IMG/VR virus record: IMGVR_UViG_3300017987_000001
Span: 124,001 to 188,000 of that record
Length of the DNA stretch: 64,000 nucleotides
Direction: 5' to 3' (one strand)
This document shows, one piece after another, positions 1-64,000 of this stretch; positions within the stretch are counted from its first letter, which is position 1, and each line of letters starts with the position of its first letter. The position numbers and the translations under genes are program-made. The notes below the pieces were generated by a model. The model was not told the DNA's origin. It ran no database searches and worked only from the letters and a program-made list of their open reading frames with translations.

Positions 1-897
1 CTGCGAGATGCGCGTCGAGTAGACCGTCGAGGTCTCGTCATCTCCACGATTGTCGCGCACGACATAGCGATCACGCTGGAGGCGCTCCTTCTCGTCCTCG
101 CTCAGCATCGTGTCATCGAGATCGAGCACGTTCGCACGATCGGCGATCATGATCTGGACGTCGGGAGCCGTGTCCTCGATCATCTTGTCGCCGTCAGCCG
201 CCTTCTTCTCCATGGGTTCGGCGACAAAGGCTTCCTTCGCTGCTTCGAGGATAGCATCCATGTCGTAGATGCTGAGCAGACTGTCGGTGAATGCCGCGTT
301 CTTGCGCATCGTAGCGAGCAGCACACGTGCAGCGCTCCAGCCAGCATCCTTGATGAAGCTTGGGAGATCCCACTTGTCGCGCAGCGCCGCGCGCTTCTCG
401 CCGCCCGGGGGGCTCATGATGACGTGCAGGAAGGGCTTGAAGTCGTCGGCTATCGTGGAGGACAGGTAGTCCGTCAAGCCACGCAGCGACTGATCGCTCG
501 CATACTTCGACCCGGTGTACGGGGGCCGAGCCATCGCGTTGAAGTCGGGCTGCTGGATACCCATCTCGCCCGGCGTCATCTCCTCGGTCTCGCCGAGAAT
601 ATGCGGACGACGGTTGAGGAGGTAGTTGATCCAGTTCTCCTGCAGCGGAACGAAGGCGTCCTGACTCTTCAGGTAGAGCAGGTCGTCGCCCTTCAGCTGA
701 CCGTTGAGGAAGAAGACGGGGGCGTACATCCACTCGTCCCCGACGCTGAAGCCCCACACACCGACGGCGTGCGTGTTGTCTTCGCTCTTATCGAGGAGCT
801 GGAAACCTACCAGATGGTCCAGCAGGCCGGGCGCGCGGTCACGAAGGCGAGCGTGCGCGAGGTCAGCGAATGTTCGTTCGAATTCTGCATCTGGCAT
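1..897 (-). CDS. Large hypothetical protein, probable virion component (partial, runs off left edge)
   Basis: Manual translation from ATG 897 (RBS AAGGGGA): MPDAEFERTFADLAHARLRDRAPGLLDHLVGFQLLD..., open to position 1. Several KxA motifs (SKYAS, EKRAA, EKKAA). Not in the supplied ORF track. Confidence 0.75.
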   Translation of the reverse strand, partial: MPDAEFERTFADLAHARLRDRAPGLLDHLVGFQLLDKSEDNTHAVGVWGFSVGDEWMYAPVFFLNGQLKGDDLLYLKSQDAFVPLQENWINYLLNRRPHILGETEEMTPGEMGIQQPDFNAMARPPYTGSKYASDQSLRGLTDYLSSTIADDFKPFLHVIMSPPGGEKRAALRDKWDLPSFIKDAGWSAARVLLATMRKNAAFTDSLLSIYDMDAILEAAKEAFVAEPMEKKAADGDKMIEDTAPDVQIMIADRANVLDLDDTMLSEDEKERLQRDRYVVRDNRGDDETSTVYSTRISQ

Positions 898-949
898 TTC
901 AGATCCCCTTCGGCCAGCTAGTAGAGCGCGTAGCTACCCGCCAGCGTCC

Positions 950-1447
950 TTACGTGTACATCATCGTGTCTGTCGGCGACTTCCGACCCGGAAGCTGCGG
1001 CATCGGCATCTTCGTCTTCCCGCGTGTGGCTTCAGCGATGACCGACTCAGGCGCTTCATCGTAGCCCTCGTCGGGGAACATCTCCTTGCCCTGAGTGACG
1101 TTGGTCATCATCTTGTCGCGCGCCTTGAGGCCGCGCATCAGCTTCGCCATCGTCGGCATGAACGACATCTCTTCGAGCGGCATCCCCATACGACGACCCT
1201 GCTCCAGCTCGTGCTGCGAGAAGGTCGGCCGCTGCTGCTGACGATAGAGCCACGGGCGCACAGTCTCCGGAGCCTTGGAGAACCACTGCTTCACGGCTTC
1301 TTCTTCAGTCATCTCCGGCTCGGCGGGCTGCTGCGGCTGAGCGGTCTGCTGCGCAGCCTGATCCTTCTTACCGCCCCCGAACAGGCTCGAAATCAGTCCG
1401 AGCAACCATGTGCCGAGGTCGAAGCTTTCCTTTACGAGCGGCTCCAT
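950..1447 (-). CDS. Hypothetical protein (165 aa)
   Basis: ORF track; tightly packed in the minus-strand gene run with RBS (AAGGAG). Confidence 0.7.
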   Translation of the reverse strand: MEPLVKESFDLGTWLLGLISSLFGGGKKDQAAQQTAQPQQPAEPEMTEEEAVKQWFSKAPETVRPWLYRQQQRPTFSQHELEQGRRMGMPLEEMSFMPTMAKLMRGLKARDKMMTNVTQGKEMFPDEGYDEAPESVIAEATRGKTKMPMPQLPGRKSPTDTMMYT

Positions 1448-1456
1448 GATCTCTCC

Positions 1457-2347
1457 TTACGAGCTGAACGCCCGACGGGCGTAATCCTCAAACTGGTTGC
1501 GCATCAGTCGTCGCTTATCCGCAACCATCATCGGCTCAAACTTCGACTGAATCTGCTCGGGCGACATGCCGGTCCATTTGCGCCAAAGTGGCGCTTCATA
1601 TGGCGGCGTCTGATCGTACTGCTGCGGCGGCATCATGAACGGCGGCGGTGGTGGCATCGGCCCGGCAGCCATCATCGGACCCGGGTAGCTTGCGAACTGT
1701 ATTCCCGGGCGCGGGCCGCGCGGCATCGACGGGGCCGGTCGACCCTTCGAGAACTCGGCGTAGCTGACCGGCGTGCGCTTCTTGACTTCTGCCTCACGCT
1801 CTTCGTCACGCTTCTTGCGCTCTTGCTCCTGCTGCATTCGCTGACGGAACATCAGCGTCTGCCACGGTGTACCCATCGACGCGAGATAGCGCTCAACCGT
1901 CGGTGTCACCCACGATGGTTTGGCGATCGGCTGGAAGTACGCTGGGTTAATACCGACATCTTTGAAGGTACTGACCAGCTCGGGTGGCAGCGACTTCATT
2001 GCTTCGATATCGCCGCCCGTGCCCACATCTGCAGAACCGCCACCACCGTATGCGGACTGGTAGGCACCATACGCTGCACCGGGAATAGCAGCGAGCAAGC
2101 CCCATGGGCCAAACGCACTAGCACCCATAAGACCTGTCGATAGGCCGGAGCCAAGCGCGGGCAGGATATGGTCGTACCATGCAGCGAGCTTCTCAAGCTT
2201 CGGGCCGGTCTTGCCCTTCGCCCTCAACGCCTTCGCCGCTTTGATGAAGCGGCCAACCTGCGCAGCGGTGTGAATGAACTCATCCTTGCGGCCGGACTTC
2301 TCAATGCCGACGCAGAGGCCAAGTTCATAGGCTTGTAGTCGGTTCAT
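1457..2347 (-). CDS. Putative internal virion protein with Gly/Ala-rich hydrophobic segment
   Basis: Start moved to MNRLQAYELG (ATG 2347, just after the upstream TGA). GLSTGLMGASAFGPWGLLAAIPGAAYG segment; Pro/Met-rich tail. Confidence 0.7.
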   Translation of the reverse strand: MNRLQAYELGLCVGIEKSGRKDEFIHTAAQVGRFIKAAKALRAKGKTGPKLEKLAAWYDHILPALGSGLSTGLMGASAFGPWGLLAAIPGAAYGAYQSAYGGGGSADVGTGGDIEAMKSLPPELVSTFKDVGINPAYFQPIAKPSWVTPTVERYLASMGTPWQTLMFRQRMQQEQERKKRDEEREAEVKKRTPVSYAEFSKGRPAPSMPRGPRPGIQFASYPGPMMAAGPMPPPPPFMMPPQQYDQTPPYEAPLWRKWTGMSPEQIQSKFEPMMVADKRRLMRNQFEDYARRAFSS

Positions 2348-2349
2348 TC

Positions 2350-3618
2350 TCAGCTCCAGCCGCCCGAGGCGAGCATGCGCTTGACGAGGTTCTCGCGACC
2401 CTGACGACCGGCGATGCGCGAGGCCATCAGCTCCATCGCGCGATCCCACATGTCACGCTCGCCCCAGTTCCCAAAGCCTGCGTCCTGCGCGAACTGATCA
2501 TATGCCGACTGCTGCTGCTCGGGCGTCATCTCACCCGCACCGCGCGGCGCGAACGGCATCATTCCCATCCATGGGTTGCCGCGATTCATAGCAGCCATGT
2601 AGCCCATGAACTGAGGGTTGTATCCCTGATACAGCGGGTTCCACGACATAGGCATGTAGCCGCCTCGGCCTCCGCCGCCACCTGCGCCGGGGAAGATCTC
2701 TTCGAGGCCGGAGAGAACATCGCGCGCCTCTTCGGGAACCTGCTGCTCGGTAGCATACTGGCGAAGGCGGTGTGCAGCGTACGGTCCGTACTTGCGACCG
2801 ATCGCCTTCTCGATGCTTGTCCACTGCTCAGCGGTGTACTCGTTCTGTGCCAGCTCGCGCAAGCGATCGTCGAACGCCTGCATCCGCTGCTGATACGTCA
2901 TCTTGCCTGTGTCGATTGGCTTAGCAGCAGCTGCGGCAGGAGTAGTGGGAGCGGGTTTCGCTACAGGCGCCGGTGCTGCGCGCGGAGTCGGTCGTGGGGT
3001 CGGCTTTCTCGGAGGAAGCGTAATCCCCTTCTCCTTAGCTATCGACTCGACCTGCGACCGACCGGTGGACGGGCCGGATCGCTGCGGTGGTGCCGGTATC
3101 TGTGCTGGTGGTGCCGGTGTCTGTGCCGGTGGTGCCGGTGTCTGCACCGATGACTGTGCCGGTGTCTGTGCCGGTGTCTGTGCCGGTGCAGCACTTTCTG
3201 CATCAGTTGCAAGTCCGGCCGCAGTTGCCTCTCCGCCCGGCTGTGACTTTGTGGGAGGCACGGGCTTATTAGCGGGTTGAGCTAGCGACTCCCGAAGAAC
3301 GTAGTTAGCGGGACGACGCGCATCGGGCTCTACAACCCGCATATTGCGATTCTGTGCTAGCGTTGCTTCGAACTCTTCCGGTGTCGTTGGCTGGGCAGGC
3401 GCATTGTTGAACGTAAACTCTACAGGCGCATACTTCTTATTGAACGCGGCCTGCGAGCGCGCCGAAGCTGCTCTATTGGCTTCAGCCATTCGTCGTCGAC
3501 GCTCTTCAGCTTCCTGCTGCTGCCGTCGTATATCAGACAACGTATCCGAAATGCCTAGGCCAGCCTTCTTATGTAGGCCAAGTCTGCGTCCGAGTTCGAA
3601 AGCCAACTTCTGATCCAT
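2350..3618 (-). CDS. Putative internal virion protein with Pro/Ala/Gln/Thr linker (422 aa)
   Basis: ORF track; N-terminus MDQKLAFELG...HKKAG; RBS TAGGAG. Confidence 0.7.
   Translation of the reverse strand: MDQKLAFELGRRLGLHKKAGLGISDTLSDIRRQQQEAEERRRRMAEANRAASARSQAAFNKKYAPVEFTFNNAPAQPTTPEEFEATLAQNRNMRVVEPDARRPANYVLRESLAQPANKPVPPTKSQPGGEATAAGLATDAESAAPAQTPAQTPAQSSVQTPAPPAQTPAPPAQIPAPPQRSGPSTGRSQVESIAKEKGITLPPRKPTPRPTPRAAPAPVAKPAPTTPAAAAAKPIDTGKMTYQQRMQAFDDRLRELAQNEYTAEQWTSIEKAIGRKYGPYAAHRLRQYATEQQVPEEARDVLSGLEEIFPGAGGGGGRGGYMPMSWNPLYQGYNPQFMGYMAAMNRGNPWMGMMPFAPRGAGEMTPEQQQSAYDQFAQDAGFGNWGERDMWDRAMELMASRIAGRQGRENLVKRMLASGGWS
3085..3190. repeat. Coding tandem repeats (12 bp and 21 bp units, TGCCGGTGTCTG core) encoding PAQT / PAPPAQT
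   Basis: Direct reading of the repeats; no spacers. Confidence 0.85.
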
Positions 3619-3627
3619 TTCGCGCTC

Positions 3628-5490
3628 CTAATACTTCGCCCCGGCCATCCCGTCGGGCTTAATCGGAGGCTTCCCGAACTCGGTCGTCTGCGCCAGCGAC
3701 GGAATGAACGATTCGCTGTGCTGCGCAGCTCCGAGGCCACGGTGCACCGATTGTAGCAGATTCTTTTTCAGATGGAAACCACCAAGTCGTACCATCCAAT
3801 CCTCGTTGTACCCCAGCGTCTCCATGGCGCGCACCATCTCCGGGGCGAACATCGGCTCGTCGGAGTGAGCCTTCACGGTCTTGAGTCCGCGCTTGTTGAT
3901 CTCAGCGGCAATGCGCGGCGTGATCTTCGTACCGATGGAGTACTGGAAGATCGGCTCCTCCAAGTACATGCCCACGGCACTCTTCGGTCGCATGGGCTTC
4001 GTACCCGTGCGCGGCTGATACTCGCGTGTGAGCGTGCTGAACTCTACCACATCATCGGGCAGCATGTCGGTGGTTCCGTCGGAGTCGACAATCCGTGCAT
4101 GGTTGATCAATCCGCGCGTCAGCAGCTCGATGTTCCGACGGTTCGCATCGATCTTGGTGGCCTTCAACGTGTTCCGGAAGTTGTTCATGAAGTGCCAGCG
4201 TCCGGCACCGATGCCCTTGTACTTCACAACCTCGGACGGGTTCGGCAAGCCTTCGCTCAATACGTCACCGGCCTCGATCTTGTCGCCGGGCACGACGGTC
4301 GGGTCGAACTCGGGCGCGACGTAGTGCTTCACGCCGCGCACGATAATGAAGTGACCGCCCTGCGGCGCTTTCTCGATGCCCTCGACAGTACCGTCGGTCT
4401 GCGCGATAGCCGCGCCGCCCATGAACGTACGTGGCACCTGAACGAGCTGGTTGATCGCATCGAAGCCGCCAGCGGTAGGACCAGCACCAACGACACCGCC
4501 GGTATGCTTCGAGGAGATAGCTGACTGCGTAATCGGCTCCGAGATAGCCTGTGCCGCTGCAACACCGACGTTGTCACCGATCTCGGGGAGCTTGCCCTTC
4601 TCGCGCACACCGACGCACCGGGCACACACACCATCGCGTGCCTGACACGTGAGCGGGCTGCGCACGATGATCTCTTTACCGTCACGCCCTATGCGCTTGG
4701 CTGCCTTCGTATCGATGATCGTATTCGCTTTGAAGCCCCCAGCGGGAGCTGCAAGGATCGAGCCAACGTTATCCGGGTCATCAGCGTCGACCGGGATGCC
4801 GTTGACCGTACCGCAATCATCCTCAGTGACGAGCAGCCGGTGAGATGCAAGCGCGAGCTGCTTGCCGAGAAAGCCGCCCTTCGGCGTGGCGAACTTGAGG
4901 TCGACCATGCCCTTTCGTGCCCCGTACGAGCCAGCCCAGTACTCGACTGGGTCCAGCCCCTCAGCGTACGAGTTGAGCAACGGGATCGGAACCGGGTTGC
5001 CTTTGTGGTCGGCCACGAGCAGGTCGCCGATGTTCGTCTGACTGAACTGAATCGGGTTGCCGCGTGCGCCGGAGTTGACCTGCATGGCGAGCGCGTTACG
5101 AAGGTCGAGCTGCTCTTGGAAGTTCAGTTTCCTAAGATCGTCGGCGCGCTTGCCGAGAAGTTTTATGACTCGCTCATTCTTTTGCTCATCGGTGAGCGGG
5201 GAGTTCAGAATCCTATTAACGCCACTACGTAGCTCGTCGCGAATCTTCTGTGCCTTCGGCCCTACAGTTAGAGAATCTAGGCTGATGGACGCCTCGCGGC
5301 CGTAGGTGGTAACCACCTCGGCCCCGAGGTCCATCATCTTCTTCGCGATCTCGTTGTACTGCTCCGGGTAGCGCTTCGCCACTTCGCGCAGGACCGTCTT
5401 GATCGTCTTCTTATTGATGGGACGATCGTAGTCCCGCATATCCGGCGGCAGGATGTCGTTGATCAGCAGTTGACCGACTGTAGTCTTCAC
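3628..5490 (-). CDS. rpoC: Multisubunit RNA polymerase beta' subunit, C-terminal half
   Basis: TTVGQ start, NSGARGN, bridge helix YGARKGMVD, EDDCGT, Zn site RSPLTC...CARC, trigger loop AAQAISEPITQ...KHTGG. Confidence 0.95.
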   Translation of the reverse strand: MKTTVGQLLINDILPPDMRDYDRPINKKTIKTVLREVAKRYPEQYNEIAKKMMDLGAEVVTTYGREASISLDSLTVGPKAQKIRDELRSGVNRILNSPLTDEQKNERVIKLLGKRADDLRKLNFQEQLDLRNALAMQVNSGARGNPIQFSQTNIGDLLVADHKGNPVPIPLLNSYAEGLDPVEYWAGSYGARKGMVDLKFATPKGGFLGKQLALASHRLLVTEDDCGTVNGIPVDADDPDNVGSILAAPAGGFKANTIIDTKAAKRIGRDGKEIIVRSPLTCQARDGVCARCVGVREKGKLPEIGDNVGVAAAQAISEPITQSAISSKHTGGVVGAGPTAGGFDAINQLVQVPRTFMGGAAIAQTDGTVEGIEKAPQGGHFIIVRGVKHYVAPEFDPTVVPGDKIEAGDVLSEGLPNPSEVVKYKGIGAGRWHFMNNFRNTLKATKIDANRRNIELLTRGLINHARIVDSDGTTDMLPDDVVEFSTLTREYQPRTGTKPMRPKSAVGMYLEEPIFQYSIGTKITPRIAAEINKRGLKTVKAHSDEPMFAPEMVRAMETLGYNEDWMVRLGGFHLKKNLLQSVHRGLGAAQHSESFIPSLAQTTEFGKPPIKPDGMAGAKY

Positions 5491-5494
5491 CGGC

Positions 5495-5884
5495 CTACCT
5501 CCAGTACGACTGCAGCGTAGCCTGCTGCTCCCAACGACGGAAGTCGAGCCACTCGGTCATCTCTCGCACGAAGGCCCGTACGATCTCCAGATCCTTGAAA
5601 ATGTAGTCCCCGCTGAGCAGGTTTTCAATGGCGAAGAGCTTGATTCCTATCTCGCTCTGGTCCGAGACGATACCGGTATCCCGCAGCTTGCGCACGAACC
5701 CAGCTATACGCTCATTGCGATTGCGCTTCGCATCATCCGGCAGCTCCTGCTCGCTCACCAGCGAGTTGATCGCCGACACAAGTGCGCGGTCATTCACTTC
5801 CTGCCGGTTACGAATGTTCGCCATCTTCCGCCGCTCTTCGATCGGAGGGATATCCATGAACGGTTCGTACTTGCGTGGCATCAC
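5495..5884 (-). CDS. Hypothetical protein (129 aa), shares a segment with the neighbouring gene
   Basis: ORF track; IFKDLEI motif shared with 5881-6642. Confidence 0.65.
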   Translation of the reverse strand: MMPRKYEPFMDIPPIEERRKMANIRNRQEVNDRALVSAINSLVSEQELPDDAKRNRNERIAGFVRKLRDTGIVSDQSEIGIKLFAIENLLSGDYIFKDLEIVRAFVREMTEWLDFRRWEQQATLQSYWR

Positions 5885-6642
5885 TCACCCCCGTCCACAG
5901 GCATGTTGAGGTAAGCGTTCCTGTACGCCTCAAGGTTGTCGCGCGTGACCGTGCCATAGCAGTTCCTCGACGGATCCAGTGTCTCCGTTACGCGCTCCAT
6001 GACCTTGTTGCACACGCGGCTGAGCATCCCCTTGCGTACGGTTGCCGGGATGAGGTTTCCGTTCTTGTCGGGTACGTCCATCTGCGGATTGCCGATCGTG
6101 AACTGCACCTGAATCTGCTCGATCGGCATGGCCGGAACGATCTCGACCTCCATCTCGATACGCCCTGTGTGCGCGTCAGTCTTCACCTTCTTGACGGTGT
6201 AGCCCGCCGGGTTGAACTTCTTGAGCTGCAACTCGTCGATGACAGTTCGAAGCTCGCGAAGGATCTCCAGATCCTTGAAGATGAGTCCTTCGCCCTCATA
6301 GAGACGCTCAACGACGAACTGGAACGCGCTGATCTGCACCTGCTCCTTGCCACCGTAGAGCTGAGCAAGCGTAACGATCAGCGAGATCGCGTCTGCGTGC
6401 GCCTCGTCGGGTGTCGTATACTCGTCTTCGAGAAGGCGATCGATTCCCTCACGCGCCTTTGCATACAACTCTACGTCTTGGAGCTGCGAAAGGGTCTCCT
6501 GCGCGCGTGAGCGCAACCGGTTCTCCATGTGCGTCACGAAACCAGCGCCCTGATTCACGCCAAGCCCCTTCGACACTTCCTTCTGAATGTCTATGAACAA
6601 CTGCTGCTTCAGCGACTGCATCGCGTCGAATGGCATTGCCAT
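5881..6642 (-). CDS. Hypothetical protein (253 aa)
   Basis: Start moved to MAMPFD (RBS GAGGAG); ATGA overlap with the downstream gene. Confidence 0.7.
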   Translation of the reverse strand: MAMPFDAMQSLKQQLFIDIQKEVSKGLGVNQGAGFVTHMENRLRSRAQETLSQLQDVELYAKAREGIDRLLEDEYTTPDEAHADAISLIVTLAQLYGGKEQVQISAFQFVVERLYEGEGLIFKDLEILRELRTVIDELQLKKFNPAGYTVKKVKTDAHTGRIEMEVEIVPAMPIEQIQVQFTIGNPQMDVPDKNGNLIPATVRKGMLSRVCNKVMERVTETLDPSRNCYGTVTRDNLEAYRNAYLNMPVDGGE

Positions 6643-6658
6643 CGCGACTCCTCTGCCG

Positions 6659-8152
6659 TTATACCGCTGGTGCCTTCTTCTTCGGAGGCTGCCCGGGCAA
6701 CGGCTCAGTCTTGGTTGGAGCAGGAGGCTGTTCGACATTGGCGCTCGCCGTAGCTGTATCACCCTGCGGCGCCTGCTCCGTCTCGGCTACCTGCGGCTTC
6801 TGCGGATCCTGCTGCTGTGTCGTTGGTTGAATCCAGTCAGTGCCTGCGGGCTGATTCACGCCCCACATATGCCCGCCCGGCGACTGGATCTGAATCGAAC
6901 CGCCTTCGGCCATCGTTCGGTTCGCCAAATCTTGGAAGCTGCGCTGGAACTTCTGCTCACGCTGCGCCACGGTCGAAGGCTGTGCAGGCTGTTGCGGCGG
7001 ACGCGCAACCGGCTGACGGCTGATTCCGCGCGTGCCCGCGCCCTGCCGCCCACGTCGAGAGCGCGGGGCGTAGCGTCCAGAGGTGAAGCCACTGTACGTA
7101 TGCCCTGCGGACTGACGCGGACCAACAAGCTCTTCATTCAGTCGACGCTGCTCGGTGGTTACATCGCGCGCGAAGTTGACGAGATCACCCATGCCGCCTT
7201 CGAGCTGGCTCGGGCCGCCCTCAGTCATGCGACGACTCGCTGCAGCGATCTGGCCGGGGCGGAAACGAATGCCTGCGCGAGCGAACAGCTGCTGCAGCGC
7301 ATCGCGGCGCTGGCCGTGCCGGTGCACCGCACGCACGGCCTCTTCACTGAAGCCTAGTCGCTTTGCTTCCTCATTCATGTGCTGAATGGTCTGCTCGCGC
7401 GTCGGAGGCTTCGGGCGAGTATCAGCGAACGGAGCGTCGGTCTTGGTGCGCTCCGTCGTAGTCGGCGCGGGATCACTGACCTGCACCGTCGAGCCCATCT
7501 CGCCGCCCTCGCCACCGCCGGAGAGCTTCTTGGCCTTCGCTTCGGCGGTAGCAACGTCGGTCGGCGCTTCGTCTGCCGCCGGTGTCGTCGTCGGCGGTGC
7601 TTCCGTAGAGTCAAGCGCGCCGTTGTACTGCGACTGGCCAGACTCCTCGTTCAATCGCTTCGCCTCTTCGAGCGAGGGTGCAACCTTGAACGTCTTTCCT
7701 GCCTCACTGGGCATACCATACGAATCGACGAAGCTCTGCGTAACCCAAACGATGTTCTCGGCGTGCGGGTTGATCGATTCGCCGCGCGCCATACGCCCCT
7801 GATTGAGTACTCCAAGGATCTGATCGATCGGAGCAGCTCCTTCTTCTTCAGCGGTCTTCTGGCGCTGCGCGAACCCGGCAGCGGCGTCGCTCTTCTCCTT
7901 GGCAAGCAGATTCTGTGGTGCCCACGAGCCACTCGTCGGTGCGCCATTCTCAGCGCGCTTGCACAGAAACTCACCGGCGGTCTTCACCTGCTGCTCGCGA
8001 TCGTTGAGAACCATCGACGCCACGATCTGCGCACCCGGTACTTCTGGCATAAGTAAGAGGTTGGCGAGCGAGAGCGCATCGTCGGTGTCGTAACCGGCGG
8101 ACTTGCAGAAGCGCAGCACGCCTGCGGTGAATGCCTGCTTACGTTCCATCAT
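6659..8152 (-). CDS. Putative internal virion protein, low complexity
   Basis: Start at MMERKQAF (RBS GGAGG); KQAF, KSAG, KTAG, KRAE motifs in the N-terminal region. Confidence 0.7.
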   Translation of the reverse strand: MMERKQAFTAGVLRFCKSAGYDTDDALSLANLLLMPEVPGAQIVASMVLNDREQQVKTAGEFLCKRAENGAPTSGSWAPQNLLAKEKSDAAAGFAQRQKTAEEEGAAPIDQILGVLNQGRMARGESINPHAENIVWVTQSFVDSYGMPSEAGKTFKVAPSLEEAKRLNEESGQSQYNGALDSTEAPPTTTPAADEAPTDVATAEAKAKKLSGGGEGGEMGSTVQVSDPAPTTTERTKTDAPFADTRPKPPTREQTIQHMNEEAKRLGFSEEAVRAVHRHGQRRDALQQLFARAGIRFRPGQIAAASRRMTEGGPSQLEGGMGDLVNFARDVTTEQRRLNEELVGPRQSAGHTYSGFTSGRYAPRSRRGRQGAGTRGISRQPVARPPQQPAQPSTVAQREQKFQRSFQDLANRTMAEGGSIQIQSPGGHMWGVNQPAGTDWIQPTTQQQDPQKPQVAETEQAPQGDTATASANVEQPPAPTKTEPLPGQPPKKKAPAV

Positions 8153-8369
8153 TGACGACCTCCGTCCGAGCCAGCTTGTCGACGCCATAGCGCTTGATGA
8201 CATCGTGGAACTTCTCATCGGAGCAGGTCGTGACGAGAACGTGGTCGGGGCTGACCTGCTCGATCGCAGCGATCGGCTGTCCGAAATTGTCGCGCACGAT
8301 CAGCCACGTCACGCTGCAGTCGAGCACGCGGCCATTGAGTACGCTGCCAATCTGGTAGGTCACCTGCAT
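8139..8369 (-). CDS. Small hypothetical protein (76 aa)
   Basis: ORF track; ATG directly follows the upstream TAG. Confidence 0.65.
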   Translation of the reverse strand: MQVTYQIGSVLNGRVLDCSVTWLIVRDNFGQPIAAIEQVSPDHVLVTTCSDEKFHDVIKRYGVDKLARTEVVNDGT

Positions 8370-8630
8370 CTACTCGTCCTCTTCGCTCTCACCGTTCGCT
8401 TCCTGCTCTGCCCTGAACGCTGCTTCCTGCCGATGCACATAGTCGGCGCACTTGATCTCGTAGGCGATAAGGTTCGCCGCACCCCGCATCATGGACGGAG
8501 TAGCGAGGAACTCCGTAGCAATCTCGCGAACCTTACTCACGAGGCTCGCGAAGCGTTCGTCCTTCTGCTCCCTCGCCTTCAGGTATCGAAGCGTCTTCGT
8601 CTGCTTCTCCGGTTCGTGGATTGGTCTCAT
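8370..8630 (-). CDS. Small hypothetical protein (86 aa)
   Basis: ORF track; ATG directly follows the upstream TAG. Confidence 0.65.
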   Translation of the reverse strand: MRPIHEPEKQTKTLRYLKAREQKDERFASLVSKVREIATEFLATPSMMRGAANLIAYEIKCADYVHRQEAAFRAEQEANGESEEDE

Positions 8631-9353
8631 CTACTTGCTCCGAAGGCCCGCGATGATGTCACCGATCTTCTTCGCCGACTTCACCTGCCCGAGTACGTCG
8701 CTCGCCGATGCGATCATCGGGTTCGGCATCTCCGGCAGCGGTTCGGTCGGGGAGAACGGAGGAGCGCCTGCGCCCATCTCCGGCATCATCGCAGCTACCT
8801 CGGGCGGGATCTCGGGGGCCGCGCCAACATCGCCCGGCGCAGCGGGACCGGCGCCCGGACCACCGCCGCCAATCGCCTCTTCAATGGCATCGAGACGCTG
8901 GGAGATCTTGTCGAGCGCCTTCGTCACGTCGGGAGAAGGCTCATTCGGAGCGCCCTCGCCACCGCCGCCCGCGCCACCCATCTCCGTCGCCACCTGCTGG
9001 AACAGCATGACGAGATCTTCGAGCGTCACGGTGATCGGCGTGCCGCCCTGCGCCATGGCCGGATCGGCTGGTGCGCCACCCGCCATCGCCGGATCCATCG
9101 GAGCACCCTGCGCCATCGCCGGGTCCATTGGTGCGCCGCCCGCCATAGCGGGATCCATGGGCGGAGCGCCACCCGCCATCGCCGGGTCCATCGGAGCACC
9201 CTGTGCGGGCGGAGCGCCACCCGCCATCGCCGGGTCCATCGGAGCACCCTGTGCGGGCGGAGCGCCCTGCGGAGGCGGCGCGAATGCATCCTTCTGTGTC
9301 ATGCTGGCAAGCGCTGCGAGCGCTTCCTTCGCCATGTTCGCATCGAAGTCCAT
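8631..9353 (-). CDS. Acidic Pro/Gly/Ala/Met-rich repeat protein (scaffold-like or internal virion protein)
   Basis: Start at MDFDANM (RBS AAAGGA); repeated GAPMDPAMAG units follow a KDAF motif. Confidence 0.7.
   Translation of the reverse strand: MDFDANMAKEALAALASMTQKDAFAPPPQGAPPAQGAPMDPAMAGGAPPAQGAPMDPAMAGGAPPMDPAMAGGAPMDPAMAQGAPMDPAMAGGAPADPAMAQGGTPITVTLEDLVMLFQQVATEMGGAGGGGEGAPNEPSPDVTKALDKISQRLDAIEEAIGGGGPGAGPAAPGDVGAAPEIPPEVAAMMPEMGAGAPPFSPTEPLPEMPNPMIASASDVLGQVKSAKKIGDIIAGLRSK
9049..9274. repeat. Coding tandem repeats (about 30 bp and 48 bp units) encoding GAPMDPAMAG
   Basis: Direct reading of the repeats. Confidence 0.85.
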
Positions 9354-9366
9354 GTCATGCGTCCTT

Positions 9367-9618
9367 TCATCCACCAACGCTTTGCCGTGCGTTGCGCCGT
9401 GCATCTACAACGCGCGCCCTCGATTTGCTCATCGCAGAAAGAAGCATTTCGATGAACCGTTGTTCTTCGCGCGTGTACTCGTTCGGAGCCTCGTCCGAAC
9501 CATTTGCCGCGAGATCACTTCGGGCGGTCAACGAGCTGAAGGGCACCGTCGGGTACGTCTTCAGCTGCGCCATCTTGCGCAATTGTTGAACGCGTCCAAA
9601 AATCTCGCGAAGCTTCAT
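9367..9618 (-). CDS. Small hypothetical protein (83 aa)
   Basis: Start at MKLREIF; TGATG overlap with the upstream stop. Confidence 0.6.
   Translation of the reverse strand: MKLREIFGRVQQLRKMAQLKTYPTVPFSSLTARSDLAANGSDEAPNEYTREEQRFIEMLLSAMSKSRARVVDARRNARQSVGG
9582..9603. promoter_or_regulatory. 22 bp palindrome copy 1 (ATTGTTGAACGCGTCCAAAAAT)
   Basis: Matches the consensus ATTGTTGGACGCGTCCAACAAT, seen 7 times in the window. Confidence 0.7.
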
Positions 9619-10310
9619 CAGTATCCGCCACCCTGTGCCGCGAACGGGTTCGGCGGAAGCCCGTAGCCAGCTTCCTGCGTCGCTGCCGCGAGCTGCGCAT
9701 CGTGCCCGCCCGGACCCATCTGCGGACCGGCCCACTGCTGCGGGCCGTAGTCGTACTGTTCGCCGCCCATACCAAGCCACTCAGGCGGCAGGAACATCGA
9801 CGCGAAGCCGAGCGTCTCAGCGCCGCCAAGCGCCGAGCGGCCAATACGCGCGGCCTGCCCGAGATTGCCGACGTTGGCCGGGTTCACGAGCTTGCCACCA
9901 GCGCGCGCCATAGCGCCCGGGTTCTTGAAGGTCTTGAGCAAGCGACTACCGGCACCGCTGAACCCGAGACGATTCAGGAGTCCGCCAAGCCCGCGCCCAC
10001 CGTACTGAACCGTCTTACCGATGTTGGTAGCGAGGCGGGTGGGTGTTCGACTCAGGAACTTGAGACCCAAGCCGCGCCCGAGCTTACCAATACCGCTGAG
10101 AAGCGGGCGTCCGAAGGCGAGAATCATCTGAAGCATCTGCGGATTGATGGCCTTCTTCTCCATCTTCGCCTGCTTCACAAGCCCAGCAAGCGCGACGGCC
10201 TGCGCCTTGACGAGCTTCTTGCGCACCTTCCGCTGACGTTGCTTCTTGTAGTCGCACGCGCGCTTCAGCACGAAGAGTGCCTCTTCTTTGGTCAGGATTG
10301 GCATCGGCAT
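9618..10310 (-). CDS. Putative virion protein, basic and Gly-rich (230 aa)
   Basis: ORF track; VKQAKMEKKAIN motif followed by amphipathic/Gly-rich segments. Confidence 0.7.
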   Translation of the reverse strand: MPMPILTKEEALFVLKRACDYKKQRQRKVRKKLVKAQAVALAGLVKQAKMEKKAINPQMLQMILAFGRPLLSGIGKLGRGLGLKFLSRTPTRLATNIGKTVQYGGRGLGGLLNRLGFSGAGSRLLKTFKNPGAMARAGGKLVNPANVGNLGQAARIGRSALGGAETLGFASMFLPPEWLGMGGEQYDYGPQQWAGPQMGPGGHDAQLAAATQEAGYGLPPNPFAAQGGGY

Positions 10311-10383
10311 CCTCCGATGCGCTGAATAGTTCTGCTCCGCATGAGCAATCTACTTGTTCAGCGCGAATGGCGCAAGAGTGATC

Positions 10384-11283
10384 TTACTTCTTGACCTTCC
10401 TGCGAGCGTACTTCTTCTTGCTGTGCTTTGGTCCGCACTTCGCGGACTTGTCACTCGACCCCTTGAACAGTTCGCTGCCGCCACCGATACCTGCGCCAGT
10501 GAGTCCGCCAAGCGCGAGCGAGCCAAGCGAAGGAGTCATGGAAATCTGATCGCCGATCCCCGGCATCTTGGCCTTGATAAGCAGCTTCGCGAGTAGTTCA
10601 GTCAGCGCTGCAGCCCCTGCTCCGCCAATCGCGCCACCGCCTGCGCCGCGACCAACGCGTCCCCAGTTCACGCCCTCATCCTTCTTTTCCTTCTTGTCGT
10701 CCTCGTCGGCAGCACGCTTACGGAACGCGAGCTTCTGCGCCATGCTGTCGAGCAGGTCGTGGCGGCCAAGCTCCTTGATCGCCGCCGCGACCTTCTTCAG
10801 TCGCTTGCGTCGACCGAGACCCATGAACGCCTGCTTGGTAGCCTCGTCCCGGAACTCGATCTTCAGTGGCATGGATAGGTTGAGCGCGCCCTGCGCGTCG
10901 ACCTTCGCATCCTCGATCGCTTCGACTAGCTCGTCGCAGAACGCGTTCGTGGCTTCCTTGGTGAGCGAGCCAGCCGTCAGCTTCGACAGCGCCTCGGATA
11001 GGCCGTAATCCTCGACGACAACCTCCTGCGCCTTCTGTGCGGCCGACTTGATCGTGACTGGGTGCTTGAACATGACCCTATTCCCTTCCAACGTTCCTCC
11101 CATGGCGGCGCAGGCAACTGCCGTTTCGAGATGCTCTGCAACCTTCGATAGCTCTATTTCGAGCGGCGGTACTTCTTCCTTCTTCCGTCCGACAAGGCTC
11201 TTCGTGAACTTGTCGGCAAGTACCCCCGCGATCTTGATATGATCGCCGGTAGCCTCAGAGATCACAAGATGGATATCACTCAT
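10384..11283 (-). CDS. Putative virion protein with C-terminal glycine zippers
   Basis: Start at MSDIHL (RBS GGAG); many KxA motifs; GAGGGAIGGAGAAAL and LALGGLTGAGIGGG segments. Confidence 0.7.
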   Translation of the reverse strand: MSDIHLVISEATGDHIKIAGVLADKFTKSLVGRKKEEVPPLEIELSKVAEHLETAVACAAMGGTLEGNRVMFKHPVTIKSAAQKAQEVVVEDYGLSEALSKLTAGSLTKEATNAFCDELVEAIEDAKVDAQGALNLSMPLKIEFRDEATKQAFMGLGRRKRLKKVAAAIKELGRHDLLDSMAQKLAFRKRAADEDDKKEKKDEGVNWGRVGRGAGGGAIGGAGAAALTELLAKLLIKAKMPGIGDQISMTPSLGSLALGGLTGAGIGGGSELFKGSSDKSAKCGPKHSKKKYARRKVKK

Positions 11284-11425
11284 CGGACTCACTCCTGTTC
11301 TTCCACGCCGCATCAAACTGCCGACGCCATATCCAGTGCCGCACGGTACTCGCGAGCGCCGGTGTTATCGCTACAACCAACAGAACAACTAGAAGAAAGA
11401 TGTTCAGGTTATCGGTATCGCTCAT
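11276..11425 (-). CDS. Small single-TM membrane protein (49 aa)
   Basis: Start at MSDTDN just after the RNAP stop; hydrophobic IFLLVVLLVVAITPALA. Confidence 0.55.
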   Translation of the reverse strand: MSDTDNLNIFLLVVLLVVAITPALASTVRHWIWRRQFDAAWKNRSESDE

Positions 11426-11426
11426 A

Positions 11427-14400
11427 TCACTTCCCGAACTGCACGGAGTCGCCCACGCGCAGTTCACCCCTCTTGTAAGCGCGCAGGACGTCGGCCTTCG
11501 ACATGAAGGTCTTCACACGCTTGTCCTTGGCCGTCGATGCGAGGTACAGCCCGTGCAGGAACTCCTGCCTTGGGAAGTAGTGCACGTCGAAGTCGGATGC
11601 CGCGAGGAGGTTCCGACTCGGCATCATCTTGTCGACCGCTTCTTCCACCGCCGCCTTGCTCACCGGCACATGGAAATTCATAGCGTCACCGTCGAAGTCG
11701 GCGTTGAATCCCGGCGTCACGATGGGCGGAATCTGCAGCGTGTTGCCCTTGGTGATGATTGGCCACGCCGCCATCATGCCGTAACGGTGAAGCACCGGCG
11801 CGCGGTTGATGATGACCGGCCGACGACCAGTCTCTTCGAGCAGCGCCTTGTACGCCACCTGATCCTGATTCTCGATCGCCTTGGCCGCAGCCATCGCGCC
11901 CATGCCGCGCCGAACGAGGTTGCGCATCACGAACGGACGGTAAAGCACCCACGCCTTGCTCTCGGGGAGGCCGACCTGATCCATGCCAAGACTGGGGTTC
12001 GGCGTGATCACGCCTCGACCAACGGTGTCGACAGCCGCCCCGAGCACCTTCTGCTGATACATGCCCAGCTTCGGGCTCGATCCGAAGATGTGGCGCAGCA
12101 AACCGCCGACCTGCTTCTCCTGCGTCTTCGCAGCGACCGGATCACCGAGACCCGTGACCGCCTTGTATGCCTTGTAGAGCCGCAGGCGCTCGTCACCAAG
12201 CTCGTCGTCGCCGAGATCGTTGCGCAGCTCGCGCAGGTCGTCGTTGACGCTCATGAGATCCGCGTAGAGGTAGTTCGGATCATCCACGAACGTCGTCTTG
12301 TTGAAGGTGGTGATCGGGCGGAAGTTCGGAGGAAGCACCGGAACCTTCGTCAGCATGAGGTCGGACGGCTTCTGTCCCGCCTGCTTCAGCGTGCGCAGGT
12401 AGCCAAGTACCTTCACGGCGTTATCGCGCTTCGCGCCGGTCGCCTCGCGCACCTGCGAGGAGTAGTGCTCGATCGCGTCGTCGACTTTGATACGCTTGAG
12501 CGCGCTCAGGATCGCCTTCGACCCGCGCTCACCGTTCAAGTCGTCGCGTCCGGCAATGATCCGCTCCAGCTTGTTCTGCGTCAGCCCGAGCATGCGGCGA
12601 ATCGGCTCTTCCATCACAGGATTCGGGATAGGCTCAGCGAGGTCGATGTGAGACCAGCGCGTGCCACCATGGCCGCCGGTGAGGCCGACATCGAAGAGGC
12701 CGCCCTTCACCGGCTCCATGGCGTCTCCCGTGACCGTGTCGTTCTTCTTGATCGGTCCGGCGGACATCTTATCGATGTCCTTATCCGTCATGGCAAACAG
12801 ATGCAGCTGCTCGCCCTTCTTCTTGAGGTTGATCCCCGACGCCTGAAGCATGCTCAGGAACTTGTCGTAGATCATCGGAACCTTCGGGCTTGCAGGCGTG
12901 TACCCGAGTCGGAGCGCACGCCAGAAGTCGTCATTGCGCTGCCCGCGCACGAGCTTGGCGTCGCGGATGACATCGGTCGCACCGTGGCTGATGAGCGCCA
13001 TCATCTCGCCGACGCCGATACGCTTCGAGCCTTCTTGGCCGCCACCTGCGGGCATGCCCTCAGCCGTGTACGAGCCGATGTCGCGGCCGGAGAGCTTCGG
13101 CTCGGCCATGTGGTGAAGCTTCATCATGTACGTGTAGCCCGTGAAGACCTTCGGGATCTTCCGACCGCTCACCGGATCATGGATATCCTCGGTGTCGCTC
13201 ATCCCGTGCTTCTGCAGTTCCTTCTTCGCGAGCGTGACATAGCTCTCGTCCATGAAGCCCGGCAGCTTGTAGGGCACGCCGGTCTTCTTCGCGATCTTGC
13301 CCAACGCGGTCTCGATGAGCTGCGCCGGGTTGATACGGCTCACGATGCCGAGCGACGACAGCGTGATGTCGAACGGCTTGCCGTCCTTGTCGTGCGGCAT
13401 CTGATCGTCGGGGATGATCTTCGAGATGACGCCCTTGCCGCCGTAGCGATTGGAGAGCTTGTCGCCGACGTGCATTGGCGAGTACGCCTTCACGATGACC
13501 TTCCAGCCCTCCTTCGTCTTGTCGACATCCGTGACCACGCCTTCCGACTCGTGATCCCACGTCTCGGACGCGTCGCTGTAGAGCGTCTTGCGTGCGCGCA
13601 GCATTCCGCCGCCAGACGGCTTACGCTTGGAGATCGACAGCACCAGCGGATCACCGAACTTCACCTTCGTGCCGATCTTCACGACGCCATTGTCATCGAT
13701 CGTCGACATCTGCTGCTTGTCAAAGGTGCCCGGATAGATCGACATATACGACTTCTTGCCTGCCTCCTGATTGTCAGACTGCTGGTACTTCGTCGTGTAC
13801 ATGTGCTCGCTGGCGAGACGCTTCGCAGCTGACTCACTGAGTACGAGCGCGTCATCGGCGTTGTACCCACGATATGGCAGGTATGCGACCTTCAGGTTCA
13901 TTCCGGAGGCCACTGCCCCTGTGTCGTCGGTGAAGTTGCTTCGAGCGAGCAGCTGACCGGGAGCGACAGGATCTCCAACTCGTACGACAGGAGTGTTGTG
14001 GAGGTAGGTCTTCCGGTTGAAGGGGAAGTTGTTATAGAGATCGTAAGAGACCTTCTCTCCGTCGGCATAGCGCACGACGACCTTATCCTTAGTGATCTCA
14101 GCAACCGACCCCATACCCTCTGCACGAACCGCACCAGCCCGATCACCATAGATCTCCTCGAAGCTGCGTCCCGAACCATCATCGGCGAGGTTCTGAACGA
14201 GCGGAGCCTCGGCATTGCGAAGCGGCAGCGCCTGCGTCGCCATCTTCGCGCCCATGAGCAGACGGCCACCCTTGATCGCACTGACCATGGGGACCATGTT
14301 CGCCGTCGCCGTGAACATGTGGCTCGTGTGCGGCAGCTCGAAGTCGACATCCTTACGCTTCACGTACGCGAGCTTCTTGCCACGGATCATCGCTCGCACT

Positions 14401-16925
14401 TCTTTGCCCTTGCGCGCAAGCTCGCCGGGGAATGCGATGATGCTCTTGGCCATCTTGCTGGCGCTGATGCGGCGCGGCTTGCCGGTCTTCGCGTCGAGCA
14501 TGTCAACGTAGATGTTCCCGTCCGAACCCTTGTACGTCCGGTGCGTGATGCGGCTGTCAACACCAATCTTCATGCCTTCGGGCGCACGAATGGGGTCGAT
14601 CACGCCGAAGTGCGACGGCTGCACGGCACGCGCTTCGTCGGGAACAGCGTCGAGACCGGGCATTCCGCCCTCACCCATGCGGGTGACGCGCACGAGCTGG
14701 TCGAAGATCTCAAGCGGGTTCACCTCTTCGAGCGGAGCTGCGAGACCGCTCTTGAGCAGCACAAGTCGAAGCTGCGGCGAGAGCGCGCCCGCCGGGAACT
14801 TCGAGACGTTGCCCTTGTTGGTAGCACGCCACAGCAGCTTACGGGACATGCCGCCAGCGTCACGGGCGATACGCTCGGCGAAGAGATCCTCGGGGCCGAA
14901 CACGCGCTGAAATGCGAGCGAGTCGCGATCGTCCGTATCCGCCTTGCGCTGGTTGATGTCGATGAGCTTCTTCGTGACTTCGGCGATCACTTCGGGCGAC
15001 AGCTTGTCGATCTTGCGGCCAAGCGTCATCTCGGTCGTGTCGGGGTCAACTTCCATCTTCTCGAAGACACCACGCATCTGAAGACCCATGTCATCATCCG
15101 CGCGCTTCTCCATCGCTGCGTCACGCCCCACGAACTGCACGAACGCGCGCTTGATCTCGTCGACCGGCAGCATGGCCTTCAGCTCTTCGAGCGTGGTGAA
15201 GCGGCGCGGAAGCGTCTTCTCCTTCTTCACGGCTTTGAGCTGCTTCTCGACCTTCGCCTGATCGGCCGCCGGGTTGCCCTTGATGTCCTGATTGGCCTGC
15301 TGCTGACGCTCGATCAGCTGCATCGGCTCTTCGTTCTCCATCATCTCTTCGGCGGGCATCGACATGTCGACAACATCGGCGAGCTTCGTCGCCATCGCGC
15401 TCTTGACGAGCGTGTCGGAGATCGCTTCCTCAATCGCGTTCGTCACGGCAAGGAACGCGTTGGCCGTCTTCTCCTCGACGCCGTCGAACAGCGCTGCGAT
15501 CTTCGAAGCGCCACGCGGCTGCTTCTTGGGCTTCACGGCGACGGTGATGTGGAACTGGAACTCCTTGCCGCTGTCATCGCCGCGCGGAAGCTCCTCGAAT
15601 CCGAGCGACTTGCGATGAGCACGCAGCTCGGGCGACTTCGCTTCGAGGAACCATACGCGATCCATCTCATCCCAGCCCTCGGGGTCGAGATCGACGATGG
15701 CGTTCTGCAAACTGAAGGGGAACTTGCGGCCATTACCGCATGCGGTCTTCCACTTCTTGCCGTACTTCCCGATCAGCTGCTTCGCTTCCCAGTTGCGCAG
15801 AACGCTGATGTGCGGGAGATCGAAGCGCGACTCGCAGTCGACGTCCTGATCCTTCAGCGCCTGATACGCAGCCTCGGGCAGTCCCTTGTGGATCTTGAGG
15901 TACGCCCACGGCTTGTCCGAATCCGAATCGTCGCATACCAGCTCGCCGACGAACTTCGCGCGGCGGCGGTTACCTTCCTCGTCCTCCTGCGCAGCCTTGG
16001 CGAACTTGAACTCGCTGCCCACCCAGAGCATGCACCAGCCGGTCGGCGCGACGAAGCCCTGCACCCGGCGGCACGCGTTGACGCCGTTGAAGTTCTTGCA
16101 GCTGGAGCACTGCTGGAAGAATCCCGACATCGTGTAGTTCACGTCGCCCTTGGAGGTCTTGCCGTAGCCGACGTGCTCCTCGGAGTAGCCAAAGAACGCT
16201 GCCTTCTCGGTAGCGTCGGTGTCCTGCTGCTCGGGAGGGGTCTCCTCGGGCTTCTTCGAAACAAGCTTGTGATACGCGCGCTGAACGGCACGCGGGTCGG
16301 ACGCAGCAACGTTCGCCTGCAGCAGGTCCGGTCCCCACGTCTCGTTGAGCTTGCGGTCGTCGTAACCCATCGAGCGAAGGATCGGATAGAGCTTGAGGTT
16401 CGCCTGCCCGACGTTCATGCGGAAGACGCCGGTCTCCGGCTCCATGTAGACCCTGAAGCTGCGCCCCGTGCCACCCTTGACGTTAAAGTGGGCCTCGATG
16501 ATGCCGTTGTCCTTAACTCGACTGTAGATGCCGGGGCGCAGCCTCATTTGGGACGCTACGGTATACTCGTTGCCGTTGAAGACGAACGTACCACGATCGG
16601 TGAGATACGGAACCTGAGCGATGAGCCGTTGGTTAGTCTTGTCGACAATCTTGCCGGATGCGTTATCGACAAGTTCCCACCGACCAGCGAGCTTCCATCC
16701 GAGCGTCTGGCCGCGCATGATCGCCCGCTTCTGCTCGGAGTTGGTGTACTGCTTCGGCTTCACGTACTTCACGTCGTTCAGCCGCAGCGTGTAGCGCTGG
16801 TTCGTCATCGGGAAGCGCTCTTCGATCGCCTTCTGCACGTTCGTGAACAGAAGCTGGCGCGTCGAGCGCACGTCGTCGAACTCACGCATCGTAGGTTCGT
16901 TGGGAGCAGCGATTACGTCGGCCAT
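11427..16925 (-). CDS. rpoBC: Multisubunit RNA polymerase: beta fused to N-terminal half of beta', with a ~370 aa internal insertion
   Basis: beta motifs GTFVFNG, HFGVIDPIRAPEG, RLLMGAKM, GYNADD, GDKLSNRYGGKG, YMMKLHH. beta' motifs VPVLPPNFRP, NRAPVLH and catalytic NADFDGD. Confidence 0.97.
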   Translation of the reverse strand: MADVIAAPNEPTMREFDDVRSTRQLLFTNVQKAIEERFPMTNQRYTLRLNDVKYVKPKQYTNSEQKRAIMRGQTLGWKLAGRWELVDNASGKIVDKTNQRLIAQVPYLTDRGTFVFNGNEYTVASQMRLRPGIYSRVKDNGIIEAHFNVKGGTGRSFRVYMEPETGVFRMNVGQANLKLYPILRSMGYDDRKLNETWGPDLLQANVAASDPRAVQRAYHKLVSKKPEETPPEQQDTDATEKAAFFGYSEEHVGYGKTSKGDVNYTMSGFFQQCSSCKNFNGVNACRRVQGFVAPTGWCMLWVGSEFKFAKAAQEDEEGNRRRAKFVGELVCDDSDSDKPWAYLKIHKGLPEAAYQALKDQDVDCESRFDLPHISVLRNWEAKQLIGKYGKKWKTACGNGRKFPFSLQNAIVDLDPEGWDEMDRVWFLEAKSPELRAHRKSLGFEELPRGDDSGKEFQFHITVAVKPKKQPRGASKIAALFDGVEEKTANAFLAVTNAIEEAISDTLVKSAMATKLADVVDMSMPAEEMMENEEPMQLIERQQQANQDIKGNPAADQAKVEKQLKAVKKEKTLPRRFTTLEELKAMLPVDEIKRAFVQFVGRDAAMEKRADDDMGLQMRGVFEKMEVDPDTTEMTLGRKIDKLSPEVIAEVTKKLIDINQRKADTDDRDSLAFQRVFGPEDLFAERIARDAGGMSRKLLWRATNKGNVSKFPAGALSPQLRLVLLKSGLAAPLEEVNPLEIFDQLVRVTRMGEGGMPGLDAVPDEARAVQPSHFGVIDPIRAPEGMKIGVDSRITHRTYKGSDGNIYVDMLDAKTGKPRRISASKMAKSIIAFPGELARKGKEVRAMIRGKKLAYVKRKDVDFELPHTSHMFTATANMVPMVSAIKGGRLLMGAKMATQALPLRNAEAPLVQNLADDGSGRSFEEIYGDRAGAVRAEGMGSVAEITKDKVVVRYADGEKVSYDLYNNFPFNRKTYLHNTPVVRVGDPVAPGQLLARSNFTDDTGAVASGMNLKVAYLPYRGYNADDALVLSESAAKRLASEHMYTTKYQQSDNQEAGKKSYMSIYPGTFDKQQMSTIDDNGVVKIGTKVKFGDPLVLSISKRKPSGGGMLRARKTLYSDASETWDHESEGVVTDVDKTKEGWKVIVKAYSPMHVGDKLSNRYGGKGVISKIIPDDQMPHDKDGKPFDITLSSLGIVSRINPAQLIETALGKIAKKTGVPYKLPGFMDESYVTLAKKELQKHGMSDTEDIHDPVSGRKIPKVFTGYTYMMKLHHMAEPKLSGRDIGSYTAEGMPAGGGQEGSKRIGVGEMMALISHGATDVIRDAKLVRGQRNDDFWRALRLGYTPASPKVPMIYDKFLSMLQASGINLKKKGEQLHLFAMTDKDIDKMSAGPIKKNDTVTGDAMEPVKGGLFDVGLTGGHGGTRWSHIDLAEPIPNPVMEEPIRRMLGLTQNKLERIIAGRDDLNGERGSKAILSALKRIKVDDAIEHYSSQVREATGAKRDNAVKVLGYLRTLKQAGQKPSDLMLTKVPVLPPNFRPITTFNKTTFVDDPNYLYADLMSVNDDLRELRNDLGDDELGDERLRLYKAYKAVTGLGDPVAAKTQEKQVGGLLRHIFGSSPKLGMYQQKVLGAAVDTVGRGVITPNPSLGMDQVGLPESKAWVLYRPFVMRNLVRRGMGAMAAAKAIENQDQVAYKALLEETGRRPVIINRAPVLHRYGMMAAWPIITKGNTLQIPPIVTPGFNADFDGDAMNFHVPVSKAAVEEAVDKMMPSRNLLAASDFDVHYFPRQEFLHGLYLASTAKDKRVKTFMSKADVLRAYKRGELRVGDSVQFGK
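15520..15960 (-). other. 2H phosphoesterase-like domain inserted in RNAP beta
   Basis: Two H-x-[ST]-hydrophobic motifs: PHISVL (H372) and FHITVAV (H459), 87 aa apart. Confidence 0.75.
16023..16146 (-). other. HiPIP-like 4-Cys (putative Fe-S) domain inserted in RNAP beta
   Basis: CSSC-x8-C-x11-WC-x2-W (..PTGWCMLW) matches the HiPIP cysteine spacing. Confidence 0.65.
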
Positions 16926-18016
16926 CAGATCGGCTCCTCCGCGATTGTCTCTTTCTCGCCCGGATCTTTACGGTACGCCACAAGCGGCGTCGGTGTGGCA
17001 AGTGCGCGCCGCTTGAGCAGCCGCTCCAGTGTCTGCGAACGCTTGCGTCCTTCGTCATGCTTCTTCGCGTAACGCCACGCGCCTGCACCGGCCGCGCCGG
17101 TCAGCATCATCAGGCTGAGCAGGTAGAGTCCGGCAATCCCGCTTCCGGCTCCGGTCCACGGCCCCGGTGTCGTAGCCTCGACCGGATCACCCCAGCCTTC
17201 GCCATTAGCCTTCTTCTGCATGATCTCGGCAATCTTCGTGAAGTTGCCGCGCGAGAAGATATCGGCGAGATGGTCGACCCGCTCGGCGAGACTCGCGACC
17301 TTCTGGCCACTGTACTCGGATTCGAGCGCTTTCTGGAACTCTTCTTCTGCCTGCGCACGCTCGCGCTCGATGCGCTTCTTGCGTAGTTCGTCGTAGTGCT
17401 TGCCCGCGAAGTGCGACGTGAGTCCAGCTGCAGTGATCGGCAAGCCGACAAGCATCGACGCGCCGAGCGGATGGGTGATCGGATTGTCGGTGGGTTGGAA
17501 GAGATTCCCGAGCGCGCCCTTGAGATCCATGCCGCCGAGCAGGTTCTTGACGTACTTGTAGATCAGCGGCGACATCAGCGCGCCGCCCGCAAGTGCGATC
17601 GGCAAGCCGTAGCCCGCTTCCTTCTCGCTCGCGGCTTTGATGGGTACTTCAAGCTCCTGCTTCGGGAGCTTCAGCTTCGCGCCCGCTCGCTCGGTATCGA
17701 GATACTCGGTCATGAGCTTCTTGCGTCGCTTCTCGGCCTTCTCGAAGCTTCGCTTCTTCAGTGCAGCCACGAGTGCAACCGCCGGTATGCCGAGCAGAGC
17801 ACCGCCGCCGACGGCCTTCAGGAAGCTGCGCCAGCCCACGGGCATTCCACCGATGTCGCCACCGAGCCCCTCGACCTCCTTCGCGAGGTCGCCGCTGGCG
17901 CTGAAGCGGTCAACAACGTCGTCGAGACTGAGTTCGGCCTCCTTCAGCATCTCATCGCTGATAGGGGCACCCTCGGTCTCGGACGCCTGCTTGATTGCGA
18001 GTGCAAGCTGTCCCAT
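16925..18016 (-). CDS. Putative virion/ejection protein with four Gly/Ala-rich hydrophobic segments
   Basis: Start at MGQLAL; hydrophobic segments alternate with basic helices; KQAS, KEAG, KVAS, KIAE, KKAN motifs. Confidence 0.7.
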   Translation of the reverse strand: MGQLALAIKQASETEGAPISDEMLKEAELSLDDVVDRFSASGDLAKEVEGLGGDIGGMPVGWRSFLKAVGGGALLGIPAVALVAALKKRSFEKAEKRRKKLMTEYLDTERAGAKLKLPKQELEVPIKAASEKEAGYGLPIALAGGALMSPLIYKYVKNLLGGMDLKGALGNLFQPTDNPITHPLGASMLVGLPITAAGLTSHFAGKHYDELRKKRIERERAQAEEEFQKALESEYSGQKVASLAERVDHLADIFSRGNFTKIAEIMQKKANGEGWGDPVEATTPGPWTGAGSGIAGLYLLSLMMLTGAAGAGAWRYAKKHDEGRKRSQTLERLLKRRALATPTPLVAYRKDPGEKETIAEEPI

Positions 18017-18017
18017 A

Positions 18018-18374
18018 TCAGAACCCTCTCTGCGGGTTGTACACATACAGATCGGCCCACCGCAGGAAGACACGCCAGTTCTTCGTCTCCGGATCGTACT
18101 CCCGGTCCTCAGCAGAGATGACTGCATGCCCGTTGGAGTACATCGTGTAGATGTCCGCCATGCGCTTGCGATCCTTCTCGTCACTCATATCGAGAATCTC
18201 GACGTGAGCACGCACGCCCTGCTTGGGCTGCATATGATCGGGATCGTCGTTCTTCAGGTCGGGCACATGGCCACGGAACGGGAGACCGTCCATGCCCGGA
18301 AGAATCGCGGGCATGTCGCGCTGCCCATTGGATGGATCGATCAGCTTGCCGTCGATATCCCAGCGATCAGCCAT
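18018..18374 (-). CDS. Hypothetical protein (118 aa)
   Basis: ORF track; tightly packed in the operon. Confidence 0.7.
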   Translation of the reverse strand: MADRWDIDGKLIDPSNGQRDMPAILPGMDGLPFRGHVPDLKNDDPDHMQPKQGVRAHVEILDMSDEKDRKRMADIYTMYSNGHAVISAEDREYDPETKNWRVFLRWADLYVYNPQRGF

Positions 18375-19831
18375 CAGATCTCCACCCCTCCTGCGGTCAT
18401 CGGAAGAATCTTGTTGTGCGCGTCGTCGGGCTGCGTCTCACCCTCTGCCTCGCGCTCCTGCGGCTGATTCTTCTTCGCACGGCGTTCAGCCTGCCGCGTG
18501 AGCCGCTTGTAGAGCGCCATGCGCTCAACGTGCCGCAGCTCTTCCGGATCAAGCGTAGGCTCCCGAGAGAGCGAGTATGCGGCGGTCGAAGCACCGGCAC
18601 CTAGGAGCGGAATGCCTGCAGTGGGGATGAGAAACGTGAGTATGGCGAGGTTCTTCGCCAATCCCCCTCCCTGCCGGATGATCTCCGCGAGTGCACTCGT
18701 TTGCGCCGCCTTCTCCAGCGCGCCATCGAGTTCGCTCGGCCGGATACCCGCCTCGGCGAACTTCTCGTAGAAGCCGTACTTGAACGCATTCTTCTTCAGC
18801 TTCTCGACGTCACGATCCTTGCGCTCCTTGTTCTCCGTGTGCTTCTTCGTTCCTTCGCCGACCGCCTCGATCTTCCCCTCGTCGACAGCGTCTTCCATAC
18901 CCTTTTCGAGATCGTCGAGTCGCGGCTCGTAGTAATCGTCTCCCTCTGTGAGGTGATCTTTCGCAATCTCCTGTGCCACTGCCGGATTGCTCGTGTGCTC
19001 AAGCTCTACTTCGGTGCCCTTCTCGATCTGAGCCTTCGGGAACATCGACGTGGGCATACCGGCGGCGAGTCCGCCGGGAATCACGTCGTCCTTGCCACCA
19101 ACGAGCTTGGCGAGGAGGCGATAGATCTCCTCCTCCGCCTCATGCTCGTCGACGCCGAGTGACTCTGCTTGCTGGTGGAAGCCCTCGTCGTCGATACCCT
19201 GTCCCATCTGCGTGATGTAGTTCACGAGCTGCTGTAGGATCTCGGGCGGCAGCGACTCTTCAGCCTCGTGCTCGGGCGATTCGATCTCGCCTTCCTCGTG
19301 CTCTTCGCTTTCATCCCCGTTGGCACTCTTCACGACGTACTCGACGAAGCTCTGCATCTTCGGCATGCCGCTGATGCCCTGCAGCGCCTGTGCGAGCGAC
19401 GGAGCTGGCTGCGACGGCCCATTGAGGCCAAGCAGATTGCTGGGCGCTTCGGGCGTGCCGGGAGCGGCCGGTCCCATAGCCGACGGGTTGCCGCCCTCTT
19501 CGACGACCTTCTCCTCAGGCGTGCGGTGAAGCCCGGGGTAGCGCAGCTCTTCGATCATGCGCCGCCGACGATCGGCCTTCTCGGCCTCGTTCTTCTGAGC
19601 AATAGCCTGCAGAAGCGGAGCTTTCTCCATAACCGTGCGGAAGTCCTGCCCCTTCAGCGCTTCGAGCGCGTCGATGCCGATGCCCTTCTGATCGAGCTTC
19701 CTCATGCGCTCGGTCATCGTAGGCGTGGGCATGCCGCTCATCGGCTGGACGCCGGGTAGCCCCGGCATACCTGCGCCGATGTTCGCCTGCTTGAGGTGAT
19801 TTTTGAACGCGTCCAACAATCTCTGGGGCAT
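18374..19831 (-). CDS. Acidic putative virion protein with DUF5661-like segment and C-terminal TM
   Basis: KGTEVELEHTSNPAVAQEIAKDHLTEGDDYY resembles DUF5661; KQAN, KSAN, KNAF, KAAQ motifs. Confidence 0.7.
   Translation of the reverse strand: MPQRLLDAFKNHLKQANIGAGMPGLPGVQPMSGMPTPTMTERMRKLDQKGIGIDALEALKGQDFRTVMEKAPLLQAIAQKNEAEKADRRRRMIEELRYPGLHRTPEEKVVEEGGNPSAMGPAAPGTPEAPSNLLGLNGPSQPAPSLAQALQGISGMPKMQSFVEYVVKSANGDESEEHEEGEIESPEHEAEESLPPEILQQLVNYITQMGQGIDDEGFHQQAESLGVDEHEAEEEIYRLLAKLVGGKDDVIPGGLAAGMPTSMFPKAQIEKGTEVELEHTSNPAVAQEIAKDHLTEGDDYYEPRLDDLEKGMEDAVDEGKIEAVGEGTKKHTENKERKDRDVEKLKKNAFKYGFYEKFAEAGIRPSELDGALEKAAQTSALAEIIRQGGGLAKNLAILTFLIPTAGIPLLGAGASTAAYSLSREPTLDPEELRHVERMALYKRLTRQAERRAKKNQPQEREAEGETQPDDAHNKILPMTAGGVEI
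19799..19820. promoter_or_regulatory. 22 bp palindrome copy 2 (ATTTTTGAACGCGTCCAACAAT)
   Basis: Consensus match; intragenic. Confidence 0.7.
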
Positions 19832-19842
19832 GGGGCTGCTCC

Positions 19843-21816
19843 CTATCGCATGAATGGGCTACCGGGGGACTGCGCTGCGGGCGCTCCCCGGAAGTAGCCC
19901 ATGATACTCGAAATCGTGTCGAGAATGTTGCCCGTATCTCGGATTGACTGCGGCTTCGTGCCGAGCAGCATACTCAGCAGATTCTCTCTGAGACCGAACG
20001 GCTTCGCGGGCGCCGGGCCGCCCATCCAATGCGGCTTCGCCGGAGAGCCGCCGCCCATCCACGCAGGCTTCTGTGGTCCGCCACCGCCGAGCAGCCCACC
20101 AAGGAACGCCTGCTTCAGCAGCCCAGCCGATTCGTGGACCTTGTCCCAATCGACCGAAGCTGCATGCTCGAAAATGGATTGTAGTATCGTGATCTTCCCG
20201 GTCTTGGGGTTCATGTAGATGTCCCCAGCCTCTGGGTTCTCTGGGTCAAGCGGTCCCAATCGAATCGAATCTTCTTCATCGTCATCAAAGCGATGCGCTC
20301 CTGCATCGACTGCGCGTTGATCTTCTTTCCACTGCTCTTCATCCTCGTCGGGTTCCTTCTTAGAGAATGGCCAGAGCGCTTCCTTCAACAGGATGCCTGC
20401 GTAGTCGGATGCTTTCCTCATGTCTGGATAGTCCTCGTGAATGGAGATCAGTCCGGGCGCGCGGTACGCCCCACTCGGGAACTGACCCTGTGCCTTGATC
20501 CGAGCAATCCGACCAAGGAACTCCTCCGGGTTCTTCAGCATTGCCCGCCGAAGATCCTCGGAGAATCCCGTTCCTACTTTACCAACTGCGGGGCCGTCAG
20601 GCGAGAGCGAATACTCGAAGCCGCCCGCTCCGACGCCCTCCAACCGCTTCTCGCCGGGGAAGATGTCCTTCACGAACACGTCGTGCTCGTCGTACAGCTT
20701 GACCTTCGCGGGCTTGCCGCCCTTCTTCGGCCACGCTACAATGCCCTCATGAGTAAGCGGATCACGCCCACCCTTGACATCCTCCCACAGAGCACGCTGT
20801 TCTTCCGGGGTCTCGGCCATTCGTGGGAGATGGAACTTGCCTTCAGGCAGATGCTTGAGGATTTCGCGGACCTTATCAAGGCGCTCGGCAATCGGGACGT
20901 CCATGCCGATGGGCTTCTTGCCGTACTTCAGGATATTGAAGATTGCATTGCGGAGCTGAACGCCCTGCTCGCGCTGCTTCTTCAGCGATTTGCGCGTCGA
21001 GGAGTTAAGAATCCCACCCAGTTCTTGGGGAGGGATGGCACGATCATCACGCGTACCGTAGAGTTCCCCACGGAGAATTGATCCCACGAGATGCTTGGGG
21101 ATGTTGAGGCCAGTAGTTCCTCCAACTCGGTAGGTGTGGACAATAGGTCGGCCAGTCGTTGTCGGCCGGTATGAGAGAACATCGATCTTATCCGAGAATA
21201 GCTTGTAGAGGGCTGCTGCTCCATCGATCTTCTCCATGTGGAGGTACTTCTCGTCGAAGAGCTTCTCCACGTCCTCGGCCGGAACCTTGGCGTACCGAAC
21301 CTTCTTGTGCTTGATGACCTCCGTGGGCGTCGTGTTGATCATCAGCCACGAGCCGCCCTGCGTCTTCTTCGTACGCGGCGAGCCGCCGGTGGGCGGTCCG
21401 CTCTTGCGTATCATCGTGTACATCTCTGGGTGCTTCTTGTGCGTGACCACGAAGTTGATCTTGTTCGGCTCGACCTTCGTGACCAGCACCGTGCCTTTGT
21501 CGTGCGTCTTCACCAGCCCCTTGCCGTAGCCCGACGTTATTTCGCCCTCGAAATTCGCGTAGGCTCCGGTGTGAAGCGGTTGTTGGAATGCTAAAACTTT
21601 CTGCCCCGACTCCTCGGGGAGTTTGCGTGATGCCCAACTGAGAAGTGATGGCTTGCCGCCTAGGTTTGGTCCGAACCGAATATCGTAGTGCGGCCCAGCT
21701 CGGTCAGCTAGGTGGCGCTGGATCACATACAGAAGCTCACGGCCCTTCGGGAGATCCGTAACGCTCCCGAAGCGCCGTGGGTCTGGTAGGCCCGGCGCGA
21801 ACTCAGTCTTGGCCAC
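19843..21816 (-). CDS. LigD-type 3'-phosphoesterase domain fused to ATP-dependent DNA ligase, plus KxA-bounded tail
   Basis: PE motifs IQRH...HYDIRF, H..YANFEG...GYGKG. Ligase motifs EKIDG, GELY, EGIV, KVK and OB-fold GKVGTGF. Confidence 0.88.
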   Translation of the reverse strand: MAKTEFAPGLPDPRRFGSVTDLPKGRELLYVIQRHLADRAGPHYDIRFGPNLGGKPSLLSWASRKLPEESGQKVLAFQQPLHTGAYANFEGEITSGYGKGLVKTHDKGTVLVTKVEPNKINFVVTHKKHPEMYTMIRKSGPPTGGSPRTKKTQGGSWLMINTTPTEVIKHKKVRYAKVPAEDVEKLFDEKYLHMEKIDGAAALYKLFSDKIDVLSYRPTTTGRPIVHTYRVGGTTGLNIPKHLVGSILRGELYGTRDDRAIPPQELGGILNSSTRKSLKKQREQGVQLRNAIFNILKYGKKPIGMDVPIAERLDKVREILKHLPEGKFHLPRMAETPEEQRALWEDVKGGRDPLTHEGIVAWPKKGGKPAKVKLYDEHDVFVKDIFPGEKRLEGVGAGGFEYSLSPDGPAVGKVGTGFSEDLRRAMLKNPEEFLGRIARIKAQGQFPSGAYRAPGLISIHEDYPDMRKASDYAGILLKEALWPFSKKEPDEDEEQWKEDQRAVDAGAHRFDDDEEDSIRLGPLDPENPEAGDIYMNPKTGKITILQSIFEHAASVDWDKVHESAGLLKQAFLGGLLGGGGPQKPAWMGGGSPAKPHWMGGPAPAKPFGLRENLLSMLLGTKPQSIRDTGNILDTISSIMGYFRGAPAAQSPGSPFMR

Positions 21817-21842
21817 TGCAGGCTCCTGTCAAAGCCCGTGCA

Positions 21843-22412
21843 TTATAGACGAGTGCCGCGAATCAGGCAATATACATCGCGGTTCTTGTCGACGTGGTCG
21901 ATGTCGCTCCAGATGGGGTTGCCTATCCCGAGATCGGACAGGAATGACTCCTCTCGGGCCACGGACTCCTTGTTCATCGTGACGATCGTACCTCCGACAG
22001 CCGTCACGCGCGCCAGCTCTCGTGAGACGGTCTCCCGGTCCTTCGCCGCATTGATGCTCTGCATCGTCATGATGTCGACCACGAGATCGAACGTGCCGTC
22101 GTCGAAGGGCAGCTGGAATGTGTTCAGCGTGACGGGCGTCACGGTCTTGCGGTTGTTGGCCGCTCTGCCCACCCAATCGCCGAAGAGATCCGCTGCCCAC
22201 ACGTGCCCGCACTTCGATGCGATCTGCTGCGTGAACCGCCCGTAGCCACAACCGAAGTCGAGACCGTGCGTGTAGAAGCCCGTGAGCACCTTCGTCAGCT
22301 CGGCCCCAATGATGGTGCCCTGCCGCACGTGATCCTCACCCACGTGGCCCACGCACTTGTCGCCGAAGCGCTTCTTGCGATCGGTCCAGTATTTCAGCGT
22401 GTCGGAGAACAT
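21843..22412 (-). CDS. Class I SAM-dependent methyltransferase
   Basis: GLDFGCGYG motif I; FDLVV motif. Confidence 0.85.
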   Translation of the reverse strand: MFSDTLKYWTDRKKRFGDKCVGHVGEDHVRQGTIIGAELTKVLTGFYTHGLDFGCGYGRFTQQIASKCGHVWAADLFGDWVGRAANNRKTVTPVTLNTFQLPFDDGTFDLVVDIMTMQSINAAKDRETVSRELARVTAVGGTIVTMNKESVAREESFLSDLGIGNPIWSDIDHVDKNRDVYCLIRGTRL

Positions 22413-22413
22413 G

Positions 22414-23343
22414 TTAGTCCTCGGAGATCGTAGGATATACGTACCACTGAATGGTCTTGTGCAGCCCTTCGAGCAACTTCATCTTCGGCTCGAACTTGAG
22501 TGCTTCGCGCATCTTCGTCACGTCGAGCACCTTGCGCGCCGCGCCGTTGGGCTTCTCCGTATCCCAGACGACCTCGCCCTTGTATCCGGTCAGCTTGACG
22601 ATCTTCTCCGTCAGTTCCTTGACCGTCGTGCCGATACCGGTGCCGATGTTGATCGTACCCATCGCCAGCTTCTCGTAGGCGAGGAAGATGGCATCGGCAG
22701 CGTCGTCGACGTACATGAACTCACGGATCGGGCTTCCATCTCCCCAGCACTTCACACTGGGCTTGTCCTCCTGTACGGCTTCAATGAAGCGCGCGATGAG
22801 CGCACCGACGACATGCGAGCGGTAGATCGTGAAGTCGTCGTGCGGGCCGTAGAGATTCGTGAGGATGGCCTGCCCGCCCATGATGCCGTGCTGCTTGCGA
22901 TACTGCCGCTGGCAGACCAGATGGATGCGCTTGGTCATGCCATAACCCTCGACGGACTCATGGCACGGCCCAGCTTCGAGATTCTCCTCGACGAGGTCTT
23001 CCCCCACGTCGCCCGGGTAGGCGCACGCTGAGCCGACAGAGAAGACCTTCTTGATCTTCATGCGCGCGGCAGCCTCCCACACGTTCAGCGCCATGATCGA
23101 GTTGATGTGGAACATATCGGCAGGCTGGTACATGTTGATGCCGATGCCGCCGTAATAGGCTGCCGAGTGAAGGATACCGTCGACGTGCTCGTGCCGCTGC
23201 AGGTAGCGGCAGACACTGTTGAGGTCCATCAGATCCATCTCGGTCGAACGCGGCGCAAGAACCTCGATGTGCTTCTCCTGTCTGAAGCGACGCACGAGCT
23301 TCTGTCCCAGAAAGCCTGACCCGCCAGTGATCAGAATAACCAT
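22414..23343 (-). CDS. fcl: GDP-L-fucose synthase-like epimerase/reductase (extended SDR)
   Basis: TGGSGFLG, SACAYP, YGMTK, NLYGPHD, WGDGSPIREFMYVDD, KPNGAARKVLD. Confidence 0.85.
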   Translation of the reverse strand: MVILITGGSGFLGQKLVRRFRQEKHIEVLAPRSTEMDLMDLNSVCRYLQRHEHVDGILHSAAYYGGIGINMYQPADMFHINSIMALNVWEAAARMKIKKVFSVGSACAYPGDVGEDLVEENLEAGPCHESVEGYGMTKRIHLVCQRQYRKQHGIMGGQAILTNLYGPHDDFTIYRSHVVGALIARFIEAVQEDKPSVKCWGDGSPIREFMYVDDAADAIFLAYEKLAMGTINIGTGIGTTVKELTEKIVKLTGYKGEVVWDTEKPNGAARKVLDVTKMREALKFEPKMKLLEGLHKTIQWYVYPTISED

Positions 23344-23987
23344 CAGTTCCTCCTCGTGAAGATCGCATCACCCCAGAAGTCGGGGGTCGACCCCGGCTGG
23401 AAGTGACGCAGTGTGAATCCCTGCTCGTTCATGTACTTCTCGATCTCGGGCAGCAGCTTCGTGCCTTTGTACAGCGGCTTGAGCCACGCCTCACAGATGA
23501 CCAGCTTGCAGTTCTCCAGCGTCTTGAGCGCTCCAAGCAGCACCTCGTAGTCGTGTCCCTGCACGTCCGTGACCATGACGTCGATAGGCGGCAAATTCAG
23601 CATGTCGATCGCCACTACTGCCACAGGGATCGTCGTATGGGTGCGTATCGACCGAAATCGCTTCTTCGCTATGTCCTTGTCCAGCGGGTGAAGCGACGAG
23701 CATTCGAGCGGGACCGTCGAGTACCACGGCCGAACGCCTGCCCGATCCGACACGATCTTCTGCAGGCATACGACATCCGGGTACTTCTCGCCGATCACCT
23801 CGGCGTTCGACGAGTCGCCCTCGACGCACACGATCTTCGCGTTCCACTGACGGTACGCTTCGATCTCCTGCCCGATACCAGCGCCTACGTGAAGAATCGT
23901 AGGTTCGTCTTCCGGCTGGATCTCTGCCAGCCGCATCCCGATGTCGATCAACGCTGGCACAACTTCCCTTCGATCAGATAGTGCCAT
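23343..23987 (-). CDS. FkbM-family methyltransferase
   Basis: LHVGAGIG, VCVEG, DVMVTDVQGHDYEVLLG, WGDAIF; start uncertain. Confidence 0.85.
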   Translation of the reverse strand: MALSDRREVVPALIDIGMRLAEIQPEDEPTILHVGAGIGQEIEAYRQWNAKIVCVEGDSSNAEVIGEKYPDVVCLQKIVSDRAGVRPWYSTVPLECSSLHPLDKDIAKKRFRSIRTHTTIPVAVVAIDMLNLPPIDVMVTDVQGHDYEVLLGALKTLENCKLVICEAWLKPLYKGTKLLPEIEKYMNEQGFTLRHFQPGSTPDFWGDAIFTRRN

Positions 23988-24736
23988 CCGAAGAGCCTTT
24001 CGAGTGCACGGAACAGGTGATGAGGCATCCACCGCCATGGCAATGCCTGCCTGTACTCGTGCCGGACGTACTCCGGGATGCTCCACGAGAAGATATGTTC
24101 CTTGCGTGCGCTCGTCAGCTCGAAGTGCGGTTCGAGCAGCTTGCGTACCCCGCGCTTCGTGTAGGTGTACGCTACAGGAACGCCGGGCTGGGCCTCGCAC
24201 GTTACGCTGCTGATGAGCATCTGCAGCGACTTGATCGAGTACTTGGCGTACAGCATGAGCTTCAGCACGGTGTCAGGACCGGCGAAGTTCGCCAGCTCCT
24301 GCATCGCACGATCCGGACTCGGCGTGTGGTGAATCACTCCGAACGAGTAGATGAGATCGTACGGATACGGATCGACGGTCCGGCTCAGCTCCTCGCAGTT
24401 CGCCTGCTTGAGCACCACACGATCCTCAAGACCGTACGCCTTCACGCGCTTCTCGGTGAGTTTCAGGCTCTCCGTGGAGAGATCGACGGCAGTCACGTAT
24501 GCACCGGCTCGCGCGAAGCTGACGGTGTCAGTGCCAATGCCGCAGCCGATCTCCAGTACGTAGCGATCCTTCCATCTCGGGAATTCGGCGAACGTGGGAA
24601 TGTGCGGCTCGACGAAGTACTTGCGCTTCTCGACCTGATCGAAGTACTCACGCGTCCCGACGGGGGCCGTGCCGTGTCGGATGTTGCACGGGCGCGCGTC
24701 CCAGAACTTCTGGACCTCCTCGATGGTTGCGGTCAT
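23948..24736 (-). CDS. Class I SAM-dependent methyltransferase
   Basis: Start MTATIEE (ATGA overlap); VLEIGCGIGTD, YDLIYSFGVIHH. Confidence 0.88.
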   Translation of the reverse strand: MTATIEEVQKFWDARPCNIRHGTAPVGTREYFDQVEKRKYFVEPHIPTFAEFPRWKDRYVLEIGCGIGTDTVSFARAGAYVTAVDLSTESLKLTEKRVKAYGLEDRVVLKQANCEELSRTVDPYPYDLIYSFGVIHHTPSPDRAMQELANFAGPDTVLKLMLYAKYSIKSLQMLISSVTCEAQPGVPVAYTYTKRGVRKLLEPHFELTSARKEHIFSWSIPEYVRHEYRQALPWRWMPHHLFRALERLFGWHYLIEGKLCQR

Positions 24737-25512
24737 ACGAACTTCCACCTTCCGCCTGTCGCCCCAGCCTTCTGCTTGCTGGGCTTGTAGATGCCCATGT
24801 TGTGCTTCACGGCCGGATGCTCGTAGATCGAGCGCTTTACCTTCGCACCGAGCTGACGATACGTGTGAGCGGGGTGCAGGATCTTCGGGTTCTTCAGCGT
24901 ACAGATCGGCGTGCGCGAGCGGTTGAGCGCTACCCAATGCAGCCAGTTGTCCCACGCCGCCGCACCCATCACGTAGTCGGGCATGTACTCCAGCATCTGG
25001 AGCGCGAACTTCTTGGTGAATGCGAAGTAGTCACTGCCGCCCGTGCGGTGCGCCTTGATGTCCTTACGCTGCCACAGCGCCTTGTAGCTCGGCTCGTCTA
25101 CGGCTGGCCTATCGAGGTTGATGTCGTAGCGAATACCAACGACGAACGGATTGGGGTTCTTGAACAGCAGCGATCCGAGCTTCGGGTGGAACTTCGGGCA
25201 TACGATGATGTCGGAGTTGATGAGGCACATGTACTGCGTCGTCGTGTGCTCCGCAGCGACAGCGATCAGCGAGCGCAGCATCGGATGCGTGGTTTCCAGC
25301 CCCTGATCGCACGCGAGCTTGACCTCGGGGATGTACTTGAAGCCGTGCTTCTCGCAGAACTCCTTCACGCCCTTATCGCGGCCGAGCGCGAGAATCGGGT
25401 TCGTATCCATCTTCTCGCGCTTCCACGAGTAGACGGCACTGCGCTGACCAATGTCGTCGGTCGCATCGCCGATCTCCTTGAAGGTCGTGAAGAAGGTGAC
25501 GTTACTTTCCAT
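24733..25512 (-). CDS. Putative GT-A fold glycosyltransferase
   Basis: CLINSDII (DxD-like), SDYFAF, WDNW; cluster context. Confidence 0.55.
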   Translation of the reverse strand: MESNVTFFTTFKEIGDATDDIGQRSAVYSWKREKMDTNPILALGRDKGVKEFCEKHGFKYIPEVKLACDQGLETTHPMLRSLIAVAAEHTTTQYMCLINSDIIVCPKFHPKLGSLLFKNPNPFVVGIRYDINLDRPAVDEPSYKALWQRKDIKAHRTGGSDYFAFTKKFALQMLEYMPDYVMGAAAWDNWLHWVALNRSRTPICTLKNPKILHPAHTYRQLGAKVKRSIYEHPAVKHNMGIYKPSKQKAGATGGRWKFV

Positions 25513-26419
25513 AGACTTCCCTCAGCCTCTCGTCTGCCAGTCGAAGGTAGCGATTGTTCTGGAGATACTCCGTCAGCTGCTTGCCGAGCTTGTGGCGAGG
25601 GAGCACCTTGATGACGGTGGCGTTCGCGGCGCGAGAGCGCTTCTTCTGCGTGTCGCCGAGAACGTTGGTCTGCTCGAAGAAGAACTTCCACCCATCGGAG
25701 AACCGAATGCCGAGCTTGTTGCACAGGTTCTGCAGGAAGGCATCCGGGTCGCGACAGAAGTGCTCGTAGCGCACGATCGGGATCTTGTGCTGGATGAGCT
25801 TGTCGACGTAGACGAGATACGCCTTCGCGTACCGGTTGGCCTTACTGAACTGACGATCGGACCAGCCGTGGAATTTCGCAAAAGATAGTGCACAGTCGAC
25901 CGCGTTGCGTACATAGGCTACTGTACGCGGACCGTTCCCGAGCAGCACGTGTGTGCGAAGATCCTTGTGGGTTCGCCCACCATTGAAGTCGGTGGTATAG
26001 AAGCTGTTGATCGTCCAGTCGCGTACGACTACCGCGCGGTTCTCTCGCTCCGCCCACACGCGATCGAGATGATCGACGCAGGAGAGCCATGGCGTGCCCT
26101 TGGGGATATCGACATTGAACCAGTTGCGCGCCTGCCAGTGCGCGGAGTGAATGCCTGTGTGGATACTCGGATGAACCTCTGAGAGCACGGCATGACCCAT
26201 CGCAAGCAGGCACCTGTTCAGCACCGTAGCGCCGGTGCGCGCCCACGCGTAGATGAGCGGCACGTTGACACGAATATGCGGTTCGGGAGCCTTGAGAACG
26301 GTAGGCGCTCTCGGCTTGGCCTTTCGCCTGCGCTCGTCGAGCGCACGCTGCCGCGCCCGCGAAATTGCGGCTGCGCGGGGATTCTGGTTTGCTCTATCGC
26401 CTTTGTATGCCCGGCTCAT
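25502..26419 (-). CDS. Sulfotransferase-family protein
   Basis: ARTGAT (5'-PSB-like), VRNAVDCALS (3'-PB-like), IVRYEHFCRDP...LGI. Confidence 0.75.
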   Translation of the reverse strand: MSRAYKGDRANQNPRAAAISRARQRALDERRRKAKPRAPTVLKAPEPHIRVNVPLIYAWARTGATVLNRCLLAMGHAVLSEVHPSIHTGIHSAHWQARNWFNVDIPKGTPWLSCVDHLDRVWAERENRAVVVRDWTINSFYTTDFNGGRTHKDLRTHVLLGNGPRTVAYVRNAVDCALSFAKFHGWSDRQFSKANRYAKAYLVYVDKLIQHKIPIVRYEHFCRDPDAFLQNLCNKLGIRFSDGWKFFFEQTNVLGDTQKKRSRAANATVIKVLPRHKLGKQLTEYLQNNRYLRLADERLREVYGK

Positions 26420-26422
26420 GAC

Positions 26423-27073
26423 TCACCGCTTCAGAAGGTAGTTCTCGCCGTCGTAGACCTCGGGGTCAGAATAGCCACGTGCGGCCAACCACTTCAGCGC
26501 ATCCTCGGCACTCTGGCCCCGCTTCCCCAACGCATGATTCAGCTCGACCATGACGTAGGGATTGAGATGCTCCAGTGTCGACTCGGCGCCCTGCAGCACC
26601 TCAAAGTCATATGAATCCACATCGATCTTGATTGCATCAACGTGATGGAGATTCTCGCGATCAATGAAGTCGTCGATCGTGACGAACGTATACTCTTGGA
26701 ACTCGGGCGCCTGTCCCCAGACCTTGAAGATGCCATCCTCGATCTTGCCGCTCTTCGCACCCATCGCGCAGCGCCAGCAGTCGACATTGTCGCCGCACTG
26801 ATCCTTCGTCTGATTGTGCTTCACGTTCTCCATGAGCATAGCGAACGTCTCGGTCGGCTCGATGGCCAGCACGTGACCCTTCGGTGCGAGCTGGGAGAAG
26901 AGGAGCGTGTAGTAGCCGATGTTCGCACCCACATCGATGATGGTCCAGTCTTCCTTCACGTGCTGGACGAACCACTTCTTCGTCTGCATCTCGCAGTTCG
27001 GGTAATAGTTCGCGAACTGTGGATAGAATGCGATCAGCTCGATGGGGTCTCTGCCGGGAATGTTCGTGTGCAT
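26423..27073 (-). CDS. FkbM-family methyltransferase
   Basis: Start MHTNIP (TAATG overlap); IIDVGANIGYY, AIEP, IKIDVDSYDFEVLQG. Confidence 0.9.
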   Translation of the reverse strand: MHTNIPGRDPIELIAFYPQFANYYPNCEMQTKKWFVQHVKEDWTIIDVGANIGYYTLLFSQLAPKGHVLAIEPTETFAMLMENVKHNQTKDQCGDNVDCWRCAMGAKSGKIEDGIFKVWGQAPEFQEYTFVTIDDFIDRENLHHVDAIKIDVDSYDFEVLQGAESTLEHLNPYVMVELNHALGKRGQSAEDALKWLAARGYSDPEVYDGENYLLKR

Positions 27074-28116
27074 TATGATGGCCTCGATGGTCCGGGTCGG
27101 AGGGTGCGAGCAATCGGAGGCGGCTGCGTGCGCTGCCTCTTGGGGCTTGGCTTCAATGCACGCTGAGGCGTGGGCGGCTGGATACGCTTGCGCGGCGTCA
27201 CCGCCTTCGAGACCCCCACAGGGGTCGGATGCTTCGGAAGCGGCGGGATCTCGCGCATCTTCGGTGCGGGTACGAGCATGTCGAAGCCCATAACCTTCGT
27301 CGTCTGCACGTGTCCCAGCCCCCAGCGTCGCCGATCGTTGGTATACGGCATCCACAGCTCGGGGTTGTATTCCGGCCCCCACGGTGGATCCTGCGGGAGC
27401 CGCTTGTGATTCACATACGACGACTTATGCCACAGATGGTAGCAGCTGCCCGTCGCTACGATCTTGCCCTTCAGCTTGATCACCTGAGAGCACAGCCGAT
27501 GGTCCTTGTGGATTTTCGCCCAGCGGATCGTCTCATCGTAACCGAGCAACGCCTTCCAGTAGGATACGAGCGCCATCTGGAAGTCCCCCGCGCCCTGCGT
27601 GTACGCAGGAGGCACCGACTTCCAGTTCTTCACGACGATGTCCGGACTGGTCAGCTCCTCCGCGCGCTCGTAGACACGGTCGGACTTGATATCGGTCCGA
27701 TGCACTGTGCGATAGAGCGTGCGAGGCTGGCAGCCCTGCCATCCGGCAAGCAATTCCACGGTATCGGGGCCGAAGAGAATATCAGCGTTCGTGCACAGCG
27801 CAACCTTCGCAGTGCTGCGCCTGAGCGCGACGTTCTTGGCGAAGAACTCCATGATGACCATCTTCGGATTGTCGCACACCATCGAGTGCCACTCGGGGCC
27901 AACGACGTACGCCTTGGAGTTCGGAACCTCGTTGATGTAGCGATGAGCCAGCGTGCCGAGCTTGTCGTGCGGCGAGTTCCACTCGACGAACGTGAACTGG
28001 AAGTCCACGTCCGCCTCAGCGAGTGCTCGCGCATTGAACTGTGAGGCATAGATCAACCGACCGCCGAAGTCACCGGTGTGGTTGTCCGCCCGCCCGACAA
28101 CGATGATCTCAAGCAT
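27073..28116 (-). CDS. Putative GT2-like glycosyltransferase with basic Pro-rich tail
   Basis: IIVVGR.DN, FVEWN, CTNADILF, AGDFQM, HLWH. Confidence 0.6.
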   Translation of the reverse strand: MLEIIVVGRADNHTGDFGGRLIYASQFNARALAEADVDFQFTFVEWNSPHDKLGTLAHRYINEVPNSKAYVVGPEWHSMVCDNPKMVIMEFFAKNVALRRSTAKVALCTNADILFGPDTVELLAGWQGCQPRTLYRTVHRTDIKSDRVYERAEELTSPDIVVKNWKSVPPAYTQGAGDFQMALVSYWKALLGYDETIRWAKIHKDHRLCSQVIKLKGKIVATGSCYHLWHKSSYVNHKRLPQDPPWGPEYNPELWMPYTNDRRRWGLGHVQTTKVMGFDMLVPAPKMREIPPLPKHPTPVGVSKAVTPRKRIQPPTPQRALKPSPKRQRTQPPPIARTLRPGPSRPS

Positions 28117-28780
28117 CTTTGTTCAGTACCAGTTCCAGCCACTCCATCTCCGCTTCGGGGAGCGGCATCTGCGTGCCACGGCGCTTCACGAGTGTGATAC
28201 CGGGGATGCTACGCTTCGGCACGTACTTCATCTTCGGCTGATTCCACTGCGTCCCAAACGGATAACGATCAAAGCCCATCACGTCAAACTGATCCGTCGA
28301 GCGAATCTCCTCGACAAGCTTACGTACGCCTGCCATCTGCGTGCTGTCGTGCATGATCCAGAAGTCGGTCAGCTTCTGCGCTCCCAGCCAGTCAGCCTTC
28401 GAGCCTTCGTAGGAGTGATCGCCGTCGATGAAGCACAGTCCGAAGCGGTGGCCATCCTCCGTAAGCTCCTGCAATGCATTCTGACTGTAGTCATTCATGA
28501 TGTGAAGAAACTTCTCCGGGGCGTGCTGAACTTCCCAATTCTTCTTTATGTAGGGAATACACGCCGGATTCTTCTCGATCGTGACGATGTGCACGTTCTT
28601 CGTCGTGTTGGTCGCCGATGCGCCCTTCCAGAGCGACAGCGTGCCCAGCCCCATATTCGCACCGATCTCAAGGATGCGCTTCGGCCGCAGGAGTGCTGCG
28701 ATGCCGTAGAGGAAGTAGTACTCCTCGATGAGGCACGACTCCGAGAACGTCAGTCCTTCACACTTAATGGCTTGCAGCAT
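28109..28780 (-). CDS. Class I SAM-dependent methyltransferase (Methyltransf_24-like)
   Basis: ILEIGANMG, FIDGDHSYEG, IMHD. Confidence 0.85.
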   Translation of the reverse strand: MLQAIKCEGLTFSESCLIEEYYFLYGIAALLRPKRILEIGANMGLGTLSLWKGASATNTTKNVHIVTIEKNPACIPYIKKNWEVQHAPEKFLHIMNDYSQNALQELTEDGHRFGLCFIDGDHSYEGSKADWLGAQKLTDFWIMHDSTQMAGVRKLVEEIRSTDQFDVMGFDRYPFGTQWNQPKMKYVPKRSIPGITLVKRRGTQMPLPEAEMEWLELVLNKDA

Positions 28781-30062
28781 GTGTACGCTCCTTCAGCAGG
28801 CTGTCGACCTCGTCCCAGAAGTGTTGGTACAGCCAGTGATCGCACCGTTGATTGAACCACTGGAGCCCGCGCAGCGCTATCGGCTTGTACTTGTCGAACC
28901 GGCGCACGAGTTCGGTGAGCTGCGGTATCAGTCGCTCCTTGACCGGACGAGCGAGCTGCACGTAGTTGTTGTCGGGTTTCAGCCCAACGAGCTTACACTC
29001 AGGCACCGTGGGAGCCACCATCAGTGAGCATGCACTCGGGATCTCCGAGTACTTGTTCACGAGGTAACCGAACTTGTCCTGCCCGAACACACAGATCTTC
29101 GCTTGCGACAGATGCTTCGACCACAGCAGGAGGGGTGGAGCAGCGTACTTCGATGCGCTGATGTTCTCCTTCCCCACCTTGGGCGCTGGCGTGCCCCACA
29201 GCTTCAGCTTGAACGGTACCTTCGTATTGCGCAGCAGGTTCCAGATTGCCGTGCGCTCGGGGTACACCGGCCCAGCCACGCCGATCACCATCACGTCGTA
29301 CGGTCGCTTCTTGAACGTCGTATTCTGGTTCGCCCAGAACGGATCGGCGAGGAACGGCGTGAAGATGACCCTCGTCTGCTTGGCGATGCTGAACGCGCCG
29401 TTCCAGATCGATGGATAGGGCGTGAGCACGGCCGCAGGCTTCTTGTCGAAGAGCTGCTGCGCGCGCTTCTGGATCGCAGGCGGATGATGATCGTGACAGT
29501 ACAGGAAGATCGGCGGGTTGCCCTTCTGCGTAAGCAGTGGCGTCTGTCCGTGCACCGTCATGATGATGAAGTCGTAGTCCTTCAGATTGTAGCGGTCGAT
29601 GTCGCCGAACCCGCAGAAGGTCGTCTGGTACGGACTCATCCGCTTGCGCCAGAGCATGAGACCGGTCTTCGGACCGTGACGCACGAGCAGATGCGGCGCT
29701 CCGGCCACGAACAGACACTTGCGCCCGGGCAGGTCGGCGTGCTTCCCCAGTGCGAAATTGTAGTTGCGACGGAGATGCAGCCACTCGGGCTTCAGTACGT
29801 TCGCACACTGCTGCTGCATCTGTGCCTTGTGCGCCGGGTGCCCGCATGAATGCGGCTTCCACTGATTCCTCCCCGAGATGCGTGACTGCCACTCCATGAG
29901 CGTACACAGCTCGCAGTTGGTGATCTCGCGCGGTCCGCCGTAGGTCTCCATATGCTCGCGCGTGATAGTGCATAGCGCGAGATCGTTCCCCCATGCGACC
30001 GTGGAGAACTCCTCGCGCTGGAACCACGCCTTGCGAGCAAGCTGAAAGACCCGGGACGCCAT
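28764..30062 (-). CDS. Putative GT-B glycosyltransferase (CgeB-like C-terminal domain)
   Basis: YDVMVIG...YPER, LSQAKICV, KYSEIPSACSLMV; cluster context. Confidence 0.6.
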   Translation of the reverse strand: MASRVFQLARKAWFQREEFSTVAWGNDLALCTITREHMETYGGPREITNCELCTLMEWQSRISGRNQWKPHSCGHPAHKAQMQQQCANVLKPEWLHLRRNYNFALGKHADLPGRKCLFVAGAPHLLVRHGPKTGLMLWRKRMSPYQTTFCGFGDIDRYNLKDYDFIIMTVHGQTPLLTQKGNPPIFLYCHDHHPPAIQKRAQQLFDKKPAAVLTPYPSIWNGAFSIAKQTRVIFTPFLADPFWANQNTTFKKRPYDVMVIGVAGPVYPERTAIWNLLRNTKVPFKLKLWGTPAPKVGKENISASKYAAPPLLLWSKHLSQAKICVFGQDKFGYLVNKYSEIPSACSLMVAPTVPECKLVGLKPDNNYVQLARPVKERLIPQLTELVRRFDKYKPIALRGLQWFNQRCDHWLYQHFWDEVDSLLKERTHAASH

Positions 30063-30991
30063 CAGTCAATCCTCCACGGGTTGTGAATGACGATGTTCTT
30101 GGCAATCTGACCCACTTCGAGCACGCCTTGGTTCAGATCGACGAGCGACTTGAATCCGGTGTCCGTGAACTTCGAGTAGTCAACCGCATAGTTGCGGCAG
30201 TCAGCGTCCTTGCCGATCGACGCCTCGTGAATGTACATCGGGAAGAGCTTGTCGATAGCATTCGCAGCTTCACGCTTCGTGAGGTTGAGATGATCCGCTC
30301 CCACGTTGAAGATGTGCCCGCCTACGCTATCGAACTTGTTGATGGCGTGGAGGTAGCTATCCGCAGCGTCACGAACGTGGAGGAACGTGCGCCTGTGGCC
30401 GCCCTCGTAGATCACGAGATAGCGCTTGCGCACGGCGTGGAACACGAAGTTGTTGATCAGCAGGTCGAAGCGCATGCACGGGCTACCGCCGAAGATGGTA
30501 GCGAAGCGAAGGCATGCAGCACCCGCGTCCTGACAGATCTTCTCCGCCTCGGCCTTCGTATGCCCATAGTGGCTGAGCGGGCTGATCGGCGTCGTTTCGT
30601 CACACACGCCATCCACCATGCCGTACGTGCTACCGGTGGAGGCATACACGAAGACCTGATTCTTCGACACGTGCTTGGCCACGTTGCGGCTGCCAACTAC
30701 GTTGGTCTCAGTAGCAAGCTGCGGGTCAGCGGCGCACGCCGGGAAGCCCACAATCGCGGCGAGATGAAGCACGACATCGTTCTGACTGACGAGCTTGCCT
30801 ACCAGCTCCTCGTCACGGACGTCGCCCTTCACGCAGTCGAACACGCGACTGATGGTCGCATGCCCCAGCAGCGAGTGGAATCCATAGTCTAGCTTGTCGA
30901 GTACGGTGACGCGATGTCCCGCATCGAGAAGACGCCCGCAGAGCACTGATCCGACATAGCCTGCTCCACCCGTAACGAGAACGTTAGCCAT
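30062..30991 (-). CDS. NAD-dependent nucleotide-sugar epimerase/dehydratase
   Basis: TGGAGYVG, HLAAIVG, ASTGSTYG, YGHTK. Confidence 0.9.
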   Translation of the reverse strand: MANVLVTGGAGYVGSVLCGRLLDAGHRVTVLDKLDYGFHSLLGHATISRVFDCVKGDVRDEELVGKLVSQNDVVLHLAAIVGFPACAADPQLATETNVVGSRNVAKHVSKNQVFVYASTGSTYGMVDGVCDETTPISPLSHYGHTKAEAEKICQDAGAACLRFATIFGGSPCMRFDLLINNFVFHAVRKRYLVIYEGGHRRTFLHVRDAADSYLHAINKFDSVGGHIFNVGADHLNLTKREAANAIDKLFPMYIHEASIGKDADCRNYAVDYSKFTDTGFKSLVDLNQGVLEVGQIAKNIVIHNPWRID

Positions 30992-32297
30992 TGGTATGCA
31001 ATCCGTTTCTGTAAAGGTCGACTACACGCTTGCCAGAGAGCTTGTAGTCGAGCACCTTCGCGAAGACCTCGGGCTGCAGCCGCATGTTGACGATGATCGC
31101 ATCCGAGGTCTCAAGTAGATCATCGACATTCGCCGTAAGATTGTGCATCAGTTCCGCAGCTTCTGCATCGCCACGAACCATAAGATCGAGCGTGACGTCG
31201 TCGGTGTCCGAGAAGATCGGATCCCAGAAATGGATCCCCACGTCATCGCCCTCGGCAAGCGCGAAGAACTCCACAGCGAGCGAGTGCCGAGCGTCGGGGT
31301 ATCCGGGGCGATAACCCATGCCGATCATGCCGAGCGTGTTAACGTCATCGTGATCGGCAGCTTCCCGGTAGATGCGCTGGATGCGGTCGCGGTTGTGGAG
31401 ATTCGCCAGTGCGAGCGTCGGGCACCGATGCGAGATGAGGTTCTCCAGCAAGATGCCGCGCAGGATGGCGCTGTCCTTCGGCAAGCACGTGCCACTGAAC
31501 GGAGGACCGGCCTTCATGTGGGAGAGTGTGAGCAGTCGTCCGGCGCTGCTCTCGCAGAATGTCAGATGCGTGACGATCGTGGGGTCGACGCCGAAGTGGT
31601 CGCACAGATCACCCAGTTCGTTGGCGAAGTTGATCTTGAGACACATGTACGTGTTGTGCATCAGCTTGACGAACTCGGCCTCTTCGTAGCTACAACGACT
31701 CTGCTCCGTCTCATTCCATGTCACCGAGCGAATGAACTTGTCGAGCTTGTCGTTCGGCCTGCCGATCTCGCGCTGCCACGACTTCAGCGGTCCCATACCG
31801 AGCACGATCTTGGGCGGATGCAGGAAGTCGGTCACGCCAGCGCCCGCGCGCAGGAACACGGGCTGATACACGAACTGTGCCTCGCAGTCCTTGAGCGCGG
31901 GAAGCACGTGCTTCGCAATCGTGCCCGGAAAGACCGTCGAGCCGAGGATGAGGATCTGCCCCTTCTTCAGGATGGGCGCCAGATCCTTCAGGAGGCCCGT
32001 CAGAGCGCTGAAATCACAGACCTCGTACTCTGACCCCTCGGGAACGATTGAGGGCGTCTGAACGGCTATGAAGATGATCTCCGCATCAGCGACGTACGCG
32101 AGATCATTGGTGATGTAGGCGCGCTTGTAGTCGATGCCATTCCAGCAGCTTTCCTCGCCCTCGAACAGCTTCCCGCTCTCCCACGCTTCGAGCTTCGTGC
32201 GGTCCTTATCGATGACGATCAGGTCATGCCCTGCGAGCAGCGCTGCACCGCCCCAGCTGATTCCCATGTTGCCCGCACCGATGAGTGCTACCTGCAT
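30984..32297 (-). CDS. UDP-glucose/GDP-mannose dehydrogenase-family protein
   Basis: Start MQVALIGAGNMG; AVQTPS, STVFPGT, KLMHN..KINFANE, catalytic GTCLPKD. Confidence 0.88.
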   Translation of the reverse strand: MQVALIGAGNMGISWGGAALLAGHDLIVIDKDRTKLEAWESGKLFEGEESCWNGIDYKRAYITNDLAYVADAEIIFIAVQTPSIVPEGSEYEVCDFSALTGLLKDLAPILKKGQILILGSTVFPGTIAKHVLPALKDCEAQFVYQPVFLRAGAGVTDFLHPPKIVLGMGPLKSWQREIGRPNDKLDKFIRSVTWNETEQSRCSYEEAEFVKLMHNTYMCLKINFANELGDLCDHFGVDPTIVTHLTFCESSAGRLLTLSHMKAGPPFSGTCLPKDSAILRGILLENLISHRCPTLALANLHNRDRIQRIYREAADHDDVNTLGMIGMGYRPGYPDARHSLAVEFFALAEGDDVGIHFWDPIFSDTDDVTLDLMVRGDAEAAELMHNLTANVDDLLETSDAIIVNMRLQPEVFAKVLDYKLSGKRVVDLYRNGLHTNG

Positions 32298-32298
32298 G

Positions 32299-32985
32299 CT
32301 ATCTCCTCGCGATCTTGAATGGCTTGCGCTTGCCCTGCAGTACCATGCGCAGGCTCTGCTTGTAGCCGAGATGGGTGGACATATCGAGTACGCCAAGCCA
32401 CGGCCTCGGCTTCATCTTCAGGAACTTCTGATCGTAGTACCAGTCGGACATCGACTTCTGGTCCACGCGCCCGGTGACCTTCGGGATGCCGAACTTCTCA
32501 GCGAAGTCACGTCGAACAACCCAGCACGGGCCGTTCGACGTGTTCTTCAACCGCACCTCATAGTCTCCGATCTGAACGGTGGAGCGCGTGGGGTGCTTGC
32601 GCTCCTGCAGTCGATCGGTATGCATCGCTGCAGCTACCACATCCTCGCGCTCGTCGAGCACGAGCTTGCCCGCCTTCAGCCACTCGGGCTTGAGAATCAT
32701 GTCGTCATCAACCCACGACACGTACTTCGCGTCGCTCGCTTCTACCTGCTTCCACATCTGGCGCAGCGCGTACGACTTCTGCCACTGCGGAACGTTGCGC
32801 TGATTCTTGATGATCTGTTGCACGCGTCCAACAGTCTTCAGCCACTTGTACGTGCCGTCGATCGAGCCGTTGTCGATGACGAGCAGGTGGGCATCTCCGA
32901 TGTCGGATGCGAGCAGCGACTCCACGCACTGCTTCAGGAAGTCGAGTCGATCACGCGTGATCACCGTGATGATTGTGTCGGGCAT
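32299..32985 (-). CDS. Glycosyltransferase family 2
   Basis: LKQCVESL, IDNGSIDGT, WVDDD. Confidence 0.88.
   Translation of the reverse strand: MPDTIITVITRDRLDFLKQCVESLLASDIGDAHLLVIDNGSIDGTYKWLKTVGRVQQIIKNQRNVPQWQKSYALRQMWKQVEASDAKYVSWVDDDMILKPEWLKAGKLVLDEREDVVAAAMHTDRLQERKHPTRSTVQIGDYEVRLKNTSNGPCWVVRRDFAEKFGIPKVTGRVDQKSMSDWYYDQKFLKMKPRPWLGVLDMSTHLGYKQSLRMVLQGKRKPFKIARR
32814..32835. promoter_or_regulatory. 22 bp palindrome copy 3, degenerate (TCTGTTGCACGCGTCCAACAGT)
   Basis: Core match with compensatory CTG/CAG flanks; intragenic. Confidence 0.5.
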
Positions 32986-33866
32986 CAGAGTCGATCCTTT
33001 TTGTAAACGCTGTAGAGCAGCTTAACGATGGTCCCCGTGATCTGTGCAGGCGGGAGCACCACGCCCTTCTTGTGCAGGATCACTTCCACGGGCGTAGCGA
33101 ACGGATTCCAGTCCTTCTCGTACCGAACTTTGTTGCCGCCGCCGATCAGGCTCTGGAAGCGGCTCGTCGCCCACACGACGTGAGGCACGCGGCAGAGCGA
33201 CGCCAGATGCATCGGACCGCTCGACGGGCCGATCACGAGCTGCGAGCTGGCAATGAGGTTCACCAACTCGTTCAGTGGCATGCCGCGCTTGTCCGTCACG
33301 CCTATGGGCAGGAGTGAAGCGTGCTTGGTACCGATCGCCACAATCTCTTCACGCTTTGCGATCTTCTTCGTGACGATCTGCTCGATCAGTCGGTCCCACA
33401 TCTTCTGCGGATAGTTATCCCCGGCGAATGGAGCAGCGCATCGACGATTGCGCGCGTGAATGACGACCTTCCACGGTGTCGGGATCAGGCCGCCATATGG
33501 CACGAATGACTGATCGCGGAGCTTTCGTCGAGGAGGACGGCGTACCCAGCTCTCCAGCCTAATCACTTCGTATCCGAGCTTCTGGTACTTGTGCTCGTAG
33601 GCGCTCAGCTCGCCACGAACGCGCGCGACCTCGGCGGGGTTGTCGACCTTGCCCTTACGTGGACGGTGCCCGTCACGATCGCAGAGGATGACATGGGGAA
33701 TGAAGGTGTGACTGAAGTCACGGTAGAGCGGCCAGAGCCCTTCCGTGCTGCAGATGATTACGTTTCGGGGATCAATACCCTGAGCCTGCTTGCGTACGAA
33801 GCCCTGCCACTCCATCAACTCCCAGCCGAACTCCGATACGCACGGTCCAGCGATAAGCGCCTTCAT
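32985..33866 (-). CDS. GT9 (heptosyltransferase)-like glycosyltransferase
   Basis: IGPSSGPMHLASLCRVPHVV resembles the GT9 DSGPMHLA motif. Confidence 0.7.
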   Translation of the reverse strand: MKALIAGPCVSEFGWELMEWQGFVRKQAQGIDPRNVIICSTEGLWPLYRDFSHTFIPHVILCDRDGHRPRKGKVDNPAEVARVRGELSAYEHKYQKLGYEVIRLESWVRRPPRRKLRDQSFVPYGGLIPTPWKVVIHARNRRCAAPFAGDNYPQKMWDRLIEQIVTKKIAKREEIVAIGTKHASLLPIGVTDKRGMPLNELVNLIASSQLVIGPSSGPMHLASLCRVPHVVWATSRFQSLIGGGNKVRYEKDWNPFATPVEVILHKKGVVLPPAQITGTIVKLLYSVYKKDRL

Positions 33867-33902
33867 TGCCCTGCGGTCCCTCCTCGATTAGGGACGGCGG
33901 CG

Positions 33903-36677
33903 TCAGCCAGTCTGTGCGCCGGTCATCTGTTGTAGTGCTTGGAACCCTCCCTCAAGCTTCGCCTGATCCCTTGTCTCGTCCATCTTCTGGATAACGAGCG
34001 CGTGAAGCGTCTGATCGGACTTCTTGAGGTCCGTGAGCTGCGACTTGCGGATCTCGTACGGCATACCAAGCATCTGCATCGCAATCTGCTCAGCCTGCGA
34101 TTGCATATCGTCGGGTGTCGTTCCACCCGCCGGAGAGGGCTGTCCAGCAGGAGCAGCGCCTGCGGGAGCGCCACCAGCAGGAGCGGGCTGACCGGGCATC
34201 TGCGGCTGGTCTGCGGCAGCGAAGATCTGCTCGAACTCCTGCTGCTTCGCCTGATCCTCCTGAAACTTCTTGCTCTCGTCGGCGAACTGCTTCTCTTCCT
34301 CGAACATCCGCCGTATTTCCTCGCGCCAGTCGATTCCATACGGTGCGAAGGCAGTCTGCTTCGAGATCTGCTGCGAGGCGGCGAGCTGAAGCTGGATCTG
34401 CTTCTTCTCGATGTCCTCGGCGAGCGTCGTCGGCTGGAGGCGTCCGCTGATCTTCTCCCAGTTCATCAGGTCGGTAATCGCCTCGAAGAACCAGTTGACC
34501 CACCCGTTCATGGCGGAGACGAAATGCGTCCACGTGCGCTCAAACAGACGCAGCGCCATCGGAGCTGCCTGCACCTGCAGCGTGCCACGGTACATCTCAG
34601 CCGGAACGCCCATAGCATTGAGGAACTCGTCCATGCCTGCATTGATGAGGTCAACGGGAGCGAGATCCTGCCCCTCGCCACCAAGAGCGCGGTAGTCGAT
34701 GGGGAACGGGAGTGCATTCCACTGAGTCGGATCCTTGCGATGCTTGCGAATCATGCCCATCACGCGGCCCATGAACGAACCAGCATTGACGTGATACAGC
34801 GGGTCGACCTCGCCAGTGCCCGAGCCCTTGCCCGGCGTGATGATGCGGAATGGAATGATGTAGTCGAGACCGATGGCCTCGTTGTAGCGCTTGAGCACCT
34901 GCACGTACCACGCCTGCTTGAAGTTGGCGAGGATGCGCGGAATGCCCCATCCGGCATTACGCAAACCGGCGACGCACTCCTCTTTGAAGTGGTAGATGAT
35001 GCCCTTGTTGAACTGGAACCACTTGTCGGTGCGCAAGCACTCGACTATTTCCCACGGCGTCGACTCAAGGTAGAACGGGTTGCCCTTGCGGACCTCTCGC
35101 TTGATGTCCGAAGGCGGGATCCAATAGTACGCAGTCTCGTGAGAAATTGGGTGGTGCTGGAGACGGACCTCGTGGGGCGACCATCGAATGATTCGTGGCT
35201 TATCCTCTTCCACGGAACGGCGATCGACACGTTCGAATACTCCCGTCCACCCACACTGTGGACACGTCGCGTTGAACTGCCAGTTCTCAAAGGAGTATTC
35301 CATCCGACCGAGCGTGCGTTCGTGGAAACACTTACGACAGCGAAGATATCGGCGGAATGGAATGTGTACGGAAGTGAATGAATTACCGTAGCACTGCTTC
35401 GTCAGAATGCCGTTATCGATAACGAACGTATGCGTCTCCATCTCGACACAGCAGAATACCTCGTCAACAATACCTGTTCCGCGTACTTCCTTGACTCCGA
35501 TATACTGACCATAGTTCGTGGGCTTGTAGTTCTCCTCGAACTTGGCTCTATGCGCTGGGATCAGGAAGTCTTGCGGCAACATCGACTGCTTAAGCAACGT
35601 GACGTAATAAATGTCACTGTCGTATACGTCGACGTGTCCGTCATCACGAACAAACTCCGCCGTACGCCGCTGACTTCGGACAGGACCAGCGGACATACCG
35701 ATACGAGGAAGCTGTCGAACAATTGCCTCCAACGTAGCGGAGGATGCCTGCGTCAGCATCGCACAACCGTGCGTGTCCACAGTACCATCAGCAGACAGGA
35801 AGCCGCATACGAAGCCGTACCAATACTCCGCACTCATGTCATTCGACGGGAGCGCCTTGTAGTGCGGCGGCAGACCAAACATCTCGACTTTTCCAGAGTC
35901 CGGCGTGTAGTCGTCTACATCCCAGTACGCCAGCATGACCGCGTCCTTCTCCCCGAAGAACGTAGCCTTTGCCTGCTTGCCCTTGTTGTACAGTGAGCCG
36001 TCACCAAACGTGAAGCCGTGGCGAACGCCTTCCTTGAAGTCATCACCCCGCTCGGGGCGAGGAGCTACGACTCTGGGGATCCTGTATCCCTTCCGCAGTT
36101 CAGCTGTAGAAACTTCAACCTCTTTGTCAGAGCAGTTCTTGGCGATCCACCGATGCTCGGGCGTAGCCAGCACGGTGCGGCCGTCGCTAAACTCAACTTC
36201 GAGAAGTTCTTGATGACCAAAGGACTTGAACTCTGCGGGGCGATACACGCCATCTTTCGATAGCACGTCAACAGTCTTACCCACAAGCTCGCGAAGCTTG
36301 AAGACGCCACCGCGCGTGACCGCTTCAGTGTCGCCGTGGAAACACATGTAATCGTCGCCAATAGTAGCGAGCACGTCGAGGATCTTGATCTGCTTATTTA
36401 GGAAGTCTTCGTACTTCTCCTTCTCGTCATCCGATGCATCCTGCAGTTCGATCTTCGTCAGGAAGTAGCGAACGACACGCTGCGCAGCCATGCGAAACGT
36501 GCCGTTGGTTACCCACAGATACTCACACCAGCGCATGACGTCGTAGAGCGAGCGCGGCATCTGTGTGGATGCGTAGTCAAAGAACGGGTCGGGGAATGCT
36601 TGAGAATACCGGTTCGCCGTACTGTTGGCTGAACCGACACCGGTCGTTGGGAACATCGGGAAGACAGCTTCGGCCAT
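33903..36677 (-). CDS. Portal-like protein with a LAGLIDADG intein
   Basis: Spliced junction reads DDYM-CYGNSF (portal-type GN[AS]F). Position heads the structural module. Acidic/Gln-rich C-terminus. Confidence 0.7.
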   Translation of the reverse strand: MAEAVFPMFPTTGVGSANSTANRYSQAFPDPFFDYASTQMPRSLYDVMRWCEYLWVTNGTFRMAAQRVVRYFLTKIELQDASDDEKEKYEDFLNKQIKILDVLATIGDDYMCFHGDTEAVTRGGVFKLRELVGKTVDVLSKDGVYRPAEFKSFGHQELLEVEFSDGRTVLATPEHRWIAKNCSDKEVEVSTAELRKGYRIPRVVAPRPERGDDFKEGVRHGFTFGDGSLYNKGKQAKATFFGEKDAVMLAYWDVDDYTPDSGKVEMFGLPPHYKALPSNDMSAEYWYGFVCGFLSADGTVDTHGCAMLTQASSATLEAIVRQLPRIGMSAGPVRSQRRTAEFVRDDGHVDVYDSDIYYVTLLKQSMLPQDFLIPAHRAKFEENYKPTNYGQYIGVKEVRGTGIVDEVFCCVEMETHTFVIDNGILTKQCYGNSFTSVHIPFRRYLRCRKCFHERTLGRMEYSFENWQFNATCPQCGWTGVFERVDRRSVEEDKPRIIRWSPHEVRLQHHPISHETAYYWIPPSDIKREVRKGNPFYLESTPWEIVECLRTDKWFQFNKGIIYHFKEECVAGLRNAGWGIPRILANFKQAWYVQVLKRYNEAIGLDYIIPFRIITPGKGSGTGEVDPLYHVNAGSFMGRVMGMIRKHRKDPTQWNALPFPIDYRALGGEGQDLAPVDLINAGMDEFLNAMGVPAEMYRGTLQVQAAPMALRLFERTWTHFVSAMNGWVNWFFEAITDLMNWEKISGRLQPTTLAEDIEKKQIQLQLAASQQISKQTAFAPYGIDWREEIRRMFEEEKQFADESKKFQEDQAKQQEFEQIFAAADQPQMPGQPAPAGGAPAGAAPAGQPSPAGGTTPDDMQSQAEQIAMQMLGMPYEIRKSQLTDLKKSDQTLHALVIQKMDETRDQAKLEGGFQALQQMTGAQTG
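35394..36344 (-). mobile_element. Intein (317 aa, C112-Q428) with homing endonuclease
   Basis: N-terminal block CFHGDT; block B ATPEHRW; LAGLIDADG-like GFTFGDG and GFLSADG; ends HTFVIDNGILTKQ before Cys+1. Confidence 0.92.
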
Positions 36678-36685
36678 GCCGACCT

Positions 36686-36895
36686 CTACTTCTGTTCGTG
36701 TGCATCTTTCAGGTGAAGCGGTACGGCCTTGAGTGGAACGGTGTCAGCTTCGGATGCGCGCTTGTCCATCTCCTGCTGCGCCTCACGCGCATGACGCAGG
36801 CAGAGCACCTTGTCATCCATGATCGTGTACGAAGGAGCCTGACAGTAGTCGCAGCGCGTCGAGCCGATCACGACCTTGTTTGCTTTATCCATCAT
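36686..36895 (-). CDS. Small Cys/His protein (69 aa)
   Basis: CDYC...CLRH; start at MMDKAN overlapping the upstream stop. Confidence 0.6.
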   Translation of the reverse strand: MMDKANKVVIGSTRCDYCQAPSYTIMDDKVLCLRHAREAQQEMDKRASEADTVPLKAVPLHLKDAHEQK

Positions 36896-37592
36896 CCTGC
36901 TCCTCTGCGATGAACAGTACCGTAAATGTAACCGAGTCGTCTGGCATTGTAAACTGAATTCCAGCCCACACGCACGTGAGCGTCTTCTTGTTGACCTGTA
37001 CCTCGACGACCATCGCTTCCTCACCCTCGATCTCGGGCAGCTCGTAGGTGGTTCCGAGTTCGGCGTTCCGAGACATGAGCACCAGCTGATTGCCATCGCG
37101 AAACACCGACGAGTACTGCTGGCGCACACGCCCGAATGTCCCCTTGATAGCGACAGGTACCGTGGTGCGCTTCGGGATGGTTACGTTCGGAACGTCGAGC
37201 GTGGCAGGCGGAATCTCGTGCGTCTCGTCGACCTCCACACGTGTGGGGATATCCGTGTCGACAGGAGGAACAGCGCGTCCGGCCGGTGCTTGCTTCGGCG
37301 CTTTGTTGGACGCGTTCAAAAATGTCTGCTCCACATCGGCCTCGTCCGGGCTGGCCTTCTTCTCCGAGCCTTTGGCCAGTGCTCCCGGCTCGACTACAGC
37401 GATGGTACGCATTTCACCACCTTCGCACACCACGATGTTCTGCTCGATCTGAGGGTTCTGCGCGTCGAAGCCCATGCTGCCACCGACCTCTCCGCCCTTC
37501 CGGTGGGAGGGGATGACGGTCGCATGCAGCGCCTCATCACGTGCGTATTCGGTGCGGTTCTCCGGCCCAAAGTCGCCTTCTGTGGGGGTCAT
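36885..37592 (-). CDS. Hypothetical protein, first gene of the structural module
   Basis: Start at MTPTEG (RBS GGAG), downstream of a sigma70-like promoter. Confidence 0.7.
   Translation of the reverse strand: MTPTEGDFGPENRTEYARDEALHATVIPSHRKGGEVGGSMGFDAQNPQIEQNIVVCEGGEMRTIAVVEPGALAKGSEKKASPDEADVEQTFLNASNKAPKQAPAGRAVPPVDTDIPTRVEVDETHEIPPATLDVPNVTIPKRTTVPVAIKGTFGRVRQQYSSVFRDGNQLVLMSRNAELGTTYELPEIEGEEAMVVEVQVNKKTLTCVWAGIQFTMPDDSVTFTVLFIAEEQDDG
37302..37323. promoter_or_regulatory. 22 bp palindrome copy 4 (TTTGTTGGACGCGTTCAAAAAT)
   Basis: Consensus match; intragenic. Confidence 0.7.
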
Positions 37593-37620
37593 ATAGTTTT
37601 GCTCCAAATAATGTGCCTAC

Positions 37621-37649
37621 ATAATAATCCTGCGAAACTACGCGGTCAA
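37621..37649 (-). promoter_or_regulatory. Sigma70-type promoter TTGACC-N17-TATTAT
   Basis: Near-consensus boxes with a 17 bp spacer, between a terminator and the structural module. Confidence 0.75.
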
Positions 37650-37659
37650 GCTGATAGCT

Positions 37660-37703
37660 AAAGAAAGGGCGAACCCATCCCGCCAGCCTTACGACTGACG
37701 GGA
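37660..37703 (-). terminator. Intrinsic terminator-like hairpins
   Basis: CCCGTCAG/CTGGCGGG stem, then GGG-TTCG-CCC followed by TTTCTTT. Confidence 0.6.
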
Positions 37704-37716
37704 CGATCCACCCCTC

Positions 37717-37875
37717 CTACCATCCGAGGATTGTAGCCACAGCCGCGAAGATGACGAGCAGTATCACTCCCACACAACCACACGTACAAGCACTCCCGTG
37801 ATCACACTCAGGGCACAGCTGCGGGTATTGCTTGAGCGTAGGCTTGCCGCACATGCGACACGGTCGGTTTGACAT
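37717..37875 (-). CDS. Small Zn-finger + TM protein (52 aa)
   Basis: Manual translation MSNRPCRMC...CPEC...VGVILLVIFAAVATILGW; below the ORF-track cutoff. Confidence 0.6.
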   Translation of the reverse strand: MSNRPCRMCGKPTLKQYPQLCPECDHGSACTCGCVGVILLVIFAAVATILGW

Positions 37876-37879
37876 ACTA

Positions 37880-38110
37880 CTACGCCTCCTCGCGCATGTA
37901 CTTCTCGTCCATGACGCCCAACGCGTAGCTCATCAGCCTGTCCATCTCGGCCAGCGGCTCACGCACGTAGACCGTATCTGCGTCGTACGGCCCGACCTTG
38001 ATGCACGTCCCAGCCGAGGGCTTCTCCGGCTCCTTCGCCTGATAAGACACGATCTTGTGCGCGTTGAGGCGATAGTCCTCGCCATTCAGCATGTGGAGCA
38101 GAAGAATCAT
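37880..38110 (-). CDS. Small hypothetical protein (76 aa)
   Basis: ORF track; ATGA overlap; ends TAG TAG. Confidence 0.65.
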   Translation of the reverse strand: MILLLHMLNGEDYRLNAHKIVSYQAKEPEKPSAGTCIKVGPYDADTVYVREPLAEMDRLMSYALGVMDEKYMREEA

Positions 38111-38598
38111 CGCTTCCTCCCATTGAGCTGTCGTTGCATGTTCAGGATCCTACCGGCCTCGCTAGCCGATCTGGGCACGTGCGTACGTGCTCGCTTGCGT
38201 AGTGCCTCCTCCTGTGCCCACTCCTTGGCCCTGTAGATGAGCAGCATGGTCGTAACCGACGACAGAGCGTACAGGATCGCCAGACTGATCGGAATGAGCC
38301 GCGTCAGGGTCGACACTGCAAGGGCTATCAGGGAGGCCAAGCAGATCGGAGCTGTAGCACGCGCGATATCCTTGACCAGCGGAGGATTGTTCGGGGTGCA
38401 CAGTCTCACGAGGTTGGCCGTCAGGCGGAAGAGCAGATGAGTGAGCAGGAAAGCGACGACCCCCACGTAGAGGGTCGGCGCCTTCCCGGTGCGTACGGAG
38501 AGCAGGAGTTCGAGAATGGCTGGGATGGCAAGCAGGCAGGCGTTGACGAACAGGATGGTCGCCGCGCCCATCAACACGCCGTAGATGTGCCTGCGCAT
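38107..38598 (-). CDS. Membrane protein, about 4 TM helices
   Basis: Four hydrophobic stretches. Confidence 0.7.
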   Translation of the reverse strand: MRRHIYGVLMGAATILFVNACLLAIPAILELLLSVRTGKAPTLYVGVVAFLLTHLLFRLTANLVRLCTPNNPPLVKDIARATAPICLASLIALAVSTLTRLIPISLAILYALSSVTTMLLIYRAKEWAQEEALRKRARTHVPRSASEAGRILNMQRQLNGRKR

Positions 38599-39173
38599 GA
38601 CGCCCTCCTTGGATCGTGCCCGAGCGCCTTGGCGCGATTGATGAACGACATGTTATTCAGCACCCGCTTGCGCGCCTCGTAGAACAGCGGCATCTGCGAG
38701 CGCGCGGCGAACTCCTCACGCAGGCAGAGGTCCGCGATCGCGGCGTCTGCGCTCTTATCACGCACCACCTCGGCGAGTGCTACCTGCAGTTGTCCGTCGT
38801 ACATGGCGTGGTACTTCTCGGCCAGCTCGTCGCCGCGTCGCGGCTTGTCCGAACGCGCAATGCGCACGACCTCGCCGGTCTGCAGGTAGTACGTGCCATC
38901 GTGGTCGAACACGGCCATGATGACCTCCGTGCTCTGGGCGATGACGATCCCGCCGTGGTTGCTGGGCAGGTAGGGCGCGCAGTCCGCCACGGATTCGATC
39001 ATGCCCTTGCCGCCCCGCACCTGTGCGAACGCGCCCCACTTGATCCAGCACGTGTAGCGCTTGCCGAGGTGGAGGAACGGCACATCCTCCTCGTGGCTCG
39101 TGTTGAAGCCCGACACCACCCGTCCGACGAGCGAACCGGACGGCCAGCTCTCGCGTGCTATGTCTACGAGCAT
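38571..39173 (-). CDS. Hypothetical protein (200 aa)
   Basis: ORF track; GC3-rich codon usage. Confidence 0.6.
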   Translation of the reverse strand: MLVDIARESWPSGSLVGRVVSGFNTSHEEDVPFLHLGKRYTCWIKWGAFAQVRGGKGMIESVADCAPYLPSNHGGIVIAQSTEVIMAVFDHDGTYYLQTGEVVRIARSDKPRRGDELAEKYHAMYDGQLQVALAEVVRDKSADAAIADLCLREEFAARSQMPLFYEARKRVLNNMSFINRAKALGHDPRRASCAGTSTAC

Positions 39174-39185
39174 GACAGATTCTTT

Positions 39186-39620
39186 CTAGCGCAGATGATC
39201 GCGTACCCAGTCGGCGAAGCTCATGCCTTCGGGGCAGCGTGCGCGAATGTGGTCCTCTTCCCCGTACTCCTTGGCGTCCTTCTCCCACTTCGGTGCGCAC
39301 GTGGGGCAGATTGCCCGGCTGTCGAAGAGGATCCCGCCCGACTCCTTGGATTCGGACCAGTCCTCGTTGCAGCCGTCGCAGATCACGAAGTCGCCGGGAT
39401 CGATGACGATGTGCTTCACGGGTCCGAGCATGTGCACATCGAAGCCACGATCCTGCATCAGTCCGGCGAGGGCGGAGGCGAAGCTCTTCCCGGGTGGGAG
39501 CTTCGCCTTTGCCTCCTCGGCCTCGATCGCTTCCAGCCGATCCTCAGCCTTCTTCAGCTCGGCGGCCGTGTAGTGCATGGGGTTCTCGAACATCTTCTGC
39601 AGGCGCTCTTTCTCGGTCAT
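39186..39620 (-). CDS. Hypothetical Zn-binding protein
   Basis: Start MTEKERL; ICDGC...ICPTC. Confidence 0.65.
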   Translation of the reverse strand: MTEKERLQKMFENPMHYTAAELKKAEDRLEAIEAEEAKAKLPPGKSFASALAGLMQDRGFDVHMLGPVKHIVIDPGDFVICDGCNEDWSESKESGGILFDSRAICPTCAPKWEKDAKEYGEEDHIRARCPEGMSFADWVRDHLR

Positions 39621-39628
39621 GGGAGCAC

Positions 39629-40027
39629 CTAGACGCAGAAGCGGTCGATGTGGATGGCCTTGGTCTCGCGGTCGGCGACCCGGATGACCCGGAAGGGCGT
39701 GTCGTGCAGCGGCTTGTCGAGCTGCGCCGCCATCGCCTGCTTCACCGGCAGCGGGATCAGCACGACGTCGACTTCGCCCTGCTCGGCCAGCTGCGTCCAC
39801 GCGAAGATGAGCGCCGCGCACCCGGTCGACATCTTGAACGTGATGTCGATGTCCGTCGTACCCTTGATCCCCGGCTGCTCGATCTCCTCCACGTCGAGCT
39901 TGCCCAGCACCGCGTCCTCCTGCGAGGCGCGCGGGAGGACCGTCCCATCCACGAAGTTGAACGGATGCGGCGAGCTGAAGTTGCCCACGCGCAGCCCGTT
40001 CGTCAGCGTCACGATACTCTTGTCCAT
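39629..40027 (-). CDS. Hypothetical protein (132 aa)
   Basis: ORF track; RBS AAAGGA. Confidence 0.7.
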   Translation of the reverse strand: MDKSIVTLTNGLRVGNFSSPHPFNFVDGTVLPRASQEDAVLGKLDVEEIEQPGIKGTTDIDITFKMSTGCAALIFAWTQLAEQGEVDVVLIPLPVKQAMAAQLDKPLHDTPFRVIRVADRETKAIHIDRFCV

Positions 40028-40115
40028 GGTCAGTTCCTTTCATCCCACGGGAGCTAATGGGAGAACCATCTCCCATAGAATGGTGACGCGCTGCTGGGCT
40101 GGTTTAAGCTGATAG

Positions 40116-40162
40116 CTAAAAAGGAACACTGACCACCGCCGCCCCCCACGGCGGCGGTGGTC
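40116..40162 (-). terminator. Intrinsic terminator-like hairpin
   Basis: GACCACCGCCG / CGGCGGTGGTC stem followed by a T-rich tract, after the 40179 stop. Confidence 0.65.
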
Positions 40163-40178
40163 ATTCCGATCGTACCGG

Positions 40179-41462
40179 CTAGCCGGTCTTGCGCTTGCGC
40201 TTCGACTTCGCGGGCTTCACCTCGACCTTCGCAGCTTGCTTGAGGTACTCATCCAAGCGCCGCTTGATCGTGTGCATAGACACTTCGAAGTCTTTGGCAA
40301 TCGCAGCGTACGAACGTCCGGCTTCACGCATCTTCGCCATGCGCTTGAGCTGCTTCTCGGTGAAGTCGATGCGCTTACGCGTGTGTGCCTTCGGCTTCTC
40401 GGCCTTGGACTTCGGCTTCTTGTCAGACATCGACGTCTTCACGTACTTCCCCATTTTCTGTACGCGCTCCTTGAGTCCGTAGTCCTTCATTGCGTCGAGG
40501 AACTTCTCGGACCCAATCGAATACTGGAACGGGGTACCGGCAACGTTGAGCCGCGAGTTTACGGCCAAAGCCTCACCGGGAATCTCGATCGCCGACTTGC
40601 CTTCATAGTACTGCGTCCACGCCCACGCAACTGCATGAGAGAGTGCGCGCGGAGACGGCCGCGCTCGCTGATTGAGCGCGTTCCGCGTACGATCCTGTAC
40701 ATCGATCAGGAACTCACGAAGCGCCTGTCGTGGATCATTCGCCTTCATGATGCCGTTGTGCGCAACACCGTGCCAGAAAAGCTTGGCCTTCCTCGGCTGC
40801 CACTGCATGGTGATCAGCGCGACCGACAGGATCGATTGCTGATAGACTGTCGGACGCCGCAGCGCACCCATCCGCCCTTCGAAGACTCCATTGAGGCTGA
40901 TCATGGAGTCCACGAAATGCTTGGCGAACTGGCAGTACAGTGCAGGGTAATGCGTCTGCACCCTCGCGATGCTCTGCGAGAATGAATCAGCGATGAACGT
41001 CACGGCACTCATCAGCTTACCAACGCCCCGCTTCCCGAGAATCTCGATGATCTTCTTGCCGTAATAGGCCACGAACATATCGGCCTTCGTACGGCTGCCC
41101 ATACCGGTGTCGAATGATATGTACAGACGGTCGACCTGTGCCATATCCTTGCACTTGTACGTGATCATGACGAAGTACATCGGGATTCCTGTTCGTGCGA
41201 TGGTCGTGAGCCTGTGGTAGCCGTCAACGATGAATGTCTTGGCCCCGACCGCCGCAAGCGAGAGTACCGATCCCGGTCGGAAGGCACCCTCGTCCAGCAT
41301 CATCTCCAGCCCGCCGAGTGTGACGTTCCGCATCGGGCGCTGCTTCGGGTACATCATCGTCTTGAGCATCTCGCGCGCCTTGACCGGTGTGATCCGCGTC
41401 AGCTTCACGCGGATGCTCAGGATAAACCTGAACAATCCAAACAACGAAGACAGAAAAGCCAT
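40179..41462 (-). CDS. ParB/Srx-like N-terminal domain protein with C-terminal HTH
   Basis: FIVDGYHRL motif; C-terminal REAGRSYAAIAKDFEVSMHTIKRRL helix-turn-helix; start uncertain. Confidence 0.65.
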   Translation of the reverse strand: MAFLSSLFGLFRFILSIRVKLTRITPVKAREMLKTMMYPKQRPMRNVTLGGLEMMLDEGAFRPGSVLSLAAVGAKTFIVDGYHRLTTIARTGIPMYFVMITYKCKDMAQVDRLYISFDTGMGSRTKADMFVAYYGKKIIEILGKRGVGKLMSAVTFIADSFSQSIARVQTHYPALYCQFAKHFVDSMISLNGVFEGRMGALRRPTVYQQSILSVALITMQWQPRKAKLFWHGVAHNGIMKANDPRQALREFLIDVQDRTRNALNQRARPSPRALSHAVAWAWTQYYEGKSAIEIPGEALAVNSRLNVAGTPFQYSIGSEKFLDAMKDYGLKERVQKMGKYVKTSMSDKKPKSKAEKPKAHTRKRIDFTEKQLKRMAKMREAGRSYAAIAKDFEVSMHTIKRRLDEYLKQAAKVEVKPAKSKRKRKTG

Positions 41463-41492
41463 TGTGGTATTCCTTTCACCCACGGGCAGTAG

Positions 41493-41732
41493 CTAGTGCT
41501 TCGGGTCGCTCTTGAAGTCGGGCATGAGCGACCGCGCGACGTCGTCGACGATGGTGTTGCGCGACTGCTCGCACTGCTTGATCTCGGCCTCGACGCTCCT
41601 CAACATCTCGCACCACTCCTTGGTGGCGTCGTCGGTCGGATCCTCCAGCAGCGTCTTGTGCGCCTCACGCAGTACGCGGAGGCGTCGCTCGTTGTCGTTG
41701 AACTTGCCCTGCGTCTTGATCTCCAGCGCCAT
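41493..41732 (-). CDS. Small coiled-coil protein (79 aa)
   Basis: ORF track; RBS AAAGGAG. Confidence 0.65.
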   Translation of the reverse strand: MALEIKTQGKFNDNERRLRVLREAHKTLLEDPTDDATKEWCEMLRSVEAEIKQCEQSRNTIVDDVARSLMPDFKSDPKH

Positions 41733-41745
41733 GACGGCGCTCCTT

Positions 41746-42096
41746 TCATTTCGGCCACGTGATGTGGCGTTCGATAACTTCGCACTTGCGCCTGATCTCG
41801 CGCTGTGCCTTCTCGTCGCTCTTGATCGCCCGCTCCATGCATTCGGGCACGTTCACGCATAGGTGAATGCGTTGCCGTCCGTCGTAGTAGTACGTCGTGT
41901 CGACGACGTTTGGGAAGCAGACGAACGTGCCGGGTGCCGTCATGCCGCAACGCTGGCAGTACACGGACTTGAGCTTGCGTGTGCACTCGTAGATGCGTGG
42001 CAGATCGTACGGGAACAGCAGGATATGTGCGACGGGAAGGGTGTACCGGTCAGGCAAGATCGTGGCGAGCTTCATCAGCGCGCTCACGTCCGGCAT
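41746..42096 (-). CDS. Small Cys-containing protein
   Basis: Start MPDVSA; CQRC...C..VPEC. Confidence 0.6.
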   Translation of the reverse strand: MPDVSALMKLATILPDRYTLPVAHILLFPYDLPRIYECTRKLKSVYCQRCGMTAPGTFVCFPNVVDTTYYYDGRQRIHLCVNVPECMERAIKSDEKAQREIRRKCEVIERHITWPK

Positions 42097-42120
42097 CTCT
42101 ATATTCCTTTCCACCCACGG

Positions 42121-42297
42121 TCACGTCTTGAGCCTCGTGCGCACCTTGTACCCGCTCGGCAGCTTCAGCTCAGCGAGAGACTTGGCGCGCATAGCATCTG
42201 CGAGACCGAGACCTTCGGCGCCGATGAGGTCGACCACCGTGTTCGTCCGGCGGTCGATGATCTCGACGATGTAGCGCAACTGGGTCGGGTCTAGCAT
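42121..42297 (-). CDS. Small hypothetical protein, paralogue of 42589-42780
   Basis: IIDRRT motif shared. Confidence 0.55.
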   Translation of the reverse strand: MLDPTQLRYIVEIIDRRTNTVVDLIGAEGLGLADAMRAKSLAELKLPSGYKVRTRLKT

Positions 42298-42560
42298 GGT
42301 GACGTCCACTTCGACACTTCGCAGATCGCACAGTCGAGGTAGCCCGAGCCATCATACAGGTAGTTGAACAGGTAGATCACCTCGCGGACGATGTAGCGCG
42401 TACCGTCTGCGCCACGTCCACCAGCGGTGTCGATTACCCACTCGCCCACGCGCGGCGGCATCGGCAGCTCCATGACGAAGTCTGCGGAATTGGCATCATC
42501 GTCCTTCGTGCGATCGTATGCGAACTGCGACTTCGGGATGATGATGAACTCGATACGCAT
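42291..42560 (-). CDS. Small hypothetical protein (89 aa)
   Basis: Start MRIEF (RBS GGAGGG); PMPPRVGEW. Confidence 0.6.
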   Translation of the reverse strand: MRIEFIIIPKSQFAYDRTKDDDANSADFVMELPMPPRVGEWVIDTAGGRGADGTRYIVREVIYLFNYLYDGSGYLDCAICEVSKWTSPC

Positions 42561-42570
42561 GCGCCCTCCA

Positions 42571-42592
42571 ATTGTTGGACGCGTCCAACTAT
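42571..42592. promoter_or_regulatory. 22 bp palindrome copy 5 (ATTGTTGGACGCGTCCAACTAT)
   Basis: Near-perfect consensus; sits between a stop codon and the next RBS. Confidence 0.75.
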
Positions 42593-42780
42593 GCGACAAC
42601 GCACTCGCATTCGCAATCCATCGCGAGTTCGACCTTGAACGACCGGCGGCTGCGATCCTTCTCCAGAATGGACTTCAGCCGCTGCGCTTCCCGGTACAGC
42701 ATCTTCGGCCCGACGCACTGCACGATCTCCTTCGTGCGTCGATCGATGACGTGAACCATCCACTCTTCGTTCTCGGGCAT
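42589..42780 (-). CDS. Small hypothetical protein, paralogue of 42121-42297
   Basis: Start MPENEE; VIDRRT motif. Confidence 0.55.
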   Translation of the reverse strand: MPENEEWMVHVIDRRTKEIVQCVGPKMLYREAQRLKSILEKDRSRRSFKVELAMDCECECVVA

Positions 42781-42905
42781 CGCTCCATGTCCTTTCACAG
42801 TTGGCAGGGCTACCCACTGTAGCGCCCTCCAGATTCAAGAAAGTGGGCGTGCGCCGACAACCTTCCCGAAGCCGACGCACGCCCGTTCCCGTGGGTGGGG
42901 AACTG

Positions 42906-43500
42906 CTACAGTTGACGACAGTTCAGATTGTGAAGGATGGTCATTGCGTCGCTGACACGATCCCACGCATGCATGTCGTTGCGTGACGAGAATCGACTCC
43001 CGTCGCGTTTGAACGCGCTCTTTGTCAGCGCGTCCTTCACGATCGATATCGGCGCTGCCGAGAACCAGACCGTGATCTTGTTCTTGTCGTGGTGCTCGCG
43101 GAAGATGATGGCCTCGCGAGCGTTCCCGTTCGCCTTGACCACGGCAAGCGCGACTCCCTCACTGTAGTCGAAATCGTCCCACCAGCAGTCCGCGTCGGAC
43201 TCGCCGCTCTTGGCGTACACCTCCGACCAGTTGTGCCGAGCGAGTTCGCGAAGCAGCGGATCGATCGCGTAGGTGGCAATCGGAACCCACCAGTCGCCGG
43301 TGGCACTACTGTACTTGAAGCCGCACGTCTTGAGCACCTCGATGATCGCATTGGCCTTCAGCCAGAAGCGAACGATGATGCGCTCCTTCGTGCGGTAGAT
43401 CCCACAGTAGTTACCGCAGCGATGCAGCAGCACCGCATTGCTCTGGTTGATCGCGATGTTCCAGCTGCTGATGACCTCACCGATGTTCGGGGTCTTCGCT
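42906..43500 (-). CDS. Hypothetical protein with two internal repeats; start not identifiable
   Basis: Repeat I-x-V-x-F...LK..[GA]FK occurs twice; no clear ATG/RBS, so the 5' coordinate is approximate. Confidence 0.45.
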
Positions 43501-43522
43501 GCAGCCCCAGCCCCGGCTAGGG

Positions 43523-44041
43523 CTAGCGGTCGAAAGGGCGGACGGCGATCTTCTGCTTGTCGGGGTCGAACCCGCCCTCTTCCTTCGATTCGAGGATCGC
43601 CGCGCGGATCACCGCGTCCTCGGGGGTCTTGGCGACGACCTTCTTGGTGGGACCGACGGACGTGATGACGTCCTTCTCGCCGATGGTGCGCACTTCGTAC
43701 TCGAACGTCTGCATGCTCTTCTCCTCCCGCTTTCGCGGAGCGTGGATCTTCGGTGTAACCGCAGGGGCCGGTCGTGCCGGATTGACGCACATCGCAGTGA
43801 CGTCGACTTTGACCTCAATTGGGTAAAGCTTCTTCCCGTCGCTGTACTTCCGCGACGAGATCGACAAGGTCTTGTCGAAGGGGATGAGTTCGTCACTAGA
43901 CAGGTGTTGGTACGGATCTTCCTTCAGGCGGATCATGAAGTCGAACGGATCGTAGCCCGGGAAGAACTTGTGGAATGCCTGAATGAACGTCGTACCCGGC
44001 GGGACCATTTCCACACGCGGTTTCTTCTCGTCATGTGGCAT
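43523..44041 (-). CDS. Hypothetical protein with possible internal start at 43714
   Basis: Start MPHDEK (RBS GGAGG); second RBS GGGAGGAG before MQTFEY. Confidence 0.6.
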   Translation of the reverse strand: MPHDEKKPRVEMVPPGTTFIQAFHKFFPGYDPFDFMIRLKEDPYQHLSSDELIPFDKTLSISSRKYSDGKKLYPIEVKVDVTAMCVNPARPAPAVTPKIHAPRKREEKSMQTFEYEVRTIGEKDVITSVGPTKKVVAKTPEDAVIRAAILESKEEGGFDPDKQKIAVRPFDR

Positions 44042-44119
44042 GAATCCTCCAGCCAAAGTGGGAGCCTCTGCTGGAGCTTCGCTTACCAACCAGCACCGCG
44101 CTGGTTAGGTGGATGGTTT

Positions 44120-45532
44120 TCAGGCGTCGGACGTGCGCTTGGCTTTCTTCCTGCGCTTCGTCGTCGCCTTCTTGTTCGCCGCACTTCTGGCCTTGGCTTT
44201 CGCCGCCTTGCTCTCTTGCTGGCGTTCGACAGCCTGCATGACCAGATGGTGCGCCGCGTCTACGTACAGGTCGATGGCGTAACCGATGCCCTCCTTCTTC
44301 ACCAGATTCCGGACGGGCGTGAGGTTGCGGCCGTAGCGCCCACGCCGGTTCTCCGCAGGACCGGCGATGACGTGGGGGCCAGAATCGACACGTACGCGCA
44401 CTTCCCCGAGCGACTGCGGCACAACGAACTCGATCGGATAACCGAGCTGTTCGCCGATGAGCTGCTTAGCTTGCGTAAGGATGAACCACGACTGCACCTG
44501 AGCCAGTGCAAGTTCGAGGTTCCCTCCCAGCTTCGAGACCATCGCGGGGATGTCATTCGGATTATTGACCCGCTGAACGGGCCAAGGTCCGTAGAGAGCG
44601 GTGCCGGGCATGACCTTCTGCCCGGACCGCACGATGGGTTCGACGTATGGCAGGTCGAACCCCGTCCGCTCGGAAGCGATGCGATTCGCTTCCGCCGGGT
44701 CAAACGTGTACGTCTTCTCCTGATTCCCGTCGGTGACGGTCACGTCGAATCCATCCACTGACGCAACCGTGCCGACCATGTCGGCAGACATGTTCGGCAC
44801 ACCCGGAATCCCCCACCTGCCGGTGGAGGTGGCGCTGCTGATGCCGATCATCAGGCTGCGGCGGGAACGCGCGCAGTCTGCGAAGGTCTCGTCACTCGCG
44901 CGAAGCGTGAGCTTGCGCTTGGTGACGACGATGAAGTCCATAGGAGGCATCTCGGTGGTAGCTTCGACCCCGTTCTCCTTGACTTCTTCGAGCATCGCCA
45001 GCACCTTCCCGGCGAGCCGTCGCTCATCGTCCGTCGAGTCCTCCCCCGTGACGAGGCAGTACTTCCCGGACTCACGATCAGCTCGACGGGACATCCCGAG
45101 GGGCACTGAGTAGGTGATTTCCGACTGTCGCCTATAGTGCCCGTCTACGACGGTCCCCTTGAGACGCCGATCGCTCGACGCGCGAACGATCCAAGCGCCG
45201 CCGTTGTGCATCGTGCCGTTGCACAGTTTCCCGTCAGCTGAAAGGTGCCATGGATCCAGCTTGTGACGGGCGAAGTTCCTTCTCGTGGAGTAGTCGAGGT
45301 CCACAAGAGTGGTGACGGTCTCCATGGTGTCGACGGGGCGGTACTCCTCGTCTCCACGCAAAAGGAACTTGAACACTGCACGGTCTTCGGCCGATAGATC
45401 GTGCAAAACGGAGGGTCGCGGCTGGACGATCTCGTTCCAGAGTCCGCCCATGCGCTGCGATCGATCTCCGCAATTCTCGTCGAGAGGCCCGTGGAGCCTT
45501 TCGACAACCTTCATGAAGTCTGCGTGCTTCAA
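44120..45532 (-). CDS. Hypothetical protein, possible degenerate RNAP beta mid-region paralogue
   Basis: TTG start with RBS GGGGAG. RSLMIG...GTVASVDGFDVTV...TYTF...PIVRSGQKVMPGTAL parallels the beta RALMG-to-SBHM region. By-eye alignment only. Confidence 0.5.
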   Translation of the reverse strand: MKHADFMKVVERLHGPLDENCGDRSQRMGGLWNEIVQPRPSVLHDLSAEDRAVFKFLLRGDEEYRPVDTMETVTTLVDLDYSTRRNFARHKLDPWHLSADGKLCNGTMHNGGAWIVRASSDRRLKGTVVDGHYRRQSEITYSVPLGMSRRADRESGKYCLVTGEDSTDDERRLAGKVLAMLEEVKENGVEATTEMPPMDFIVVTKRKLTLRASDETFADCARSRRSLMIGISSATSTGRWGIPGVPNMSADMVGTVASVDGFDVTVTDGNQEKTYTFDPAEANRIASERTGFDLPYVEPIVRSGQKVMPGTALYGPWPVQRVNNPNDIPAMVSKLGGNLELALAQVQSWFILTQAKQLIGEQLGYPIEFVVPQSLGEVRVRVDSGPHVIAGPAENRRGRYGRNLTPVRNLVKKEGIGYAIDLYVDAAHHLVMQAVERQQESKAAKAKARSAANKKATTKRRKKAKRTSDA

Positions 45533-45597
45533 CAGACTCTCCCCTACTATGAAATAGCAGAGGCTCCCATTAATAGTAACGCGCTGGGAACGCGCAT

Positions 45598-45924
45598 TTA
45601 GCCCGTTTTGGGCTTGGGAATGAAGGGTACGAAGTGCCCCGAATCGTTGACCGTCGTGGCGTCAATTCCGACCTGCACAACCTCGCCATCCACCTCGAAT
45701 GACCCCACCGGAGCAAGGTTGCCCAGCCGCACGCGGTGGCCACGGAACGCGAAGGCATGCAGCTCCTCCGTAGCCTCCAGTACGTTGGACTTCAACGCCC
45801 GCTCGAAGGCCGAACGGTCACCGCACTCAAGGCACTGCGGCGGCTTGTCGGCTGCGTCAGGAATGATGATCAGCCAGAACGGTATCGGCTTCGTCTCCGC
45901 CTTCTTATCTGGTTCGTCGCTCAT
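45598..45924 (-). CDS. Hypothetical protein (108 aa)
   Basis: ORF track; ATGA overlap. Confidence 0.65.
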   Translation of the reverse strand: MSDEPDKKAETKPIPFWLIIIPDAADKPPQCLECGDRSAFERALKSNVLEATEELHAFAFRGHRVRLGNLAPVGSFEVDGEVVQVGIDATTVNDSGHFVPFIPKPKTG

Positions 45925-46184
45925 TGCGGCTTACCCTTCTTCGGCGCATCCAACGCAGGCTGCACGGGACGCGTACGCTGATCGACATCCACGGAGCCGG
46001 TCTTGCCGTTCACCGACAGGATGCCACGGAACACGATCGTGCCGTCGTTGCGTGCCACCTCGACGATGCCGATAGTCGCCTTGCCCTTCGGCTGGTAGAA
46101 CGTGGGTTCCAGCACGATCATGTCCTTCTTGATCTCCACATTCTTCGCCTCGATGCTACTGGGCGGCTTGATCGCCACTTTCAT
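45921..46184 (-). CDS. Hypothetical protein (87 aa)
   Basis: ORF track. Confidence 0.6.
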   Translation of the reverse strand: MKVAIKPPSSIEAKNVEIKKDMIVLEPTFYQPKGKATIGIVEVARNDGTIVFRGILSVNGKTGSVDVDQRTRPVQPALDAPKKGKPQ

Positions 46185-46806
46185 TGAGTTCTCCCATCTC
46201 TATCAGTCGTGCGCGCCCGCGAGCGACGATAGTCGGCTCCGGCGGCTGCACGGTCAGCGTAATCATCTCTGGTGCCGTCGTTGGATGCGGCAATCGCTTC
46301 AGGAATTCTTCACGTTCGAGATCTTCAGCCTCTCCCGGCTTGAAGATCGGATACGGCAGCATCTCCCGGTGTGTCTCTGCGACGAGCCGGGCAGACATGG
46401 TTGAGATGGTCCACACATCGATAACCTCGGGCCGAGGGTTCTCGACACCGACCATCCGCATAAACGGATCGCCGATCGGTGCCGCCATACGGCGCGGCAC
46501 ACAGAAGCCGCCATGCTTCGGGTGAACCATCTCAACCGACTCCAGCCAGCTACAGAATGCCGGATATGCCTGATCGTTCATGACATACAGACGAGACCCG
46601 AACGGCTGCGGCAGGTTGATGATCTCGAATCCCTGAAAGTCGTAGTACGTCAGCGTCACGTCCATCTTCGTGTCATTGACGAAGCGGCCAACGACGTCGA
46701 ACGTGATGCCGCCGTAGGTGTAGAGGGCCGCGTGCGTGAACGGCACGAAGCCCTCCTTCCGAGCCTCCAGCAACGAGCCGAGCAGTTCGAGCTTGTCTGT
46801 ACTCAC
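46156..46806 (-). CDS. Hypothetical protein (216 aa)
   Basis: ORF track; GTG start overlapping the upstream TAG. Confidence 0.65.
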   Translation of the reverse strand: MSTDKLELLGSLLEARKEGFVPFTHAALYTYGGITFDVVGRFVNDTKMDVTLTYYDFQGFEIINLPQPFGSRLYVMNDQAYPAFCSWLESVEMVHPKHGGFCVPRRMAAPIGDPFMRMVGVENPRPEVIDVWTISTMSARLVAETHREMLPYPIFKPGEAEDLEREEFLKRLPHPTTAPEMITLTVQPPEPTIVARGRARLIEMGELNESGDQAAQ

Positions 46807-47072
46807 TAGTGATTCTTTCTAGCTGCCTTTATCACCCTCATTGCAGCAGTGTAGCTGTACGGCTTTCCGTCAACGACCAGCATGGGGATCTGCTGGTTTA
46901 TCAAGCAGTGCATCGCCATGACATCAATACTGCGGTCCGTCCGCCACCCCTCGTGCGGCATACCGTAGTACTCGATGTCGTGCTTCTCGTACTCCAGCTT
47001 CATGCGCTTGAGCTTATCCTCAGCCGACGCACAAAGACCACAGTTCTTCTTTCCGTACAGGACGATCTGCAT
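46806..47072 (-). CDS. Glutaredoxin/NrdH-like thioredoxin-fold protein
   Basis: IVLYGKKNCGLC, QQIPMLVVDG. Confidence 0.8.
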   Translation of the reverse strand: MQIVLYGKKNCGLCASAEDKLKRMKLEYEKHDIEYYGMPHEGWRTDRSIDVMAMHCLINQQIPMLVVDGKPYSYTAAMRVIKAARKNH

Positions 47073-47114
47073 TTCATTTCCCCTTAACGGCGGAGTCTCA
47101 CCGCCGCAGTAGTT

Positions 47115-47146
47115 TGGCCGGTGCGGTATATATACCGCACCGGCCA
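47115..47146. repeat. Perfect 32 bp palindrome TGGCCGGTGCGGTATATATACCGCACCGGCCA
   Basis: Read directly; intergenic. Confidence 0.85.
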
Positions 47147-47153
47147 GTGCCCC

Positions 47154-47780
47154 CTACAGACCGAGACGGGTGCTCAGCGCAAGAGCGAATATGGCCATCT
47201 CTTCCGCGTCGTCCTCGTTCGGCACGGGTAAGCCAAAGCGCTTCGCGATCTTGTCGTATGGGATCTCGGGAACGTGCGGTCCCCGATACCCACAGATCAC
47301 ACGCGCAGGATCGAAGTAAATCGGGACATCAGGCTGCACCGCAGCCGCCGTGTGCCCGAACATCCAGTGGAGCGAGTACGGAAGCGAGCCGTTGGCGATC
47401 ATGTACTCGATGGCCATGATGCGCAGCGTCGCTTCCAGCCTGCAGCCACTGACGATGATCCGTGTCACCTTCGAAGGATCCGTGATGACCCCCGACTTGT
47501 TGAGGATGTAGTCGACGGCCATACGGCCACAGCCTACGCCCCCTTGCGAGAACGAGTTCTCTTCGTCGGGTGTGCCATCACGCTTGAGCGTAAGAACGCA
47601 GGCCGAGGTGATCGTGCCCGCCAGTGGGTGGGTCACGGTCTCGGCCTGCAGTTCAGCTTTGCGCTCGGCGATGTACTGCGCGATCTTCGCCGGATCCTTG
47701 TAGTTCTTGGGTGCCTTTACGTCTATGTACTCCTCCCAGTCGGGGACTGAGCGGAGCACTGCGCCCACGTAGTACCGCAT
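47154..47780 (-). CDS. PolB-type 3'-5' exonuclease-like protein, probably inactive
   Basis: KAPKNYKDPAKI...HPLAGTI resembles phage PolB-exo-like proteins; ExoI DxE absent. Confidence 0.5.
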   Translation of the reverse strand: MRYYVGAVLRSVPDWEEYIDVKAPKNYKDPAKIAQYIAERKAELQAETVTHPLAGTITSACVLTLKRDGTPDEENSFSQGGVGCGRMAVDYILNKSGVITDPSKVTRIIVSGCRLEATLRIMAIEYMIANGSLPYSLHWMFGHTAAAVQPDVPIYFDPARVICGYRGPHVPEIPYDKIAKRFGLPVPNEDDAEEMAIFALALSTRLGL

Positions 47781-48130
47781 GCCTTCTCGAATTCCTCCCT
47801 AGCCTCCTTCATGTAACGGGGCAGGTAGTAATCCCACCCCATTCGCGGCGTATGGCACGGTGCCTTCCCGCGCACCTGCGCATACACATTCAGGTAGGCC
47901 GAAATCTGGAAGCGGCGAACGGCAGCCTCAGACTGAACGTACGTGACGTCGTGCCTGTAGCCGTACTTCGACGGAGAGAGACGATCCACCTCCGCCTGCA
48001 GCCGTTCCCGGTCTTCCTTCGTCTTGCGCGGCATACGAAGCGCACGTTTCGCTTCCCGCTGTATGTCCGCAAGCTCCTTGATCTTCTGCTTCAGCGTCTG
48101 AATCCCACGACGATAGTCATCACGGTCCAT
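47723..48130 (-). CDS. Hypothetical basic protein (135 aa)
   Basis: ORF track; RBS GGAG. Confidence 0.6.
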   Translation of the reverse strand: MDRDDYRRGIQTLKQKIKELADIQREAKRALRMPRKTKEDRERLQAEVDRLSPSKYGYRHDVTYVQSEAAVRRFQISAYLNVYAQVRGKAPCHTPRMGWDYYLPRYMKEAREEFEKACGTTWAQCSAQSPTGRST

Positions 48131-48258
48131 CTTGAGTCTCCAATCGGTAGTACCTAATCAAATGGGTAATGAATTGGGTACTGGCGATCGGCGGACCGCG
48201 AGCCTATGGGGGATGTAGCTAGGTGAACTCCATGGCTTTCCTCCTTCCCGTGCCCCCG

Positions 48259-48927
48259 TTACGACTGATTCTGAACGTCCCCGTCGTCGTCATCCGCGCT
48301 CGACCCGGCCGTCCAGTCGATGGACTGCGCACTCGCGCCGCCACGGTATGCGCCGACATTGCTCGACATGCACTTCACGGCATGCGCGTAGTGATGCGCG
48401 TTGCCAGCACGGTACTTGACGATCCGGTCCATCGCGATACCCATGCCGCGCGCCTCGTCGAACGCTTCAGCACCCGCAGCGAGGAAGACGAACTGCCACT
48501 GGAACTGATTCGTCTGCGTGTCGATCATCTTCATGAGCTGATCGCGCTTGTACTCGTGACTGGAGTTCTCCTGCCCGTCGGTGATGATCGCCATCACAAC
48601 CTTGCTCGGGCGTTCCTCTTCGGGCTTCTCAGCCAGCCGCTTCCCGACCTCGTCGATCGTGCGTCCGACCGCATCCAGCAACGCCGTCATGCCGCCGGGC
48701 GTGTACGTGCTGGTGCTGAGACGCGGAACTTCCTTGATGGGCGCGCACTTGTGAACGATATCATACGCGGTATCGAACAGCGTCAACGTGAGCTGTGCCT
48801 CTCCGGGCAGCTTCTTCTGCTCGTCGAGGAACGTGTTGAACGCACCCATCGCATCGTCGCGAATCGTGGCCATCGATCCGGACTTGTCCATCACTACGAT
48901 GATCTCCGTCAGATTTGGCTTCGTCAC
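48259..48927 (-). CDS. von Willebrand factor A domain protein
   Basis: MIDAS VMDKSGSM, TALLDAVG, IITDGQEN; GTG start with RBS GAGGAG. Confidence 0.88.
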   Translation of the reverse strand: MTKPNLTEIIVVMDKSGSMATIRDDAMGAFNTFLDEQKKLPGEAQLTLTLFDTAYDIVHKCAPIKEVPRLSTSTYTPGGMTALLDAVGRTIDEVGKRLAEKPEEERPSKVVMAIITDGQENSSHEYKRDQLMKMIDTQTNQFQWQFVFLAAGAEAFDEARGMGIAMDRIVKYRAGNAHHYAHAVKCMSSNVGAYRGGASAQSIDWTAGSSADDDDGDVQNQS

Positions 48928-48928
48928 G

Positions 48929-49123
48929 TCACTCTCCTCTTGCCTCAGCCTGTATGTCACGAAGCTGCTCTTCGAGGCGATGAATAGCTTCGTCTGGGGT
49001 CACCCCCATTGCAGAATGGAAGCCCCAGTGCGCCTTCCACGCGCGGGCCTCGTACACGAACGTCAGCGACACGTTGTCGCGAAGCTTGTCCGCCAACATC
49101 TCGATAGCTATCACGACATTCAT
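48929..49123 (-). CDS. Small hypothetical protein (64 aa)
   Basis: Start MNVVIA (RBS AAAGGAG) just downstream of the tRNA. Confidence 0.6.
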   Translation of the reverse strand: MNVVIAIEMLADKLRDNVSLTFVYEARAWKAHWGFHSAMGVTPDEAIHRLEEQLRDIQAEARGE

Positions 49124-49135
49124 GATTCTCTCCTT

Positions 49136-49210
49136 TGGAACGTCCGGCGGGGGTCGAACCCGCATCTTGCGCCTTTAGAGAGCGCCGCACTCCCATTGTG
49201 CTACGGACGT
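49136..49210 (-). tRNA. tRNA with CUA anticodon (amber suppressor), CCA encoded
   Basis: Manual cloverleaf: ACGTCCG/CGGACGT acceptor, GCAC/GTGC D arm, GCGCT-CTCTAAA-GGCGC anticodon arm, GCGGG-TTCGACC-CCCGC T arm, U73, CCA; 75 nt. Confidence 0.93.
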
Positions 49211-49377
49211 TCCTCTTGTTTCTCCTCCATCGCGTCGCGCTTGAGCTTCGCGCCCAGCACAAACGAGCAGGACACGGATCCGAAGACCCCGAGCATGCGC
49301 GCGTAGATGTTGCCGGACAGTATTGCTGCGGTCGCACCCATTAGAATCATCGCAAGCAGCCAGCTCCTGCTATTCAT
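49201..49377 (-). CDS. Small 2-TM protein whose stop lies inside the tRNA
   Basis: Manual translation MNSRSWLLAMILMG...EEKQEERP*; below the ORF-track cutoff. Confidence 0.45.
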   Translation of the reverse strand: MNSRSWLLAMILMGATAAILSGNIYARMLGVFGSVSCSFVLGAKLKRDAMEEKQEERP

Positions 49378-50446
49378 CATCCAGTACCAGCATCTTGTTG
49401 AGCTGCGTGACCGGGTAGATGTTGCTGTCGATCTGAACGTTCATTGTCCCGCCCGCAAGTTGCGAGGGCTTGAAGTCTGCCCATACGTGCGGCCTATCAG
49501 TCAGGTACGGAGGGTACAGCTCCTCCGGACGCATGCCTTGTGGCTGGTCGTGCTCCGTGTTGATCCCGACTACGGTAGCAATCGGATAGTGGAACTGCAG
49601 CTGCTGCAGCGTGGCCAGCGATCGCACGAGCCGCGCAGGGCGTGGTTCGATCGTCTGCTCCTCGGCGATGAGCTGATCGAGATCTTCAATCACGAGCAGG
49701 CCAGATGGATTGAACTGGTCGGTAACTGAAGAGCGAAGTACCTCAACCAGCTGTCCGACCGTATCACCTTTGCCCCGCCAACCGCTCAGCGCAATCACCT
49801 TGCTCGCATGCACGTCTTCCTCGCCCGCCTTGCCCGTGATGGGGTGTCGGTCGTCTTCGCCAGCATGAAGCACGACGACACGCCCGCCCGCGCGCTCGTA
49901 TACCTTCGTGAAGAGCGCGAGGATAATGGGGAGTGCGGTCGAATGTGAGAAGATGGGGAAGATGTCCTCGTGCGTCATCCCGTTCTCGAACTTCCGATCG
50001 AGATCGAGCGGCAGCGGGACGGCCTTGCTCTTGATGCGCCCCGTGAGCTTCTTCATCCGGGCCTTACGCCCCTCGTCGCGCTCCAAAGCGATCTGAGCCT
50101 GCGCGTTGAGCCATGGCTGGAGCTTCTGGTTGAACTCGGCCAGCATGGGCGGGAAGTCGAACATCTTACCCGCCGCGTGCTGCTGTGCCTCGTACAGAAT
50201 GCCGACCATCATGGCCGATACGTCAGGCATCTCCGACGCGCGCATCGACGCCCAGTTGACGAGCCTATGTCCGAAGAGGGCTAACGCGGCCAGACGGCGG
50301 AGATCCGCGCTTTCCTCCATTGCCTTTTCGAGACGCTCTCCCGCCTCGTCGTGGAGCTTCATCCGCCGCTCCGCTTCCTTCTGCTGCTGCTCCTTCATCG
50401 CTGCCTGCAGCTTCGCGATGTCCACGTTCTGTGGAATCTGGGGCAT
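49370..50446 (-). CDS. Hypothetical protein with possible degenerate ATPase-like C-terminal domain
   Basis: Start MPQIPQ (RBS GGAGG); LLVIEDLDQ Walker B-like segment, no Walker A. Confidence 0.6.
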   Translation of the reverse strand: MPQIPQNVDIAKLQAAMKEQQQKEAERRMKLHDEAGERLEKAMEESADLRRLAALALFGHRLVNWASMRASEMPDVSAMMVGILYEAQQHAAGKMFDFPPMLAEFNQKLQPWLNAQAQIALERDEGRKARMKKLTGRIKSKAVPLPLDLDRKFENGMTHEDIFPIFSHSTALPIILALFTKVYERAGGRVVVLHAGEDDRHPITGKAGEEDVHASKVIALSGWRGKGDTVGQLVEVLRSSVTDQFNPSGLLVIEDLDQLIAEEQTIEPRPARLVRSLATLQQLQFHYPIATVVGINTEHDQPQGMRPEELYPPYLTDRPHVWADFKPSQLAGGTMNVQIDSNIYPVTQLNKMLVLDDE

Positions 50447-51080
50447 AAAACGCCTCCAATACTCTAGGGTCGACGGTGTCGAGGAACTGGTCGAACCTGA
50501 ACCCGACAACCGAATGCTCCGGCAAATGAATCTTGTGCTTCTTCACCTCAACGACGCGCTCGTCGATGCGGAAGATCATGCTGGGGGATGGGCGGTAGCC
50601 GAACATGGTGAACTCGGCCAGTGTAGCCGTAGTGACCCAGCCAAGCAATAGTCCGCGATTGCGCTTTGTCACGAGAAATGGCCGCCTCGGGACGGCCATC
50701 GCTTCGTCGTAGCATTGCGCCCAAAACTTCATCCAGTCATGATTCGGGTCGACGTTCTGGAGTACGCCAAGCACGTCGTATGTCTTGTACGACTTGAATT
50801 CGAAGCAGAACGCATCCAGCAGCGGCTTGCCAAGCGGGTCGGTATACTTCATGTCACCAAACTCGTTGGCCGTGGACTTCCCGCTCCGTCTGCGTCGGGA
50901 TGTTGCGCGTGAGCCGGACCCGGACGTCCTCCAGTAGATATCGTCACGTTTGCCCTCAGTCCACCACAGGCTCATCTGTACGCAGCGGTCGCGTTCGAAT
51001 TGTCCACCTTTCGCCGCACCGCCGCCGGGTCTCATCTTCCTACCCTTCTTCTTTCTCTTCGCCACGGTCGTCTTCCTCAT
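50265..51080 (-). CDS. Holliday junction resolvase-like PD-(D/E)XK nuclease
   Basis: KGGQFER...RTSGSG...FGD...FEFKS...FWAQC...LVTKRNR; the 3' end overlaps the next gene. Confidence 0.75.
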   Translation of the reverse strand: MRKTTVAKRKKKGRKMRPGGGAAKGGQFERDRCVQMSLWWTEGKRDDIYWRTSGSGSRATSRRRRSGKSTANEFGDMKYTDPLGKPLLDAFCFEFKSYKTYDVLGVLQNVDPNHDWMKFWAQCYDEAMAVPRRPFLVTKRNRGLLLGWVTTATLAEFTMFGYRPSPSMIFRIDERVVEVKKHKIHLPEHSVVGFRFDQFLDTVDPRVLEAFYAPDSTERGHREAAGSDEGAAAEGSGAADEAPRRGGRASRKGNGGKRGSPPSGRVSPLRT

Positions 51081-51267
51081 TGAGCGGGACAGGCGGCTTG
51101 ATCTTGCGGGAGAAGTACTCCTCCCGCGCCTTCAGCTGCTCGTCTGCGGCCTGCTTCGCCTTCCGCTCCTGATAGGTCCGCGCGTCCCTGCAGCTGGGAC
51201 ACTGGCCGTGATTGCGGCAATGCGGGTCATTCCGCTTGCACTTGTTGATCTTACGCCACCGACTCAC
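51040..51267 (-). CDS. Small basic Cys/His protein (75 aa)
   Basis: C...HCRNHGQCPSC. Confidence 0.55.
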   Translation of the reverse strand: MSRWRKINKCKRNDPHCRNHGQCPSCRDARTYQERKAKQAADEQLKAREEYFSRKIKPPVPLNEEDDRGEEKEEG

Positions 51268-51946
51268 GGAACCCCTCCAACAGGTAGTGCGTCATGAGAC
51301 AGTCGAACCCTGCGTCGTGCGCAGCATTGAGATCGAGGTTGTACTTCTTGTCCACCTCGTACGTCGTTACTGCGAACTCAAGCCGCCACTTCACGCGACT
51401 TCGCGTGTGGCGTATCCGATTGAAGTAGCTCTCCAGCGATTCGTGCGGTCCGATCATCGACTTCATCTGAGCTGCTTTGAAAATGCAGCCCGTATCGATG
51501 ATCTCACCCGGCTTAAACGCGAAGTCCATTCCCTGCCGCTCGAACTCGCGGGAGATGAAAGGACCATCGAAGGATAGAGCGTTGTGCCCGACATACATAC
51601 AACGACCGCTGCGGTATAGCTGCAGCAGCCTGAGTATGCGGGGGTACAGCTCGTCGGGTTCTTCGCCTTCCTTTTGGAGGATGTCATCCGTGATCCCCGT
51701 CACTTCCATGGCCTGCCCCTTCATCGTCCCACGGGGACGACGAACGTAGTGCGCGGCGTTCGCTACGACCTTACGCTCGCGCACGGCGGCATAACCAAAC
51801 TGCACGATTACGTCCGGCTTCTTGCCTTCCGGCGGGTTGTAGTGAAACCCGCTCGTTTCGATATCGATGACGAGGTAGTCGTCGGGAAGACTGCCGCCCG
51901 GGCAGCGGGCCGCAATCCCAGCAATGATCTTCTGTGTGTCATTCAT
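51251..51946 (-). CDS. DEDDh 3'-5' exonuclease (DnaQ-like)
   Basis: VIDIETSG, GHNALSFD, AHDAGFD; start MNDTQK. Confidence 0.9.
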   Translation of the reverse strand: MNDTQKIIAGIAARCPGGSLPDDYLVIDIETSGFHYNPPEGKKPDVIVQFGYAAVRERKVVANAAHYVRRPRGTMKGQAMEVTGITDDILQKEGEEPDELYPRILRLLQLYRSGRCMYVGHNALSFDGPFISREFERQGMDFAFKPGEIIDTGCIFKAAQMKSMIGPHESLESYFNRIRHTRSRVKWRLEFAVTTYEVDKKYNLDLNAAHDAGFDCLMTHYLLEGFRESVA

Positions 51947-52421
51947 CAGATGATCCTGCTCTACCCAAGCATCGAAGGATCCGGTCGACCTCACTTTGTA
52001 CGTCCTCCAGCGAGGGCGTTTGGCCCTCCTTCTCCGGCTGTACGGATTCGAACCAGATCGGCATCTCGGAGAACATCGCGCACATCAGCAACTCGGAGAT
52101 GAGCGCACGAACTCCTGCGCGTGGACCGTCCTCGAACAAGTCCCTGAACCAACCCTCCGGCTCTCGCCGTACCACTGGATCCTCACGCAGCGCATTCAAG
52201 AAGCGTGCGAGATCCTTGATGAACGACTCCAGCTCTTCGCGAAGTCGCTCGTCAGGTACGTGACAGTCTATGCACCGGTCGATCATCATCCCACGAATGT
52301 GGTCCGTGGTGATGTCCTGCCCCAGCATGTGGAGCGCGTTATGAATCAACCGTGGCATAGCCCAAATGAGATCCCGATCCGGGTTGTAGAGCCGCTTATC
52401 GGCCCCGCGCATTTGAAGCAT
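51939..52421 (-). CDS. Hypothetical protein (160 aa)
   Basis: ORF track; RBS TAGGAG. Confidence 0.65.
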   Translation of the reverse strand: MLQMRGADKRLYNPDRDLIWAMPRLIHNALHMLGQDITTDHIRGMMIDRCIDCHVPDERLREELESFIKDLARFLNALREDPVVRREPEGWFRDLFEDGPRAGVRALISELLMCAMFSEMPIWFESVQPEKEGQTPSLEDVQSEVDRILRCLGRAGSSDE

Positions 52422-52430
52422 CTGGTTCTC

Positions 52431-53306
52431 CTAGCCCATTCGCTCGCGCGCCCAGTGCGCGCGAACATCCTTTGTCTGACAAGAGATGCACGCCTTCGCG
52501 TTCTTCCGCTCGGGATCGAACGCCGCGTGATCCCTATTACACAGGTCACACCGTTTGATGATCCACGTGTACCGATGTGTGCCGAGCATGCACTCCGAGT
52601 AGCCGACCGGACACGTGTGACAGCGTTGGTTGTAGTGCCGAACGCACGGACCTGCGCGCGCCTTCCGTAGACGCTTGTTGTAGCGCTTGTGCTGATCAAG
52701 GCAGTGCATCTCGTCGATGTCGAGCGTGCCGTCGTCCTTCTGCACTATGTAGGCGAGGAACCACATGCCGACCAGCTCGCTGTGGAGCGGTCTCATATCG
52801 TTCATGTTCCACGCCAGCTCGTTGGCGAGCATCCACATCACGAGCTTGTAGGAAACGGACTTCAGCAACTCACGTCCGGACATCGCGCCCGCACTGATCA
52901 TCACGGTCATGTTGATGCGCGTCCTGTTGTTGATCACCCGACCAAAGCGCATGTCCGTGATCGTCACAGGGTACCAGCCCGGCTCGCCTAGCGTGCCCGT
53001 GATCGGTTTGCCGTCGCGTAGCAATGAGAGACCGCCCGCGAGCTTCGTCGCGATCTGATCACCTACACGACCCGTCAGCTCCTGCCCGATGAATTCGAGC
53101 AGCGATTGGCGCAGCGCAAGCTCATGATCGTCGTCCTCGTCGTCCAGCTTGAGCATGCGCATGAAGAGCGCGACCAGCTCGTCGAGCTGGTCTTCGTCTA
53201 TGATCGTTCCGTAGTAGGACGTGAGTCGCAGCGCGATCTTCTTGCGCCACTGCCTGACACGACCGAGGTCGAATGCAGGCACACGCACCGCTTCTTGGCG
53301 AATCAC
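52431..53306 (-). CDS. Hypothetical protein with Cys-rich C-terminus
   Basis: GTG start after RBS GAGGAGG; CHTC, CDLC, CISC. Confidence 0.7.
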   Translation of the reverse strand: MIRQEAVRVPAFDLGRVRQWRKKIALRLTSYYGTIIDEDQLDELVALFMRMLKLDDEDDDHELALRQSLLEFIGQELTGRVGDQIATKLAGGLSLLRDGKPITGTLGEPGWYPVTITDMRFGRVINNRTRINMTVMISAGAMSGRELLKSVSYKLVMWMLANELAWNMNDMRPLHSELVGMWFLAYIVQKDDGTLDIDEMHCLDQHKRYNKRLRKARAGPCVRHYNQRCHTCPVGYSECMLGTHRYTWIIKRCDLCNRDHAAFDPERKNAKACISCQTKDVRAHWARERMG

Positions 53307-53327
53307 CGCTTCCTCCTCGACTTTTAC

Positions 53328-53356
53328 GTTGTACCAGCAGTTAGGGTGCTTGACAA
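53328..53356 (-). promoter_or_regulatory. Sigma70-type promoter TTGTCA-N17-TACAAC (extended -10 TG)
   Basis: Read directly; follows a terminator and precedes an RBS. Confidence 0.7.
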
Positions 53357-53385
53357 GATCAAAACTATGGGGCCGCTCTGCGGGC

Positions 53386-53424
53386 AAAAAGAAAGACGGG
53401 GCGGTTGCGGAGGCCGCCCCGTCT
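53386..53424 (-). terminator. Intrinsic terminator
   Basis: AGACGGGGCGG/CCGCCCCGTCT 11 bp stem plus TTCTTTTT. Confidence 0.85.
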
Positions 53425-53465
53425 GCGGAGGAATCGGCGACAGTGGGGGTCGCCTTTTCGGGAAG

Positions 53466-53981
53466 CTAGGTGGGAGGTACGAAGTCAGTCAGCGAGGCTT
53501 TCGCTCCTCGCAGGAATGCCTTGGCGATATCGAGAAGCACCTTGGTCTCCTCACTCGGCTCGACCTTCGGTAGCTTGATGTCTTGGTCCATCTTCATCAA
53601 CAAAATCCGCGACAGGCTCTTCGCGCCCGGAAGGAATGCAGCGTCTTCGCCGGTAAGCCGCTCCTCCAGCTTCGTGTGGACGAGGTCCGTAAGCGAGACG
53701 AATCCGCCGTCACCGGGTGAGCCGGTGATGTTCGCTTCGAGCGTTTCGATCGCAGTGAGATACTTCTGTGCGTTCTTCGCATCGTCCTTGTTCGCTACAA
53801 AGTACGTGAAGACCGCAAGGTTGCCCGCCATCTCGGCATTCGAGACCGCCTGTGCGGGATCGTCGATGTCGATGTTCGGGCAACCAGCTATCGGCAATAG
53901 TAAGACCAACGCCAGCAAGCTGGTTAGTATCGCACGCAAAACTCGCCTCCTTTCGCTTGTAGTGGTACCACGAACCACCAC
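53466..53981 (-). CDS. Lipoprotein
   Basis: Basic N-terminus, hydrophobic core, lipobox IAG-C. Confidence 0.7.
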   Translation of the reverse strand: MVVRGTTTSERRRVLRAILTSLLALVLLLPIAGCPNIDIDDPAQAVSNAEMAGNLAVFTYFVANKDDAKNAQKYLTAIETLEANITGSPGDGGFVSLTDLVHTKLEERLTGEDAAFLPGAKSLSRILLMKMDQDIKLPKVEPSEETKVLLDIAKAFLRGAKASLTDFVPPT

Positions 53982-54025
53982 AAGATCAAGTGTATTCTGG
54001 GTCAGAAAACTAAGTCTAGCGGTAG

Positions 54026-54400
54026 CTAGAACCTATGACTTGGCATCGGCGGCAGGTCGTCTTCCTCGACGATCTCGGCCACCATGGATTGTGTCTCTGC
54101 TTCCAGAGCGGCAGCATCCTGCTCTTCCCGCTCGTATTCCCCACTGGCGCGCTTCTCTTTCTCGCGCTTGAGTATCTCCGCTACACGGTGCTGGTAGTTG
54201 GCAAGCTCTTCTTTGGTAGGTGTGAACAGCTTCCCGCCGATCCATACTGCCGCCCGCTCATCGTAGTCCTGAATGTCGAGCAGCAGCGAGAGCGCAGCAC
54301 TCCTGACGGCCTCCGTTCCGCCAGTCATGTACGCCCACAGCACGCGCGCAGCCTTCTCACCGGTATACGCGAACTCGATGAGCACTGCGTCGTCACTCAC
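54026..54400 (-). CDS. Hypothetical acidic protein (124 aa)
   Basis: ORF track; GTG start overlapping the upstream gene. Confidence 0.65.
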   Translation of the reverse strand: MSDDAVLIEFAYTGEKAARVLWAYMTGGTEAVRSAALSLLLDIQDYDERAAVWIGGKLFTPTKEELANYQHRVAEILKREKEKRASGEYEREEQDAAALEAETQSMVAEIVEEDDLPPMPSHRF

Positions 54401-54725
54401 GGGTACCGTTCCCTTTCACAACACGAATCAGCTTCTTCACCGCAGTCAGGATCCTCGGCTCGCCAGCCTGTTCATCGGCTTCGAACGGCCGATTCTCATC
54501 CGACCCGGCGTACTGCACATTGATCTTGTTGGAGGATGGCCACCAGTTCAGGATGTACTCACGCGCCCTGAACTGATGGCCTCCTGAGATATCACGACAC
54601 TCGATCCCGTACTTCTGACAGAGTGCCTGAAGGATTGGCAGCCACTTCTGGAGTCGCTTCTTCCGCTCACGGCGGCGCTCGCGACGCTCCAGCCTCGCTG
54701 TCTTGTATTGATTGGTTGCCTGCAT
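54393..54725 (-). CDS. Hypothetical basic protein (110 aa), probably leaderless
   Basis: ATG lies 7 nt after the -10 box; no RBS. Confidence 0.65.
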   Translation of the reverse strand: MQATNQYKTARLERRERRRERKKRLQKWLPILQALCQKYGIECRDISGGHQFRAREYILNWWPSSNKINVQYAGSDENRPFEADEQAGEPRILTAVKKLIRVVKGNGTRE

Positions 54726-54731
54726 ATGAGA

Positions 54732-54760
54732 GTTGTACTGCGTGCAACCAGCGACGTCAA
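54732..54760 (-). promoter_or_regulatory. Sigma70-type promoter TTGACG-N17-TACAAC
   Basis: Read directly. Confidence 0.75.
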
Positions 54761-55198
54761 CTACTCACGTTGCGAGCGCGGGACGAGCGAGAACTCCGTC
54801 GCTACGAGATCGAACCCCGCAATGAAGTCCTCCACGACGATGTACTTGCGTGGGGTTCCGTTGCTGGAATTCGTCGGGTCGGGTATCGCATCTCCGCGCA
54901 TGAGCTGCTCGTACAGCTTCAGCGGATCGTGCCCGAGCGCCTTGGCGAGATTGATGAACGACTTCGCGCGCATTGCATCCTTGCGCGAGTAGTTCTCGAT
55001 CGTCGACCGGCCGACTCCCGCCTTCTTCGCGAACGCGCCCATCGTCATGCCCTTCTTCGCATTGTGCTGCTTGATGAGCGTAAGAAGTGCGGGCATCAGC
55101 TCGCCCATGTACAGATCCACGCCCCAAGGCTGTCGTCCGTGCAGTACCTCTGCCAGCACGTGTGCCTCGTGAGCGTACGTCTTGTCCTTCGTCGCCAT
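54761..55198 (-). CDS. XRE-family HTH DNA-binding protein
   Basis: Start MATKDK; GMTMGAFAKKAGVGRSTIENY...LAKALG. Confidence 0.8.
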   Translation of the reverse strand: MATKDKTYAHEAHVLAEVLHGRQPWGVDLYMGELMPALLTLIKQHNAKKGMTMGAFAKKAGVGRSTIENYSRKDAMRAKSFINLAKALGHDPLKLYEQLMRGDAIPDPTNSSNGTPRKYIVVEDFIAGFDLVATEFSLVPRSQRE

Positions 55199-55223
55199 AC
55201 GTCCTCCTCGTTCTGTTGAGCTG

Positions 55224-55706
55224 CTATGCGACCTTGTACTTCGCGAACGCCTTGGTGATCGCTGCATCGAGATCTTCCAATGCGAGGATCATTCGGCGGT
55301 GCTTCAGAAGCTCGTCCTTCGTAGCATCCGTCTTCAACTGCTTCGAGTTGCGCTTGCTGTAATCGCGGTTACCCATGCCGTTACGCAGCGAGGACTTGGC
55401 GCGACGCAGGCGCTTCTGGATATCGCGACTCACTTCATTGAGCGTCGGCGTCGTCGTGTAGCCGTGCTTCGTGTGCACGACCACGCCGAGAGAGCGACGG
55501 ATATCCGTCAGCACCTTGCCCAGCGGCCTGTCGACACTATCACGCGCGAGCGCAGCGATGAGCGCCGCCTTCTCGTGATACTGTGCCGTGGCCATGTGGT
55601 TTTCGAGCTTCTGGTGCGGCTTGTCCGGGAGTCGGAACGTGCGAGCACGCCCTACGTACGTGATTGCTTCCTTCTTCCGCTTCGGCGCTGTTTTCGTCTT
55701 CACCAT
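55224..55706 (-). CDS. Hypothetical basic protein (160 aa)
   Basis: ORF track; RBS AGGAG. Confidence 0.65.
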   Translation of the reverse strand: MVKTKTAPKRKKEAITYVGRARTFRLPDKPHQKLENHMATAQYHEKAALIAALARDSVDRPLGKVLTDIRRSLGVVVHTKHGYTTTPTLNEVSRDIQKRLRRAKSSLRNGMGNRDYSKRNSKQLKTDATKDELLKHRRMILALEDLDAAITKAFAKYKVA

Positions 55707-55715
55707 TTCTTTCTC

Positions 55716-56450
55716 CTAACGACGGGTGTTCACTTTCGACCCCGCCGGTTTTTCACTCAGCCCGCGTCGCTTGGCTTTGTTCACTGCCACCCCGTAGTTG
55801 AAGGCCGTGAACGGCAGCCCCTGCTGACGGACCGCCTCTCCGAGGAGCGTGTCGCCACCATTGTGACTCAGCCGCACGTCGGGCCAGTCGATCTGCTTCA
55901 TGACATCCGTGCGGAGCCACCAGTAGGCTCCCTGTGCGAATGTGATTCCGGGGGACTTGATACCGGGCGTTCGGGTCGCACACATCTCCGTGGGCTTCCC
56001 TTTGAACCACGTCGCCTGCTTGATGAAGTCCCACTGCCCCGGAAGGTGGTGCACGTACCACGACTGCCCAACATACGAGCAGTTCGGGACGCGCGCGATA
56101 TGTCCTGTTGTCTTCTGCCACCAATCGCTCTTGTCGATATACGAGTCGTCATCGAACCAGAGGATCCATGGGGTTTGCGGCTTCCACGTCTCCATCTCGT
56201 GGAACATCAGCCGCATGGCCTTGTACTTCGGCTTGTTCTCTTCGCTGAAGAGGTACTCGAAGTCCGCGCTGCCGTGCTTCTCCTTGAAGCCCATCACAAG
56301 CTTCTGCGACGGCTTGCCAATGGTATTGCACCACAGCCTGATCACCGCCTGATCGAGCGGCGTGTAAGCGAACAGCGAGCGAAGGAGGCGCGTGTGCAGG
56401 GCAAGATCGTTGCCGTACAGGAGCGCGTAAATTGTCACGAACTCATTCAT
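55716..56450 (-). CDS. GT2-like glycosyltransferase (stand-alone)
   Basis: WILWFDDDSYI, FAQGAYW, HNGGD..LG. Confidence 0.7.
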   Translation of the reverse strand: MNEFVTIYALLYGNDLALHTRLLRSLFAYTPLDQAVIRLWCNTIGKPSQKLVMGFKEKHGSADFEYLFSEENKPKYKAMRLMFHEMETWKPQTPWILWFDDDSYIDKSDWWQKTTGHIARVPNCSYVGQSWYVHHLPGQWDFIKQATWFKGKPTEMCATRTPGIKSPGITFAQGAYWWLRTDVMKQIDWPDVRLSHNGGDTLLGEAVRQQGLPFTAFNYGVAVNKAKRRGLSEKPAGSKVNTRR

Positions 56451-56974
56451 TGGCGTCTCAGATCCTTAGACATCATCCTACTGAAGAGCCGCTGCTTCAC
56501 GTCGAAGATCGCATTCTTGATGCTGTCGATCTTGCGATAGCCCTTCTTCGTGACCGCATCCAGCTCTTCGATGGCTTTGGATATCACTCCCGTGAAGTGC
56601 GATGCCGTCTCGACTACCTGAGGACCGTTCGCTACCTGCTTGAGCGCAACAGCGAGATGGTCCACGAGCGCGGCATTGAACTCCGCAGGCGGCAGCGACT
56701 CGATGCCGGATATCATATCCCAATACTTGAGCGGAATGCGCATATCATGCTGATCATCGTCGTCCGGGTCAACGCGCTTGCGCACGTCACCGTGCCGGAA
56801 GGCAACAGCAACTTCGTTGACGACGATGACCTCGAAGTCACAGCCGGGATACGCAATCACGACGCTAGGCAGTGAGTTCTTCCCGCCCTTCACGACCACT
56901 GACGAGAAATTACTCCGTCGAGATTTCTTCAAAAGTCTGGGATCCAAGCCAGACCACGACTTACGTTTGGCCAT
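56447..56974 (-). CDS. Hypothetical protein (175 aa)
   Basis: ORF track; RBS GAGGGGG. Confidence 0.65.
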   Translation of the reverse strand: MAKRKSWSGLDPRLLKKSRRSNFSSVVVKGGKNSLPSVVIAYPGCDFEVIVVNEVAVAFRHGDVRKRVDPDDDDQHDMRIPLKYWDMISGIESLPPAEFNAALVDHLAVALKQVANGPQVVETASHFTGVISKAIEELDAVTKKGYRKIDSIKNAIFDVKQRLFSRMMSKDLRRQ

Positions 56975-56989
56975 TTCACCCCCTCATCG

Positions 56990-57017
56990 TTGACTTACAT
57001 CACCCAAGGTGTATCAT
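56990..57017 (+). promoter_or_regulatory. Sigma70-type promoter TTGACT-N16-TATCAT on the plus strand
   Basis: Read directly; opposes the coding direction. Confidence 0.6.
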
Positions 57018-57022
57018 TGCTC

Positions 57023-57155
57023 TGCTTGGCGGAGAGTTCGGGAGGCAGATCACAACTTCAACCCCCCAGCAAGTGATTTCCGATACAGACAGTGGGGCAC
57101 TGCTCTGTCCACCAAGCAACAACGGCGACCCAGCCCGGGTCGCCGTTGCTTTTTT
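57023..57155 (+). ncRNA. Putative structured small RNA (~130 nt)
   Basis: Lies between a plus-strand promoter and terminator; closing stem TGCTTGG/CCAAGCA plus internal hairpins. Confidence 0.5.
57121..57155 (+). terminator. Intrinsic terminator on the plus strand
   Basis: AACGGCGACCC/GGGTCGCCGTT 11 bp stem, then GC-TTTTTT. Confidence 0.75.
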
Positions 57156-57171
57156 GGACGCGTCCAACAAT
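57150..57171. promoter_or_regulatory. 22 bp palindrome copy 6 (TTTTTTGGACGCGTCCAACAAT)
   Basis: Perfect 14 bp core; intergenic. Confidence 0.75.
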
Positions 57172-57495
57172 CTACTTGGAGTCGGATGCAGAGCTGGACT
57201 CCTCCTCGTCAGGCTTCGCCTCACCGGTCGCACGCTTCTTCAGCCCGTCTTCGAGCGCGGTGCCGCCGATGAACATCGCCGACACAGTAGCGACAACCAT
57301 GCCGAAGATCTCCGCCATGTTGTTGACGATCTCGGGATCCTCTCCCTCCGGGAGCCGCCCCAACAACATGAAGTAGCTCGCCACGACCGCCAGTATGGCG
57401 AAGACGCCCTTCCGACTCGCGAAGATGTTACCGAGAGACTTGAGTCCTCCGTACTTCGCAAGCTGCTCCACGGCTTTCGCGACATGGTTCTTCAT
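57172..57495 (-). CDS. Two-TM membrane protein (holin-like topology)
   Basis: Two hydrophobic helices, charged C-terminus; function is inference. Confidence 0.6.
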   Translation of the reverse strand: MKNHVAKAVEQLAKYGGLKSLGNIFASRKGVFAILAVVASYFMLLGRLPEGEDPEIVNNMAEIFGMVVATVSAMFIGGTALEDGLKKRATGEAKPDEEESSSASDSK

Positions 57496-57523
57496 CTCTG
57501 CATCCTCCCATTGCGCCGGGGGC

Positions 57524-58252
57524 CTAGATCCCGGCCGCTTTCAGTGCCTTCTCGACGTCTACCACGAGCTGCTTCGCGATCGGCAGCTGCTCGTGAAGCG
57601 CTTCCGCCACCTCTTCCAGCTTATCATCCGGCGTCTTGTCGCGCTTCGCGAACTCGCGCAGCCGGACCAGCAGGTCGGGCAGCAGCTCGCCGTTGACCTT
57701 GGTCAGGACCGTGGTCGCCGTCTTGATCGGGCGTGAGAGGCCGCTCGGGACGCCCTTGTCGTCGTCCTTCTTCGTCTTCTTCGGATCCTGCTCGCCCTTG
57801 TACTCCTTGACGGCCTCGATGAACTCGTCGGAGTTCTTGAACTTGCCCTTCTCCCACGCCAGCTGGAACTTCGCGCGGTCGTCGGGATCCTCGATCTTGA
57901 CGAGATAGAGCATCGCGCGCCACGGCCAGAGGTCGGCAAGCTTCTTCACTTCCGACTTCTTGAAGAGCCGCGAGAACTTGATCGCCGCGTAGACGAGTGT
58001 CTTCTCCTCGCCGAGATACTTGATGATGTCCTCGACGACGTGGGCACCGTAGGTCTTCTCGTGAAGCTCCTTGCCCTCCTCGTCGGCCATCGTACGAGCG
58101 ACAATGCCGAGATCGTACTTCCAGACGAGGTCGACCTTGGTCATCTCGTGCTTGCGGTTCGCCAGCTCGTTGACGTCGTCGCGGAACTTCGACTCCGCAG
58201 CCTTCAGCATGGACTTCTTCTGCGTCACAGTGATCGTTGCAGCTTCAGCCAT
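57524..58252 (-). CDS. Hypothetical charged helical protein (242 aa)
   Basis: Start MAEAAT (RBS GGAGG). Confidence 0.7.
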   Translation of the reverse strand: MAEAATITVTQKKSMLKAAESKFRDDVNELANRKHEMTKVDLVWKYDLGIVARTMADEEGKELHEKTYGAHVVEDIIKYLGEEKTLVYAAIKFSRLFKKSEVKKLADLWPWRAMLYLVKIEDPDDRAKFQLAWEKGKFKNSDEFIEAVKEYKGEQDPKKTKKDDDKGVPSGLSRPIKTATTVLTKVNGELLPDLLVRLREFAKRDKTPDDKLEEVAEALHEQLPIAKQLVVDVEKALKAAGI

Positions 58253-58286
58253 TACGTCCTCCAGTTTCCCGATTCCTCCGCAGGAA

Positions 58287-58718
58287 TCACTTGTCGTCCG
58301 CTGAATCCTCAGGGACGAGATACCCTCCGTCTGACATTGCGGCCTGTTTGAACAGCCGCCGCAGTTCCTTCGCCGCACACCACCGCTCGTGCACGTTTAG
58401 AAGGCCGTGCGCAGTTTCGCGCACGGAGAGCGCTACCACGTGGAGGTCAAGCTCCACAAGCGCGGCATGCTCCTCTGGTGTGAGTCCTTCCGTCAGGATG
58501 TTGTACACGGGGCTGTCCTGCATGAGCCGCACGAGCGTCGATAGATTCTCCGCAAGACGCTCGTCCGGTCGCATAACAGCCAGCCGCCCGAACAGTACCT
58601 TCGCCTGCTCGGAGATGTGCGACTCCGTCATCTCCTCGCCGAGCTTCTTCAGATCGTCAGCGCTCGGGTAGGATCGTGACTTGAGCTTCTCCGGCGGGAG
58701 AAGCGGGCGCTCTTTCAT
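58287..58718 (-). CDS. Hypothetical protein (143 aa)
   Basis: Start MKERPL; ATGA overlap. Confidence 0.6.
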   Translation of the reverse strand: MKERPLLPPEKLKSRSYPSADDLKKLGEEMTESHISEQAKVLFGRLAVMRPDERLAENLSTLVRLMQDSPVYNILTEGLTPEEHAALVELDLHVVALSVRETAHGLLNVHERWCAAKELRRLFKQAAMSDGGYLVPEDSADDK

Positions 58719-59206
58719 GGTTGCCATTTCTGTCTCAGCCCAGCGGCAAATGCGTCGAACGGCAAAACCGTGAGCCGCGAGCCATCGTGGCCGTTCCGAA
58801 TGATCGCGTTGACGCCCGGGATGACCGAGACGTCGGCATCGTGGATGATCCAGTTGCTCTTGGCGACCAGCGGGAAGACCACTCCTACTTTCAGTCCTTC
58901 TTCGTGCGTCGCGCGGGCTTCGATGAACGCCTGCGCGATCGGATGCTTCATGAAGGATTTCAGCAACAGGTCTCCGATGACCTGCCCCTTCAGTTTGGTA
59001 ACGGTGACATATACGGGTGGGTTGTACGCGTCGTTGAACCACTCGAACCCGAACTCATCACCGGCCTCGTGCGCCAGCTCTCGGGCATCCTCATCATCCA
59101 ACAGGATGGAGAGGAGCCGGTTGAGCATGCGAATGTCATAACGCTGCTCCGATTGCTGCCGCTTGTCGGCTTCGAACTGGTCGAAGCCGGGAAAGAGATT
59201 GTTCAT
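58715..59206 (-). CDS. Hypothetical protein (163 aa)
   Basis: ORF track; ATGA overlap. Confidence 0.65.
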   Translation of the reverse strand: MNNLFPGFDQFEADKRQQSEQRYDIRMLNRLLSILLDDEDARELAHEAGDEFGFEWFNDAYNPPVYVTVTKLKGQVIGDLLLKSFMKHPIAQAFIEARATHEEGLKVGVVFPLVAKSNWIIHDADVSVIPGVNAIIRNGHDGSRLTVLPFDAFAAGLRQKWQP

Positions 59207-59781
59207 ACCGTTCCCTCATCACACAGCGAGTCGGTGAGCTTCCTGATATAGTTGCGCACGCGACGGAGCCACTCGCAGTCACGGAAGTTGACGAAGAACA
59301 TGAAGACGGGGATGTTGAGCACCTGCGCCAGACCACGCACGTACGTACCATTTGGCGCTGTGTCGTTGCGCTCCCAGTACGAGATAGTGGTCTGTGCGAC
59401 TGGGATACCCTTGTCAGTCATGAGCTTCGCGAGGCGCCACTGTGGGACGCTCCGCTCTTCTCTGAACCTCCGTAGATTCTCTCCGAAGTGGTAGTCGTAG
59501 TGCGTGGGTGGTTGGGGGAGCGCGGGCAGATCTAAGATCTGCCCGGGCGGGACAGCTATGTACGCTTCATCCGATAGCTCATTGTTCTCGGTATCGAACT
59601 TCAGGTCTTCGAAGTGGTGCCAGTAGAGCTTGCGACGCCCATTCCACTGTACGGCGACCTTGTTGAAGTTCGACACACGAGTCGTTTGCTTGCGTACCGC
59701 GATACCCTTACGATCCTTCTTCGCGACCAACAGCTTACCGTTGGCCGCATACAGATCCGTACGCGCCCACACAACCCCCAT
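59203..59781 (-). CDS. Protein with C-terminal XRE-family HTH
   Basis: FGENLRRFREERSVPQWRLAK...QTTISYWERN..P. Confidence 0.85.
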   Translation of the reverse strand: MGVVWARTDLYAANGKLLVAKKDRKGIAVRKQTTRVSNFNKVAVQWNGRRKLYWHHFEDLKFDTENNELSDEAYIAVPPGQILDLPALPQPPTHYDYHFGENLRRFREERSVPQWRLAKLMTDKGIPVAQTTISYWERNDTAPNGTYVRGLAQVLNIPVFMFFVNFRDCEWLRRVRNYIRKLTDSLCDEGTV

Positions 59782-59827
59782 GTAGTAGCTCCCTCCTCAA
59801 GCAACCCATATGCTATCTGAAGTGGAA

Positions 59828-61024
59828 CTACGATTCAAGCGGCTCGTCGTCTTCGCACGCAACTTCCGGATCCTGAACCGTGGACTCCGGAATGGGCATA
59901 GCACCCACCCATTCCTTGTAGTCGTTGATGCCCAACCGCTTACGGAGTTCGACCATAAGCTCAGGATTCGACTGAACAGCCAGCCCCACATCCTGCCCGG
60001 AAACCGCCTTCAGCCCGAGCTGTCGACAGTTGAACGAGCGCGTGAGCGCCGTCATATTCTCCGTAGAGGGTGTCACCTCAATGAGATCCTTTACCGCCGC
60101 TTTCTGCTGCGACAGCATTTCGGCGGTAGCGTGATTCCAGTCGAAATGCATTCGTGCGAGCGGGCCAGAATGATCGTAGACGAACAGCGTGTCGATCGAG
60201 CGCTTGTGCTCGCCAAACGAGTTCTTCTCCGATCGGAGCCTGAGCTGCGTCAACGTCTGCTCGGACCCGCGCTGATCCTTGATGCGGCGGATGCTGAGGT
60301 ACACGGTCGCGTAGAAGTCCTGCGCGATACCGCTCGGCTTCGACTTCTCGTGGCCGGTACGCCCATCCATCTTCTGCTTCTCGTGGTTCACGTAGATCAT
60401 CGCCATCGGCCAGCCTGCAAGCTTGCTGGCATACGTCTTCAGCCACTTCGTCCAGAGCAGCGCTTCGGACGAGTAGTCGCGCTTCGCCGAGCCGTCCTTC
60501 GCGATCTGTTCTCCGCGCTCCTCCGTGGCTGCGCCACTCAGGCTGTCCAAACCTACTGCGATGAGGAAGTCGCGACTCGGCTTCTCCTTCTTCATCCACT
60601 CGATAATCCACGTCAACGACTCCTGCGCTGCATCGACGCTGGTAACGGGACGCATGAGGATGCGCTTCGCCATCTCGCCGCATGTTGACTTCAGCATCGG
60701 TGCGCTGATCTTCTCGCCTTCCGTCTCCACGAGCCAGCCGGATCCCGTGAAGCTGCAGATGTGCCGCATGAAATCAAGCAGGAGCGCCGACTTGAACGAC
60801 TCGGGCGGCCCAGCGATGCCATACGACTTCCCGAGGATCAGCTTGTCACTACCGAACAGGTACTCCAACGCCAGCGACTGGAGCGGCAAGCCGACGTGCC
60901 GCTCGTTGATCAGTTCGCTGGCGTAAACGCCCTCCGCGCCGAACTGATTCTGTGCGCCATGCAGCAGCCCAAGGTGGGCGTCGGCAGGCATTGCTGCAGT
61001 GGCTTTCGCTTTTCGCTTTCCCAT
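59828..61024 (-). CDS. recA: RecA/UvsX-like recombinase
   Basis: Walker A-like GPPESFKS, Walker B VGLDSL, VNHEK, GIAQDFYATVYL, EKNSFG. Confidence 0.85.
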   Translation of the reverse strand: MGKRKAKATAAMPADAHLGLLHGAQNQFGAEGVYASELINERHVGLPLQSLALEYLFGSDKLILGKSYGIAGPPESFKSALLLDFMRHICSFTGSGWLVETEGEKISAPMLKSTCGEMAKRILMRPVTSVDAAQESLTWIIEWMKKEKPSRDFLIAVGLDSLSGAATEERGEQIAKDGSAKRDYSSEALLWTKWLKTYASKLAGWPMAMIYVNHEKQKMDGRTGHEKSKPSGIAQDFYATVYLSIRRIKDQRGSEQTLTQLRLRSEKNSFGEHKRSIDTLFVYDHSGPLARMHFDWNHATAEMLSQQKAAVKDLIEVTPSTENMTALTRSFNCRQLGLKAVSGQDVGLAVQSNPELMVELRKRLGINDYKEWVGAMPIPESTVQDPEVACEDDEPLES

Positions 61025-61093
61025 GATTCCTCCAAGGTGGGCGGCCGTAGGTCATCACGTGGTGCCCCGTTTTAAATGCACCGCCCACCCACG

Positions 61094-61115
61094 ATTGTTG
61101 AACGCGACCAACTAT
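61094..61115. promoter_or_regulatory. 22 bp palindrome copy 7 (ATTGTTGAACGCGACCAACTAT)
   Basis: Consensus match; overlaps a stop codon upstream of recA. Confidence 0.65.
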
Positions 61116-62506
61116 TGACCAGCGTTACCCGGAGTCTCTCCCTTGTTCTTCGCATCGTTCAGCATGGTGAGAGCCTGAGCGAGGAGCGCCGGGTCGACCG
61201 CACCGCCCGTCACCGCCGGACCGGGAGTGTGCGGAGCCGCATTGGGCGACTGAGGCGTCTGCTGCGTCTGCGGCTGCTGCCCGGCAGGTGCCGAGAACTC
61301 AGACGGAGTCGCAGGAACTTCCGGACCGGACGGGGTCTCTTCGTCGCCTCCGTCACCGGAACCCCAGCCGTCGTCCGCAGGCGGAGCCTGCTGAGTCTGC
61401 GGGGGAGCCTGTTGCGTCTGCTGAGTCTGCGGAGGCGCCTGCTGCGTCTGAGACTGCTGCAGCTGCTGCTGCGCCGCCCCCTGCAGTCCACCACCGCCAC
61501 CCGTGGCATACGCCTGCCGCACGCCGCCGCGCATGCTGTTCTGCAGCGCCTGCCAACTACCGCACGTGCCCTCGGGGAGCATCCCCTCGTACTCGCTGCG
61601 ACCGAGTGCGAAGTCGAGCAGCTCGACCGGGAACGCCCGCTTCAGGTAGCCGATCTGCTGCTCTGCCGTGTGATACCGGAAGAGCTGGGGCCACGGGGTC
61701 CAGAAGCTGCGCACGCGATTCTGCATCGCCTCGTTGAGCGGCTTCTCGGCGAGCATCTCGATGTCGTAGTGCGCAATCTCCGTCTCCGTCTTCTCGGCCT
61801 GAAAGATCTTCATGATCCGGCCGTGCTCGGGCGAGCACCAGTCCCCGAGCTTGAAGCCGCGAGCACACAGCTCGTCGAACGCGCGACGTCCCTCTTCCGT
61901 ATCCGTCGGCGGAAGCTGCGCAGGGAACTCGAAGCCCTCAACTTGCGCATTGCCCAGTCGCGAGAACGCCATGAGGATCGAGAGCGAACCCATGAAGAGC
62001 ACCGGGAATCGCGGCTCTTCCTTGCCCGTGACGCGGTTCTTGCAGGGCTTACCCTTGATCGCCGTGGCAGCCGCCTGCGCGAACATGTGCGTCTGGACCT
62101 TCGATACCTTCGCACCCCGTCCCGGACCGCTCTGGGTCCAGCCGTACCACTCCTTCGGGATGTCGTGCGGACTGTGCTCTGCCACCGTCAGCAGGGCATT
62201 GGTCAGCTTGGTCGTCGGATCCTCACCATCCAGCTCGGGGATCCGCGTGATGTACGTGAACGACTCGAATGCACCGAGCTTCTTCGCGACAGGCTCGGTC
62301 TCAACAGCCGGGCCGAAGTGGTCAAACTCGATGCTGTTACGCATCGGTTCCCAGCCACCCTCTCGCGGAGCAGGGAAGATGCGGATCTCCGTGAATGTCT
62401 TCCAGTCGGGCAGCTGAGTCGAATGCGGCGTACCGGGCTGCTTGATCATGAACCCCGGAACGCCATCGAGTCCGCCACCGCCACCAGCACGATCTCTGAA
62501 CGCCAT
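61112..62506 (-). CDS. Putative single-stranded DNA-binding protein with Gln/Pro-rich acidic linker
   Basis: IRIFPAP resembles the gp32-like IRFLP motif; located between polA and recA; disordered acidic C-terminal part. Confidence 0.5.
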   Translation of the reverse strand: MAFRDRAGGGGGLDGVPGFMIKQPGTPHSTQLPDWKTFTEIRIFPAPREGGWEPMRNSIEFDHFGPAVETEPVAKKLGAFESFTYITRIPELDGEDPTTKLTNALLTVAEHSPHDIPKEWYGWTQSGPGRGAKVSKVQTHMFAQAAATAIKGKPCKNRVTGKEEPRFPVLFMGSLSILMAFSRLGNAQVEGFEFPAQLPPTDTEEGRRAFDELCARGFKLGDWCSPEHGRIMKIFQAEKTETEIAHYDIEMLAEKPLNEAMQNRVRSFWTPWPQLFRYHTAEQQIGYLKRAFPVELLDFALGRSEYEGMLPEGTCGSWQALQNSMRGGVRQAYATGGGGGLQGAAQQQLQQSQTQQAPPQTQQTQQAPPQTQQAPPADDGWGSGDGGDEETPSGPEVPATPSEFSAPAGQQPQTQQTPQSPNAAPHTPGPAVTGGAVDPALLAQALTMLNDAKNKGETPGNAGQ

Positions 62507-62507
62507 G

Positions 62508-63110
62508 TTAGTTGCTCCCTTCAAGCAATTGATCGATTATTGGTGTGAACATCTTGATAAGCGCTTTCTTTTCTCTCTGTACCAATTCGAAGAACGGTTC
62601 TCTGTACGTCACCTCACGAAACATATACCGAGGAACGTAGTAGCATGGTTCCGCGTCGTTCGCCGCATCAATACGTCCGTTGCAAATCCGACCTCCACAA
62701 GGATCGTAGCCGACTTTGCTAAGGTCGATATCCGCAACATCGACGACGTGAATTCTGTCATCGCCGAGCGTGCGTACGATGAACAAGCAATGAGGGATGC
62801 TTCCCACATACTTCATCAGTTCATCATACTTATCCACGTCGAGGATATAGGTGGGCCACTTCTCCCATCGTCCGCTTCGGCACTTCACTTCAGAAATGAA
62901 GCATAACGCGAGCGATGAGGTTCCTACCCGGTAGTGCGCGTACCGCCCAGCCAACGGTGGTGGAAGCTGCTGTAGATTAAGCACACTCCACGCATCGAGC
63001 GGATCGAAACGCTCGAAACGGTAGATCTCCGGATTCCCAAAGGCTTTGGACAGGCAATGCAACGCGATGAACTCGTTCTCCATGTGTTCTCTGTTTTCGT
63101 AGGTAGGCAT
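62508..63110 (-). CDS. Putative PD-(D/E)XK nuclease-fold protein
   Basis: PLDAW...ISEVKCR. Confidence 0.45.
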   Translation of the reverse strand: MPTYENREHMENEFIALHCLSKAFGNPEIYRFERFDPLDAWSVLNLQQLPPPLAGRYAHYRVGTSSLALCFISEVKCRSGRWEKWPTYILDVDKYDELMKYVGSIPHCLFIVRTLGDDRIHVVDVADIDLSKVGYDPCGGRICNGRIDAANDAEPCYYVPRYMFREVTYREPFFELVQREKKALIKMFTPIIDQLLEGSN

Positions 63111-63125
63111 ACCTACTCCTCGATC

Positions 63126-64000
63126 TTACCAGTACTTTTCAGGCACTCCGATTTGCTCTAAGCTCTCTTTCTTTGGCTTCTCACCCCATCTCAGCATGAT
63201 CTCCGGATCGATACCGAAGCTGAAGTTCAGCCGGGGAACCACCGCGTTGTGCACCATGCACAGCGGGAGCACGAACTCCACGACATGTTCGATCTGTTCC
63301 ACCGGCACTTCGAGCATGACTGCATCGTGAATCGCAAGCAGGATCCGATACGCACACCACGGATTCTGCTGCTTATAGAGCCACAGGTTGTACAGCGCCG
63401 TCGACAGCGTGTCGGCGACGACGGACTGAATCGGGAAGTTGACTGCCTCCCGCTCCTGCGCTGCCATCACGGACTCGTCGGGCGACACGAAGAAGTGTCG
63501 TCGCCGTCCGTACGGGTTCTCGATCCAGTGCGGGTGATTGCGTACACAACTCTTGCACCAGTTCACGTAGTCGCGAACCTTGCTATAGCGTTCGTACCAC
63601 GCATCGATAATCCGTTGAGCCTTGTCGGCATCCATGTTGGCCGCGCCCTTGGTTTCACGATTGACTTGACGGGCGATAGCCTTCGCTCCGCGCTGATACG
63701 GGATGCCGAAGTTGATATTCTTCGCAGCGACGTACAGGTGCGGGAAGGCTTTCGATACCTCCTCGTAGCTGCACGGTGCGCGAAGGATGTCAACGGCAAC
63801 CTTAGCGTGGAGCTTAATGGGGCCAAGAGCATCAGCGATGAGATTCTTGTCGCCGCTGATGTAGGCAAGCCCACAGACCTCGGCCGACTTGTAGTCAGCT
63901 TCGATGAGGACGTAGCCATCAGGCGCAATCACACACGATCTGAGCGACTGAACATCCTCGCCCATGATCATCTTGTACTTGCTCTCCTGACGCTTACTCC
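63126..64000 (-). CDS. polA: Family A DNA polymerase, C-terminal part (5' end outside the window)
   Basis: Motif A EADYKSAE, motif B AAKNINFGIPY, YGRRR, NFPIQS, motif C IHD. Confidence 0.95.
   Translation of the reverse strand, partial: SKRQESKYKMIMGEDVQSLRSCVIAPDGYVLIEADYKSAEVCGLAYISGDKNLIADALGPIKLHAKVAVDILRAPCSYEEVSKAFPHLYVAAKNINFGIPYQRGAKAIARQVNRETKGAANMDADKAQRIIDAWYERYSKVRDYVNWCKSCVRNHPHWIENPYGRRRHFFVSPDESVMAAQEREAVNFPIQSVVADTLSTALYNLWLYKQQNPWCAYRILLAIHDAVMLEVPVEQIEHVVEFVLPLCMVHNAVVPRLNFSFGIDPEIMLRWGEKPKKESLEQIGVPEKYW

What the first reader, a model, noticed from the sequence alone, without database searches (positions are those of the whole stretch)
49136..49210. Amber-suppressor tRNA in a genome that still uses TAG as a frequent stop
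Seen: a canonical cloverleaf with anticodon CUA (49176-49178). More than 25 called genes end in TAG by my count, and no long gene needs TAG readthrough, so this is not a TAG-recoded genome. The A1-U72 pair and CUCUAAA loop are one change from a Trp-type CUCCAAA loop, but U73 is atypical for Trp, so the amino acid is unresolved. Inference: partial, possibly timed, readthrough, or interference with host termination or defence.
Basis: partly seen in the sequence, partly recalled or inferred. Interest (0 to 1): 0.68.

Follow-up and report, generated by a model that had tools for sequence, protein, structure and literature searches.

The report
Conserved amber-suppressor tRNA in TAG-stopping phage
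A 208-kb phage from marine sediment and several distant relatives all keep a well-formed tRNA that reads the stop codon TAG, although they still end about four genes in ten with TAG, so the tRNA is kept by selection for some kind of stop readthrough and not for a change of genetic code.

Summary
ARAGORN and Rfam (63 bits) find one canonical tRNA at 49136-49210 on the minus strand. It has anticodon CUA, A1-U72, U73 and an encoded CCA.

The window is part of a complete 207,857-bp phage genome. That genome carries 38 other tRNAs in one distant cluster, covering all 20 amino acids. It has no release factor or synthetase gene.

The genome uses the standard code:
- 93% is coding.
- Stops are TAG 98, TGA 89, TAA 62.
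- The tail sheath, spike and fibre genes end in TAG.
- No gene needs TAG readthrough.

The new finding is that the tRNA is conserved. Four further distinct tRNAs with CUA sit at the same syntenic place in related metagenomic contigs, whose flanking proteins are 37-78% identical. Across the five tRNAs, 13 of 21 stem pairs show compensatory changes. CUA never varies, but the acceptor-end identity positions do.

This rules out sequencing error and a neutral mutant. Selection seems to act on reading UAG, not on inserting one particular residue.

The amino acid, the efficiency and the benefit remain inferred. My best guess is partial readthrough by a host-charged tRNA made with early or middle genes. 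Host sabotage is unlikely, because the phage itself relies on TAG.

The parts
49136..49210 (-). tRNA gene with anticodon CUA. Canonical class I cloverleaf with A1-U72, U73 and an encoded CCA.
   Evidence: ARAGORN. Rfam tRNA 63 bits. Sequence read. Four further distinct CUA tRNAs at the same syntenic place in relatives.
49176..49178 (-). Anticodon CUA (TAG on the + strand) inside the loop CUCUAAA: U33, A37, and an A36-A37-A38 run.
   Evidence: Invariant in all five orthologues. No variant in contigs of 4 runs.
49201..49377 (-). Small ORF of 58 aa with a hydrophobic stretch. Its ATG overlaps the TAG of the gene upstream. Its own TAG is nucleotides 8-10 of the tRNA.
   Evidence: Read. Weak positive coding score of 12.9. 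No family match. Whether it is a real gene is not settled.
49370..50446 (-). Gene B, 358 aa, no known family, ends in TAG. It is the conserved upstream neighbour of the tRNA.
   Evidence: Homologues at 37-59% identity. Synteny gene B then tRNA-CUA in L176, L177, L179-L181, L183 and L186.
50265..51035 (-). Gene A, a PDDEXK_15 endonuclease. Its last 180 nt overlap gene B in another frame. Ends in TAG.
   Evidence: Pfam PF24608, E 2.2e-8. Frame-wise coding scores. The same family sits upstream of gene B in relatives.
51251..51994 (-). DEDD exonuclease (RNase_T family; PHROG 'DNA polymerase exonuclease subunit'). Part of the same conserved gene string.
   Evidence: PF00929 at the same place in relatives.
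48929..49123 (-). 64-aa ORF that starts 14 nt after the tRNA's CCA, behind the ribosome-binding site AAGGAGAG.
   Evidence: Sequence. No family over its cut-off.
48259..48960 (-). vWA-domain (YegL-like) gene downstream of the tRNA.
   Evidence: phrog_7371, E 1.5e-55. 1384 homologues, some carrying PF00092. It lies directly after the tRNA-CUA in L183 and L186.
36686..58252 (-). Block of small replication, recombination and unknown genes around the tRNA in which 27 of 42 genes end in TAG.
   Evidence: best run of 40 genes holds 26 TAG, permutation p about 0.018. Glutaredoxin-like, HTH, PDDEXK and exonuclease genes. UvsX-like recombinase just beyond the block.

Best explanation
This is a genuine amber-suppressor-type tRNA that selection maintains in a jumbo phage using the standard genetic code.

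Shown:
- It is a canonical tRNA with anticodon CUA and an encoded CCA.
- It lies inside a co-directional string of replication and recombination genes, far from the phage's main tRNA cluster.
- Divergent related phages keep it at the same place, with compensatory stem changes and an invariant CUA.
- TAG is a true and frequent terminator in these phages.
- The phage carries no synthetase or release factor.

Inferred:
- The tRNA is cut out of the polycistronic early or middle transcript by host RNase P and 3' processing enzymes.
- A host synthetase charges it. In this lineage the body is Trp-like, but it lacks both main TrpRS determinants, C35 and G73. The residue is therefore more likely Gln, Lys or Gly than Trp.
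- It competes with RF1, so a fraction of ribosomes read through UAG to the next stop.
- The acceptor-end identity positions differ between orthologues while CUA does not. The selected property is therefore probably reading UAG as such, either at a few specific sites or as relief for ribosomes waiting at UAG. It is not the insertion of one residue and not a code change.
For: - tRNA and anticodon.
- Complete genome with 38 other tRNAs, 37 found by ARAGORN plus a weak tRNA-Tyr, all 22 kb or more away.
- No close paralogue among the phage's own tRNAs.
- Standard code: 93% coding, TAG 98 of 249 stops. No excess of in-frame genes after TAG, and every such gene has its own start.
- Tail sheath, spike, fibre and a virion protein end in TAG.
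- Orthologous C-termini coincide where TAG is replaced by TGA or TAA.
- Conservation: gene B homologues, syntenic contigs, and CUA tRNAs in L176, L177, L179, L180, L181, L183 and L186.
- Across the five distinct tRNAs, 13 of 21 pairs are compensatory, 103 of 105 cells are paired, identity falls to 63%, U73 is present in 4 of 5, and pair 1-72 is A-U twice and G-C three times.
- Body affinities differ: Trp for the window and L177, Arg-like for L183, Gly-like or mixed for L186.
- No RF-1 domain, no aaRS of seven Pfam families and no CCA-adding enzyme.
- Identical contigs in 4 runs.
Against: - Neither expression nor charging was observed. No RNA run holds the stretch.
- No sign that the genome has adapted to suppression. 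TAG-ended genes run on for a median of 31 codons to the next stop, longer than after TGA (16) or TAA (21). The next stop is TAG as often as after other stops. The +4 base shows only a mild C bias.
- No conserved in-frame extension follows TAG in the roughly 15% of the genome that relatives cover.
- A relative with 48% GC keeps the tRNA but uses TAG for only 1 of 9 stops. Relatives without the tRNA at this locus still use TAG for 36-41% of stops. TAG use and the tRNA are therefore not coupled.
- U73 together with U35 may make the tRNA a poor substrate for any host synthetase.
Confidence: 0.55

Rival explanations
1. Partial code change, as in crAss-like, Lak and other code-15 phages. A few late or lysis genes would carry in-frame TAG, and the tRNA, made earlier, would switch them on.
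For: - The tRNA lies in a replication and recombination block, not among structural genes. Suppressor genes of recoded phages likewise lie in standard-code regions (Borges et al., bioRxiv 10.1101/2021.08.26.457843).
- Fifteen gene pairs are in frame across a TAG.
Against: - Coding density is already 93% under the standard code.
- Gaps after TAG fall in frames 0, 1 and 2 as 24, 21 and 30, which is uniform.
- Every in-frame downstream ORF has a start, mostly with a Shine-Dalgarno site.
- TAG ends tail sheath, spike and fibre genes.
- TAG is not depleted, whereas the published route to recoding starts from TAG depletion at low GC.
- No RF2 gene.
Confidence: 0.07
2. A host-directed or counter-defence tool. 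The suppressor would extend host proteins that end in TAG, or defeat a host or rival element that depends on UAG termination.
For: - It is conserved without any visible use inside the phage.
- Authors who met suppressor tRNAs in standard-code phages have raised host takeover as one possibility (phiKp24, PMC8386662).
Against: - The phage ends 39% of its own genes in TAG, more than the roughly one in five that I recall as typical of bacteria. This is my own knowledge and was not tested here. The tool would therefore hit the phage at least as hard as the host.
- The host is unknown.
- No defence or anti-defence gene was recognised next to the tRNA.
Confidence: 0.15
3. A neutral or decaying spare copy. 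A redundant Trp-type tRNA mutated from CCA to CUA, lost G73, is barely charged and is simply tolerated.
For: - The body is Trp-like.
- A canonical tRNA-Trp(CCA) with G73 exists in the main cluster.
- U73 together with U35 removes both main TrpRS determinants. This rests on established identity rules and is my own knowledge.
- The genome shows no adaptation to suppression.
Against: - Five distinct sequences at the syntenic site all keep CUA and a perfect cloverleaf, while flanking proteins have diverged to 37-78% identity. 13 of 21 pairs carry compensatory changes.
- All invariant tRNA positions and the encoded CCA are kept.
Confidence: 0.05
4. A non-translational role. The tRNA fold would serve as an RNase P processing site that splits the operon transcript, or as a decoy for a host anticodon nuclease.
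For: - The gene is wedged between ORFs. The upstream ORF's stop lies inside the tRNA, and the next ORF's ribosome-binding site starts right after the CCA.
- In L186 a GGAGG also follows the tRNA closely.
- No sigma-70-like promoter or terminator lies nearby.
Against: - A mere processing signal would not hold the anticodon fixed at CUA over five diverged copies, nor keep U33, a purine at 37 and an encoded CCA.
- No known anticodon nuclease targets CUA tRNAs (my own knowledge).
Confidence: 0.1

Closest known systems
Suppressor tRNA(CUA) of TAG-recoded (code 15) phages: crAss-like, Lak and other gut phage clades
   Same: Both are phage-encoded, have anticodon CUA, lie outside the structural genes and depend on host synthetases.
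   Different: Those phages have low GC, few TAG stops and in-frame TAG in late and lysis genes, and sometimes carry RF2. Here GC is 60%, TAG is the commonest stop, no in-frame TAG was found and there is no release factor.
Sporadic suppressor tRNAs in standard-code phages. Examples: Klebsiella jumbo phage phiKp24 (tRNA-Sup-TTA), a standard-code Agate phage with a TGA suppressor, and the uncultured huge phage LR756511 with a tRNA-CUA.
   Same: Each is a suppressor-type tRNA in a phage that still uses the matching stop codon, with no known function. In 50 kb around its tRNA-CUA, LR756511 is 88% coding under the standard code and ends 17 of 85 genes in TAG.
   Different: Those are single observations, read either as a step before recoding or left open. 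Here the tRNA is conserved across a diverged lineage and coexists stably with heavy TAG use.
E. coli su7 (supU), the amber suppressor derived from tRNA-Trp
   Same: Both have a Trp-type body with A1-U72 and a CCA-to-CUA change. Loop CUCUAAA is one base from CUCCAAA.
   Different: From my own knowledge, su7 keeps G73 and is charged mainly by GlnRS. This tRNA has U73, so neither TrpRS nor GlnRS finds its usual discriminator. su7 is a laboratory mutant of a host gene, whereas this is a natural, conserved phage gene.
tRNA-Pyl (the label ARAGORN prints for any CUA anticodon)
   Same: Only the anticodon CUA.
   Different: This tRNA has the canonical G18G19, the T loop UUCGACC, two nucleotides between the acceptor and D stems, a 7-nt D loop, a 5-bp anticodon stem and a 5-nt variable loop. 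From my own knowledge, tRNA-Pyl lacks these canonical features.

Membership tests
Canonical elongator tRNA (Rfam RF00005) | Score above the family's gathering threshold over the full cloverleaf model | tested here: met
   63 bits against 29, model positions 1-71 of 71. ARAGORN agrees.
Canonical elongator tRNA (Rfam RF00005) | Stems maintained by compensatory changes in related sequences | tested here: met
   Five syntenic orthologues: 13 of 21 pairs with double changes, 103 of 105 cells standard pairs.
Canonical elongator tRNA (Rfam RF00005) | Invariant nucleotides U8, A14, G18G19, U33, G53-C61, T54-Psi55-C56 and A58, and a 3' CCA | tested here: met
   All are present in the sequence, and the CCA is encoded.
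Amber suppressor tRNA | Anticodon CUA in a 7-nt loop with U33 and a purine at 37 | tested here: met
   Loop CUCUAAA. CUA is invariant in five orthologues.
Amber suppressor tRNA | Expressed and aminoacylated | not testable with these tools
   No RNA run holds the stretch. Charging needs a bench test.
Amber suppressor tRNA | Causes readthrough of UAG in vivo | not testable with these tools
   Needs an amber reporter or proteomics.
Suppressor tRNA of a stop-codon-recoded (code 15) phage | Genes with in-frame TAG, seen as broken genes or low coding density under the standard code | tested here: not met
   93% coding. Frames after TAG are uniform and every downstream ORF has its own start. Orthologous C-termini end at TAG, TGA or TAA alike.
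Suppressor tRNA of a stop-codon-recoded (code 15) phage | TAG rare or absent as a terminator | tested here: not met
   TAG ends 98 of 249 genes, including tail sheath, spike and fibre genes.
Suppressor tRNA of a stop-codon-recoded (code 15) phage | Accessory code-change genes (RF2, synthetase), present in some members | tested here: not met
   No match to PF00472, PF00749, PF00579, PF00152, PF00587, PF02091 or PF01406 in the complete genome.
Bacterial tRNA-Trp | Anticodon CCA and discriminator G73, the main TrpRS determinants (established knowledge) | tested here: not met
   Anticodon CUA and U73.
Bacterial tRNA-Trp | A1-U72 and overall body similarity to Trp tRNAs | tested here: met
   A1-U72. 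The best full-length hits of the window and L177 tRNAs in phage records are tRNA-Trp(CCA). One Trp tRNA (LR756501) shares the acceptor pairs A1-U72, C2-G71 and G3-C70 and the D arm. Bacterial tRNAs with the same D arm are Gly 72, Trp 34 and Asn 9, so the D arm alone does not decide.
tRNA-Pyl | Non-canonical fold: 6-bp anticodon stem, 3-nt variable loop, small D loop without G18G19, and one nucleotide between the acceptor and D stems | tested here: not met
   The window tRNA is canonical in all four respects.
tRNA-Pyl | pylS and pylBCD genes in the genome | not tested
   No search was made with Pyl-specific families.

The most novel reading that the evidence does not exclude
A lineage of standard-code jumbo phages, most of the sampled members high in GC and rich in TAG stops, stably keeps an amber suppressor whose amino-acid identity is not conserved. 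Selection would act on readthrough itself. Two examples: freeing ribosomes that wait at UAG when host RF1 is scarce or attacked, or turning down early operons as the tRNA builds up. This would be a use of suppressor tRNAs that is neither a code change nor a step towards one.
Probability: 0.3. Interest if true: 0.8.

Novelty: new variant of a known kind. Interest (0 to 1): 0.6.

Why it matters
Phage suppressor tRNAs are currently read as tools of stop-codon recoding or as its forerunners. The published route starts with loss of the stop codon at low GC.

Here the opposite state is stable. The genome has 60% GC, TAG is its commonest stop, and the CUA tRNA is conserved across diverged relatives. 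If the tRNA is active, termination at UAG in these infections is deliberately leaky. That raises a testable question about what a virus gains from readthrough without recoding.

The five natural CUA tRNAs have different acceptor ends. They also form a ready-made set for asking which synthetases charge natural suppressors.

Tried and rejected
- **Tyr replacement idea.** ARAGORN's default run found no tRNA-Tyr, which suggested the CUA tRNA might stand in for Tyr. Rejected: a weak class II tRNA-Tyr(GTA) lies at genome 206949-207031 (Rfam 27 bits; ARAGORN finds it only at a relaxed threshold).
- **Recent paralogue of a cluster tRNA.** Rejected: the best identity to any of the phage's own tRNAs is at background level.
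- **TAG abundance explained by TAGGAG stop/Shine-Dalgarno overlaps.** Only 9 of 98 cases.
- **Shared motif around TAG stops.** None found.
- **Late genes avoiding TAG (a timing model).** Rejected: tail genes end in TAG.
- **TAG use tied to the tRNA.** Rejected by relatives.
- **Searches that found nothing useful:**
  - Megablast of the locus against phage records.
  - Exact tRNA patterns in IMG/VR and JGI metagenomes, which returned only the source contig.
  - The RNAP beta' piece in IMG/VR.
  - vWA relatives at 47% identity, which are low-GC phages without the tRNA.
- **Isotype from the D arm in bacterial genomes.** Unresolved: Gly, Trp and Asn are equally near outside the pattern.
- **Sigma-70 promoter and terminator scan near the tRNA.** Nothing on the gene strand.
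- **No DNA could be fetched** for the two closest relatives' contigs (P0002/P0007 and P0009). They show a gap of about 100 nt where the tRNA would be.
- **No other genetic code** was used in any tool.

Full report
**What is at the coordinates.** ARAGORN reports one tRNA in the 64-kb window, at 49136-49210 on the minus strand, with anticodon cta. It prints 'tRNA-Pyl' only because of that anticodon. Rfam's tRNA model matches 49139-49210 over its full length at 63 bits, against a gathering score of 29. Read from the sequence, the molecule is a textbook class I tRNA:
- a perfect 7-bp acceptor stem starting with A1-U72
- U8 and A9
- a 4-bp D stem and a 7-nt D loop with G18G19
- a 5-bp anticodon stem closed by U31-G39
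- the loop CUCUAAA
- a 5-nt variable loop
- a 5-bp T stem and the T loop UUCGACC
- discriminator U73 and an encoded CCA

**The genome around it.** The window is bases 124001-188000 of a 207,857-bp virus record with a 123-bp terminal repeat, 59.7% GC and an estimated completeness of 100%. It occurs in sediment and seawater metagenomes. Contigs from four runs cover 47117-52000 without a single difference, at a depth of about 11-12. Some of these runs may be the source or duplicates, so this rules out an assembly slip but says nothing about other populations.

The phage carries 38 more tRNAs. ARAGORN's default run finds 37 of them; the 38th is a weak class II tRNA-Tyr. All lie in one cluster spanning the record's ends (195-207.8 kb and 0-2.2 kb). 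Together they cover all 20 amino acids. The CUA tRNA stands alone, 22 kb from the cluster, and is not a close copy of any cluster tRNA.

Other genes:
- PHROG matches show pieces of a multisubunit RNA polymerase, a tail sheath, a baseplate wedge protein, and tail spike and fibre proteins. The phage is therefore a contractile-tailed jumbo phage.
- The nearest deposited phages are only about 30% identical in the polymerase piece.
- The tRNA's neighbours are a DEDD exonuclease, a PDDEXK nuclease, an unknown 358-aa protein (gene B), a vWA protein and a glutaredoxin-like protein, with a UvsX-like recombinase further on. This is a replication and recombination block.

**Is the genome recoded? No.** A simple codon-usage gene caller of my own gives 249 genes covering 93% of the genome under the standard code. 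Stops are TAG 98, TGA 89 and TAA 62. In the window they are 35, 28 and 16. These proportions equal what base composition alone predicts (37.5: 37.5: 25, my arithmetic). Off-frame stop triplets inside genes, by contrast, are 77% TGA and only 13% TAG. TAG is therefore clearly not avoided as a terminator.

Further evidence that TAG terminates:
- TAG ends the tail sheath, the tail spike, a tail fibre and a virion protein gene.
- Non-overlapping gaps after TAG put the next gene in frames 0, 1 and 2 at 24, 21 and 30, which is uniform. Every in-frame downstream ORF has a start codon within a few codons, usually with a Shine-Dalgarno site.
- In orthologue pairs with a related phage, the proteins end at the same residue whether the stop is TAG, TGA or TAA.

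The complete genome has no RF-1 domain, no synthetase of seven Pfam families and no CCA-adding enzyme.

**The tRNA is conserved.** This is the main new result.
- A word search with gene B, the gene directly upstream, found four homologues at 37-59% identity.
- Their contigs keep the same order: exonuclease, PDDEXK nuclease, gene B, and often a small ORF or one extra gene.
- ARAGORN finds a tRNA with anticodon cta at the same spot in L176, in L177, L179, L180 and L181 (one phage seen in several samples), and in L183.
- A search with the downstream vWA protein added L186. That contig has 48% GC and again shows gene B, tRNA-CUA, vWA.
- The two closest relatives' contigs could not be fetched, but each shows a gap of about 100 nt at that place.
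- More distant vWA-bearing contigs lack the tRNA there.

The five distinct tRNAs are 63-83% identical. Of 105 stem cells, 103 are standard pairs, and 13 of 21 pairs show changes on both sides. The D-stem pair 12-23 is A-U, G-C or U-A. The anticodon CUA, U33 and the encoded CCA never change. It also makes a neutral, recently mutated copy very unlikely.

**Which amino acid? Unresolved, and possibly not the same in all lineages.** Against 50,697 phage records:
- The window tRNA and the L177 type match tRNA-Trp(CCA) genes best, up to 82% identity over 66 nt.
- One Trp tRNA of a huge phage (LR756501) even shares the acceptor pairs A1-U72, C2-G71 and G3-C70 and the D arm.
- L183 matches Arg tRNAs best. 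L186 matches Gly and mixed isotypes. L176 matches nothing clearly.

Among the five:
- Pair 1-72 is A-U twice and G-C three times.
- Pair 3-70 flips.
- The discriminator is U in four and A in one.

By the established identity rules (my own knowledge), U35 and U73 remove both main TrpRS determinants. U73 also departs from the G73 that GlnRS prefers. U73 with C2-G71 and G3-C70 resembles Gly tRNAs. Bacterial tRNAs with the same D arm are Gly(UCC), Trp and Asn in that order, and are equally distant elsewhere in the molecule. I therefore leave the residue open between Gln, Lys, Gly and Trp. Because the anticodon is fixed while the identity positions drift, I infer that reading UAG matters more than what is inserted.

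**What it does not seem to be tuned for.**
- TAG-ended genes run on for a median of 31 codons to the next in-frame stop, longer than after TGA (16) or TAA (21).
- The next stop is TAG in 26% of cases, no less than after other stops.
- The base after TAG is C in 35 of 98 cases, a mild bias only.
- No motif surrounds TAG stops.
- No in-frame extension after TAG is conserved between the window and the L177/L178 phage.
- TAG stops are concentrated around the tRNA: 27 of 42 genes in window 36.7-58.3 kb, with a permutation p of about 0.018 for the best run. The related high-GC phage shows the same, with TAG 14 of 29.
- However, L186 keeps the tRNA with only 1 TAG stop in 9. Contigs without the tRNA at the locus still use TAG for 36-41% of stops.

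Heavy TAG use is therefore a property of the high-GC members of this group and is not tied to the tRNA.

**Most likely mechanism.** The gene has no sigma-70-like promoter or terminator of its own. It is wedged between ORFs: a possible 58-aa ORF ends at the UAG formed by tRNA nucleotides 8-10, and the next ORF's ribosome-binding site begins right after the CCA. I infer four steps:
1. The tRNA is transcribed with the replication and recombination genes.
2. Host RNase P and 3' processing enzymes release it.
3. A host synthetase charges it.
4. It competes with RF1, so some ribosomes pass UAG.

Laboratory bacteria and their phages tolerate amber suppressors well (my own knowledge). Coexistence with many TAG stops is therefore not a paradox in itself.

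The benefit is unknown. The evidence favours readthrough as such, either at a few sites not yet seen or as relief for ribosomes waiting at UAG. It argues against a code change, against a neutral relic and against a weapon aimed at host termination, which would strike the phage's own genes at least as hard.

**Comparison with what is known.** Phage suppressor tRNAs are well known in TAG- or TGA-recoded gut phages. There they go with low GC, depleted stops and in-frame stops in late genes. Isolated suppressor tRNAs in standard-code phages have been noted and left unexplained:
- phiKp24
- a standard-code Agate phage
- the deposited huge phage LR756511, as I found. In 50 kb around its tRNA-CUA it is 88% coding and ends 17 of 85 genes in TAG.

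The present case belongs to that second, poorly understood kind. It adds two things: conservation across a diverged lineage, and stable coexistence with TAG as the commonest stop. I rate it a new variant of a known kind.

Noticed in passing
L175:5325-5401, L175:5403-5480 and L175:15406-15483 (genome 195325-195480 and 205406-205483, minus strand): Three tRNAs with Leu anticodons (UAA, CAA, UAG) are only 77-78 nt long with a short variable loop and A73. They are class I in shape, whereas bacterial tRNA-Leu is class II. The phage also has two normal long-arm Leu tRNAs.
   Followed up: partly
L175:16949-17031 (genome 206949-207031, minus strand): A class II tRNA-Tyr(GTA) with two mismatches in the acceptor stem (U4.C69, A5.C68). 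It scores 27 bits, below the Rfam threshold, and ARAGORN misses it at default settings. It may be weakened or decaying.
   Followed up: partly
window 50265-50446, minus strand: The PDDEXK nuclease gene runs 180 nt into gene B in another frame. Its coding signal stops where gene B's begins. Gene B has its own GGAGG and ATG. Just before that ATG is a TTTTAT run on which a +1 slip would join the two frames. The L177 orthologue overlaps by only 21 nt.
   Followed up: partly
window 42576-42587 and 57155-57166; also genome 82443: The perfect palindrome TGGACGCGTCCA occurs three times, twice directly after a TAG stop in the window. The half-site TTGGACGCG occurs 22 times in the genome, mostly on the gene strand. 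It may be an operator, promoter or terminator element of the phage.
   Followed up: partly
window 3628-5490 and 2350-3618, minus strand: A 620-aa piece of a multisubunit RNA polymerase beta' ends in TAG. An in-frame 422-aa ORF follows after TAGGAGCGCGAAATG. The phage thus has split polymerase subunits of the jumbo-phage kind. Its nearest relatives are Vibrio and Salmonella jumbo phages at about 30% identity.
   Followed up: partly
window 44120-58252 versus L177 and L178: Orthologous genes keep the same stop codon in 15 of 21 pairs, although their proteins are only 25-67% identical. Chance would give about a third. Part of this may come from stop/start overlaps and from TAGGAG ribosome-binding sites.
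   Followed up: partly
window 48259-48960, minus strand: The vWA (YegL-like) protein next to the tRNA has 1384 homologues at E below 1e-20, many on contigs of 50-480 kb. It appears to be a widespread jumbo-phage gene of unknown role.
   Followed up: no
window 47073-47153 and 53388-53465, minus strand: Long GC-rich hairpins follow two TAG stops. One has a TATATATA loop. The other is followed by a T run and looks like an intrinsic terminator that the simple scan did not list.
   Followed up: no
L190:24589-24662 (LR756511.1, about 179.6 kb): A deposited 595-kb uncultured phage also has a tRNA with anticodon CUA. The 50 kb around it looks standard-coded, with TAG ending 17 of 85 genes.
   Followed up: partly

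What the first reader, a model, noticed from the sequence alone, without database searches (positions are those of the whole stretch)
57023..57155. Counter-oriented structured small RNA with its own promoter and terminator
Seen: the only plus-strand unit I found, with TTGACT-N16-TATCAT, about 130 nt, and an 11 bp hairpin plus T6. It can fold with a closing stem (TGCTTGG 57023 / CCAAGCA 57112), a long hairpin (TCGGGA..GATCAC / GTGATT.TCCGA) with a C-rich loop (AACTTCAACCCCCCAGCAA), and CAGTG/CACTG. A 22 bp palindrome overlaps its terminator. Inference: the C-rich loop could pair with G-rich RBSs, including GAGGGGGTGAA of the adjacent gene at 56974. It is also antisense to any read-through minus-strand mRNA.
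Basis: partly seen in the sequence, partly recalled or inferred. Interest (0 to 1): 0.63.

Follow-up and report, generated by a model that had tools for sequence, protein, structure and literature searches.

The report
Conserved counter-strand phage small RNA
A structured RNA gene of about 130 bases, with its own host-type promoter and terminator, sits backwards between two genes of an uncultured 208-kb phage and recurs with compensating base changes in related phages; it is probably a base-pairing regulator, but no RNA data exist to show it is transcribed.

Summary
Taken alone, the promoter match is no better than chance: 8 such hits occur in the genome and 8.05 in shuffles. The comparative evidence is strong. 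Three full relatives and one cut copy were reached through the flanking proteins. In the four full copies the -35 (TTGAC) and -10 (TAnnnT) hexamers keep a spacing of exactly 16 while the spacer sequence diverges. The closing stem and a GGG-loop hairpin covary: 11 pairs change on both sides, against 3.4 in shuffles. A C-rich apical loop is nearly invariant. G.U/A.C asymmetry favours the window's + strand, with 6 G.U and 2 mismatches against 1 G.U and 7 mismatches on the other strand. No Rfam family matches and no ORF is conserved. The element co-occurs with the divergent 175-aa gene. More distant relatives have an unrelated gene there and no gap.

The loop is instead complementary over 19-20 bp to a second conserved intergenic site at the head of the phage's tRNA array. 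This could equally be a shared sense-strand motif.

Verdict: a likely new phage small-RNA family whose expression is untested.

The parts
56990..56995 (+). -35 hexamer TTGACT of the small-RNA promoter. It lies 4 nt from the Shine-Dalgarno of the divergent 175-aa gene.
   Evidence: TTGAC is invariant in all 4 full copies.
57012..57017 (+). -10 hexamer TATCAT. The spacer to the -35 is exactly 16.
   Evidence: The hexamer is TATCAT in 3 copies and TAGACT in 1. The spacer is 16 in all 4, with only about 6/16 identity in sequence.
57024..57155 (+). Predicted small RNA of about 132 nt. The start is inferred as the G seven bases after the -10. The end is inferred as the T6 tract.
   Evidence: Inferred from the promoter and terminator geometry. 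Model R1 scores it at 128 bits, and it is the only full-length copy in the genome. No ORF is conserved.
57023..57033 (+). P1 closing stem, 5' strand. It pairs with 57108-57118.
   Evidence: Of 10 pairs, 6 change on both sides among 4 sequences.
57038..57083 (+). Long irregular hairpin that carries the conserved C-rich apical loop.
Evidence: The same architecture is the minimum-energy fold in L113, L136 and L143. Register differs between copies, so column-wise covariation was not scored.
57060..57075 (+). Conserved C-rich loop motif (consensus UCCCCC-RR-CAAGU). It is complementary to site B, outside the window at G000:C1 about 2285-2307.
   Evidence: Searches show conservation. Searches show the complementarity.
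57086..57107 (+). Hairpin of 9 bp with one bulge and a GGG loop.
   Evidence: All 5 copies have different stem sequences and all pair.
57108..57118 (+). P1 closing stem, 3' strand.
57120..57155 (+). Terminator hairpin (12-bp stem) followed by C and T6. An A-tract on the other side makes it usable in both directions.
   Evidence: The stem is nearly invariant, with 1 compensatory pair in L113. L179 has a different stem sequence but the same hairpin. A good U-tract on this strand occurs in 3 of 5 copies.
57154..57167 (.). A copy of the genome-wide 14-bp palindrome (22-bp consensus). It overlaps the last two T's of the tract. It is probably a separate regulatory site, not part of the RNA.
   Evidence: There are 19 copies with 2 or fewer mismatches in 208 kb, against about 0.7 expected. 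L143 has the same motif at the same place.
56447..56974 (-). Divergent 175-aa gene of unknown function. It always co-occurs with the element. Its SD is at 56979-56985.
57172..57495 (-). Convergent upstream gene encoding a 107-aa protein with two hydrophobic segments and an acidic tail. Its 3' end shares the hairpin with the small RNA.

Best explanation
The region holds a non-coding RNA gene of about 132 nt on the window's + strand, opposite to all surrounding genes. It lies in an uncultured 208-kb phage that encodes its own multisubunit RNA polymerase. A host sigma-70-type promoter (TTGACT-16-TATCAT) drives the RNA, and a strong hairpin with a T6 tract ends it. The RNA folds into a closing stem that encloses a long hairpin with an exposed C-rich loop and a second hairpin with a GGG loop.

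It most likely acts by base pairing. In cis it is perfectly complementary to any minus-strand transcript that crosses the gap, that is, the leader of the divergent 175-aa gene or the 3' end of the convergent 107-aa membrane-protein mRNA. In trans, its conserved loop can form a 19-20-bp duplex with a conserved intergenic site at the head of the phage's tRNA array.

Shown: the sequence features, their conservation, helix covariation and strand asymmetry, the absence of coding potential, and the complementarity.
Inferred: transcription, the RNA's ends, and any regulatory effect.
For: Promoter footprint: across 4 full copies (window, L113, L136=L135, L143), -35 TTGAC is invariant, the -10 is TATCAT in 3 and TAGACT in 1, and the spacer is exactly 16 with divergent sequence.

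Covariation: 92.4% of cells pair. 11 pairs change on both sides, against 3.4+-1.4 in shuffles (0/500) and 0-2 in slid controls. RNAalifold finds 13 compensatory pairs.

Strand: in curated helices of 5 copies the + strand gives 139 WC, 6 G.U and 2 mismatches. The - strand gives 139 WC, 1 G.U and 7 mismatches.

Loop: the motif is nearly invariant and is predicted unpaired in 3 relatives, with P 0.70-0.91.

Terminator: it is one of about 4 canonical hairpins in 208 kb.

Non-coding: there is no conserved ORF, and the indels are not multiples of 3.

Cassette behaviour: the element is present with the 175-aa gene in every relative that has that gene. It is absent where an unrelated 147-aa gene overlaps the upstream gene.

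Trans site: site B is the best non-self duplex in the whole sense transcriptome, at -35.9 kcal/mol against a mean of -12.3 and sd of 3.8. The L136-type phage gives -47 with the site B from the same samples.
Against: - No expression data exist. All runs that hold the DNA are DNA assemblies.
- The promoter match is at chance level genome-wide.
- Both strands fold about equally well.
- On the minus strand the G-run can pair with a conserved CUUCC through G.U pairs, which favours a sense-strand reading for that segment.
- Two of 5 copies lack a U-tract after the hairpin on this strand.
- In the window's own copy the C-run is predicted to be mostly paired.
- The site B match alone has a BLAST E-value of about 0.5. 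Because site B is G/U-rich, wobble-compatible variation carries no discriminating power.
- There are only 4 full sequences, and the asymmetry tally (6 against 1) gives p of about 0.06, with some hand-chosen terminal pairs.
Confidence: 0.6

Rival explanations
1. The functional strand is the minus (gene-sense) strand. On this reading the region is a structured 5' leader or intergenic cis-element of the 175-aa gene. The 16-nt G-rich motif, present twice in the genome on the sense strand, would be a site read by a protein or by RNA polymerase. That resembles the two nut or put sites of lambdoid phages. The plus-strand promoter match would then be incidental.
For: - The motif occurs exactly twice, both times on the sense strand and both times in intergenic DNA.
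- The genome-wide palindrome usually sits just upstream of genes and tRNAs, and here it immediately precedes the hairpin and the structure.
- The sense-strand helix GGGGG/CUUCC keeps its G.U pairs in all 4 copies.
- The sense strand folds slightly better in the window.
- The phage has its own RNA polymerase with unknown promoters.
Against: - The conserved TTGAC-16-TAnnnT with a divergent spacer has no explanation on the sense strand.
- In P1 and the GGG-loop hairpin the sense strand has 7 mismatches where the plus strand has G.U pairs.
- No sense-strand sigma-70 promoter or terminator delimits such an RNA.
- About 40 poorly conserved bases separate the structure from the SD.
Confidence: 0.2
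2. The small RNA is the antitoxin-like partner of a neighbouring protein, in a type I toxin-antitoxin-like or lysis-timing layout. Either it overlaps the 3' end of the convergent 107-aa two-transmembrane protein mRNA through the shared hairpin, or it blocks the leader of the divergent 175-aa gene.
For: - The upstream protein has two hydrophobic segments and a charged tail.
- That gene and the small RNA converge on one bidirectional hairpin.
- The small RNA and the 175-aa gene are divergent and always co-occur.
Against: - The 107-aa family also occurs without the element.
- 107 aa and 175 aa are far larger than type I toxins.
- No family hit suggests a toxin or a holin.
- Pure cis-antisense action does not explain an invariant loop sequence.
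Confidence: 0.1
3. There is no RNA function. On this reading the region is only a bidirectional terminator plus DNA sites for regulators, and the extra helices are by-products.
For: - The hairpin has A- and T-tracts on both sides.
- A protein-site-like palindrome abuts it.
- The fold z-score of the core alone is modest.
Against: - Compensatory changes in two helices outside the terminator indicate selection on pairing.
- A 14-16-nt loop is invariant across phages whose flanking proteins are only 56-70% identical.
Confidence: 0.08

Closest known systems
Lambda OOP RNA and similar phage cis-antisense RNAs such as P22 Sar (from general knowledge, not tested here)
   Same: A short transcript runs against an otherwise unidirectional phage operon. 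It has its own sigma-70-type promoter and an intrinsic terminator, and it is complementary to the opposing mRNA.
   Different: OOP overlaps a coding region, whereas this element is wholly intergenic. This element has a multi-helix junction with covariation and an invariant loop, which pure cis-antisense RNAs do not need. There is no sequence or Rfam relation.
C-rich-loop small RNAs: actinobacterial 6C RNA (PMC6486639, listed) and RsaE/RoxS-type RNAs
   Same: An exposed run of 5-6 C's in an apical loop can pair with G-rich mRNA segments.
   Different: 6C has two C-rich loops and is chromosomal. This RNA has one C-rich loop, is phage-borne, and gives no Rfam hit even at E<=10. Pairing to the neighbouring G-rich RBS is not conserved.
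Phage immunity RNAs that pair with short complementary sites elsewhere in the phage genome, such as P4 CI RNA and P1/P7 C4 RNA (from general knowledge)
   Same: A small phage RNA whose conserved segment matches a short sequence at a distant site in the phage's own transcripts (here site B, 19-20 bp).
   Different: Those RNAs are processed from the same-sense operon transcript. This one would be made from the opposite strand with its own promoter. A regulatory outcome is unknown.
Divergent type I toxin-antitoxin pairs such as tisB/istR-1, and convergent ones such as txpA/RatA (from general knowledge)
   Same: A small RNA lies divergent from one gene and convergent with a membrane-protein gene. 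It is complementary to the leader or the 3' end of the neighbour's mRNA.
   Different: The neighbouring proteins are 175 and 107 aa, not peptides under 60 aa. There is no evidence of toxicity.
Phage morons (autonomous promoter-gene-terminator inserts)
   Same: The element carries its own promoter and terminator. It is present in one subclade and absent from more distant relatives at the same position.
   Different: The product is an RNA. It travels together with a protein gene that replaces an unrelated gene, so this is a cassette swap and not a simple insertion.

Membership tests
Any Rfam 15 family | Covariance-model score at or near the family's gathering threshold | tested here: not met
   The only gathering-level hit in the window is a tRNA elsewhere. 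At E<=10 the best hits on the region are STnc250 at 19.8 bits (gathering 42) and CcsR1 at 18 bits (gathering 65), and both cover only the terminator. No family recurs in the relatives.
6C RNA (RF01066) | Two hairpins, each with a loop of about 6 or more C's | tested here: not met
   There is only one C-rich loop (57062-57067). The second hairpin loop is GGG. There is no Rfam hit.
Independent bacterial/phage small-RNA gene | Own promoter conserved in relatives | tested here: met
   TTGAC-16-TAnnnT is kept in 4 of 4 full copies with a divergent spacer. This is sequence evidence only.
Independent bacterial/phage small-RNA gene | Intrinsic terminator on the same strand | tested here: inconclusive
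   The hairpin is present in 5 of 5 copies. The U-tract is good in the window, L143 and L179, and poor in L113 and L136.
Independent bacterial/phage small-RNA gene | A discrete transcript is detected | not testable with these tools
   No RNA run holds the sequence. Only DNA contigs could be laid on it.
Structured non-coding RNA | Helices supported by compensatory changes, with no conserved ORF | tested here: met
   11 pairs change on both sides, against 3.4 in shuffles. All six frames have stops or lack starts in the relatives.
Lambda OOP-type cis-antisense RNA | Overlaps the coding region of the opposing gene | tested here: not met
   The RNA (57024-57155) lies between the stop at 57172 and the start at 56974.
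Type I toxin-antitoxin | Small hydrophobic toxin peptide (usually under 60 aa) next to the antisense RNA | tested here: not met
   The neighbours are 107 aa (two hydrophobic segments) and 175 aa. No smaller conserved ORF exists.
nut/put-like sense RNA sites | The same RNA motif in two operon leaders on the transcribed strand | tested here: inconclusive
   There are two sense-strand copies, both in intergenic DNA. No antiterminator, promoter or termination data are available.

The most novel reading that the evidence does not exclude
A jumbo phage that carries its own RNA polymerase also keeps a small RNA made by the host polymerase. The invariant C-rich loop of this RNA pairs over 19-20 bp with the conserved leader in front of the phage's own tRNA array. 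This would couple host-polymerase activity to processing or expression of the phage tRNAs, making it a phage small RNA whose trans target is the phage's own tRNA operon.
Probability: 0.2. Interest if true: 0.7.

Novelty: new member of a known kind. Interest (0 to 1): 0.5.

Why it matters
Regulatory RNAs of large uncultured phages are almost unknown. Here comparative sequence alone defines a candidate family, with a promoter, covarying helices, an invariant loop and a concrete, testable target site. If it is transcribed, it would show that a phage with its own RNA polymerase still uses a host-type promoter for a regulator. It would also provide a model (R1) for finding further members. If it is not transcribed, the twice-occurring sense motif and the conserved structure still mark an unrecognised cis-regulatory element.

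Tried and rejected
- DNA searches of the phage collection, near and distant, gave no match.
- Scans of viral contigs gave only chance hits. I tried the palindrome, the -10/leader 16-mer, the terminator stem and the loop plus the GGG hairpin. L144 shares the stem only, behind an unrelated gene.
- The genome-contig pattern scan gave 33 hits, and none fits the model.
- The metagenome scan with the 175-aa protein family returned only the window's own contig.
- Viral-contig scans with both protein families found nothing.
- The JGI sample 3300042731 holds further relatives of both loci, but its DNA could not be fetched.
- Read laying showed only DNA contigs with no variation in the element.
- There is no second full-length copy in the genome.
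- tRNA-like, retron, MITE and small-ORF readings were considered and dropped. ARAGORN finds nothing there, there is no reverse transcriptase nearby, the stem covaries where terminal inverted repeats would be conserved, and there is no ORF.
- The 175-aa protein has no family and a poor Atlas model.
- The first genome-wide duplex scan timed out and was redone more coarsely.
I repeated it by reading the stored protein file.
- Complex prediction, structure prediction and the representative-protein search were not used.

Full report
**Context.** The window is bases 124001-188000 of a 207,857-bp virus record from a sediment metagenome. GC content is about 60% and the GC skew is uniformly negative. 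Every ORF with a family hit lies on the minus strand. The phage encodes a piece of a multisubunit RNA polymerase beta' (3628-5490). It is about 30% identical to proteins of Vibrio phage D181 and Salmonella phage Arash. No close relative exists in the cultured-phage collection.

**Observation.**
- The promoter TTGACT-16-TATCAT is at 56990-57017.
- The closing stem pairs 57023-57033 with 57108-57118.
- A long hairpin at 57038-57083 has its C-run in the loop.
- A hairpin at 57086-57107 has a GGG loop.
- A 12-bp G+C-rich hairpin at 57120-57148 is followed by C and T6.
- A 14-bp perfect palindrome lies at 57154-57167.

How unusual these features are varies.
- The promoter match is unremarkable: 8 hits of equal quality occur in the genome and 8.05 in shuffles.
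- The terminator is unusual. Only about four canonical hairpin-plus-T-tail sites exist in 208 kb, and this is the strongest.
- Folding energy is significant for the whole unit, with z of about -6 on either strand, but modest for the core.
- No Rfam family matches.

**Relatives.** DNA searches failed, so I went through the flanking proteins.
- The 175-aa protein has two homologues and the 107-aa protein has eight.
- Their contigs gave three more full copies of the intergenic element: L113, L136 (identical to L135 here) and L143. They also gave one 5'-cut, more divergent copy, L179.
- Two further JGI contigs have the same gene order and gap, but their DNA could not be fetched.
- In more distant relatives (L137, L138, L140, L141, L178) the 107-aa homologue overlaps a 147-aa gene. 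That gene is unrelated to the 175-aa protein, and there is no gap and no model hit.
- The element therefore travels with the divergent 175-aa gene as a cassette.

**Promoter footprint.** On the strand antisense to the genes, all four full copies keep -35 TTGAC(A/T). The -10 is TATCAT in three copies and TAGACT in one. The spacer is exactly 16 bases, but its sequence is only about a third identical. This is the classic signature of a functional sigma-70-type promoter. It has no evident explanation on the sense strand. The genome also has a few similar TTGAC-N16/17-TAnnnT sites on the sense strand, one of them in front of a tRNA. Host-type promoters therefore appear to be in use in this phage.

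**Structure.**
- RNAalifold finds the closing stem, the GGG-loop hairpin and the terminator on either strand.
- On a model-fitted alignment, 92.4% of cells pair. 11 of 33 pairs change on both sides, against 3.4+-1.4 in shuffles (0 of 500) and 0-2 when partners are slid. That alignment leans towards the structure by construction, and there are only four sequences.
- L136 has a completely different closing-stem sequence that still pairs.
- L179 has a different GGG-position hairpin and a different terminator stem that still pair.
- Three relatives add a small UCC/GGA hairpin that the window lacks.
- No frame is open in all copies, and the indels are not multiples of three.

**Which strand.** Thermodynamics do not decide. 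In the hand-curated helices of five copies, the plus strand has 6 G.U pairs and 2 mismatches. The minus strand has 1 G.U pair and 7 mismatches. This favours the plus strand at roughly p = 0.06, and two of the pairs are terminal. Against this, on the minus strand the G-run can pair with a conserved CUUCC through G.U pairs. U-tracts after the hairpin are good on the plus strand in 3 of 5 copies and on the minus strand in 1 of 5. Taken together with the promoter, I put about 0.7 on a real plus-strand RNA.

**The loop and its targets.** The motif at 57060-57075 is the most conserved part of the element. It is predicted unpaired in the three relatives but largely paired in the window's own copy.

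The complement of the loop occurs once more in the genome, at G000:C1 about 2289-2304. I call this site B.
- It lies on the sense strand, 3 nt after the stop of a 110-aa gene and about 135 nt before tRNA-Ser(GCU), at the head of a tRNA array.
- It is invariant in the relatives L181-L184, within a conserved, multi-hairpin intergenic region.
- The small RNA would form 20 bp with it in this phage (4 G.U pairs). In the L136-type phage, whose site B comes from the same two samples, it would form 19 bp.
- It is the best non-self duplex in the whole sense transcriptome.

Two caveats apply. The bare match has a BLAST E-value of about 0.5, so its weight comes from falling exactly on the conserved loop and in conserved intergenic DNA. 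And because site B is G/U-rich, the wobble-compatible variation seen has no power to separate RNA pairing from a shared sense-strand motif.

**Mechanism.** The best-supported reading is a host-polymerase-made small RNA that acts by base pairing. It is fully complementary to any minus-strand RNA that crosses the gap, whether the leader of the 175-aa gene or the 3' end of the 107-aa membrane-protein mRNA. Its promoter sits 4 nt from the 175-aa gene's Shine-Dalgarno, so transcriptional interference is also possible. Pure cis action would not constrain the loop sequence. The invariant loop therefore argues for an additional trans partner, and site B is the only candidate found. All of this is inference.

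**Comparison with known systems and novelty.** The element works most like lambda OOP-type counter-transcripts and like C-rich-loop small RNAs such as 6C. It fails the defining features of each: it has no coding overlap, it has one C-loop and not two, and it has no Rfam hit. It is a new family of a known kind.

**Limits.** The data comprise four full sequences plus one partial copy. No RNA data exist, the host is unknown, and relatives' genomes are incomplete, so the covariation test between the loop and site B could not be run.

Noticed in passing
window 57154-57167, plus 18 other sites genome-wide (for example window 9586, 19803, 32818, 37306, 42575, 61098): A 14-bp palindrome (22-bp consensus) occurs 19 times with 2 or fewer mismatches, against about 0.7 expected by chance. 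In intergenic DNA it usually lies about 5 nt upstream of a Shine-Dalgarno or just before a tRNA. One copy lies between a sigma-70-like promoter and a tRNA. It looks like an operator, stoperator or processing site. L143's phage shares it, while L113 and L136 have different palindromes at the same spot.
   Followed up: partly
G000:C1 about 2160-2310 (locus L180), outside the window: A conserved intergenic region of about 150 nt lies between a 110-aa gene and tRNA-Ser(GCU). It has a 10-bp closing stem enclosing three hairpins, and it begins with the G-rich 16-mer complementary to the small-RNA loop. There is no Rfam hit. It is 86% identical across three phages.
   Followed up: partly
window 49136-49210 (-): A tRNA with anticodon CUA, which reads the amber stop. 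ARAGORN labels it tRNA-Pyl and Rfam scores it as a tRNA at 63 bits. Stop-codon usage in the genome was not examined.
   Followed up: no
window 3628-5490 (-): A phage-encoded fragment of multisubunit RNA polymerase beta' (Rpb1 domains 4 and 5). It is about 30% identical to proteins of Vibrio phage D181 and Salmonella phage Arash, so the phage probably transcribes part of its genome itself.
   Followed up: partly
G000:C1 1-2155 and about 195-206 kb: A large tRNA array runs across the record's ends, with six tRNAs in the first 2.2 kb. The record's 'direct terminal repeat' is only 123 bp, so it may be an assembly overlap of a circular or permuted genome.
   Followed up: no
window 33903-36677 (-): A 924-aa ORF has a weak, sub-threshold match to an intein splicing domain (23 bits against a cut-off of 35.8).
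   Followed up: no
window 54761-55267 (-) and 59203-59781 (-): Two helix-turn-helix, CI-repressor-like proteins flank the region. They are candidates for binding the palindrome.
   Followed up: no
window 61098 region: A second place where the palindrome is followed on the sense strand by a long G+C-rich hairpin and then a Shine-Dalgarno. This mirrors the motif-then-hairpin order at the finding.
   Followed up: no
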